Shown: positions 1-31,699 of the stretch, in pieces
How the letters are laid out: every line of letters begins with the position of its first letter
How positions within the stretch are numbered: position 1 is the stretch's first letter
Assembly (NCBI GenBank): GCA_964502625.1
Contig: CAZCXL010000001.1
Coordinates: forward strand, 1 to 31,699
Direction: 5' to 3'
From: an uncultured Planctomycetales bacterium
GTDB taxonomy: Bacteria > Planctomycetota > UBA1135
DNA length: 31,699 nucleotides
Translations under genes and position numbers: made by a program
Notes under the pieces: generated by a model
Databases searched by the model: none
What the model saw: only the letters and a program-made list of their open reading frames with translations
What the model was told of the DNA's origin: nothing

Positions 1-116
1 CCGTGATGCGTGAAACTCACCTCCGCGCCGGCAGCGGCGAGAGCGCGCACCACAGCGCGGCCGATTACGCCACTGCCACCTGTCACCAAGGCCGAACGCA
101 GCGCGAGAGGATTCAT
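1..116 (-). CDS. SDR/Rossmann-fold oxidoreductase, N-terminal fragment (runs off the left edge)
   Basis: Not in the ORF track. Translation from ATG at 116: MNPLALRSALVTGGSGVIGRAVVRALAAAGAEVSFTHH, with a TGxxGxxG dinucleotide-binding motif. The ATG overlaps the bcrD stop (ATGA, 113-116). Confidence 0.8.
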   Translation of the reverse strand, partial: MNPLALRSALVTGGSGVIGRAVVRALAAAGAEVSFTHH

Positions 117-934
117 CTTGCGAGACCGGCCGGCGCGCGACACAAGAGGCGATGCCGTCCCAGCAGCGCCGCGCCGTAGGCGCCAGCATATTCGGCGTCT
201 GGATGTAGCATCACACTGACGCCAAGTTTGCTCTCCAGCGCGTGCACCAAGGCGCGATTCTTGGAAACTCCGCCGGTCAGTCCGAGGGGCTCCTCCACTC
301 CAACTTGACGCACCAATGAGGCCAGCCGATCGGCGATGGAGGCATGGGTTCCCTGCAGAATGTTGGGAATGGATTCGCCGTTAGTCACGTGGTTGATCAC
401 TTCGGACTCTGCTAGGACCGCGCAGATCGAGGAGATCTCGCACGGATGTGCGGCTTGCAGCGCAAGAGTGCTGACGTCTTCCAGCTCGATTTCCAACGCC
501 CGCGCAACGCGCTCGACGAATCGCCCCGCGCCGGAGGCGCATTTGTCGTTCATGCGAAAGCCCGCCACCCTGCCACTGGGCAGGGTGCGCACGGCGCGCG
601 CATTCTGCGCGCCTACGTCGAGCAGAGTGCGCAAGTGGGGCATCAGAGCCACAGCGCCGCGCGCGTGACAAGTGATCTCCGTGATTTGTATCTGGCGTCC
701 CGCAACTTGATAGCGACCATAGCCCGTGGCCGCTAGATATGCGATGTCTGTGCGCGGCACTTCGGCCAGCTCCAGCGCCGCCTCCGTCACGCGTTCGGCA
801 GCCGCGTCGAGGTCGAAGTGGGTCATGGTTGCAGCGCGTCCGAGGATCTTGATCCCGCCCTGCGCCTCATCGGCTGCAATCACGATCGCCTTGGTCATGC
901 GCGAGCCCACGTCGATTCCTACGACTACGCTCAT
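113..934 (-). CDS. bcrD: Class I benzoyl-CoA reductase ATPase subunit D (BcrD/BadG-like, ASKHA fold)
   Basis: GIDVGSRMTK, TGYGR, DVGAQNARA, cluster Cys in DKCASG and SSICAVLAE, NILQGTH, TGG. The SSICAVLAE...PNIL segment matches the BcrD/BadG pattern as recalled. Position after bcrA. Confidence 0.85.
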   Translation of the reverse strand: MSVVVGIDVGSRMTKAIVIAADEAQGGIKILGRAATMTHFDLDAAAERVTEAALELAEVPRTDIAYLAATGYGRYQVAGRQIQITEITCHARGAVALMPHLRTLLDVGAQNARAVRTLPSGRVAGFRMNDKCASGAGRFVERVARALEIELEDVSTLALQAAHPCEISSICAVLAESEVINHVTNGESIPNILQGTHASIADRLASLVRQVGVEEPLGLTGGVSKNRALVHALESKLGVSVMLHPDAEYAGAYGAALLGRHRLLCRAPAGLAR

Positions 935-1737
935 TGCGTCACCTCCTGCGCGCGCGAGCCTGCTAGCGCGCGCTCCAGCGCAAAGATGGCTGCGCCGAGC
1001 GCCCCCATGAACTGACTGTCTTCGCAGACGTTCACCTTCATGCTGAGGCGTTCTCCGATTGCTTGAACCATGCCTGGATTGCGGGCAACTCCTCCCGTAA
1101 AACTCAACTCTTCCTCCAGCCCGACGCGGCGCAGTAATGACGCGCTACGACCTGCAATGGCGCGGTGCACGCCGGCCAAGATGTCCTCACGCTTGCGCCC
1201 GCGTGACAATTGATTGAGGATCTCGCTCTCGACGAACACCGTGCAGACGTTGGTGATCTTGAGTTGTACCGTGCTGTGCAGAGAAAGCGGCCCGATCTCA
1301 GCGACCTCCATTCCCATCACCTCTGCCGCCGCCGCGAGGAAGCGTCCAGTGCCCGCAGCGCACTTGTCGTTCATGCAGAAGTCCACGACTTCACCCTTCT
1401 CCGTGATGCGAATTGCTTTCGTATCTTGCCCGCCGATGTCAAGAATGGTGCGCGTGCCGGGAAACAGGTGGGCCGCACCTTTCGCATGGCACGAGATTTC
1501 GGTGATCTGCGCGTCGCCCGTGGCAACCCGAAACCGCCCGTAGCCCGTCCCCACGGTGTAGACGACCTCATGCGTTTCGATTCCCGCCTCCGCGCATGCG
1601 TGAGCGAGCACCTCTTCGCCTGCGCGAACGACGTCGGCTCCAGTCATGCGCAATCCGCGCCCGGCAATCTCGCCATTTTGGTCGAGGACGATGGCCTTGG
1701 TTTGAGTGCTTCCGATGTCGATTCCAGCGGCGTACAT
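931..1737 (-). CDS. bcrA: Class I benzoyl-CoA reductase ATPase subunit A, compact 268-aa form
   Basis: GIDIGSTQTK, GTGYGR, EISCHAKGA, DIGGQDTK, MNDKCAAGTGRFL, NVCTVF, KREDILAGVHRAI, FTGGVARN. GGAG SD upstream. Lies between bcrB and bcrD. Confidence 0.8.
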   Translation of the reverse strand: MYAAGIDIGSTQTKAIVLDQNGEIAGRGLRMTGADVVRAGEEVLAHACAEAGIETHEVVYTVGTGYGRFRVATGDAQITEISCHAKGAAHLFPGTRTILDIGGQDTKAIRITEKGEVVDFCMNDKCAAGTGRFLAAAAEVMGMEVAEIGPLSLHSTVQLKITNVCTVFVESEILNQLSRGRKREDILAGVHRAIAGRSASLLRRVGLEEELSFTGGVARNPGMVQAIGERLSMKVNVCEDSQFMGALGAAIFALERALAGSRAQEVTQ

Positions 1738-1753
1738 GACGAACTCCGGTGTT

Positions 1754-3013
1754 TCAGGCTTCCGCCGTCACACGGCGGTGTTCGAGGGACTCGAAAAACG
1801 CGTCAATGCGGTTCTTCATCTGTGCGTGCGCGAAATAGCGCGGGTCGGCGAGATCGCTCTCCACAAAAAGCGTCGGAATGTGGTGGTCGCGGATGAACTG
1901 CTCACGCAGATCGGCCTGTCCCACCGAAAATGACCGGCAGGACTTGACCGAGTGAATCACTAATGCGTCGGCTTCATACTCGGTGACGTACTGCCTCAAC
2001 AATTGCGACCGCATCTCCCAATTGCGGTTGGTGTAGCAGCCGAGCATGTACTCCGCCATGGATTCAAAAGGCCGGTCAGGGTCGTGGCGGAAGCCAAGAT
2101 CCCAGACCCCGCCCACCTTGGAGTAGGTGGACGCCACCGTCACCACCCCCCAGCGCTTGAACATCTCCCAGAAAGCGCGGAAATGCGGCCAGGCCGGCGG
2201 ACCTTCCACCACCACCCGGAAGCGCTCTTCTGGCAGCGCGCCGATGCCGCGCTCCACGCGCTCTTGCACTTCTTGATGCAGCGCTTCGTAGTAGGCCAAG
2301 CATTCGGGAGTTCCGCGGAGGGTGTACATCGGTGCCATGAAGAACACCGCTTCAAAATATGCGTCCACCGGCGATGGGCGCCGTTTCGCGCTGTGCAGAA
2401 CGTTCACCCAGAGGTCTTCGCAACGGGCCGTGCGCGCTATTGCCTCTTGATAGGCGGTTTCGTCGAAGGGTTTTCCGGTCACTCGCTCGCAAACTTTCAC
2501 AAGTTCCCGCAGTTGCGCCTCGACATACTTCACCTCCTCCCGCGTGGGACCAGCAGTGCCGCGCAAATATGGCACATCCACTACCACCATCTCGGCGCCG
2601 TAGAATTCGGCAAGGGCCTCAAACCAGCGCAGATAGGTGGCGCACCCCGCATAGTTGCACACCAACAGGTCCGGCGGCGGCAGCGAGACGCCCTGCGGCA
2701 TGTGGTTGCCCTTCAACATCATGCCGATGTCGTTCTTCACGTAACCGCAGACGTCGCCAGAATAGCCAATGTCCTCGGCGGCAAGAATGTTGGCGCCGGC
2801 GACCTTCTTGATGCCGCACTGCAGTGCGTTAACCTCCGGAAACACGAGGTGCATGCCGCAGGCTTGCAGTAGTTCCCCGATGTTTCCTGAAATGAACAGG
2901 TAGGCGACCTTCTCACCGCGCGCCGGCGCCTGTTCTACGTGCTGGTACCAATCCGCCAGCATGTCCTTTTGGAGCCGCTGGCCGGCGCCCTGATGTAGGA
3001 ATGCCTGAGTCAT
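1754..3013 (-). CDS. bcrB: Class I benzoyl-CoA reductase subunit B (BcrB/BadE; 2-hydroxyacyl-CoA dehydratase family)
   Basis: DVCGYVKNDIGM, AGCATY, RPSPVDAYF, VVEGPP, ASTYSKVGG, GFRHDP, LGCYTN, KSCRSFS, ESDLADPRYF. Three candidate [4Fe-4S] Cys ligands. Confidence 0.9.
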   Translation of the reverse strand: MTQAFLHQGAGQRLQKDMLADWYQHVEQAPARGEKVAYLFISGNIGELLQACGMHLVFPEVNALQCGIKKVAGANILAAEDIGYSGDVCGYVKNDIGMMLKGNHMPQGVSLPPPDLLVCNYAGCATYLRWFEALAEFYGAEMVVVDVPYLRGTAGPTREEVKYVEAQLRELVKVCERVTGKPFDETAYQEAIARTARCEDLWVNVLHSAKRRPSPVDAYFEAVFFMAPMYTLRGTPECLAYYEALHQEVQERVERGIGALPEERFRVVVEGPPAWPHFRAFWEMFKRWGVVTVASTYSKVGGVWDLGFRHDPDRPFESMAEYMLGCYTNRNWEMRSQLLRQYVTEYEADALVIHSVKSCRSFSVGQADLREQFIRDHHIPTLFVESDLADPRYFAHAQMKNRIDAFFESLEHRRVTAEA

Positions 3014-4185
3014 GCCATTGCCTCCTCAGAAAAGAACAAGATGGATTCCGAAAAGGTCTCGGCTTGGGTGCGAACTGAGTCGAAGCTGCCCATTTTCTCC
3101 TCGAATTCAACGGTCACGTATGGGATGCCTTCGCGCTCGAGCGCGCGTTTGTGCAGAACGTAGTCATAGAAGGCGGGCTCGCAGAACTTGGCAATGCAGA
3201 ACATCACGCCTTGCGCTCTGGAGTCGCGCACCCGCTCCAGCAAGCGCAAACTGCGTTCTGAGGGGGTCGCGTGGCGCACCACCGAACCTTCCGCGTGGTC
3301 AAAATATGCATCGACCAAGTCCTGCCAAGGATCGCTGCTGCGTGTGAGCGGTTCCTTGAACCAGCGCAATCCGCGACCGAGGTCTGAATCCACCACAAAG
3401 ATGTGGGCTTGGTCGCACACGCGCAGCAATTCGAGCGCGGGCTGTTCGCAGAAGGAACCCTCCAGCACCACCCGAACGCCGTCTTGCGGCCTGCATTCGC
3501 GCGCCTGCAGCATACTTAGCACCTCACGCAGGACGCGGTTGTGCTCGATGGGATCACGCAATCCGCCGGCGCGCACCAGAATGTACCACTCCTCCAGCGA
3601 CAGGCGCCAGGGTTCGAGTGCGCGCACCGCACTGAGTTCCCGCAGCAACCCCCGCTGCTCCTCGAAGATCTCCAACGCGTGAGCGAGATCTTCGTCGCGC
3701 ACCGTACGCCCCGTGAGTTTCCCGACCTCGCCTGCAAGTCGCTTAAGTTCCGATCGGTAGTGTCTGCGCCCAACCGCACTGATCAAGTTTTGCGGGTAGT
3801 GCAGATAGTCCACAAATTGAGACGGGAAATTGCGCTTCCACACTCCGGAGAGGTTTCGGGCGACGTCGCACAGGGATCCGAACAGCATTCCATCCAGGAA
3901 TTCGAGTCGGTTAGTGAGTCCGAGCTCAAGGGTAGATCGCGAAATCGAGCAGATGAATGATTGAATGCGCGCATCGGCGTGCTCAACTTCGATGCGCTCG
4001 CCGCCGCCCCAGAGCGCGACTGGCAGCGCGCCGGCGGCATAGATCACTTCTTGAGGCACGTACACCGGGAAAAACCCCACGCAAGCGCGGTCAGCCGCAG
4101 CCTCCTTCCAATGCCGCACGGAGTGATACCCCAGATCAAGAAGTTCGGATTTGGCCTGGCTCAGGTGTTGCTCAAGGATGCTCAT
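3010..4185 (-). CDS. bcrC: Class I benzoyl-CoA reductase subunit C (BcrC/BadD)
   Basis: PVYVPQEVIYAAG, QSFICSISRSTLELGL, LCDVARNLSGVWK, GSFCEQP, KFCEPA. 391 aa. Confidence 0.9.
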   Translation of the reverse strand: MSILEQHLSQAKSELLDLGYHSVRHWKEAAADRACVGFFPVYVPQEVIYAAGALPVALWGGGERIEVEHADARIQSFICSISRSTLELGLTNRLEFLDGMLFGSLCDVARNLSGVWKRNFPSQFVDYLHYPQNLISAVGRRHYRSELKRLAGEVGKLTGRTVRDEDLAHALEIFEEQRGLLRELSAVRALEPWRLSLEEWYILVRAGGLRDPIEHNRVLREVLSMLQARECRPQDGVRVVLEGSFCEQPALELLRVCDQAHIFVVDSDLGRGLRWFKEPLTRSSDPWQDLVDAYFDHAEGSVVRHATPSERSLRLLERVRDSRAQGVMFCIAKFCEPAFYDYVLHKRALEREGIPYVTVEFEEKMGSFDSVRTQAETFSESILFFSEEAMA

Positions 4186-4964
4186 CGATGACTCCAGCGT
4201 GGAGCGCGCTTTTCGAGGAATGCAGTAAGCCCTTCGCGCGCGTCCTGCGTCGCCATCAAGGGCCCGAGGTATTGGCGCTCCAACTCCGGCAGCACCTCTT
4301 GCAGGGCTCTGCGCCAGGGTGCGCGCGCGGCGTAGCGCGCTTGCCGCAGCGCAGCACCGGAGAGGGACTGTGCCTGGTCTTTAATCCATTGAGCCACCAT
4401 TTCGTCGAGATGATTTTGGCTGACGATGTGCTCCACCATTCCCAAGCGATGGGCCTCAATCCCGGACAAGACGCGGCCGCTCGTCACCAAGTCGAGTGCC
4501 CGAGCGGCGGACATGCGCAGAGGAAGCAATGCCGCCGCGGCCGGAGGAAACACGCCGAGCTTGATCTCCGGACAACCGAGCGTGGCATCCTCCGCAGCGA
4601 TGATCACGTCGCAGGCGAGCGCAAGCTCTAGTCCCCCGCCCAAGCAACGGCCACGCACGCTGGCGATTACCGGCGGGAGGCGAGGATCCCCGAGCATGCG
4701 CAGCAGCGAGTGAAACTCTGGGAGCATCTGCTCTACCTGACCAGGGAGATGCTCGTCAACACTGGCGCCGTAGCTGAAGTGGGCGCCGCTGCCGCGCAGC
4801 ACGATCGCTCGGAGTTCCAGCTCGGTGGTGAAAATCTCAAGCTGCTCTTTGAGCCGGCCTATTAGAGATCGATCGAGCAGATTAGCCGGAGCCGGACCAA
4901 GCTCCAGCAAGGCCGCTGCGCCACCGCTGATGCGCCTCGTTTCGAGTCGCAGGTCTTGCATCAT
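4182..4964 (-). CDS. dch: Cyclohexa-1,5-diene-1-carbonyl-CoA hydratase (crotonase family)
   Basis: HFSYGASVDEH, CLGGGLELA, PEIKLGVFPPAA, DAREGLTAFLEKR. Start moved from 5030 to the ATG at 4964 (GGAG SD, ATGA overlap with the oah stop), giving 260 aa. Confidence 0.88.
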   Translation of the reverse strand: MMQDLRLETRRISGGAAALLELGPAPANLLDRSLIGRLKEQLEIFTTELELRAIVLRGSGAHFSYGASVDEHLPGQVEQMLPEFHSLLRMLGDPRLPPVIASVRGRCLGGGLELALACDVIIAAEDATLGCPEIKLGVFPPAAAALLPLRMSAARALDLVTSGRVLSGIEAHRLGMVEHIVSQNHLDEMVAQWIKDQAQSLSGAALRQARYAARAPWRRALQEVLPELERQYLGPLMATQDAREGLTAFLEKRAPRWSHR

Positions 4965-6097
4965 GAGTCGTTCTCCGCGGCCTCGCCCGCCCACGGCGCG
5001 AACCGACGCATGAATGCAGGATCTTCCCAACTCCCGCCCTCGGCCAAAGCACGGCGCATTTCGAGGAAGTCGGCCTCCCGTTGCTCACGCGGCGCGCGAT
5101 GAAAAGTTCGGAAGCCGGCCAGCGCTTCGGTCATCATGTTGAGCGCCAGCCACGCCCGATTCCCCTCCCGATTGCGATCCCAGTGCGCAAGCTTATGGCG
5201 CCGCAAATTTTCAAGTGTGTAGGTGGTGCAATCCGGCATGGTGTTGGCTAACTTCCAAGCCAACGCCTCCACCTCCCGGTCCAGCAGGGTGAAATCGGTG
5301 GAGCAGCGCGCAAGCAGCGCCTTGGCTTCATCCTTTGCGGCTCCCGTTTTGAGCGTTCCCCAAAGAGGACGACCCCACGCGTCGTATTCGGTCCGAGTCA
5401 CCACGAGTGGATTGGGAAGATACTCCCCGTCCAACAGCGTCACCGGCGCGAGGCCATTGATCAGCCCATAGCCGAAAGCCTGATGCGCGGTCCACGGCTC
5501 GCAGAGTGTGCAAGACTCAACCGCCCTCGCCCAACCGACGTAAAGCGGAAGAAAATCCGTCGAACCGCCGACCGGAGCCGAACCGTGCTTCGGGCCGGCC
5601 TGGCCAAATCGCGCAGTGTCGGCAGCGATCGAGAAGTCACAGGCCAGGCCAAGCTCCTGACCGCCTCCGATGCGCATGCCGTTGACCCGATTGATCACCG
5701 GCTTGTCGCACTCGAGCAATGCCGATACTAGGTCGTTGAATAGGCGCATATAGCGCCGGTACTCATCGGGACGCCCGCTGTAATGCTCGCTGTATTCGGC
5801 GGTGTTTCCGCCCGTGCAAAAAGCCCTTTCGCCCACTGCTGTGAACACCACTGACGAAACCTCCGGATCGTTCGAGGCCCGACGCAACTCGAGAATCAAG
5901 TCAGCAAGCGTGCGAGTGGTGTAAGAGTTGAGCTGCTGCGGATTGTCGAGCCAGATCCAGCAGTTGAAGATGCCCTCCACCGGACAACCGCGAACATCGA
6001 GCAGAGGGCGCTTTTCGCTGCGCAGCAATGCAGGCAACGACTCCGAAGCGAGGTCGTGATTCAGAAATGACTGTTTGATGGTGGTGAACACGGTCAT
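4961..6097 (-). CDS. oah: 6-oxocyclohex-1-ene-1-carbonyl-CoA hydrolase (ring opening)
   Basis: LDNPQQLNSYTT, FCTGGNTAEY, YMRLFND, RVNGMRIGGGQE, GQAGPKHGSAPVGGSTDFLP, NPLVV insert, AWLALNMMTEA. Start moved from 6523 to the ATG at 6097 (ATGA overlap with the had stop), giving 378 aa. Confidence 0.92.
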   Translation of the reverse strand: MTVFTTIKQSFLNHDLASESLPALLRSEKRPLLDVRGCPVEGIFNCWIWLDNPQQLNSYTTRTLADLILELRRASNDPEVSSVVFTAVGERAFCTGGNTAEYSEHYSGRPDEYRRYMRLFNDLVSALLECDKPVINRVNGMRIGGGQELGLACDFSIAADTARFGQAGPKHGSAPVGGSTDFLPLYVGWARAVESCTLCEPWTAHQAFGYGLINGLAPVTLLDGEYLPNPLVVTRTEYDAWGRPLWGTLKTGAAKDEAKALLARCSTDFTLLDREVEALAWKLANTMPDCTTYTLENLRRHKLAHWDRNREGNRAWLALNMMTEALAGFRTFHRAPREQREADFLEMRRALAEGGSWEDPAFMRRFAPWAGEAAENDS

Positions 6098-7167
6098 GGC
6101 ACGAGGATGGGGCGTTCGGGAATGCGGTGTGCGCGCACTTCTTCCAACACTTCGTTGACGGCATCCATTGGAAATTGCTTCACGAAGGGTTTGACCTGGA
6201 TGGCTCCCGAGCGAATGAGTTCCAGCGCAGGCGCGTAGAGTTGCGGTCGGCAGCCCCAATTGCCGAAGGCGTCTGCATCGAATGCCATCAGATTGCTGAG
6301 GCGCACCGGCACGCGGTCGAGGCAAAAACCCACAATGCCGATGACTCCGGCCGGAGTCAGCAGGGACCAAGCCAGTTCCTGTCCCGCAGGAGAGCCACTC
6401 ATCTCCAGGATTTTGAGTCCCACTTCCGGCAGCCCAGCCTCGCGACAAGCGGATTGCGCAGCAAGCCGCGCAGCCCTGGCGTCCAAGCCGCGGGTGTTCA
6501 CGACCCTTTCCGCGCCGAAGCATTGCGCGCGCTCAAGCCGGGCTTCGTCCACGTCCACGACGACCACCCGCGCTCCGCGCGCGCGCGCGATTTGGATTCC
6601 GAAGGAGCCGATTCCGCCCGCGCCGATCAACACCACTCCGTCACCGTTCGCGACGCCTGCGCGCTCGATGGCTTGGAAGGGAGTGGTGATTGCGTCTGCC
6701 AATACCGCCACGTCCGCAGCGGTCACGCCGGCGGGCAGACGATCAGCCTCCACGAGCCAGCGCGCCGGAGCGATCAAGTGGGAAGCAAACCCTCCATGGA
6801 AGTCATTGCCGGGCATGCTCTGATGCCGACATGCGTTCTCTCTCCCTGCGCAGCAGAGTTCACATGCGCCGCAAGGAAGCACGGCGGGCAACACAACCGT
6901 TTTATTGAGCCACGCTTCCGTGCCTGCTCCAGTCATCACGACCCGACCGGCAACTTCGTGGCCCAGCGCCAATGGCAGCGAGTGCCGCGTGCGCACTCCA
7001 CCGAACAGGAATCCGAGATCGGTGTGGCATACGCCGCAGCCTTCCACGGCAATGACCACTTCCTGAGGACCGGCCCGGAACTCCGAGACACTTGCGCGCT
7101 CCAGGGGCGCGCCCGTTGATGTCATCAGCCATCGGTATCCCGCGCTGTTCAGTCCCACGGGATTCAT
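6094..7167 (-). CDS. had: 6-hydroxycyclohex-1-ene-1-carbonyl-CoA dehydrogenase (Zn-dependent MDR)
   Basis: RWLMT, GCGVCHTD, LPLALGHE, CGACELC...C, MPGNDFHGGFASH, GAGGIG, RLSNLMAFDA, GNWGC. Start placed at ATG 7167 (357 aa). Confidence 0.9.
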   Translation of the reverse strand: MNPVGLNSAGYRWLMTSTGAPLERASVSEFRAGPQEVVIAVEGCGVCHTDLGFLFGGVRTRHSLPLALGHEVAGRVVMTGAGTEAWLNKTVVLPAVLPCGACELCCAGRENACRHQSMPGNDFHGGFASHLIAPARWLVEADRLPAGVTAADVAVLADAITTPFQAIERAGVANGDGVVLIGAGGIGSFGIQIARARGARVVVVDVDEARLERAQCFGAERVVNTRGLDARAARLAAQSACREAGLPEVGLKILEMSGSPAGQELAWSLLTPAGVIGIVGFCLDRVPVRLSNLMAFDADAFGNWGCRPQLYAPALELIRSGAIQVKPFVKQFPMDAVNEVLEEVRAHRIPERPILVP

Positions 7168-7277
7168 CTCAATACAATTCCCAGAGTAGAGCAATTAGTT
7201 TCCCTTTTTTCTTATATTATGGGAATTATATTTCCCTTCCCTCCTCACGCAGCCCCCTCCACAGGGAGGCTGCCAGA
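7168..7277. promoter_or_regulatory. AT-rich divergent promoter region: minus-strand TATAAT (7225-7230) inside a GGGAA-N6-TTCCC inverted repeat (7221-7236), plus-strand TATTAT (7215-7220)
   Basis: The only markedly AT-rich intergenic stretch in the window. Lies between the divergent had and YiiX-like starts. Motifs read directly from sequence. Confidence 0.6.
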
Positions 7278-8024
7278 ATGCTCCACATGGAGTGGCTCGG
7301 GAGACGGCTGGCGGGCTACCTCTCGAAGCCCAGCAAACGCGCGGCACGGCTGGCCACGTGTTCTCCGGAACAACTCGCCGCTGCGCTCCGCAAAGGTGAC
7401 GTGCTCTTGGTGGAAGGCTCCAGCCGCTTCAGCTCGGCGATCAAGTATCTCACGCAATCCACTTGGTCGCATGCTGCGCTCTGCATCCAGGATTGCGCAC
7501 CGGACGCAGACTGCCTCTTGGAGGCGGATCTGATGGCGGGTGTGCAACTCGTGCCCTTGAGCCGGTACGCGACCAGGCACACGCGCATCTGCCGTCCGGT
7601 GGGACTGAGTGCGCAAGAATTGGATGCCGTGGTCGCGCAAGCGAAGGCACGATTGGGTCAGCAATACGACTTGCGCAACGTCTTCGACCTTGCGCGCTGG
7701 CTGATCCAGCGGCCACCCGTGCCGGAGACTTGGAAGCGGCGATTGATCGCCCTAGGCAGTGGGGATCCGACGCGCGCCATCTGCTCATCATTGATTGCGC
7801 AAGCATTCCAGTCGGTGCATTACCCCATCTTGCCTGACTTCTCGCCCGCCGTCGCGGACGGCTCGGCGGAAGCCATGGAGATCTTGAACATCCGCCACCA
7901 CAGCCTGTTTGCGCCGCGCGACTTCGACATCTCTCCCTATTTTGAAGTGGTGAAGCCGAGTCTGGCGCAGGGATTCGACCCGCATCAATTGCACTGGCTG
8001 GACGCAGCGCCTACCGCGCAGTAA
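7278..8024 (+). CDS. YiiX/YebB-like permuted papain-like (NlpC/P60, C92) cysteine amidase
   Basis: GDVLLVEG, YLTQSTWSHAAL (His), LLEAD, QYDLRNVFDL, AICSSLIAQAF (Cys): His before Cys is the permuted order. GGGAGG SD before ATG 7278, so the start was moved from 7092. Confidence 0.8.
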   Translation: MLHMEWLGRRLAGYLSKPSKRAARLATCSPEQLAAALRKGDVLLVEGSSRFSSAIKYLTQSTWSHAALCIQDCAPDADCLLEADLMAGVQLVPLSRYATRHTRICRPVGLSAQELDAVVAQAKARLGQQYDLRNVFDLARWLIQRPPVPETWKRRLIALGSGDPTRAICSSLIAQAFQSVHYPILPDFSPAVADGSAEAMEILNIRHHSLFAPRDFDISPYFEVVKPSLAQGFDPHQLHWLDAAPTAQ

Positions 8025-8030
8025 CCCGGC

Positions 8031-8702
8031 TCACCACGCCGGTGCAGCCGACTCCAGAACCAGCTCCACTCCCCCGATGGGGTGCGGCACGACCAGCCGC
8101 ACGGCATGCAAACCAATGCTCGCATCAGGCAGCGGTTGCTCTGCGCCATATTTGAGATCGCCGGCCAACGGCAAGCCCAGCGCGGAACAGGCCATGCGCA
8201 ATTGATGCGGCCGCCCGGACTCCGGCACGAGCTCCAAGAAAGTGCCGCGCACCGTGGCGCGCTCGATCCGCCAGCGCGTCCGCGCGTGTTTCGCGCGCTC
8301 CCATGCGGCCCGGGCTTCGGACACGGCACGCACGACATTGCGCTCCTCGTCTTTCACCAGCCACTGCTCAACCTCACCGGAGCCTTGCGCTTCGGCGCGC
8401 GGATTGCGCGCCTGACTCCATCCCCGATATTCCTTCAATATTTCGCCCGTGCGCCAAGCTGAGGAAAGCCGCGAGGCCGCCTTGCTGGTGCGCGCAAAGA
8501 GCAACACGCCTCCCACCGGACGATCGAGCCGATGCACCACGCCCAAGTAGACCTCGCCAGGCTTGGAGTACTTTTCCTTCAGATAGGCCTTGGCTGCGTC
8601 GAGCAGCGAGGGATCGCCGCTCGCGTCCGGCACCGTCGGGACTCCCGCCGGCTTATTCACGGCGAGCAGGTGATTGTCCTCGAAGAGAATGGTGAGTCTC
8701 AT
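8031..8702 (-). CDS. RluA-family RNA pseudouridine synthase
   Basis: EDNHLLAVNKPAG, VHRLDRPVGGVLL (catalytic Asp), GRPHQLR, PLAGDLKYG, LHA. Start moved to ATG 8702 (ATGA overlap with the upstream stop). Confidence 0.9.
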   Translation of the reverse strand: MRLTILFEDNHLLAVNKPAGVPTVPDASGDPSLLDAAKAYLKEKYSKPGEVYLGVVHRLDRPVGGVLLFARTSKAASRLSSAWRTGEILKEYRGWSQARNPRAEAQGSGEVEQWLVKDEERNVVRAVSEARAAWERAKHARTRWRIERATVRGTFLELVPESGRPHQLRMACSALGLPLAGDLKYGAEQPLPDASIGLHAVRLVVPHPIGGVELVLESAAPAW

Positions 8703-9619
8703 TCTCGGGTGAAGCGCGCGCAGAAGCCGCAAGGCAAGAGACGCGGCGCGCCGCGAGCGCCGGGACTCTGCTCCTCGGGTAAGGCCAACTCGCCGGTCTC
8801 GATCGTGCCAGGGCCGAAGTCGCGCAGCATGTTGGCAAAGGCTAGTGGCGAATAACCCACCGCATAGGCGGAGAGCACTGTGAAACTTCCGGAAATCGGC
8901 TCGAGCAGCGACGAACACGCCTCGAGTAGCGGGGCCAGACCGTGGTCCAACTCCCATTTCTCCCCTTTGGGGCCGCGTCCGTAGGAAGGAGGATCGGCCA
9001 GAATTCCGTGATAGCGCTGACCGCGGCGCACGTCGCGACGGGCGAAAGCCAGCGCGTCATCGAGCATCCAGCGGATGGCACTGGCATCCAAACCGCTCGC
9101 GCGCGCGTTCTCTGCCGCCCAATCCAAAGAAGTCCGCGACGCATCCACGTGCGTCACTTCCCAACCGCTCTTGGCCGCGAAGACGGAAGCCGCGCCCGTG
9201 TAGCCGAACAGATTCAGCAAGCGAGGCGCCGCGCCTTCCGGGAGGCGGGGCGCCAGCGCGGCCCGGCGCTCCTCCACCCAAGCCCAATTCACTGCCTGTT
9301 CGGGGAAAAGGCCGACGTGTTTGAAGGGTGTGGGACGAATCACGAGACAAGCCGGCTCGGTCCACCCCACCGCCACCTCGACCTCCCATTCCTCCGACAC
9401 TGCGCCGCCGCGGCGCTCCCAGCGGCCGCCACGATCCGACTCACGCATGAAGACGAGTTCCGCGCGCCGCGTCCACTCTTCCGCCGCCAGGCGCGGGCGC
9501 CAGAGCGCCTGCGGGTCGGGACGGCGGAGCGTGAAGCGGCCGAAGCGCTCCAACTTCTCGCCGTTGCCGGAGTCGAGCAACGCGTACGCCGCGAATGGCG
9601 GATGCGGGAAGATCGCCAA
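8699..9619 (-). CDS. Class I SAM-dependent methyltransferase, RlmI/RlmK-like (COG1092-type)
   Basis: ALLDSGNGEKLERFG, FKHVGLFPEQ, LLNLFGYTG, HVDAS, ADPPSYGRGPKGE. Start uncertain; TTG 9619 chosen because a TAGTCT -10 box lies 7 nt upstream. Confidence 0.8.
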   Translation of the reverse strand: MAIFPHPPFAAYALLDSGNGEKLERFGRFTLRRPDPQALWRPRLAAEEWTRRAELVFMRESDRGGRWERRGGAVSEEWEVEVAVGWTEPACLVIRPTPFKHVGLFPEQAVNWAWVEERRAALAPRLPEGAAPRLLNLFGYTGAASVFAAKSGWEVTHVDASRTSLDWAAENARASGLDASAIRWMLDDALAFARRDVRRGQRYHGILADPPSYGRGPKGEKWELDHGLAPLLEACSSLLEPISGSFTVLSAYAVGYSPLAFANMLRDFGPGTIETGELALPEEQSPGARGAPRLLPCGFCARFTRE

Positions 9620-9690
9620 GACGAGGAGACTACGCGCGCCGCTATCGTTTCGCTGGGCTGCTTCCTGGCCCACTCCCTGTTCCCGAGCCG

Positions 9691-10848
9691 ATGACCCTCG
9701 TCTTCGTCGCGAAAGAGTCCCGTCCTGGCGAGCACCGCGTCGCTGCCACACCCGAGACCGTCGCCCGCATGATCAAAGCGGGACTGAAGGTGCAGGTAGC
9801 GGCAGGCGCGGGCGCAGGCGCGTTCATCCCCGATTCCGCGTTTGAGGCCGCCGGCGCCACGCTGGTGGCGCAAACAGCAGGCCTGGGCGCGGCCGATCTC
9901 GTGTTGTGCGTCGCCACGCCTTCACTCCAGGACACGCGCACCTTGCGCAAGGGCGCGATCGTGCTCGCCGTGCTCGAAGGCACGCGCCAACCGGAAGCCG
10001 CGCGCGCACTCGCGGATGCCGGCGCCACCGTCTTCGCGATGGAACTCGTACCCCGCACCACCAAGGCGCAGAAGATGGACGTGCTGTCTTCGCAGGCGAA
10101 CATCGCCGGCTACAAGGCCGTGCTGATTGCCGCAGCGGCGCTGCCGAAATATTTTCCCATGCTGATGACCGCCGCCGGCACCGTGCGTCCCGCGCGCGTG
10201 GTCGTTTTCGGCGTGGGCGTGGCCGGACTGCAGGCGATCGCCACGGCGAAGCGGCTCGGCGCGATCGTGGAGGCCACCGACATCCGTCCCGAAACCAAGG
10301 AGCAGGTCGAATCGCTCGGTGCCAAATTCATCGAGGTCAAACCGGATGAAGGCGCCGCCGAGCCCAGCGTCTACGCCAAAGAGGCGAGCGAGGACTACAA
10401 GCGCCGTCAACGCGAGGCCGTGGCTGCGAGCGTCGCCCAAGCCGACGTCGTGATCACCACCGCGCAAGTGCCGGGCAAGAAGGCGCCGATTCTCGTGCCG
10501 GAGGAAATGCTGAAGGCCATGCGCCCGGGATCGGTGATCGTGGATCTTGCCGCGGAGCAAGGCGGCAACTGCCCGCTGTCACGCCCCGGCGAGACGGTGG
10601 TCCATCACGGGATCACCATCATCGGCCCGGTGAATCTGCCCTCCGGAACTTCCGTTCACGCCAGCGAGCTCTACTCGCGCAACGTGTTGGCGGCCGTTGA
10701 ATACCTGGTTCCGGCGAAGGACAACGACGCACGCGCCATCAAGCTCAACCTCGAGGACGAGATCATCGGCGCTGCGGTTGCAATTCACGGTGGCCAGATT
10801 CGCCACGCCCCCACCTCCAATGCCTTCGGCGTTCCCGCTAAGGCCTGA
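9691..10848 (+). CDS. pntA: NAD(P) transhydrogenase subunit alpha part 1 (dI domain, PntAA)
   Basis: KESRPGEHRVAATPETV, MDVLSSQANIAGYKAV, FPMLMTAAGT, GVGVAGLQAIATA, DVVITTA, DLAAEQGGNC. Start moved to ATG 9691. Confidence 0.95.
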   Translation: MTLVFVAKESRPGEHRVAATPETVARMIKAGLKVQVAAGAGAGAFIPDSAFEAAGATLVAQTAGLGAADLVLCVATPSLQDTRTLRKGAIVLAVLEGTRQPEAARALADAGATVFAMELVPRTTKAQKMDVLSSQANIAGYKAVLIAAAALPKYFPMLMTAAGTVRPARVVVFGVGVAGLQAIATAKRLGAIVEATDIRPETKEQVESLGAKFIEVKPDEGAAEPSVYAKEASEDYKRRQREAVAASVAQADVVITTAQVPGKKAPILVPEEMLKAMRPGSVIVDLAAEQGGNCPLSRPGETVVHHGITIIGPVNLPSGTSVHASELYSRNVLAAVEYLVPAKDNDARAIKLNLEDEIIGAAVAIHGGQIRHAPTSNAFGVPAKA

Positions 10849-10850
10849 TC

Positions 10851-11138
10851 ATGCTGATTCTGCTGCTCTTCGTGTTCTTGTTCGCGATCATCGCGGGCTT
10901 CGAAATCATCACCAAGGTGCCGCCCACGCTGCACACGCCGCTGATGTCGGGAGCCAACGCCATTTCCGGCATCACGGTGATCGGCGCGATCCTCTGCGCG
11001 CACCAGGAATATCCGACGGCCGCCAAAATCCTCGGCTTCATCGCGATCGTGCTGGCCATGATCAACGTGGTCGGCGGTTTCCTGGTCACGGATCGCATGC
11101 TGGGCATGTTCAGCAGCAAGAACAAGAAGGGGCGCTGA
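10851..11138 (+). CDS. pntA: NAD(P) transhydrogenase subunit alpha part 2 (membrane, PntAB)
   Basis: VPPTLHTPLMSGANAISG, NVVGGFLVTDRMLGMF. 95 aa, hydrophobic. Confidence 0.95.
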   Translation: MLILLLFVFLFAIIAGFEIITKVPPTLHTPLMSGANAISGITVIGAILCAHQEYPTAAKILGFIAIVLAMINVVGGFLVTDRMLGMFSSKNKKGR

Positions 11139-11141
11139 GCG

Positions 11142-12620
11142 ATGAACCTCGTCGATCCGCTCTACCTGGTCGCTGCGCTGCTGTTCATTTTCGGCATCAA
11201 GCGCCTGTCGAAGGTGAAGACCGCGCGCAGCGGCAACGCGCTCGCTGCGCTCGGCATGCTGATTGCCATCATCGCCGTGGTGGCTTCGCCGGACAGCGGC
11301 GTCCATCTTGACTGGCCGTGGATGATGGGAGGCCTCGTGACGGGCACGGTGCTCGGCGCACTTCTGGCGCGGACCGTGAAAATGACGGGAATGCCCGAAA
11401 TGGTGGCGCTCCTCAACGGGCTCGGCGGCGCTGCGTCTTTGCTGGTTGCGCTCGCCACCTTCTATGGGTCCTATCTTCATGCACCGGAGTTGACCGGCCT
11501 GCTGGAAGCCGGATTTCTCAAAGACACCGCCCCGGCGCGCGTCCCGGGCGGTGATCTCTCCGCCTTGGGCAGTGCGGTGTGGATGGGCGCCATCCTTGCC
11601 TCGGTCTTGATTGGCGGCATCACGCTCACGGGCAGCCTGGTGGCCATGGGCAAGTTGTCGGAGAAGATCTCGGGCGCACCGATCCTGCTGCCGGGACGGC
11701 ACTTCATCGTCGGTCTCCTGTTCCTCGGCGCAATCGCAATCGGCGCGATGTCCGGATGGGAACTCACCGGCAACACCGCAGCCCTCGCGCTCCTGGTCAC
11801 CACGATCATCGCTTGCGTGCTCGGCGTGCTCGCGGTGATTCCGATCGGTGGCGCGGACATGCCGGTGGTGGTCTCGCTGTTGAACTCGTATTCGGGCATT
11901 GCGGCCTCGATGGCGGGATTCGTGATCAACAGCCCGCTGCTGATCGCCGCAGGCGCGCTGGTGGGCGCGAGCGGCCTGATCCTCACCAACTTGATGTGCA
12001 AGGCGATGAACCGTTCGTTGCTGAACGTGTTGGTCGGCGGCTTCGGCGCTACTGCGTCCAGCGCAGGCGGCGGCAAGAGCGAGTACAAGACCGTTAAGTC
12101 CGCCGCCCCCGAAGAAGCGGCGATGATTCTTGCCGACGCCACCAGCGTGATCTTCATTCCGGGCTACGGCATGGCTGTCGCGCAAGCCCAACACGTAGTG
12201 AAAGAGCTCGGCAAAGAGCTCGAGAAACGCGGCGCCACCGTGCGCTACGCAATCCATCCGGTCGCCGGCCGCATGCCCGGACACATGAACGTGCTGCTCG
12301 CCGAGGCCGACGTGCCCTACGAGCAACTCTGGGAGATGGAGCGCATCAACTCGGAGTTCAAGAACACCGACGTCACCGTCATCATCGGCGCCAACGACGT
12401 GGTGAACCCCGCCGCGATTGACGATCCGCAGAGCCCGATCGCCGGAATGCCTATTCTCATGGCCCACGAATCGCGCACCGTGCTCATGGTGAAGCGTTCA
12501 CTCTCTCCGGGTTACGCCGGCATCAAGAATCCGCTCTTCGAACGCGACAACACGCTGATGTGCTTCGGTGACGGCAAGGCCTTCCTCGACGACGTGCTGA
12601 AGGAACTCAAGTCGGCATGA
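11142..12620 (+). CDS. pntB: NAD(P) transhydrogenase subunit beta
   Basis: MTGMPEMVALLNGLGG, IGGADMPVVVSLLNSYSG, MNRS, PGYGMAVAQAQH, HPVAGRMPGHMNVLLAE, GANDVVNP, GYAG. Confidence 0.97.
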   Translation: MNLVDPLYLVAALLFIFGIKRLSKVKTARSGNALAALGMLIAIIAVVASPDSGVHLDWPWMMGGLVTGTVLGALLARTVKMTGMPEMVALLNGLGGAASLLVALATFYGSYLHAPELTGLLEAGFLKDTAPARVPGGDLSALGSAVWMGAILASVLIGGITLTGSLVAMGKLSEKISGAPILLPGRHFIVGLLFLGAIAIGAMSGWELTGNTAALALLVTTIIACVLGVLAVIPIGGADMPVVVSLLNSYSGIAASMAGFVINSPLLIAAGALVGASGLILTNLMCKAMNRSLLNVLVGGFGATASSAGGGKSEYKTVKSAAPEEAAMILADATSVIFIPGYGMAVAQAQHVVKELGKELEKRGATVRYAIHPVAGRMPGHMNVLLAEADVPYEQLWEMERINSEFKNTDVTVIIGANDVVNPAAIDDPQSPIAGMPILMAHESRTVLMVKRSLSPGYAGIKNPLFERDNTLMCFGDGKAFLDDVLKELKSA

Positions 12621-13348
12621 TCGGGAGCCTGCGCGCCGGGCTGCGGCTCGCGTGTGGGGGCCTTTGGCTGATCTTGATCACGCCGGTCGTCCTGCTGTCC
12701 GCTCTGCTCTCGATCGGCAGCCGCGGCCGGCTCGCGCGCAACGGCGCGCGCGTGCACTGGGTCTGGTCTCGCGTGCTGGGCTGGATCTTCGGGATCCGCA
12801 TGCGCGTGGACGGTCCGCGCCCGCCGCGCGGCGCCTTCCTCGCGTCGAACCATCTCACGCACTTCGACATTCCCGTGCTTGCTTCCATTTTCCCGATGCA
12901 GTTCGTGGCCAAGGCCGAGATCGCGAAGTGGCCGCTGTTCGGACAACTCGCCCTCCTCGCCGGCACGATCTACGTGGACCGCGCTGATCGCGGCTCTACG
13001 CCGAAAATCGTGGCCCACATGAGCCGCTACCTCAAGCACAGCGCCAGCGTGGTGCTCTTCCCCGAAGGCACCTGCGGCAATGGCCTCGAGATCTCGCCCT
13101 TCAAAGCTTCCCTATTCGCTCCGCCCGTGGCATTGCAGTTGCCAACCGTACCGGTGGCGATCCGCTACGTGGGCGAGGGCGCAGTCTGGACCGAGGGATC
13201 CATGGCCTCGCACATGGCGCGCATGCTGCGCGGCAGGCGCATCGAGGTGGCGATCCGCTTCGGGGAGCCGATCCCTGCCGCCACGGACCGCAAGGCCCTG
13301 GCCGTGGAAGCGCGTCGCCGCGTCGCGGATCTCTACGCCACGCTGTAG
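12617..13348 (+). CDS. plsC: 1-acyl-sn-glycerol-3-phosphate acyltransferase (LPLAT)
   Basis: NHLTHFD (HX4D), FVAKAE, FPEGT, N-terminal hydrophobic helix. ATGA overlap with the pntB stop. Confidence 0.85.
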   Translation: MIGSLRAGLRLACGGLWLILITPVVLLSALLSIGSRGRLARNGARVHWVWSRVLGWIFGIRMRVDGPRPPRGAFLASNHLTHFDIPVLASIFPMQFVAKAEIAKWPLFGQLALLAGTIYVDRADRGSTPKIVAHMSRYLKHSASVVLFPEGTCGNGLEISPFKASLFAPPVALQLPTVPVAIRYVGEGAVWTEGSMASHMARMLRGRRIEVAIRFGEPIPAATDRKALAVEARRRVADLYATL

Positions 13349-13364
13349 GGCCTACGTTTCAGGC

Positions 13365-13370
13365 TAGAAT
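13365..13370 (+). promoter_or_regulatory. -10 element TAGAAT, 6 nt before ATG 13377 (leaderless-type)
   Basis: gcTAGAAT-ccaggc-ATG, with no SD in between. Confidence 0.55.
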
Positions 13371-13376
13371 CCAGGC

Positions 13377-13964
13377 ATGCTCCGCACGACGTCTGCCTTG
13401 ATCGCGCTCGCGGCTCTCACCGCTTGCAGCCAGACCATCCGCCAGGACGAGTCCGCCCCCAGCGGAACCGAATGCGCCTGCTGCGAAGACGGCGCGGACC
13501 TCCCGGCCTGGGTCGACGCACCGAACTTTCAAATCCTGTCGGAGCGCGTTGCCGCATCCGGCCCGCCCACTCTGGAATCCATCGCCAGCCTGCAGGCGCG
13601 CGGCTACGGCTTGGTGATCGATCTGCGCACGGACAACGAGCCCGGATTCGCCGCGGAACGCGCGGCAGTGGAGGCCGCAGGTCTCCGCTATATCCACATC
13701 CCGGTGGCCGGGATCGGCTTCGATCTCACGGACGCCGCCAAGTTGCGTGACGCGCTCGCGGACGCGCCGGAGGGCCACGTGCTGCTTCACTGCCGCAGCG
13801 GCGGTCGCGCGGGCGCGCTCTGGGGCCTGGCCCAAGGCTTCGATCAGGGCATGCTGCCCGCCGAAGCAGCGGCGCTCGCCAAAGAGAGCGGCCGGACCGT
13901 TTCCGATCCGGCCGCTGCGAAGGTCGCGACTGAACTTAATTCGGCAATCAAGCCGAAAAACTAG
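13377..13964 (+). CDS. DUF442/Blh-like (PTP/rhodanese-fold) sulfurtransferase or phosphatase domain lipoprotein
   Basis: Signal peptide with lipobox LTAC, ASGPP, VIDLRT, YIHIPV, VLLHCRSGGRA (CxxGxR active loop). Confidence 0.75.
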   Translation: MLRTTSALIALAALTACSQTIRQDESAPSGTECACCEDGADLPAWVDAPNFQILSERVAASGPPTLESIASLQARGYGLVIDLRTDNEPGFAAERAAVEAAGLRYIHIPVAGIGFDLTDAAKLRDALADAPEGHVLLHCRSGGRAGALWGLAQGFDQGMLPAEAAALAKESGRTVSDPAAAKVATELNSAIKPKN

Positions 13965-14749
13965 AAGTCGCGGCCGTTGCCGCCACCCGTGCGGCCCCGT
14001 GTCTGACCGCTGGTGGTATCGCCGCCGGTTTGGCCACGGCCGCCGCCACTGCCCCCGCCGAACCCGCGCCCGAAGTCGGAAAGTGAGGAGTAGGTCTCGA
14101 CTTGAGCCGGAGTGAGGACTGAGCCCACGGCGGCCATCTCTTTGTTGCGGATCTCCGTCATCTGCTTGCCGATAGCCTCACGGTCCATGGTCATGCCACG
14201 ACCATCTTGGAAGCCGGCGAACATGGCTTCACGGGCCGCCCACGACTCGGAGAGGGCCGAGGACACCACTTGGGACTGCGATGCGTCGAGTCCCATTTCC
14301 GTGGTCATGCGCTGGGTCAACTCGGCCACCCGCTCGGCGCGACGCGTCGCCCGCTCGGCCTCGCGCTCCGCGCGCTCCCGCTCCTCGCGTTGCACGATCA
14401 CGGCTTCCACCATGGCATCCATTCCGGGTCCGGAGGGCATGTCTGCGAAGTTAAATGCATCGGCAGCGCCAGCTGGCTGGGCCAAAGCCAGCGCGCTCGG
14501 GTCCGGACGGCGAGAAGCGTTCAGGAGGCGCCCATTCAGGTCCTCGAAGGCCAACTGCTGCGCCGCGGCGCCGCTTTCCAGCTCCATGATCCGCTGATCC
14601 AGGGCCTTCAGGAGCGGGTCTGCGGCGTAGACGGATTCTGAAGCAGAGTGCTGGCTTGCCCCTCTGTCACTTCCGAGGAAAAGCGCACCAACCAGGCCGC
14701 CGGCGAGTCCGACGACAAACATGAGCAGGGTTCGGGCGAGATCGTTCAT
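13961..14749 (-). CDS. Membrane-anchored hypothetical protein with coiled coils and LTxxQ-like (Spy/CpxP-like) motifs
   Basis: N-terminal TM (LLMFVVGLAGGLVGALFLG), charged helix EERERAEREAERATRR, GLDASQ and VLTPAQ motifs, Gly/Arg-rich tail. Fills the gap between two supported genes. Confidence 0.6.
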   Translation of the reverse strand: MNDLARTLLMFVVGLAGGLVGALFLGSDRGASQHSASESVYAADPLLKALDQRIMELESGAAAQQLAFEDLNGRLLNASRRPDPSALALAQPAGAADAFNFADMPSGPGMDAMVEAVIVQREERERAEREAERATRRAERVAELTQRMTTEMGLDASQSQVVSSALSESWAAREAMFAGFQDGRGMTMDREAIGKQMTEIRNKEMAAVGSVLTPAQVETYSSLSDFGRGFGGGSGGGRGQTGGDTTSGQTRGRTGGGNGRDF

Positions 14750-14846
14750 GGGACAGTCTGCGGAATGGCCTCCAGAGGAGAGACCCTCCAGGATACCGAA
14801 CCCTTCCCAGCCCCCCGGGTTTCGGAGTTCTAGAATGCTCGACGCG

Positions 14847-15485
14847 ATGGCCCAGCTGGCACTGCCCTCCTTCCGCTCCGCTGCCTGGGTGGCGGCGCTG
14901 GTCGCCCTCGGCGCGGGCTCCTGCCAAACCGAGCCGGTGCGGCTCTGGTCGCTCCGTGAAGCCGAAGCCGGCAGCCCCGAGCGCGCTGCCTACGACCGCC
15001 TGCAGACTGCGGCCGATCTGGCGAATGAATTCTTGGAGACCTCCGAATTTGCGCGCGGATTTCCGGCTGAGAGTGCACGCTTCACGCTCGACCACAGCGA
15101 CGTCTTGATTCGTTTCCAGAATGAAGGAATCTGGCCGCTGCGCATCGAGTCCACGGGCTGGGCAGATCCGCGCACGGCCGTCGGCGACGGACTGCATCCC
15201 ACGTCGCACGGATTCTTGTCTGCGCGTCGGACCGATCCGGATGCGACGGGAGATGGGACCTCGGACTCTGCGTTTCTCTTGCTGGACTCGCCCGCGATGG
15301 CCGCACTCTTGCTGCGACAGGCCACGACGATGCGTGAAATTCACGCGCGCGGAGAATTCGATTACTGGCTCAATTACGACCTGCTCGGACTCAACCCGAA
15401 GAGTGGTTGGGGTGAAGGAAACCCGGTGAACCTCCGCGCCGAGTCCGTGCAAGCCGCGTTCTGGCAGTGGTTCGAAGCGCGCTAA
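14847..15485 (+). CDS. Hypothetical lipoprotein
   Basis: Signal peptide ending LGAGSC. TAGAAT -10 box at 14831-14836 supports ATG 14847 over 14721. No recognised family. Confidence 0.6.
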   Translation: MAQLALPSFRSAAWVAALVALGAGSCQTEPVRLWSLREAEAGSPERAAYDRLQTAADLANEFLETSEFARGFPAESARFTLDHSDVLIRFQNEGIWPLRIESTGWADPRTAVGDGLHPTSHGFLSARRTDPDATGDGTSDSAFLLLDSPAMAALLLRQATTMREIHARGEFDYWLNYDLLGLNPKSGWGEGNPVNLRAESVQAAFWQWFEAR

Positions 15486-15495
15486 GCGCGTTCGG

Positions 15496-17343
15496 CTACA
15501 TTAGGCCGAACCAGAAGGATACTCCCAGAGTCAGCGCGATCCATGTGATGATGGTGATGGGGACGCCGGCGCGCAGAAAGTCGGACGGTTTGTATCCGCC
15601 GGGACCGTAGACCATCAAGTTGACTTGATGTCCCCAGTGCGTGGCGAAAGAGAGCGAGGAACTGAAGGCCACGGTCAGGATGAAGGCGCGCACCAAGTTC
15701 GCCTGATCGAGATGCGGATGCAACTCGGCGAGGCGCTGTCCGGCGCGGATCGCGATGGGTGTCACCAGCACGCCAACCGCATTGTTGGAGACGATGTTGG
15801 TCAGGACGCCGCAGAGCAACGAGAGTCCGCCGAGCACGGCGACTGGTCCCCATGAATCCAATGCACGCACCAGAGCCGCTGCTGCCTGCGAAGCGAGCCC
15901 TGTGTTGGTCATCGCTTGGCCGAGACCAATCGTGCCGATGATGAAAACCAGAATGGGCCAATCCAGAGCACGATAGGCGCGGCGCGCGGTCAGACATCCA
16001 CCCACCACGGCAGCGAAACCGCCTCCAATCGAGATCCACGGCAGCAAGCGCCCGGCGTGCCCGAGCGAGGCGGCCGTGAATCCAGCCATGACGGCCACGG
16101 TGATCGCGAGCGCGATGCGCGCCTTGTTGCGCAGCACCACCCAATTGTGTGCGCCAGTGAGTAGGAAGAATTCGTTGCTGGCGCGAATCCGCGCCCGCGA
16201 GTTTTCGTCGCCGATCACGAGCAGCAAATCGCCGCTGCTCAGCCGGAGCTTGGAGGCGCGCTCGCGAATGTGATGGCCGCCGCGCAACACGGCCAAAGTG
16301 ACCACGCCGAAGTCGCGGAAGATGTGAAGATCTCCGATTTCTCGGCCGAGCATCGAGGAATGCGGCGCGACCGCGAGCTCGAAGAACTGCATGGTCTTGG
16401 AGTCGTAGCTCGTGTCATTGAAGAGTTTCAACCCGAGCGCGGTCTGCAATCCAGCGATCACGTCCACGTTGCCGCGCAGCATTACGACGTCGCCGGCCTC
16501 GATCGTCTCGCTGAAGTACGGCGGCCAATGCATGTCCTCGCCGCGCACGAAGAACAGCAGTTCCGCGCGCGAGCCTTCGAAGGCGTCACAGAATTTTCTG
16601 CCGAGCAACGGCGAAGTGGGGCCGATCACGAGCTCCGTGACGTATTCCCGCGCCTCGTCGCTGCTGATCATGGAACTCAGCGAATGTCGCACCGGAAACA
16701 GACGGCGCGCGAATATCGCCATCAGCACCGTGCCGACGACCAGCAGCGGAAATCCGATCGGCGCCATCTCGAACATGCCGATGGCGTCGTAACCCTCGCT
16801 CTCAGCCACACCGCTGACGAGCAGGTTGGTGCTGGTACCCACCAGAGTGCACATGCCTCCAAAGAGGGTTGCGTAGACCAGCGGCATCAGCAGCCGCGAT
16901 GCCGCCAAGTGCGAACGACGCGCAAGATCCAGCACCACCGGCACGAAAATCAGCACCACGGCCGTGTTCGCCAGAAACGCAGAGATGATGCCAGCCACCA
17001 GGCCGATCACCAGCACGATCCTGCGCTCTCGGCCGCCAGTGGCTCCGGTGACCGCGCGCGCGATGAACTCGACCGCTCCGGTGCGCGAGAGGGCTTCTCC
17101 CAGCACGTAGAGGCCGGCCACCGTCATCACCGCGCTGTTGCCGATGTTCTCGAGCGCTTGCCGCGCGCCGAGCAGCATGGTGGCGGGCTCGAAACTCGGA
17201 TCGAAGAAGCGCAGCACCTCGCCGCCAGCCACGAGGGCGCCGAGGATTCCCAGACCGACGGCGTCCAGAGAGGCCTTCTCTGTGAACAGAAAAAATAGGG
17301 TGAGCGCGGTGACCGCCAACACCAGGATCGCCGCGGGACTCAT
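15496..17343 (-). CDS. SLC13/DASS-family permease with TrkA-C (RCK_C) domains, paralog 1 (615 aa)
   Basis: SAFLANTA, GGMCTLVGTSTNLL, central hydrophilic region with SPLLGR and GDVVML/GDLLLV repeats, TNIVSNNA, NLMVYGPGGY. Confidence 0.88.
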   Translation of the reverse strand: MSPAAILVLAVTALTLFFLFTEKASLDAVGLGILGALVAGGEVLRFFDPSFEPATMLLGARQALENIGNSAVMTVAGLYVLGEALSRTGAVEFIARAVTGATGGRERRIVLVIGLVAGIISAFLANTAVVLIFVPVVLDLARRSHLAASRLLMPLVYATLFGGMCTLVGTSTNLLVSGVAESEGYDAIGMFEMAPIGFPLLVVGTVLMAIFARRLFPVRHSLSSMISSDEAREYVTELVIGPTSPLLGRKFCDAFEGSRAELLFFVRGEDMHWPPYFSETIEAGDVVMLRGNVDVIAGLQTALGLKLFNDTSYDSKTMQFFELAVAPHSSMLGREIGDLHIFRDFGVVTLAVLRGGHHIRERASKLRLSSGDLLLVIGDENSRARIRASNEFFLLTGAHNWVVLRNKARIALAITVAVMAGFTAASLGHAGRLLPWISIGGGFAAVVGGCLTARRAYRALDWPILVFIIGTIGLGQAMTNTGLASQAAAALVRALDSWGPVAVLGGLSLLCGVLTNIVSNNAVGVLVTPIAIRAGQRLAELHPHLDQANLVRAFILTVAFSSSLSFATHWGHQVNLMVYGPGGYKPSDFLRAGVPITIITWIALTLGVSFWFGLM

Positions 17344-17369
17344 GGTCCGCTCATGCTAGCGGAGACGGC

Positions 17370-19217
17370 CTAGAGCAACCCGGTCATCCACGGAACTCCC
17401 ACGCTCACGGCCACCCAGGTGATGAGGGTGATGGGAAGGCCAGCGCGCAAGTAGTCGGTCGGACGGTAGCCGCCGGGACCGTAGACCATCAGATTGACTT
17501 GGTGCCCCCAGTGCGTCGCGAAGGAAGCCGAGGCGCTGAAGGCCACGGTCAGCATAAAGGCACGCGCCAGTTTGTCCGCATCCACTTCGGCATGCAGGGG
17601 CGCCAGTTCTCGCGCTGCATAGATCGCGATGGGCGTCACGAGGACCCCGATCGCGTTGTTGGACATGATGGCCGTGCCCACGATGCAGAAGGCCGACAAG
17701 CCAGAGAGCACGGCCAAAGGCCCGAAATTCTCGAGTCCCGCCACGAGCTTGTGCGCGGCGAGCGAAGCCACGCCGGAGTTGCGCATGGCTTCACTCAATC
17801 CGAGAGTGCCAATGATGAACAATAAGATGGGCCATTCGATGGAGCGGTAGGCGCGGCGCGCGGTCAGACAACCCGCGCCGATCATTCCAATGGCAGCCGC
17901 GATGGCGGCAAAGGGGAGCAACTCCGTACGCCCGAACAACGAGAGCAGCGAGAAGACGACGACCATGCCAAGCGCGATCAAGACCGCTCGTGTGCCGAGT
18001 CCGCGCAGCCGGATCGTCTTCTCGGCGCCGGTGAGCAGATAGAAGTCGCTGCTGGCGCGCACTTTGTCTTGCGCGGTCTTGTCTCCGACCACCAGCAGCA
18101 GGTCGCCGGGCTGCACCGGAAGCATCGAGGCCCGTTCGCGGATGTGATGTGCGCCGCGCAACACCGCCACCGTCACCACTCCATAGTCCCGGAACAAATT
18201 CAGAGTCTTGACCAGGCGCCCGATCATCGAGGAGCCTGGCGCGATGGCGAGCTCGAAGAACTGCATGGTGCGCGGATCGAAACGGTCCGCGTTGAAAAGG
18301 CGCAAACCGAGTTCATCTTGGAGTCCGGCGATTGCGTCGGCCGTTCCCCGCAGCATGACGACGTCGCCCGGTTGCACGCTTTCGCTGAAGAACGGCGGCC
18401 AGTGCATCTCGTCGCCGCGGGAGAAGAACACCAATTCTGCCTTCACGCCGGCAAACGCTTCTCCGTAAGAACGCCCGAGCAGTGGGGAAGCAGGGCCGAT
18501 CGTGAGCTCCGTGACGTACTCGCGCATCGGCGCGGAGCCAAGCATTGCCGTGAGAGAGTGGCGGCTCGGGAGGAGGCGCTTGGCCATGATGGCCATGAAA
18601 ACCACTCCCAAGATCATCAACGGAAACCCGAGGGGCGCCATCTCGAACATCCGCATCGGCGCAAGCCCACTGCGCTCCGCCGCGTCACTCACCAGCAGGT
18701 TGGTGCTCGTTCCAACCAGTGTGCACATGCCTCCGAGCAGCGACGCGAAGGCGAGCGGAATCATCAACCGAGAGGGCGGGATGTTTGTGCGACGCGAAAT
18801 GTCCAAGACCACCGGCAAGAGGACGAGCACGACCGCCGTGTCGTTCAAGAAGGCGGACAGGCCACCTGCGATCAGACCAACCCAGAGCGCAATCCGGAGA
18901 TGGCTCCCGCCAGAGTTGCGCAGGGCGATCCGCGCCAAGACTTCCAGGGCTCCGGTCCGCGACAATCCCTCGCTGACGATGAACAGAGCAGCGATGGTCA
19001 GGATCGCCGGTGTCGCGAAGCCGAGGATTGCCTGCTTGGCACCCAGGAGTTGCAGCGCCGGGTCGAAGCTCGGATCGAAGATGCGGAGCAGCTCACCGCC
19101 GCCAACGAGCGCGATCAGTAATCCCAGGCCAAGCAGATCGAGCGTGCCCTTCCCGCTGAAAAGCAGGACCAGCAGGACAACCGTCACGGCAACGACCAGG
19201 ACGCCTTCCGGACCCAC
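17370..19217 (-). CDS. SLC13/DASS-family permease with TrkA-C domains, paralog 2 (615 aa)
   Basis: Same motifs as paralog 1. Start moved from 19760 to GTG 19217: MGPEGVLVVAVT aligns with MSPAAILVLAVT, a TACCAT box lies 6 nt upstream, and the length then equals paralog 1 exactly. Confidence 0.88.
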   Translation of the reverse strand: MGPEGVLVVAVTVVLLVLLFSGKGTLDLLGLGLLIALVGGGELLRIFDPSFDPALQLLGAKQAILGFATPAILTIAALFIVSEGLSRTGALEVLARIALRNSGGSHLRIALWVGLIAGGLSAFLNDTAVVLVLLPVVLDISRRTNIPPSRLMIPLAFASLLGGMCTLVGTSTNLLVSDAAERSGLAPMRMFEMAPLGFPLMILGVVFMAIMAKRLLPSRHSLTAMLGSAPMREYVTELTIGPASPLLGRSYGEAFAGVKAELVFFSRGDEMHWPPFFSESVQPGDVVMLRGTADAIAGLQDELGLRLFNADRFDPRTMQFFELAIAPGSSMIGRLVKTLNLFRDYGVVTVAVLRGAHHIRERASMLPVQPGDLLLVVGDKTAQDKVRASSDFYLLTGAEKTIRLRGLGTRAVLIALGMVVVFSLLSLFGRTELLPFAAIAAAIGMIGAGCLTARRAYRSIEWPILLFIIGTLGLSEAMRNSGVASLAAHKLVAGLENFGPLAVLSGLSAFCIVGTAIMSNNAIGVLVTPIAIYAARELAPLHAEVDADKLARAFMLTVAFSASASFATHWGHQVNLMVYGPGGYRPTDYLRAGLPITLITWVAVSVGVPWMTGLL

Positions 19218-19234
19218 GCGGTTATGGTAGTCGA
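19218..19234. promoter_or_regulatory. Putative bidirectional promoter: overlapping -10 boxes TATGGT (+, 19223-19228) and TACCAT (-, 19224-19229)
   Basis: Each box is exactly 6 nt from the start codon on its own strand (ATG 19235, GTG 19217). Confidence 0.6.
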
Positions 19235-20047
19235 ATGCGTCGATGGCTCGCATTGGTCCTGCTCGCGAGTTGCGGACAGCCGGATTCCGAGCACGCCAGC
19301 GTCGGCGGCGTGGTAGTGATTGGGCCGGGGACGGAAGCCACGCTCTTCGCGCTCGGCCTGGGGGATCAACTCGGCGGAGTTTCGGACTTCTGCACGGTTG
19401 CGGCGGCGGCCGCCCTGCCGCGCGTGGGCGGACAGGCGAATCCGAACATGGAGCGCATCGCGGCGTTGACTCCGCGTCTCGTGTTGGTGCAGGGCATGCA
19501 CCCCAAACTCGAAGAATGGTGCGCGGGAGCGGGAGTGGAGTTCCACGCCTTTCGCACGGACTCCGTGAGTGCCTGGACGGAAGAAGTGCTCTGGATTGGG
19601 AAAAAATTCGGCGTTCTTGCCGAAGCAGAGGCGGAAATCGCGCGGATGCATCGTGCTCTCGCAGACCTGCGCGGCACCGGACCCACCCGCCGGACCTTAC
19701 TCGTCGTTTCCAGGCGCGCGGAGGAGGCCTCGGGGATTCTCGGCGCCGGACCTGGAACATTTCTCTCAGAACTGTTGGTCGCTGCTGGCGGAGTGAACGT
19801 GCTGCCGCCCGGATCCTCCGCCTACCCCGAAGTGAATGAAGAGAGTCTGATCCGGCTCGATCCCGAGACGATCATCGAGTTCACTCCCGGCGGAGCAGAC
19901 GACGCGCTCACGATTTGGACGCGCTCATTTCCTGCGATGAGCGCAGTGCGCGCGCGTCGCGTGAGCGTAGTGCATCACTCAGAGGCGCTGATACCAGGCC
20001 CGCGCATGGACGAAGTGGCGCGCGCGATCGCCGCGCTCTTGCGCTGA
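19235..20047 (+). CDS. BtuF-like helical-backbone periplasmic binding lipoprotein (cobalamin/heme/Fe-siderophore class)
   Basis: Lipobox LLASC, GPGTEATLFALG, GVSDFC, PRVGGQANPNMERIAAL, GPGTFLSELLVAAGGVN, IPGPR. Confidence 0.8.
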   Translation: MRRWLALVLLASCGQPDSEHASVGGVVVIGPGTEATLFALGLGDQLGGVSDFCTVAAAAALPRVGGQANPNMERIAALTPRLVLVQGMHPKLEEWCAGAGVEFHAFRTDSVSAWTEEVLWIGKKFGVLAEAEAEIARMHRALADLRGTGPTRRTLLVVSRRAEEASGILGAGPGTFLSELLVAAGGVNVLPPGSSAYPEVNEESLIRLDPETIIEFTPGGADDALTIWTRSFPAMSAVRARRVSVVHHSEALIPGPRMDEVARAIAALLR

Positions 20048-20080
20048 GTGACTCGCGCCCCGCTATGCTCGCGCAGCATC

Positions 20081-20772
20081 GTGGGACCGGCTGATTCGTT
20101 GACTCGCGCCGCGATCGTGCACCGCTCGCTGCGCTTCCTCGGTCCTGTGACCGAGCAGACCGCTGTTGAATTCGTCGAGTCCTTGCGACTGTCCGCGGAC
20201 GCCCGCGTGCTCGATGCCGGCACTGCCGACGCCGCGTGGTCCGGCAAGACTTCCACCCGCTGGGGTTGTGCCACGCAACCGTCTCGACGCCGGCGGGCTG
20301 GCTGACCGGCGACCACGCGTGGATTGGCGGCATCGAACCCTACGACTGCGTTCTGGATCTGGGCGCTCCCTATCCAGATGCAACCGTGTATGACCATCTC
20401 ACCGCCGCGCGCGAAGTTCTGCGCCCCGGCGGACAACTGTTGCTTGGAACGGGCTATTGGCGACTGCCGCCGGCGCCGAGTTACTTGCGGCGCAGCGGTT
20501 TCGCTCCAGGCGCGATGTCGGGTCTCGGCTCCACGTTCGCACTCGCCGCGGAGTGCGGATTCCGCATTCGGCATTGGTCCGCGTCGGCCGTGGACGCCTG
20601 GGAGGCTTATGAATCCGCCTTCCGCGAACGCTGGGTGCAGTGGGCGGACTCGCACCCTGCCCATCCGCAAGCCGCGCAAACCCGGGATCTCGTCGAAGAG
20701 CGTTGGCAGGCCTGGTTGTCCGAAGGCCGCTACGTTCTCGGCTTCGCGCTCATTCTTGCGAAGTCGGAGTGA
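20081..20772 (+). pseudogene. Frameshifted class I SAM-dependent methyltransferase (pseudogene or assembly error)
   Basis: The N-half (ORF 20048-20305) ends in RVLDAG (motif I start). The C-half (ORF 20236-20772) has YDCVLDLGA, LRPGGQLLLGTGYW and GRYVLGFAL. The frame changes between ~20221 and ~20300. Start at GTG 20048 or 20081 (TATGCT box at 20064-20069). Confidence 0.6.
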
Positions 20773-21355
20773 ATGCGCGCTCGATCAACTCACAGAAACA
20801 GTGACCGAAGAGTAGGTGCGCCTCTTGGATGCGCGGCGTGTCCTGGCTCGGCGCAACGAATGCGAGGTCGCAGCGCGACGCAAGTTTTCCGCCGCCGCGG
20901 CCCGTGACGCCGACGACTTTCGCGCCGGCACGCTGCGCGGCTTCGGCTGCGCGCAGAATGTTCGTGCTGTTGCCGCTAGTGCTGATGGCGACGAAGAGAT
21001 CGCCTGCGCGGACGTGCGCGCGCACCTGACGCTCGAAGACCTCCTCCGCCGGATAATCATTGACGAGCGCGGTGTAGGTTGAGGAGTTTACGGTCAGCGC
21101 ATGCACGTTGAGGGGCTCGCGCTCGGTGAGGTAGCGCCCCACGAGCTCTGCGGCCCAGTGCTGCGCATCTGCGGCGCTGCCCCCGTTTCCGGCGAGAAAT
21201 ACGCCGCCGCCAGGGCGCTTGAGCGCAGTAATGGCGAGATCCGCCGCGCGGGACACGAGTTGCGCAAACTCGGCGCCCAGCGCGGAGTACACCGACTGCG
21301 CCTCACGCAGCCGCTGAGCGACGAGGGTGACGGAATCGGTCGCGGTGCGGCCCAT
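20750..21355 (-). CDS. gmhA: D-sedoheptulose 7-phosphate isomerase (SIS domain)
   Basis: AGNGGSAADAQH, ALVNDY, FERQV, AISTSGNS, TPRIQEAH. Start moved to ATG 21355 (TACCAT box 8 nt upstream). Confidence 0.9.
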   Translation of the reverse strand: MGRTATDSVTLVAQRLREAQSVYSALGAEFAQLVSRAADLAITALKRPGGGVFLAGNGGSAADAQHWAAELVGRYLTEREPLNVHALTVNSSTYTALVNDYPAEEVFERQVRAHVRAGDLFVAISTSGNSTNILRAAEAAQRAGAKVVGVTGRGGGKLASRCDLAFVAPSQDTPRIQEAHLLFGHCFCELIERAFTPTSQE

Positions 21356-21391
21356 GGCGCCGGATGGTAGCAAGGGCCATCATGGGGAAGG

Positions 21392-22171
21392 ATGACTCTC
21401 GCCGCCCGCGCACTCTCGGTCTCCTGGCCGCGCGTGGGCAAGGTGCTGCACGGCGTCACGCTGGAGTTCGCGGCGGGCGAGTTTTGCGCGCTGGTCGGCC
21501 CGAACGGGGCTGGAAAGTCCACGCTGCTCCGCGCGCTCGCCGGCCTCGCCCTGCCCTGTGCAGGCGCAGTGTTGCTCGATGCCGCTCCGCTCTCAGCCAT
21601 GCCCTGGAGCGAGCGAGCGCGCAAGATCGGATTTCTTCCGCAGGAAGTGCAGCCGGCATTTTCCTTCCGCGCCGCCGAGGCGGTGGAACTCGGCACGCGC
21701 GTCGCGCGACGCACCCGCTGGCATGAGCGAAATCCGAGTGCGGCGGGGAGCGCCGCCGTGACCCGCGCGCTGACCGACGTGGATGCCGTGCATCTCGCAG
21801 AGCGTCGGCTCGACGAACTTTCCGGCGGAGAGCGCCGACGCGTGTTGGTCGCGAGCGTGCTGGCGCAGGAGCCGCGCTGGCTGATTCTCGACGAACCGGC
21901 CGCCATGTTGGATCTGCACCATCAAGCCTCCCTCTTTCGTCTCCTGCGCAAACTCGCCGGAGAGGGATTGGGAGTGATTTGCTCCACCCACGATCTGAAT
22001 CTTGCCGCGCGCTTTACTGGGCGCATGACGCTCCTGGATGAAGGACGCGTCACTGCGGACGGTCCGCCAGCCGATGTGCTGCGCTCGCGCGCGCTCGCAC
22101 ACAGTTTCGGCTCCGAGTTTCAACTCCTGGAAAATCCGGGCGGTCTACCGGCAGTGCTGCCGCGCGCATGA
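21392..22171 (+). CDS. ABC transporter ATPase, BtuD/FepC/FhuC-like
   Basis: Walker A GPNGAGKST, Q-loop FLPQ, signature LSGGE, Walker B ILDEP, H-loop THDLN. Confidence 0.9.
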   Translation: MTLAARALSVSWPRVGKVLHGVTLEFAAGEFCALVGPNGAGKSTLLRALAGLALPCAGAVLLDAAPLSAMPWSERARKIGFLPQEVQPAFSFRAAEAVELGTRVARRTRWHERNPSAAGSAAVTRALTDVDAVHLAERRLDELSGGERRRVLVASVLAQEPRWLILDEPAAMLDLHHQASLFRLLRKLAGEGLGVICSTHDLNLAARFTGRMTLLDEGRVTADGPPADVLRSRALAHSFGSEFQLLENPGGLPAVLPRA

Positions 22172-23169
22172 GCGGGCGCATCGCGCTTCTGACTTGCGCA
22201 GGGCTCGCAGTGGCGGCCCTGGCCGCAGGCCCCTTCCTCGGCGCCGAGCCGATCGCGCCGGTGCGCGCGTGGAGCGAATACTTGAGCGCGCCGGCCGCGG
22301 AGTGGTCCCCGGATGCGCGCATCCTGGCCTTGCGCGTGCCACGCGTGCTCTTCGGCTTCATCTGCGGAGCCGCGCTCGCGCTGGCAGGCGCCACGATGCA
22401 GACACTGCTGCGCAATCCACTGGCGTCGCCCTACACCTTAGGCGTATCGGCTGCGAGTTCCTTCGGGGCCTTTCTTGCCGCAGCGTTGGGCGGAGCGGGA
22501 GCGGCAGCCTATGGCGGACAAGCGGCGCGCGCCTTGGCGTTGGCCTTCGGACTTGGAGCCACTGCGCTGGTGCTCGCATTCTCACGACGCAGCCCGCGCA
22601 GTGATGGATTGATTCTCGCGGGCATTGCTCTCAACTTCTTGTTTGGAGCTGGCGTCGTCATCTTGCGCCATCTCGCAGACCCCTTCGACCTCGCCGCCAT
22701 GGAACGTTGGACGCTCGGAGCGCTCGACGTCGTGAGTTTTGCGCCCCTGCTCGGCATGCTGCCGTGGTTGTTGATCGCAGGCGTCTTCCTGTTGCGGCGC
22801 GCACCCGCGCTCGATCATTTGGCCTTCGACGAAGAACTCGCCCAGGCGCGCGGAGTTCCCGTCGCCAAGGTGCGCCGTGAAACCATCTTCGCCGCCGCTA
22901 CCCTCGCCGCCGCCGTGGTCGCCACCACCGGACCGATTGGATTCGTGGGCCTGTTGGTGCCTCATGCAGTGCGGCCCTTCACGGGGATGCGTCACGCAGT
23001 TTTGTTGCCGGCCTGCGCACTGGCGGGAGGCGCGCTGCTGGTGGCCGCAGACGCTCTGGCCCGATCGGTGCAGATTCTCGGGCGCGGCAGTGAGATTCCG
23101 GTGGGCGCGGTCACGGCGATCGTCGGCGCACCGTTTCTGCTGGCCTTGCTGCTGCGCCGCCGGGCCTGA
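22168..23169 (+). CDS. FecCD/BtuC-family ABC permease
   Basis: LRVPRV, QTLLRNPLASPYTLGVS, EELAQARGV, GPIGFVGLLVPH, EIPVGAVTAIVGAPF. ATGA overlap with the ATPase. Confidence 0.9.
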   Translation: MSGRIALLTCAGLAVAALAAGPFLGAEPIAPVRAWSEYLSAPAAEWSPDARILALRVPRVLFGFICGAALALAGATMQTLLRNPLASPYTLGVSAASSFGAFLAAALGGAGAAAYGGQAARALALAFGLGATALVLAFSRRSPRSDGLILAGIALNFLFGAGVVILRHLADPFDLAAMERWTLGALDVVSFAPLLGMLPWLLIAGVFLLRRAPALDHLAFDEELAQARGVPVAKVRRETIFAAATLAAAVVATTGPIGFVGLLVPHAVRPFTGMRHAVLLPACALAGGALLVAADALARSVQILGRGSEIPVGAVTAIVGAPFLLALLLRRRA

Positions 23170-23209
23170 GCCGCGCGGCCGAGGCCTGCTAGAATTGCGG
23201 GTTCATTCG

Positions 23210-23752
23210 ATGACTGAACCCGACCGCGTCCTCATTCAGCATCTGCTGATTTCCTTCCGCGAGACTCCGGTGCAGGCGCCGCGCACGCGCGCCGAGGCCG
23301 AAAGCCTCGCGCACGCGTTGTTCACGCGAGCGCAGGCGGGCGAAGACTTCAGCGCGCTGGCCCGCGAGCACTCCGACGACCCCTGCGAGGAAAACGACCC
23401 GGCACCCGGGCGCTATCTGATTCTGAATCACGGCATCACGAGCGACGGATCCTTCGAGCGCTTGATTGACGGCTCCAATGAACGCGCGGAGAACCACCAC
23501 GCAGAGTTGGAGAAGCAACTTGATGACGGCAAGATCACGGTCGAGCAGGCCGAGCAAGATCTCGAAGCCTTCATCGAAGCGCTACGCAATGAGATCGAAG
23601 CAGCGCGCGCCACGCACGGCTTCCCGCGCGGCACGCTGGTGTCCGCCTTCGGTGACGTGGGCTTCGGCCTTCAGCCGGGCGAGGTTGCGATGGCCGAGCA
23701 CGACGAAGAGCGCTCGCCCTTCGGCTGGCACGTGATCAAGCGCCTGGCGTAG
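23210..23752 (+). CDS. Parvulin-type peptidyl-prolyl isomerase with a ~60-aa internal helical insert
   Basis: QHLLISF, GEDFSALAREHSDD, LVSAFGDVGFGL, SPFGWHVIKR. Start moved from 22877 (overlaps the permease) to ATG 23210; TAGAAT at 23190-23195. Confidence 0.8.
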   Translation: MTEPDRVLIQHLLISFRETPVQAPRTRAEAESLAHALFTRAQAGEDFSALAREHSDDPCEENDPAPGRYLILNHGITSDGSFERLIDGSNERAENHHAELEKQLDDGKITVEQAEQDLEAFIEALRNEIEAARATHGFPRGTLVSAFGDVGFGLQPGEVAMAEHDEERSPFGWHVIKRLA

Positions 23753-25745
23753 CCGCTTTCTGCTCGACTGGCTCGGCCGGCGCCGCCGCAGCTTCAGTGG
23801 GCAGTGCTGCGGAGTGGCCGTTGCAAGTGAAGGAATAGCAACTCTCGCCGCGGCGCAGCACGTCTGCCGGTTTATCAGGACGGCGATAGCCTTCGACCAG
23901 TTCTTCGAGCACGCCGTACACCTCTCCAAGCATTCCCTTCTGCAGCGCGGACTCCAGCCGCAGCACCGCAGCGTGCACGACTTCGGCGCCTGGACCGCGT
24001 TCGGCCGCCATGAAAATCTTGGCGTGGCTCGTGGGGCGGCTGCGCCCGGGATCCACCAGCAGCTCTTCCTGCAATTTTTCCCCAGGACGCAAGCCCGTGA
24101 TGCGGATCTCCACGCGACGCCCAGTGCCACGTGTTGCCAACTCAATCATGCGCATGGCGAGATCTTGGATCCGCACCGGCTCGCCCATGTCGAGCAAGAA
24201 GACTTCGCCGCCTTGGCCCATGGCGCTGGCTTGGAGCACCAACTGAGCGGCCTCGGTGATCGTCATGAAATAGCGCGTGATTTCAGGATGCGTAATCGTG
24301 ACCGGGCCGCCGCGCGCGATCTGGTGCCTTAGCAAGGGCACAAGTGATCCGGCGCTGTCGAGTACATTGCCGAAGCGCACGATCGAGAAGCGCGTCGGTT
24401 CCTCCGCGCCGCGCGCAAAGCGAAGCGGCGCGCGACGCGCCTGCTCGTGGACCATCAGGCACGCAAGCTCAGCGAGCCGTTTGCTGGCCCCCATTACGCC
24501 GGTGGGGCGCACAGCCTTGTCGGTGGAGACGAGCAGGAAGTTGCGCGTGCCCGCGCGCACCGCAGCGCGCGCCGCGACGAAGGTGCCGAATACGTTCGTG
24601 CGGACGCCTTCGAGCGGATTCTGCTCGACCATCGGCACGTGCTTGTATGCCGCCGCGTGATAGATCGTGTCCACGTGGAATCTGCGCAGCGTTTCTTCCA
24701 CGCGGGATTCGTCGAGCACCGAGCCCAGCACGGCCGCCACCTTCAGGCCGGGCCAGCGCTCGCCGAGGTCCATCTCGATTTGATACAGCGCCGACTCACT
24801 GCTTTCGTAGATGACAAGTTGCTTGAGACCGAGCGCCGCGAGTTGCCGGCAGATTTCTGATCCGATGGAACCACCGCCGCCGGTCACCATCACGCTGCGG
24901 CCGGTGACGAGGCCGCGCAGCAAGGAGTCGTCCGGCAGCACCACGCGGCGCTGCAGCAGGTCGTCGGAGCGCACCGCATGCAGCTGGCTCACCGGCTGGC
25001 GCCCGAGCAGGATCTCGAGGATGCCTGGCACTTCCAGCACGTGCATGTGCGCTTCTTCCAGCCGCTGCAGCATGGCGAGACGGTCGTCTTCCTCTGCACC
25101 GGGCGCGGCCAGGAGCGCGGTACGCACGCCGTGGTGCGCGGCGATTTCGCGCAGCCGATCGGAAGGATGCACGTCGAGGTCGAGCAGCCGCACGCCCCAC
25201 TTGGTCGGATCATCGTCCAGGAAGGCGACCGGGCGCATCTTGCCGCCCAAGGCGAGCGACTGCGCCAACTGCAATCCGGCGACACCCGCTCCGTAGATCA
25301 GCACCGGCTCCGCGGCTTGCGCGCGGCGGAGTTGGCGCGCGAGAAGTTGCGCAAGCACTTCGCGGCTCATGATCACCGCCAGCGTGGCGAGCAACGGCTC
25401 GAGCACGAAGAGCGCGGTGCGCGAGGCGTAGGCAGGACGCAACAAGAAGAGCGCACTGCCGGCTGCGAGCGCCGCAAGCCCCACGCCGATCATGGAGATT
25501 TGCGTGATCTTGGTGCCGGGGTAGCGCAGCGCGGCGCGATACAGCCCGAGCCGGATGAAGATCGGAATCCGCGTGACGAGCAGGATGCCGAGGAAGGTCC
25601 AGTAGTAGCCGCGGAAATCCGGCTGCCAAGTGCCCATCCGGATCGCGAGCGCGGCCCAAAGCGTGAACGCGAATAGGCCGACGTCCAACGCGACGAGGAT
25701 GGCCTGCTTCTGGCGGCGGCTGAAGCGATCCAGGAGGCCGAGCAT
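23736..25745 (-). CDS. Membrane-bound UDP-GlcNAc 4,6-dehydratase (WbpM/CapD/PglF-type)
   Basis: N-terminal TM helices, YGAG..G and FLDDD domain, TGGGGSIG, HAAAYKHVP, STDKAV, MGASKR (Met in the Tyr position, typical of the long membrane-bound members), RFGNVL, RPGEKL.EEL. Start moved to ATG 25745. Confidence 0.9.
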   Translation of the reverse strand: MLGLLDRFSRRQKQAILVALDVGLFAFTLWAALAIRMGTWQPDFRGYYWTFLGILLVTRIPIFIRLGLYRAALRYPGTKITQISMIGVGLAALAAGSALFLLRPAYASRTALFVLEPLLATLAVIMSREVLAQLLARQLRRAQAAEPVLIYGAGVAGLQLAQSLALGGKMRPVAFLDDDPTKWGVRLLDLDVHPSDRLREIAAHHGVRTALLAAPGAEEDDRLAMLQRLEEAHMHVLEVPGILEILLGRQPVSQLHAVRSDDLLQRRVVLPDDSLLRGLVTGRSVMVTGGGGSIGSEICRQLAALGLKQLVIYESSESALYQIEMDLGERWPGLKVAAVLGSVLDESRVEETLRRFHVDTIYHAAAYKHVPMVEQNPLEGVRTNVFGTFVAARAAVRAGTRNFLLVSTDKAVRPTGVMGASKRLAELACLMVHEQARRAPLRFARGAEEPTRFSIVRFGNVLDSAGSLVPLLRHQIARGGPVTITHPEITRYFMTITEAAQLVLQASAMGQGGEVFLLDMGEPVRIQDLAMRMIELATRGTGRRVEIRITGLRPGEKLQEELLVDPGRSRPTSHAKIFMAAERGPGAEVVHAAVLRLESALQKGMLGEVYGVLEELVEGYRRPDKPADVLRRGESCYSFTCNGHSAALPTEAAAAPAEPVEQKAATPGA

Positions 25746-25845
25746 CGCGAATGTCGCGGGTTGGGGAACACGCCCCCGCGATGGCACTCAATTCTAACAA
25801 GGCCGAAGTCTTGAAAGTCGCGGGATTCCTACTCGTGGAGACGAG

Positions 25846-26820
25846 TCAAGCGTCGGATTTCTTCCGGGTGAGTCTGCCCACGATCAGGACGAGTGCGACG
25901 AAAAGCAGGGCCGCAGCGGCCAGAATCCCGCTCCTGAGGCCAGCCTCAGCCCGCGCGTAGGCTCCGGCTCCCACCGCGCACAAGCCCATGAGCGCGTACT
26001 CGGCGAGAGTAGTGCGCCGGTGGCCCCAGCCGGAGCGAGCGAGCCTTTGATAGGCGTGGGTGCGGTGCGCCTCCCAGACGCGCTCGCCGCGGAGCAGCCG
26101 CCTTCCGAGCGTGAGGGAGGCGTCCACCCAGAAGGGCGCAAAAATCAACAAGGGCACGGCGAAATCGAAGGCGTGAGCGCCGACTCCCCATAAACTGAGT
26201 GCGGCCGCGAGAAAACCGAGCGGCGCGGATCCAACGTCGCCGAGAAAGATGCGCGCTGGCGGAAAGTTCCAGACCAAAAATCCGGCGAAGGCGGCCGACA
26301 CCGCGAAGCAGGCGAGAGTCAGAGAGGGCGCAGGAGTGGGAGCGGCACGAGCAATCCATCCCAAGGCGCCGAAGCCGATCACCGCCATGCCGCCGGCGAA
26401 GCCGTCCATCCCGTCCATGAAGTTGAAGAGATTGATGCTCCAGAGCACCAGCAGGAAAGTGATCGTGAGTGCGAGCCAGCCGAAAGCCGGATTCAGTTGC
26501 GCAGCAAGCAACAGGACCGCTGCCCCGCCATGCACGAGCAGACGGAGAGCGGGCGAGATGGGCCGGCGATCATCCGCCCAAGAAATGGCCGCCAGCAAGA
26601 GCAGAGCGACCGTGAAATTCGCGTGAGGAAAGATTCCGACGAAGAGGTCGGCGGCGAGCAGCGCCAGCACCACGACTAGTCCCGCGCCCGAGGGCGTGGG
26701 GAGTTCATGCAGCGAGCGCCCGTCCGGAATCGCCCGTGCCGCAAGCGGATGATTGCCACGCGCGAGCCAGACGGTGCCCAGCAACGTGAAGACAAAAAGC
26801 AGCGCGAGTAGGGGGATCAT
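25846..26820 (-). CDS. Glycosyltransferase family 4 (WbpL/WecA/MraY-like polyprenyl-phosphate HexNAc-1-P transferase)
   Basis: HELPTPSGAG, WADD, NFMDGMDG, NFPPARIFLGDVGS, AHRTHAYQRL. Start moved to ATG 26820 (ATGA overlap). Confidence 0.88.
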   Translation of the reverse strand: MIPLLALLFVFTLLGTVWLARGNHPLAARAIPDGRSLHELPTPSGAGLVVVLALLAADLFVGIFPHANFTVALLLLAAISWADDRRPISPALRLLVHGGAAVLLLAAQLNPAFGWLALTITFLLVLWSINLFNFMDGMDGFAGGMAVIGFGALGWIARAAPTPAPSLTLACFAVSAAFAGFLVWNFPPARIFLGDVGSAPLGFLAAALSLWGVGAHAFDFAVPLLIFAPFWVDASLTLGRRLLRGERVWEAHRTHAYQRLARSGWGHRRTTLAEYALMGLCAVGAGAYARAEAGLRSGILAAAALLFVALVLIVGRLTRKKSDA

Positions 26821-27701
26821 GCGGGATGGGTTGGCTGGGCCGTGCGCAGCCATTCGGCCCGCGGATCATGCGCGGGAGTCCAACCGAATTCCTGACGTAG
26901 GAGAGAATCGTTCACCACGAGAGAAGCAGTCAGGCGATGTAGCGCCGCGCGCGAGATGGGAAGCAGCCACAGCAATGCCGGAGGAATCTTCCACAAGTGC
27001 GCCCGCTTCCCCAAGGCTTCCGCAAGCACGCGTGCGAGTTCGGCAGAGGACAGAGTTTGATCTTGGGCTAGGAACACTCGCCCTCTCGCCGCCGGATGAC
27101 GAGCGATGTGCAGCAAGGCGTGTGCTGCGTTGGCGGCGGCGAGCAGACTGCGCTGATTGCGCACCGCTCCGAGAGGTAGAGGCCGACCGAAGCGCACGGC
27201 GTCGAGCAAGCGTCGTAAATTGGCGCGGACACCTGGTCCGTAAAGCAGCGGCATCCGCAAGACCACCACTTCGAGGGAAGAATTTGCTTCCACTTCGCGC
27301 AGGCTGCGTTCCGCGTCGAGTTTGCTGCGGCCGTAGGCATCTTGAGGCGCGCAAGGACTCTGCTCCGTCCATGATTCTCCTGCGGGAGTGTGCTCCCCCA
27401 TCGCCTTCACGCTGGAGGCAAAGACGAGGCGTTGCACTCCTGAGGCGGCGGCCTGCTCCGCAAGGCGTCGCGTGCCGAGCACGTTGACGCGCTGCAACTC
27501 CTGTGGGTCCGGCGAATCCGCGTGTGCAATCCCTGCGCAATGAATCACGATGCGGGTTCCGGAGAGCGCGGCTCGCCAGTCGGTGTCAGGCCCGATGCGC
27601 CCAACCTGGGCCGCGCGCCAGGCCAGCCCCTGCCGCTCGAGTTCAGCAACGAGTTGCCGACCGAGAAAACCGTTCGCGCCGGTGACGAGGATCGGCTGCA
27701 T
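26817..27701 (-). CDS. NAD-dependent epimerase/dehydratase (WbpV/WbpK-like nucleotide-sugar 4-reductase)
   Basis: TGANGFLG, HCAGIAH, FASSVKA, YGRSK, LLYGPGV, RSLL. Confidence 0.85.
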   Translation of the reverse strand: MQPILVTGANGFLGRQLVAELERQGLAWRAAQVGRIGPDTDWRAALSGTRIVIHCAGIAHADSPDPQELQRVNVLGTRRLAEQAAASGVQRLVFASSVKAMGEHTPAGESWTEQSPCAPQDAYGRSKLDAERSLREVEANSSLEVVVLRMPLLYGPGVRANLRRLLDAVRFGRPLPLGAVRNQRSLLAAANAAHALLHIARHPAARGRVFLAQDQTLSSAELARVLAEALGKRAHLWKIPPALLWLLPISRAALHRLTASLVVNDSLLRQEFGWTPAHDPRAEWLRTAQPTHPA

Positions 27702-27710
27702 GGCGGGGCC

Positions 27711-27728
27711 GGGGCGCGATTGCGCCCC
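27711..27728. other. Perfect 7-bp GC hairpin (GGGGCGC-gatt-GCGCCCC) between the phoU stop and the epimerase start
   Basis: Read directly. No U-tract, so not called a terminator. Confidence 0.4.
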
Positions 27729-27748
27729 GCTCGCGCGCAGATTAGCAG

Positions 27749-28435
27749 TTAACGCGGCCCCGGAGTCTCGCCGCTCTTGCGCGGGCCGCGGTGACGGATG
27801 ATTTCGCCTTCCTCGAGGTAGATCACGTCTTCGGCGACGTTGGTGGCGCCGTCGGCAATGCGCTCGAGATTGCGGACCGAACTCACCCAGCGCAGCAGCG
27901 CGGGCACGTGCTGCGGCTCGCTCTGAATGCGCCGCTCGAGCTGGGCCAGAATCATGCGGTTGAGGTCGTCCACCTCGTCGTCTTCGGCGCAGACGTGCTG
28001 AGCGAGCTCTGGGTCACGGCGCACGAGCGAGAGGATCGCCTCGCGCAGCATGGTGCGCGTGCGCTGCGCCATGACGTCGAAATTCTCCGGCGGCGGCACA
28101 GGAGGCATGCTCGCCATCTCGATGGTGCGCTTGGCGATGTTGGCGGCGATGTCCGCAATGCGCTCGAGGTCGTGATTGATCTTGATCGCGGAGATGACAA
28201 AGCGCAGATCACCGGCCACCGGCACGTGCAGGGCGAGGACTTTGAGCGCGTCTTCTTCGAGTTGCACTTCCATGCGGTCGATCTCGACGTCGCCCTCCAC
28301 CACCTTGGCCGCGAGCGCGACGTTGCGGGTGAGAATGCTTTCAAGAGCCTGCCCGAGCGCGGACTCGGTGGCGGCGGTCATGCGAAGCAACTCGTCGGCG
28401 AGTTGTTCGAGGTCCCGGAGGAGGTGCTTGGTCAT
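27749..28435 (-). CDS. phoU: Phosphate signalling protein PhoU
   Basis: Duplicated helical repeat with DLERIADIAANIA and NLERIADGATNVAE, D.E.D motifs; follows pstB. Confidence 0.95.
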   Translation of the reverse strand: MTKHLLRDLEQLADELLRMTAATESALGQALESILTRNVALAAKVVEGDVEIDRMEVQLEEDALKVLALHVPVAGDLRFVISAIKINHDLERIADIAANIAKRTIEMASMPPVPPPENFDVMAQRTRTMLREAILSLVRRDPELAQHVCAEDDEVDDLNRMILAQLERRIQSEPQHVPALLRWVSSVRNLERIADGATNVAEDVIYLEEGEIIRHRGPRKSGETPGPR

Positions 28436-28444
28436 GGTGAAGAA

Positions 28445-29296
<852 letters not shown>

Positions 29297-29298
29297 GT

Positions 29299-30966
29299 TT
29301 AGAAGTATCCGGAGGAGAGTTTGCGCTTCAGGCGAGTGCGCAGGGAGATCACCACGATGTTCATCACCACGATCACGCTGATCAAGAGCAGCGTGGTAGT
29401 GAAGACCATGGGCTTGGCGGCTTCGGCGTTACGAGATTGAAAGCCAAGGTCGTAAATGTGGAAGCCGAGGTGCATGATGCTGCGCTCGAGATGGATGAAC
29501 GGGAATTCACCGTTCACGGGCAGCTCCGGCGCAAGTTTGACGACGCCGGTGATCATCAAGGGCGCCACTTCGCCGGCGCCGCGCGCCATCGCGAGAATGA
29601 TGCCAGTCATGATTCCGGGCAGAGCCTTGGGCAGCACGATGCGGCGGATCACCTGCCATTTGCTGGCGCCGCAAGCGTAGGCGGCTTCGCGCAGACTGCG
29701 CGGCACGGCGGAGAGCGCTTCTTCCGTGGCCACGATCACGACCGGCAGGGTGAGCAGTGCGAGGGTGAGTGAGGCCCACAACAAACCCTGCGTGCCGAAC
29801 TTCGGCGAAGGCGCGTGCTCGGGATAGAAGATCGAATCAATGCTGCCGCCCACCACGTAGCAAAAGAAGCCGAGGCCGAACACGCCGAATACGATGCTCG
29901 GCACGCCAGCGAGATTGTTCACTGCGATCCGCACCGCAGAAACCAAGAAGCCCTGCTTTGCGTATTCGCGCAGATACAGCGCAGCGATCACGCCGAACGG
30001 CGTCACGATCAGCGCCATGATCAAAGTCATGAGCACGGTGCCGAAGATCGCGGGGAAAACGCCGCCCTCGGTGTTCGATTCCCGCGGCTCATCGGCGAGA
30101 AACTCGCCCCACCGCGAAAAATAGACGCGGAGTCGGCCACCCACGGTGAGTTGATTGGGGCGGAAAGCCCGCACTACGGAGCTCACAGGCAAGATCTTGG
30201 TGGCGCCGCCGATCTCCTCAATCACGAGTTCGTCCCTCTCCATCGTCTCGCGCAGAACATTGATGCGCGCGCTCACCAAGTCGATGCGTCCATCGATTGC
30301 TTGGCGAGCGACAGCCTGGGCAGCCTGCAAATCGAGATACGCCGCCGATTCGCGGCCATGCTTGAGTTCCGCGGCTCGGAGCTCCAGCCGCTGCTTGTTG
30401 ATCTGCTTGAACTCCCGGCCCAGATCATCCTTCTCAAGCGCATGAATTTCCTTCCACAGGGTGCGGATGGTGTCGTGACGCTCTTGGAAGGCCGCCCACG
30501 CGGCTTCGCGACCTGCTCCCACGGTCTTTCCGCCGGAGCGATACTCGCTCACGAAGCCGTAGAAGGGTCCGTATTCCAGCCGCTCAATCTGCACGACATC
30601 TTCGGGCCGCGCGCGACTTCGGATTTCCTCCGCGAACACCCACTTGTAGTCGTCGCCGTAGAAATCGAAGTTGCCGGTGCGCAGCAGTTCGCGCTCGCGC
30701 AGCTCGGGCGCCTCCACCGCGCCTTCCTCGCGCATCGGCCGAAATGCTTCTTCACGCGCGACTTCGCCGAGCAGACGCAAGCCGCCGGTGGTTTCGATCT
30801 GTTCAACGTTGCCCGGCCAGAAGGTGGCGAAGCCTCGGATGAGCACGAACGCCAGCAAACCCAAAATCATCAGCGATGCAAGCACTTGGCCCACGCCCAA
30901 CAGCCACACCAGCGGCTCACCGCGAGCGGCGAGGCTGGTGCTGCGCTTGGGAATCGTGCTGCTCAT
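29299..30966 (-). CDS. pstA: Phosphate ABC transporter permease PstA, long form with a large extracytoplasmic domain
   Basis: [46 protein letters not shown]. 555 aa. Confidence 0.93.
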
Positions 30967-31699
30967 AGTTCGAAGGCGCGCTTGCGGAAGCGCTGGCGCA
31001 CGATCTCAGCCAAGGTATTGATCACAAAAGTGATCAAGAACAGAGTGAGTGCCGCCAAAAACAGCATGCGATAGAGCGTGCCGTCCTTCGCCGCTTCGGG
31101 AACTTCCACCGCGATCGTGGCGGACAGAGAGCGCAGCCCGCTGAAGGGATTCATTTCCATGATGGGCGTGTTGCCCGCGGCCATCACCACGATCATGGTT
31201 TCCCCCACTGCTCGCCCTAGACCGATCATGATCGCAGAGAAGATTCCGCTCGCGGCCACTGGCACCACCACGCGCACTGCGGTCTGCCACTGCGTGGCAC
31301 CGCAGCCGAGCGCCGCGCCGCGCAAATGATCCGGCACCGCCGCGAGCGCGTCTTCGGTCACGGTGTAGATGATTGGAATTACCGCGAAGCCCATCACGAA
31401 GCCCACCACCAACGCGTTGCGTTGCACGTAAGTGCCTAGCAGTGCATCGCGCGGATCCACTCCCCCCAGGCTCAGCAGACAACCAACGCCCAAGGCCAGC
31501 AAAAAGGAGAGTGTCACGTAACTCAAGCCTTTTGCGAGTTCGCGCGCAGCTTCTTCGGTGCGGTTCTTCGCTCCGCGCGTCTTCAGATAGGGCGACACCA
31601 CGCGCCGATGCAGCAGCACCACCACGAGGAGCGCGGGCGGGGAGAGCAGCATCGTCCAGGCGGGAGTGCCGCTGCCCGGGTGCGGCGGCGCAAGCCACG
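30963..31699 (-). CDS. pstC: Phosphate ABC transporter permease PstC, 3' part (runs off the right edge)
   Basis: QRNALVVG, IPIIYTVTEDAL, GRAVGETMIV, FSGLRSLSATIAVEVPEA, NTLAEIVRQR. The frame stays open to the window end; ATGA overlap with pstA. Confidence 0.93.
   Translation of the reverse strand, partial: WLAPPHPGSGTPAWTMLLSPPALLVVVLLHRRVVSPYLKTRGAKNRTEEAARELAKGLSYVTLSFLLALGVGCLLSLGGVDPRDALLGTYVQRNALVVGFVMGFAVIPIIYTVTEDALAAVPDHLRGAALGCGATQWQTAVRVVVPVAASGIFSAIMIGLGRAVGETMIVVMAAGNTPIMEMNPFSGLRSLSATIAVEVPEAAKDGTLYRMLFLAALTLFLITFVINTLAEIVRQRFRKRAFEL

Follow-up and report, generated by a model that had tools for sequence, protein, structure and literature searches.

Do the four genes at positions 113–4185 of the window, i.e., of the whole 31,699-nucleotide stretch that was analysed, encode a class I (ATP-dependent) benzoyl-CoA reductase (BCR), and does this enzyme have the hybrid architecture that a preliminary description had ascribed to it? 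The ORF list of the window contains exactly four consecutive ORFs on the (-) strand, at the coordinates given in that description. Family and structure matches identify the first as a BCR gamma/C-type subunit of the HGD-D family (3010..4185, 391 aa); it is followed by a beta/B-type catalytic subunit (1754..3013, 419 aa). Profile matches and motifs mark the other two as the short form of an alpha/A-type ATPase (931..1737, 268 aa) and a delta/D-type ATPase (113..934, 273 aa).

The Pfam family HGD-D (PF06050) matches C (E 7e-67) and B (E 1e-66), and BcrAD_BadFG (PF01869) matches A (E 1e-65) and D (E 4e-57), so the cluster combines two HGD-D genes with two different BcrAD_BadFG genes, as expected for a class I BCR. 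The best subunit-specific NCBIfam models for all four proteins are the Thauera-type ones, but the scores stay below the equivalog cut-offs: 330 bits for C (cut-off 421.15), 417 bits for B against TIGR02260 (486.55), 215 bits for A (578), and 184 bits for D (312.85). A canonical control, locus L068, reached 827 bits for B and 753 bits for A with the same models. The Bzd models TIGR03190, TIGR03191, and TIGR03192 gave 118.6, 118.5, and 192.8 bits against cut-offs of 453.8, 448.6, and 380.2, and the HadB and HadC models gave 184 and 200 bits against 750 and 700. By these profile matches, which far exceed chance, and in agreement with the preliminary description as to families and subunit set, we assign C-B-A-D to the class I BCRs, a known enzyme class of which it is a still uncharacterised variant.

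The gene neighborhood leads to the same enzyme class. The order had-oah-dch-C-B-A-D-sdr forms an eight-gene operon with ATGA overlaps (n = 6), through which the Dch, Had, and Oah genes are coupled to the BCR genes. The had gene (6094..7125, (-) strand) encodes a 6-hydroxycyclohex-1-ene-1-carbonyl-CoA dehydrogenase that scores 417.8 bits against TIGR03201 (cut-off 338.65); its mechanical ORF reaches a TTG at 7194, but translation likely begins at the ATG at 7125, yielding 343 aa, with which the Planctomycetota ortholog in locus L001 agrees. Oah (4961..6097, (-) strand) exceeds the cut-off of TIGR03200 with 465.9 against 464.45 bits. The match starts only at residue 162 of the 520-aa ORF that begins at 6523, and this ORF is over-extended; the ATG at 6097 shares an ATGA overlap with the had stop codon, and the L001 ortholog has 376 aa. 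The dch-like gene for a cyclohexa-1,5-diene-1-carbonyl-CoA hydratase (4182..4964, (-) strand, ATG at 4964, 260 aa) overlaps both of its neighbors, oah and C, by ATGA. Its best NCBIfam match is TIGR03189, at 208.5 bits and below the cut-off of 292.5. Because Dch and all four BCR subunits fall below their equivalog cut-offs, the enzyme might use a substituted benzoyl-CoA as substrate. Downstream, the stop codon of D is coupled by ATGA to the 5′ end of a short-chain dehydrogenase gene, sdr (1..116, (-) strand, translation MNPLALRSALVTGGSGVIGR...), which is truncated by the window end. The whole operon recurs in the Planctomycetota loci L001, L005, and L006, and an SDR gene also directly follows D in L001 and L005. 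We found no ferredoxin or ferredoxin-regenerating gene within the window, which ends just after D, and identified no CoA ligase among the ORFs scanned. To judge from its gene content, the operon provides a complete set for breaking aromatic rings without oxygen.

All motifs quoted in the preliminary description are present in the translations: RPSPVDAYF, VVEGPP, GFRHDP, and DLADPRYF in B; PVYVP, RNLSGVWK, and GSFCEQP in C; GIDIGSTQTK and GTGYGR in A; TGYGR, EITCH, MNDKC, DVGAQNARA, and SSICAVLAE in D. Cysteines C89, C124, and C359 of B, with 100% conservation in every group, align with Cys95, Cys128, and Cys380 of BzdO, the ligands of its water-bearing [4Fe-4S] cluster (PMC11971306). This alignment identifies them as the predicted three ligands of the corresponding cluster. 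In C, the cysteines C79, C106, C246, and C335 are 100% conserved across G1 (the clade of the window enzyme, see below), G2a, G3, and MbdN and invariant in the canonical type; C246 is found in MbdN and canonical C and is missing from HadC and BzdN. The cluster cysteines of the ATPases, C126/C165 in A and C132/C171 in D, show 100% conservation, both across every group and in HgdC, HadI, MbdQ, and MbdP. The ATP-binding motifs of A are intact (phosphate-1 GIDIGSTQTK, phosphate-2 DIGGQDTKA, adenosine TGGVARN), and the phosphate-2 motif of D is degenerate (DVGAQNARA), as in all BCR-like D subunits. Subunit D is indeed intermediate between activator-like proteins and canonical BcrD. It shares MNDKCASGAG with activators and the methylbenzoyl-CoA reductase (MBR) type, whereas the canonical type has MTSQCASGSG; it shares SSICAVLAE and DxGA(Q/L) with the canonical type, whereas MbdP and activators have CTVFAESE and DIGGQ.

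The feature that sets A apart is its length. Only 58 residues lie between GIDIGS and TGYGR, close to the distance of about 60 first noted for this insertion-free subunit, and A has neither the length of about 430–475 aa nor the large insertion between phosphate-1 and TGYGR that characterize the canonical type. When the GxDxGS-to-TGYGR spacing of A was surveyed in 85 related loci, 37 had a short A (57–58 aa) and 38 a long one (199–253 aa). Every long-A enzyme falls into one clade, the canonical Thauera/Rhodopseudomonas type, whereas short forms are the norm in three distinct BCR-like clades (G1, G2a, and G2b), in the MBR type, and in the activators of 2-hydroxyacyl-CoA dehydratases (HADs); the outgroup proteins MbdQ (269 aa), HadI, and HgdC are short as well. 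The preliminary description had cited a long BcrA, which is real (the TIGR02259 model has 432 positions and A of L068 437 aa), but it was mistaken in associating small ATPases only with the Bzd type, given that MbdQ has 269 aa and MbdP 273 aa (PDB 9gai). As a described subclass thus has an equally short A, the finding is less surprising than it first seemed.

Neighbor-joining trees with Kimura distances, which are distance-based and not maximum-likelihood trees, place the window BCR in an uncharacterised clade, G1, with the canonical BCR of the Thauera/Rhodopseudomonas type as its sister group; the Mbd, Bzd, and Had references, taken from printed HMMER alignments, miss a few terminal residues. 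The concatenated B+C+A+D tree (1338 columns, 63 taxa, MBR as root) has the topology ((canonical, G1) 100, G2a) 100, with bootstrap values of 82 for G1 and 100 for the canonical clade. The window enzyme is therefore a sister of the canonical clade and not nested inside it. The B+C tree groups G1 with the canonical type at 97%. Given the sister relationship of G1 and the canonical type, and as HAD activators and MbdQ likewise have the short form, the short A would be the ancestral state, with the long A confined to one derived clade, and the insertion of about 140–195 residues in BcrA/BadF would have arisen later, on the canonical stem. The suggestion that the enzyme is ancestral-like is thus supported for the ATPase module.

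All G1 members come from metagenome-assembled genomes (MAGs) of Planctomycetota, Acidobacteriota, Bacteroidota, Ignavibacteria, Marinimicrobia, Tectomicrobia, and Thermoplasmatota. Widespread among uncultured microbes and so far unstudied, the G1 lineage is the one most closely related to the Thauera textbook enzyme. The G1 loci of Ignavibacteria and Bacteroidota contain clear Oah genes (569 and 551 bits; cut-off 464), and in Ignavibacteria a 2-oxoacid:ferredoxin oxidoreductase gene adjoins C-B-A-D. The Tectomicrobia locus L004 lacks dch, had, and oah and has amidohydrolase_2 genes on its flanks.

The genes might instead encode an MbdONQP homolog of the MBR type, adapted to benzoyl-CoA with methyl or halo substituents and not to benzoyl-CoA itself. 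The best PDB matches of all four subunits are MbdO, MbdN, MbdQ, and MbdP, A equals MbdQ in length and is 56% identical to it, and the subthreshold score of Dch points in the same direction. However, the best PDB hit is biased because the PDB holds no canonical BCR structure. B and C are each only 36% identical to MbdO and MbdN, compared with 46% and 37% to their canonical counterparts and 65% and 50% within G1, and the tree of B places the MBR clade (94%) outside the group holding G1, G2, and the canonical type (86%). Accordingly, the enzyme does not nest within this described short-A subclass, the outcome that would have spoken against a separate subtype. RPSPxDAYF, VVEGPP, GFRHDP, DPRYF, and RNLSGxW are common to the canonical type, while MbdO and MbdN differ. 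Substrate preference is not readable from sequence, and we regard an MBR-type enzyme as unlikely.

Less likely still is a true hybrid, in which a catalytic module of Thauera-type B and C would have gained its A/D ATPases by recombination with a system of the MBR, Bzd, or activator-like kind. Raw identity of A is higher to MbdQ than to canonical BcrA (44%), D is equally close to MbdQ (40%) and canonical BcrD (38%), and the A+D tree fails to recover the B/C topology: it groups G1 with the canonical type at just 9% and, weakly (36%), lets the short-A groups cluster to the exclusion of the canonical ATPases. Yet the conflicting nodes in the A, D, and A+D trees all have bootstrap values of at most 51%. 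The canonical ATPases are fast-evolving, with the derived motifs MNDRCAAGCG, CTVFAGAE, and MTSQCASGSG, which accounts for the low identities to them. Moreover, SSICAVLAE and the degenerate phosphate-2 motif of D match canonical BcrD and not MbdP or activators, and because a short A occurs in three BCR-like clades, the MBR type, and HAD activators, no module exchange is needed. Hence, while the early reading of B and C as closest to the Thauera/Rhodopseudomonas type holds, on their best NCBIfam models and shared motifs, the label "hybrid architecture" is not supported: no well-supported conflict separates the A+D tree from the B+C tree.

That the genes specify a HAD with its activator, or another radical enzyme of the BCR/HAD family acting on a non-aromatic substrate, is barely credible: close relatives do bear database names such as "2-hydroxyglutaryl-CoA dehydratase" or "acyl-CoA dehydratase activase", the Pfam families are common to HADs, and the Tectomicrobia locus lacks the ring-degradation genes, but A and D of close relatives show a cross-identity of 42–44% against 72–91% to the orthologous subunit, two different, paralogous ATPase genes fit a BCR heterodimer whereas both solved HAD activators appear in the PDB as single ATPase chains, B is 26% identical to HadB and far closer to canonical BcrB, C246 is absent from HadC, and the genes are translationally coupled to those for Dch, Had, and Oah, enzymes that work solely on a dearomatised ring.

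We therefore consider it probable that the four genes encode a functional, non-hybrid class I dearomatising BCR of the G1 clade, sister to the canonical enzymes and with an ancestral small A, that would work in the manner of its family. A reduced ferredoxin encoded outside the window would reduce a [4Fe-4S] cluster between the A and D ATPases, to which each ATPase would contribute two cysteines. Powered by binding and hydrolysis of MgATP, the electron so delivered would reach the FeS cluster of C at very low potential and move on to the [4Fe-4S] cluster of B, which bears water and is held by three cysteines. At this site, the enzyme would reduce benzoyl-CoA, or a near analogue of it, to cyclohexa-1,5-diene-1-carbonyl-CoA, which the co-transcribed Dch, Had, and Oah would hydrate, oxidise, and open hydrolytically to give 3-hydroxypimeloyl-CoA.

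Among known systems, the window enzyme most resembles the canonical BCRs, i.e., Thauera aromatica BcrCBAD and Rhodopseudomonas palustris BadDEFG (TIGR02259–TIGR02263). It has the same gene order C-B-A-D beside had, oah, and dch, the B/C signatures listed above together with GxFCEQP, the same SSICAVLAE and degenerate phosphate-2 motif in D, and all the same FeS cysteines. It differs in lacking the insertion in A, in identities of only 46% (B), 37% (C), 44% (A), and 38% (D), and in keeping the activator-like MNDKCAAGTG and MNDKCASGAG in A and D, where the canonical proteins have MNDRCAAGCG and MTSQCASGSG. With the heterotetrameric 3-methylbenzoyl-CoA reductase MbdONQP (PDB 9g87, 9gai, 9gal, and 9gba), it has in common two small ATPases (alpha MbdQ 269 and delta MbdP 273 aa, here 268 and 273), an A that is 56% identical to MbdQ over its full length, and the four conserved cysteines of C. 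Unlike A, however, B, C, and D are only 36%, 36%, and 37% identical to their Mbd counterparts, the catalytic subunits do not cluster with MbdO and MbdN and differ from them in the B/C motifs, and MbdP retains DIGGQT and CTVFAESE where D of the window has DVGAQN and CAVLAESE.

The BZD type, BzdNOPQ of Aromatoleum sp. CIB (BzdNO structure PDB 8s02; PMC11971306), belongs to the same enzyme family and shares the three cysteine ligands of the catalytic [4Fe-4S]-OH2 cluster and small ATPases. B is only 25% identical to BzdO, whose His131 corresponds to Tyr127, and the window proteins remain below all Bzd cut-offs. BzdN holds an [8Fe-9S] double-cubane cluster via six cysteines (PMC11971306). When C is compared with the BzdN cysteines, among which the six ligands are not singled out by number, only C79, C106, and C335 align; the remaining ones align with P40, S82, and other non-cysteine residues, and C does not present such a six-cysteine site. 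The HAD systems HadBC/HadI and HgdAB/HgdC (PDB 3o3m, 4eht, and 1hux) share superfamily and fold families with the window enzyme, whose A is 41% identical to both HadI and HgdC, equal to them in length, and identical in the MNDKCAAGTG and DIGGQD motifs. In contrast to these systems, in which each solved activator entry comprises one ATPase chain, the window encodes two distinct ATPase subunits in place of a single activator gene, its subunits are not closest to the HadBC/HgdAB models, and its gene context is that of ring dearomatisation and not of amino-acid fermentation.

The four reductase genes lie on the minus strand in the order C (4185-3010, 391 aa), B (3013-1754, 419 aa), A (1737-931, 268 aa), and D (934-113, 273 aa), and correspond to the gamma, beta (catalytic), alpha, and delta subunits of class I benzoyl-CoA reductase (BCR). 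Pfam assigned C and B to the HGD-D family and the ATPases A and D to the BcrAD_BadFG family, with E-values from 1e-57 to 1e-67. For each subunit, the Thauera-type model was the top subunit-specific NCBIfam match, but all four proteins scored below the equivalog cut-off (C, 330 vs. 421 bits; B, 417 vs. 487; A, 215 vs. 578; D, 184 vs. 313); Bzd-type and Had models gave far lower bits. The motifs quoted in a preliminary description of the locus were all found in the translations.

Three genes related to the ring-opening pathway precede C on the same strand: had (7125-6094, 343 aa; TIGR03201, 418 bits, over the cut-off), oah (6097-4961, 378 aa; TIGR03200, 466 bits, barely over the cut-off), and a gene for a dch-like hydratase (4964-4182, 260 aa; TIGR03189, 208 bits, under the cut-off). 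Mechanically called ORFs were too long at the 5' end for oah (520 aa, 4961-6523), had (366 aa, 6094-7194), and dch (282 aa); the trimmed starts at 6097, 7125, and 4964, respectively, agree with the orthologs and give ATGA overlaps. Start and stop codons overlap in this way at six of the seven junctions in had-oah-dch-C-B-A-D-sdr, which indicates that these genes form one operon. The last of them encodes a short-chain dehydrogenase (SDR), of which only the 5' end (MNPLALRSALVTGGSGVIGR..., 1-116, minus strand) is present; its start, at 116, shares an ATGA with the D stop, and the gene continues past the edge of the window. Its product probably acts in the lower (3-hydroxypimeloyl-CoA) pathway. 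Related Planctomycetota loci likewise have an SDR gene after D, succeeded at one surveyed locus (L001) by an acyl-CoA dehydrogenase gene. Upstream of had, toward a divergent C92-family amidase gene (7092-8024, plus strand), an unusually A+T-rich tract (…GGGAAATATAATTCCCATAATATAAGAAAAAAGGGAAAC…) at 7195-7260 is likely to be a promoter or operator region. Scans upstream of had for sigma-70 promoters, terminators, and inverted repeats returned no convincing candidate.

The best 120 matches to A all share 62-91% identity with it and are 259-298 aa long. They derive from metagenomes and MAGs of Planctomycetota, Ignavibacteria, Acidobacteria, Bacteroidota, Gemmatimonadota, and Tectomicrobia and, where named, carry the label 2-hydroxyglutaryl-CoA dehydratase or acyl-CoA dehydratase activase. 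Scanning one genome per GTDB species with an alignment of six B sequences as query yielded at least 80 loci, every listed one from a MAG, and look-ups of A homologues added five more. The four subunits were extracted from each locus, with ORF starts set mechanically, and sorted into four groups. Among the matches listed, the window's own clade, which we call G1, has a short A and a B with 56-93% identity to that of the window, and occurs in Planctomycetota, Neomarinimicrobiota, Acidobacteriota, Bacteroidota, Ignavibacteriales, Tectomicrobia, and Thermoplasmatota. Two further short-A clades are G2a (B 45-50%; Phycisphaerae, Methylomirabilota, Rokubacteria, Verrucomicrobia, deltaproteobacterial MAGs, and others) and G2b (B 47-50%; Thermoplasmata), while G3, the canonical Thauera/Rhodopseudomonas type (B 45-49%), has a long A and is found in Alphaproteobacteria and others, again among the matches listed. 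The closest listed relatives of the window's B come from a wastewater metagenome contig (L005, 93%) and, among named genomes, a Planctomycetota MAG (L006, 77%). These nearest relatives suggest a Planctomycetota bacterium as the host.

The distinction between short and long A is sharp: among the matches listed, the GxDxGS (P1) and TGYGR motifs are 57-58 aa apart in 37 of 37 short-A loci and 199-253 aa apart in 38 of 38 long-A loci, and in the window's A the spacing from GIDIGS to TGYGR is 58 residues. A Pfam search matched the insertion of the canonical long-A proteins to no separate domain. With TIGR02260, B proteins of G1 scored 417-465 bits, narrowly under the cut-off of 486.55, and those of G2 309-348 bits; G3 proteins exceed the NCBIfam cut-offs, as in L068 (B 827 bits, A 753 bits). 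Short-A, BCR-like C-B-A-D operons are also present in archaeal MAGs (Thermoplasmatota, Methanomassiliicoccales), at three G1 loci (L016, L017, L018) and in G2b (L019-L028). The B proteins of the three archaeal G1 loci are 59-62% identical to that of the window and nest among bacterial sequences, implying inter-domain gene transfer.

Neighbor-joining trees with Kimura distances were built from trimmed MAFFT alignments, in which the Mbd, Bzd, and Had references were a few terminal residues short. The B tree places the MbdO clade (94% bootstrap) outside the group (86%) formed by G1, G2, and G3; BzdO and HadB branch further out. The concatenated B+C+A+D tree (1338 columns, 63 taxa, MBR root) joins G3 and G1 with 100% support and this pair to G2a with 100%, G1 itself receiving 82% and G3 100%. 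On thinned taxa, the B+C bootstrap supports G1+G3 with 97%, whereas A+D lacks resolution (9% for G1+G3, 36% for G3 as the first branch). Conflicting nodes reach 51% at most in the trees of A, D, and A+D, and resolution in the single-subunit A and D trees is too low to place the canonical ATPases; we do not take the latter trees as pointing to a chimera. Judged by raw identity, the ATPases furthest from those of the window are the canonical ones (A 44%, D 38%); they carry derived motifs, which fits rapid evolution along the canonical stem. Long A is monophyletic and all outgroups (MBR and HAD activators) are short, so the short A of the window represents the ancestral state and is not the sign of a hybrid. 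For the ATPase module, the label ancestral-like is supported; the hybrid architecture proposed for the enzyme is not borne out.

The residues expected to hold the metal clusters are retained. C89, C124, and C359 of B align with Cys95, Cys128, and Cys380 of BzdO, the three ligands of the catalytic [4Fe-4S]-OH2 cluster (PMC11971306), and are invariant across all groups. B Y127 occupies the position of BzdO His131, one of two residues beside the cluster-bound water and a proposed acid/base catalyst; at this position G1 has Tyr or Phe, G2 has Tyr, and canonical BcrB and MbdO have Phe, so the proton-relay arrangement of BzdO is not maintained beyond the BZD type. Glu60, of the PE motif, is conserved. 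Subunit C has four invariant cysteines in common with MbdN (C79, C106, C246, and C335), and the further cysteines of BzdN are not kept, from which we infer that it carries a conventional [4Fe-4S] cluster and not an [8Fe-9S] cluster as in BzdN. A and D each keep two cluster cysteines, and the phosphate-1, phosphate-2, and adenosine motifs of A are all intact. In D, the phosphate-2 motif is degenerate (DVGAQN; DVGALH in canonical D, DIGGQT in MbdP, and DIGGQD in activators). D has MNDKCASGAG like activators and the MBR type, where canonical D has MTSQCASGSG, and shares SSICAVLAE with canonical D. This graded pattern of activator/MBR-like and canonical-like motifs agrees with the tree, in line with the preliminary description of D as intermediate.

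Direct translational coupling to Dch, Had, and Oah argues that G1 enzymes supply dearomatized dienoyl-CoA to the ring-cleavage pathway; in other phyla, G1 operons are accompanied by high-scoring Oah genes (569 and 551 bits) and a 2-oxoacid:ferredoxin oxidoreductase, which argue the same. In the Ignavibacteriales G1 locus L002/L003, C-B-A-D, had, and a gene for an acyl-CoA dehydrogenase are immediately followed by this two-subunit oxidoreductase (14888-17266), which resembles the ferredoxin-regenerating system of Thauera. By analogy with the family, as described in PMC11971306, and with what is established for Thauera BCR, ferredoxin would donate an electron to the cluster bridging A and D, ATP would drive its transfer from there to C, and C would pass it to B for a Birch-like reduction. 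We consider benzoyl-CoA itself a fairly probable substrate. G2a loci (e.g., L021, L033, L040, L045, and L077) are mostly without dch, oah, or had homologues within 8 kb, and their enzymes may act on other substrates. A Tectomicrobia MAG (L004) carries a G1-type C-B-A-D cluster at 7428-11619 with no dch, had, or oah nearby, flanked by three amidohydrolase_2 (PF04909) genes, hemerythrins, and molybdenum hydroxylase genes; its enzyme possibly acts on a different aromatic acyl-CoA.

The remaining window is housekeeping in character and encodes a pseudouridine synthase, a PntAB transhydrogenase, two CitMHS transporters, a FecCD/ABC importer, and polysaccharide genes. The proton-translocating NAD(P) transhydrogenase PntA/PntB is encoded at 9595-12620 (plus strand), and a 560-aa ORF at 10785-12467 (minus strand) with no family match looks like a shadow ORF of pntB. 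The CitMHS-family transporters (615 and 796 aa; 15496-19760, minus strand) are tandem paralogues with internal TrkA-C domains. The ferredoxin motif CxxCxxCxxxC[PAG] was absent from all six frames of the window, and no CoA ligase was found among the window ORFs scanned. G+C content is 0.60-0.62 in the operon region (1-7000) compared with 0.64-0.68 over most of 8000-28000, and about 0.62 at 28-31 kb; the lower value of the operon region is a weak hint at horizontal acquisition.

Every sequence-testable feature of class I BCRs, which are key oxygen-independent ring-reducing enzymes, was found, and on this basis the window enzyme is predicted to work as one. Three types, BCR, MBR, and BZD, are named within the class (PMC11971306). 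The canonical BCR type is ruled out by the scores under the cut-offs, the lack of an insertion in A, and the position of G1 as sister to the canonical clade rather than nested in it. The MBR type is excluded since B and C fall outside the MBR clade, and the BZD type is likewise ruled out. The literature searched, of limited coverage, contained no description of the short-A sister clade. We see about even chances that G1 is a fourth class I BCR subclass with the ancestral, all-small-ATPase architecture of the Thauera type, which would extend over at least seven bacterial phyla plus Thermoplasmatota; the ability of uncultured lineages to reduce aromatic rings anaerobically with ATP would then be under-counted. 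Because their scores are below the curated BCR cut-offs, G1 members carry the annotation 2-hydroxyacyl-CoA dehydratase or activase. If G1 enzymes are working BCRs, surveys relying on such cut-offs or on database names would not recognize this lineage as BCR when it occurs in Planctomycetota, Acidobacteriota, Bacteroidota, Ignavibacteria, Marinimicrobia, and Thermoplasmatota.

The result extends a well-understood enzyme family incrementally and involves no new mechanism; its main value is evolutionary and practical. If G1 enzymes function as BCRs, the BcrA/BadF insertion would be late, clade-specific, and dispensable for the basic mechanism, and G1 would offer a naturally minimal Thauera-type relative for structural and mechanistic work. 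Attempts to characterize tetrameric BCR- or MBR-type enzymes had failed (PMC11971306). The solved 3-methylbenzoyl-CoA reductase MbdONQP (PDB 9g87, 9gai) has an alpha subunit, MbdQ, of 269 aa and a delta subunit, MbdP, of 273 aa. A subclass whose A is just as short has therefore been described already, and the rule that small ATPases occur only with the Bzd type is wrong. The MBR type, to which this reductase belongs, was reportedly defined by Tiedt et al. in 2018. Over its full length, the window's A shares 56% identity with MbdQ; the values for B, C, and D against MbdO, MbdN, and MbdP, respectively, are 35-38%.

Follow-up and report, generated by a model that had tools for sequence, protein, structure and literature searches.

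Introduction

The closest described systems to the locus considered here are three types of class I aryl-CoA reductase. The BCR type is exemplified by Thauera aromatica, in which the cluster carries the annotation had-oah-dch-bcrCBAD-fdx (PMC6449761). The MBR type is represented by the 3-methylbenzoyl-CoA reductase MbdONQP (PDB 9g87 and 9gai), and the BZD type by BzdNOPQ of Aromatoleum sp. CIB (PDB 8s02; PMC11971306), a member of the same BCR/HAD radical enzyme family, from which the residue roles used below (cluster ligands and the Glu) are taken. Planctomycetes have been listed among the carriers of bcr/bam genes in a metagenome survey (PMC7673041), and the name 'benzoyl-CoA reductase subunit B [Planctomycetota bacterium]' is already in use at NCBI. 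The locus lies at the start of the window, by which is meant the whole 31,699-nt stretch analysed, from a groundwater genome whose assignment to the Planctomycetota bore out the sequence-only reading.

Operon layout and flanking regions

The genes had-oah-dch-bcrC-bcrB-bcrA-bcrD and the start of an SDR gene are co-directional on the minus strand within 1-7167, as confirmed by the ORF listing, and are joined by ATGA start/stop overlaps at 6094, 4961, 4182, 3010, 931 and 113. The junction read-out also confirmed the single exception, a 16-bp gap between bcrB and bcrA (AACACCGGAGTTCGTC) that contains GGAG. Gene names are backed by Pfam and NCBIfam, and all cut-offs given are NCBIfam equivalog cut-offs. 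Two of the proteins score above theirs: Had (6094-7167, ATG at 7167, ATGA with oah at 6094) reaches 417.8 bits with TIGR03201 (cut-off 338.65), and Oah (4961-6097, ATGA at both ends) reaches 465.9 bits with TIGR03200, slightly above 464.45. For the other five pathway proteins the named families are the top matches, yet the scores fall below the cut-offs. These are Dch (4182-4964; TIGR03189, 208.5 against 292.5 bits); BcrC, the gamma subunit and electron-transfer half of the catalytic dimer (3010-4185; PF06050; TIGR02263, 329.8 against 421.15); BcrB, the beta subunit and substrate-binding catalytic half (1754-3013; PF06050; TIGR02260, 417.2 against 486.55); BcrA, a short (268 aa) ATPase/electron-activating subunit (931-1737; PF01869; TIGR02259, 215 against 578); and BcrD, the second ATPase subunit (113-934; PF01869; TIGR02261, 184.4 against 312.85). 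In a Thauera-type planctomycete operon with reductase subunits at the cut-offs, Dch scores likewise low (211.8 bits), and the placement of dch between oah and bcrC is conserved among relatives.

The eighth gene encodes a FabG-like SDR, of which only the 5' end (1-116, minus strand) is present in the window. Its ATG at 116 overlaps the bcrD stop, and its Rossmann-type N-terminus (MNPLALRSALVTGGSGVIGR...) runs off the contig start. The remainder was located on another contig of this assembly, C27, close to which end 14319-14932 (minus strand) codes for ~200 C-terminal aa that share 63% identity with the SDR after bcrD in L003. C27 stops at that end, and the operon terminates there with the SDR, the 3' end of which overlaps the neighbouring gene. 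In every relative examined, bcrD is likewise followed by an SDR gene. The eight reading frames of the operon are uninterrupted and coupled throughout. A search for the same order in other genomes, as had been proposed, returned the eight-gene arrangement from at least nine other Planctomycetota species, indicating a conserved unit rather than a chance arrangement. The order had-oah-dch-bcrCBAD is kept in L002-L010 as well as in Thauera-type planctomycete operons. It had been regarded as unusual in placing the ring-cleavage genes first, on the strength of a supposed Thauera order that the annotated T. aromatica cluster shows to be wrong; the two orders are in fact the same.

Between had and a divergent C92-peptidase gene (likely ATG at 7278) lies an AT-rich (45% GC) putative control region, to which no strand is assigned (7168-7277). 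It carries a palindrome, GGGAATTATATTTCCC, at 7221-7236, and similar near-palindromes (GGGAAATAT..TTCC) occur in L003, L004, L005, L008 and L010, no more than 220 nt upstream of had. The stretch 7168-7277 yielded no sigma-70 consensus. A 171-nt contig from an aquifer metatranscriptome is identical to the bcrB stretch 2354-2524, although this single short contig could reflect DNA carry-over.

Relationship of the reductase to characterised types

The window resembles the T. aromatica BCR in its seven-gene order and four-subunit make-up; Thauera-type NCBIfam models are the top matches for all four subunits, and the cluster-ligand cysteines and the Glu of the PE motif are kept. In contrast, BcrB is only 45% identical to the Thauera type, all four subunits score below the equivalog cut-offs, the SDR occupies the position of the Thauera fdx, and no benzoate-CoA ligase was recognised in the operon-bearing genomes of the host's family. 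BcrA is also much shorter (268 aa against ~440) because it lacks an insertion that is kept in the Thauera-type operons of planctomycetes, and the same absence accounts for its TIGR02259 score of only 215 bits.

The best solved relatives of all four subunits are those of the MBR type. BcrA is nearly equal in length to the short ATPase alpha subunit MbdQ (269 aa; 335.5 bits), and BcrC shares four cysteines with the gamma subunit MbdN (249.7 bits), whereas BcrB is just 36% identical to MbdO. Moreover, the tree places MbdO not with the window but beside a different planctomycete paralogue (G020), in a grouping whose branch is long and has full support. For the BZD type, identity between BcrB and BzdO is 26%, and bzd-type NCBIfam models score just ~118 bits. 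Nevertheless, Cys89, Cys124 and Cys359 of BcrB align with the three catalytic [4Fe-4S] cysteines of BzdO (Cys95/128/380). BcrB Glu60, taken to be the catalytic Glu, lies within a PE motif conserved family-wide, the N-terminal 75 residues of BzdO being outside the alignment. Unlike the BZD enzyme, BcrB has Tyr127 at the position of BzdO His131, and BcrC is without the additional cysteines by which BzdN ligates its [8Fe-9S] double cubane. In the ATPase subunits, BcrA Cys126 and Cys165 align with HgdC Cys127/166, and BcrD Cys132 and Cys171 with the cluster cysteines of the activator family. Judged by sequence comparison, the reductase is a clade apart from the Thauera (BCR), MBR and BZD types, in which Thauera-like catalytic subunits are combined with MBR-like short ATPase subunits. 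This clade was found across many uncultured phyla, Thermoplasmatota among them.

Distribution among the Planctomycetota

The sequence-only reading had viewed the host as atypical and the operon as extending anaerobic aromatic degradation to an unstudied lineage. Neither view holds, given that a BcrB homologue was present in 92 of the 401 Planctomycetota genomes sampled and that the NCBI annotation and the survey cited above had already recorded such genes. The majority of these 92 carry Thauera-type operons of identical gene order, and the same order was seen in all four inspected loci that were 45-49% identical. The Thauera-type operons of other Planctomycetota (e.g. G203, MBK8207046.1) share the eight-gene order, including the terminal SDR, with the window. 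They differ from it in their long BcrA, in subunits with 73% identity to a Pseudomonadota-labelled protein and, for most of the genomes, in encoding a benzoate-CoA ligase. The one such operon scored exceeded the cut-offs for BcrB (733.6), BcrC (503.9) and BcrD (351.3), and its BcrA was about at the cut-off (575.2 against 578).

Proposed function and alternatives

Gene content and the Pfam/NCBIfam matches support a dearomatisation and ring-opening operon. The reading we prefer, to which a probability of roughly 0.7 is given, is that of an eight-gene catabolic cassette that would spend ATP to dearomatise benzoyl-CoA, or a close analogue, and would open the ring to give 3-oxopimeloyl-CoA. BcrA and BcrD would pair as an ATP-hydrolysing dimer, whose bridging [4Fe-4S] cluster would lower the potential of an electron drawn from a presumed donor, and BcrC would hand the electron onward. 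At a three-Cys [4Fe-4S]-water site, BcrB would then convert benzoyl-CoA, or a very close analogue, by reduction of its aromatic ring to cyclohexa-1,5-diene-1-carbonyl-CoA. Hydration of the diene by Dch, oxidation of the 6-hydroxy product by Had and ring opening by Oah would give 3-hydroxypimeloyl-CoA, which the translationally coupled SDR probably converts to 3-oxopimeloyl-CoA. The latter would enter beta-oxidation and pass to a glutaryl-CoA-dehydrogenase-like enzyme, the gene for which lies elsewhere in the genome. The aa3 and cbb3 oxidases of the host and its two-subunit-type 2-oxoacid:acceptor oxidoreductase (alpha subunit) are capacities compatible with a class I enzyme.

The description of the pathway as complete was overstated, neither a benzoate-CoA ligase nor a ferredoxin gene having been found in the genome. 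There is no fdx in the operon, and a motif scan of the 84%-complete assembly gave no small ferredoxin gene. A benzoate-CoA ligase above the cut-off was found in none of the nine operon-bearing genomes of the family (this genome and eight others), compared with 10 of the 14 BCR-bearing Planctomycetota outside it; the AMP-forming ligases found were only Acs-, FadD- and acetoacetyl-CoA-synthetase-like. Together with the sub-cut-off subunit scores, the Tyr at the BzdO His131 position and an ATPase module closest to the promiscuous MBR type, this lends some weight to a clearly less probable alternative, in which the physiological substrate is other than benzoyl-CoA from free benzoate. Methyl-, hydroxy- or halo-benzoyl-CoA may be used, as may benzoyl-CoA that arises when aromatic amino acids are broken down, and delivery may be through a CoA transferase or some non-canonical ligase. 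However, Had and Oah score as equivalogs of the unsubstituted pathway, the layout is that of the Thauera benzoyl-CoA operon (PMC6449761), and same-clade relatives from another family of the host's taxonomic order (G031, G038) do carry a benzoate-CoA ligase. A biosynthetic role in supplying pimeloyl-CoA-type precursors, raised in the sequence-only reading, might likewise account for the missing activating ligase. It is the least likely reading and is without support, as the ATP-consuming ring reductase depends on a costly input in the form of an aromatic CoA ester, the genus can do without the operon, and related clusters adjoin beta-oxidation and acyl-CoA dehydrogenase genes. A glutaryl-CoA-dehydrogenase-like ACAD adjoins the same-clade cluster in L003 and L095 and, as read from upstream gene ends, is also adjacent in L004, L005, L008 and L010. 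In an Ignavibacteriaceae member, the same-clade cluster further includes genes for a FadB-like enzyme and an ACAD, along with a 2-oxoacid:ferredoxin oxidoreductase and a molybdenum hydroxylase resembling 4-hydroxybenzoyl-CoA reductase in type.

Several close homologues are named '2-hydroxyacyl-CoA dehydratase' at NCBI and share PF06050, but it is very improbable that BcrB and BcrC form such a dehydratase, with an activator, in a cluster for amino acid fermentation. BcrB is 25.5% identical to HadB, and the HadB/HadC equivalogs give 184/200 bits against cut-offs of 750/700, where the BcrB/BcrC models give 417/330. The cluster codes for two ATPase subunits and not for a single homodimeric activator, translational coupling links the genes to dch, had and oah, and the host has respiratory oxidases. 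Equally improbable is an operon foreign to the organism, through mis-binning or a chimeric contig, or a decaying remnant. The low coverage and 475 contigs of the assembly would allow for this, as would the GC content of the operon (61.9% against 64.8% for the genome) and its absence from three congeners (G001, G002 and G003). In those congeners, however, the outer flanks are directly adjacent, which makes the ~7.9-kb operon a clean presence/absence cassette, and both junctions lie within contigs, the left (SDR 3' end) inside C27 and the right inside C1. A Logan contig from the single run X2 covers 7116-7447 with zero mismatches. On all these grounds the possible chimera at ~7200-8030, flagged earlier, was not borne out. 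The intact, coupled frames and the occurrence of the nearest operons within the same GTDB family as the host also argue against a foreign or decaying operon.

A catabolic cassette for benzoyl-CoA, or a close analogue, thus remains the favoured interpretation. What is new here is only the missing entry enzyme and the unusual enzyme subtype, found in a cassette that is textbook in its gene order and common in the phylum.

Gene content and layout of the operon

The eight genes at the start of the window all lie on the minus strand, in the order had (6094-7167), oah (4961-6097), dch (4182-4964), bcrC (3010-4185), bcrB (1754-3013), bcrA (931-1737), bcrD (113-934) and a FabG-like SDR gene, whose 5' end starts at 116, encodes a Rossmann motif and continues past the contig start. 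The gene set and strand described in the sequence-only reading were borne out by the ORF list and by direct reading of the junctions, as were its ATGA start/stop overlaps at 6094, 4961, 4182, 3010, 931 and 113 and its gap between bcrB and bcrA, a 16-nt spacer with GGAG inside. The Pfam domains in the operon comprise one ADH, two crotonases, two HGD-D and two BcrAD_BadFG, with PF06050 and PF01869 each matched twice in contiguous coupled genes (E-values 1e-57 to 1e-67). Had and Oah match at equivalog level (TIGR03201, 417.8 bits against a cut-off of 338.65; TIGR03200, 465.9 against 464.45). The best NCBIfam match of Dch is TIGR03189, at 208.5 bits against a cut-off of 292.5; this cut-off looks narrow, because the Dch of a Thauera-type operon in another planctomycete (G203) likewise scores only 211.8.

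These genes probably form an ATP-dependent dearomatisation and ring-opening cassette for benzoyl-CoA or a close analogue, a reading to which we give a probability of about 0.7. The operon would take benzoyl-CoA to 3-hydroxypimeloyl-CoA, and the SDR would probably carry this product on to 3-oxopimeloyl-CoA.

Outside the operon, the window encodes ordinary housekeeping functions: a C92 peptidase, RluA, an RNA methyltransferase, PntAB, an acyltransferase, two CitMHS/TrkA-C transporters, an ABC/FecCD system, polysaccharide genes and PhoU-PstBA. The two transporter genes form a tandem pair at 15496-19760 on the minus strand, the second of which was called at 796 aa and probably has its true start further downstream.

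Family membership and catalytic residues of the reductase

As in the class I benzoyl-CoA reductases (BCRs), two HGD-D-type catalytic subunits and two BcrAD/BadFG-type ATPase subunits are encoded together. Each ATPase subunit has two cluster cysteines, Cys126/165 in BcrA and Cys132/171 in BcrD, which align with positions 127 and 166 of the activator 1hux, two cysteines that we take to be ligands of its bridging [4Fe-4S] cluster. BcrB contains the three-cysteine [4Fe-4S]-water site and the conserved glutamate proton donor of class I enzymes. Its Cys89, Cys124 and Cys359 align with Cys95, Cys128 and Cys380 of BzdO, in which the roles of the cluster and active-site residues have been described (PMC11971306). 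BcrB Glu60 sits in a PE motif that Thauera-type proteins, MbdO and the dehydratase subunit HadB also share, and would be the counterpart of BzdO Glu65, the N-terminus of BzdO lying outside the alignment.

Subtype of the reductase

Assignment to the Thauera (BCR) type was considered against the NCBIfam models TIGR02259-02263, whose cut-offs are reached by none of the four window subunits, even though the same models are still their best matches. BcrC scored 329.8 bits (cut-off 421.15), BcrB 417.2 (486.55), BcrA 215 with TIGR02259 (578) and BcrD 184.4 (312.85). In the planctomycete control G203, BcrB (733.6), BcrC (503.9) and BcrD (351.3) pass and BcrA reaches 575.2 against 578, with Oah (580.6) and Had (405.4) also above cut-off. 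The Thauera type is further marked by a long alpha subunit of ~430-450 aa with an N-terminal insertion; BcrA is 441-450 aa in the Thauera-type operons examined, whereas the window BcrA is 268 aa without the insertion, and its best stretch of match to TIGR02259 is limited to positions 221-432. Among solved structures, window BcrA matches MbdQ best (269 aa, 335.5 bits). Window BcrB is 45% identical to the Thauera-type representatives, 36% to MbdO, 26% to BzdO and 25.5% to HadB, the references for these comparisons being a homologue labelled 'Pseudomonadota' together with PDB chains. Judged by these alignments and scores, the window reductase lies outside the Thauera type.

The short BcrA recalls the MBR type (MbdONQP), from which the window enzyme differs in that its catalytic subunit fails to group with MbdO. 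MbdO and a third planctomycete paralogue (from G020, a relative of the window genome) form a pair in the maximum-likelihood tree (100/100), apart from the window clade, and the Thauera-type proteins form one fully supported clade. The window clade falls within a shallow, poorly resolved radiation that includes other uncultured phyla, in a tree whose bootstrap is unconverged and whose deep order is unsure. The BcrC subunit has four cysteines in common with MbdN. It is without the extra cysteines of the BzdN double cubane, lacking both the second cysteine of the BzdN CxxC and the cysteine of DDQC. The BZD type (BzdNOPQ) is distinguished by His131, next to the cluster water, and by six-cysteine [8Fe-9S] ligation in the N subunit, both absent from the window reductase; the His131 position of BzdO is Tyr127 in window BcrB, and Thauera- and MBR-type proteins have Phe there. 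The BZD models TIGR03190 and TIGR03191 gave the window subunits ~118 bits against cut-offs of ~450.

It is possible, at a strength that we regard as tentative, that this enzyme represents a fourth subclass of class I aryl-CoA reductases, in which catalytic subunits like those of Thauera go with short ATPase subunits like those of the MBR type. Such a subclass would be common among uncultured Planctomycetota, Acidobacteriota, Bacteroidota/Ignavibacteria, Eisenbacteria, Gemmatimonadota and Thermoplasmatota archaea. In the present planctomycete family it would move as an eight-gene cassette, self-contained and with a palindromic operator of its own, and would work with neither a canonical benzoate-CoA ligase nor a ferredoxin encoded in the operon.

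Several other loci were recorded during these comparisons. A third BCR/HAD-type four-gene set in the order C-B-A-D was found in G020 (C67:21001-41000, at 8680-12760 of the fetched locus L099) and also in four further genomes of the window's family (G009, G012, G015 and G019). Its BcrB is 37-39% identical to window BcrB and groups with MbdO (100/100), and no dch, had or oah lies near it in L099, the sole locus of that set fetched. In an Eisenbacteria MAG (L044, 10001-11251), BcrB has an in-frame stop directly past the third cluster cysteine (KSCR*FS), which points to a sequencing error or to a pseudogene. Two contigs with the protein P0229 (L100 and L101) encode a Thauera-type had-oah-dch-bcrCBAD operon whose BcrB is labelled 'Pseudomonadota bacterium' at NCBI; the neighbouring sulfatase, FHA and proteasome-type genes look unlike those of Proteobacteria, and the label may be wrong. 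A tblastn search of PLSDB plasmids with BcrB returned nothing beyond dehydratase-family genes at 23-29% identity.

Boundaries of the cassette

The C-terminal ~200 residues of the SDR were found at the end of another contig of the same assembly, C27, which therefore abuts the start of the window, so that the operon ends with the SDR; a gap of ~50 nt inside the SDR gene separates the two contigs, and the 3' end of this gene overlaps a convergent gene of 576 aa. BcrB is absent from all three congeneric genomes, each of which has one contig that joins the right flank of the window directly to the C27 flank (up to 14326) at 70-80% nucleotide identity. The joined right flank starts at the C92/rluA genes (in G002 at rluA), and in G001 only 7 nt separate the stop of the 576-aa gene from the C92 start codon. 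A block of ~7.9 kb that begins at the SDR stop, ends near 7277 and takes in a control region of 45% GC is thus a clean presence/absence difference within the genus. The sequence-only reading had allowed for a chimeric contig at ~7200-8030, which can be set aside: both cassette junctions are internal to assembled contigs, the flanks are adjacent in the three congeners, and a Logan contig from run X2 alone, possibly the MAG's own source sample, spans 7116-7447 without a mismatch.

The block was either gained in the window species or lost in its congeners. The GC content of the operon is 61.9% compared with 64.8% for the genome; the operon occurs in about nine of the 22 genera of the family, each time amid different housekeeping genes, and the BcrB sequences of the family form one clade (100/100). 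When a target-site duplication was sought, only a 6-nt CTCACG was found near both junctions, and it was treated as chance. The empty site of G002 (L091, contig C234, 2180-2995) holds about 800 bp with small ORFs in place of the C92-peptidase gene, and so this intergenic spot is variable within the genus.

The 110-nt region upstream of had contains the palindrome GGGAATTATATTTCCC at 7221-7236, built around a TATA core, together with an 18-nt inverted repeat that is longer and imperfect (7171-7188 with 7215-7232). A strict scan of 7050-7400 for sigma-70 promoters and terminators found neither. Similar near-palindromes, GGGAAATAT..TTCC, lie within 220 nt upstream of had in five further planctomycete operons of the same clade (L003, L004, L005, L008 and L010). 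The GGGAATTATATTTCCC palindrome is a candidate operator of a regulator, and a single regulator common to these operons is plausible.

Host and distribution

The window genome (84% complete, 0.65% contamination) belongs to a GTDB family of the Planctomycetota independently of the operon, in agreement with the host proposed from the sequence, and window DNA was found in groundwater and aquifer metagenomes. When GTDB species genomes were scanned with BcrB, ten Planctomycetota MAGs came first, with identities of 75-80% (L001-L010), followed at 56-66% by Eisenbacteria, Acidobacteriota, Bacteroidota/Ignavibacteria, Latescibacterota, Gemmatimonadota, Tectomicrobia and Thermoplasmatota archaea.

The unusual gene order in an unexpected host, as the operon was framed in the sequence-only reading, is not new. 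A BcrB homologue (E<=1e-60) is present in 92 of an even sample of 401 Planctomycetota genomes, about a quarter, and the host is hardly an unexpected carrier. Around 70 of these 92 homologues are 45-51% identical to window BcrB, and all four loci fetched from this group read had-oah-dch-bcrC-bcrB-(long)bcrA-bcrD-SDR. Records at NCBI and JGI, including those of close relatives of window BcrB, already read 'benzoyl-CoA reductase subunit B [Planctomycetota bacterium]', and a published survey lists Planctomycetes among the MAGs in which bcr/bam genes occur alongside oah, dch and had (Dong et al., 2020; PMC7673041). As to order, the sequence-only reading had set the placing of the ring-cleavage genes first against a Thauera arrangement that it gave the wrong way round: the Thauera aromatica cluster is annotated had-oah-dch-bcrCBAD-fdx, the identical order, which is therefore canonical (PMC6449761). 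The residual novelty lies in the uncharacterised reductase clade, the behaviour of the cassette and the missing ligase.

Pathway context and missing functions

The operon had also been called complete, which overstates it: the operon is real and the genes of ring reduction and opening are present, but the encoded pathway is missing its entry enzyme and its electron carrier, a benzoate-CoA ligase and a ferredoxin having been sought and not found. No protein of the 84%-complete window assembly passes the ligase model (TIGR02262, cut-off 375.25). The best, at 216.6 bits, looks like an acetyl-CoA synthetase by its sequence, and the other candidates either score highest with models of long-chain fatty-acid-CoA ligases (the FadD-like enzyme lies at C20:7991-9829) or resemble acetoacetyl-CoA synthetase by sequence. 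None of the eight other operon-bearing genomes of the family, three of them 90-92% complete, has a ligase above the cut-off, as against ten of the 14 BCR-bearing Planctomycetota outside it. Motif scans of the window assembly gave no convincing candidate for a small 2[4Fe-4S] ferredoxin gene.

An ACAD gene adjoins the operon in L003 and L095 and, by reading of the upstream gene ends, in L004, L005, L008 and L010. Its C-terminus appears, on our reading of the residues, typical of glutaryl-CoA dehydrogenase, and the window genome has its copy on contig C198. Co-occurrence of this gene with the operon was considered and rejected: it is found in 33 of the 41 family genomes whether or not the operon is present, and so belongs to core metabolism.

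In an Ignavibacteriaceae MAG of the same reductase clade (L019, 1-21233), the cluster includes a FadB-like fusion, an ACAD, an IOR/OFOR pair (2-oxoacid:ferredoxin oxidoreductase) and a fused 2Fe-2S/MoCo/FAD hydroxylase of the 4-hydroxybenzoyl-CoA-reductase type. HMGL-like and aconitase-C-like genes, an SDR, DUF2889 and a hemerythrin were also noted there. Enzymes of anaerobic benzoyl-CoA breakdown are reportedly expressed by an Ignavibacteriaceae MAG from a nitrate-reducing culture that degrades benzene (PMC8099898).

The host encodes aa3- and cbb3-type oxidases (the latter as a CcoNO fusion, 1159 bits) and the alpha subunit of a 2-oxoacid:acceptor oxidoreductase (655.3 bits against a cut-off of 482.75), in line with the facultative lifestyle that usually goes with class I enzymes. 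A 452-aa protein of the heme-copper oxidase superfamily is encoded at 3984-5342 of contig C61 (PF00115, 228.9 bits); no NCBIfam model matched it at E<=1e-20, and it may be a nitric-oxide-reductase-like enzyme. One aquifer metatranscriptome contig of 171 nt is identical to bcrB at 2354-2524, a weak hint that the gene is transcribed in situ.

Implications

To our knowledge, work on class I benzoyl-CoA reductases has been confined almost entirely to denitrifying and phototrophic Proteobacteria. The frequency of such operons among the sampled Planctomycetota, and the spread of a separate reductase clade across many uncultured phyla of groundwater and sediments, bear on how anaerobic aromatic turnover is attributed in metagenomes. 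Marker-gene primers and equivalog HMMs designed around the Thauera and Azoarcus types would overlook the window clade, because its scores fall under the cut-offs. The absence of the ligase from one entire family is a concrete, testable gap, and if the enzyme does work without such a ligase or a ferredoxin from the operon, another way in for the substrate, another substrate or another electron donor would be implied.
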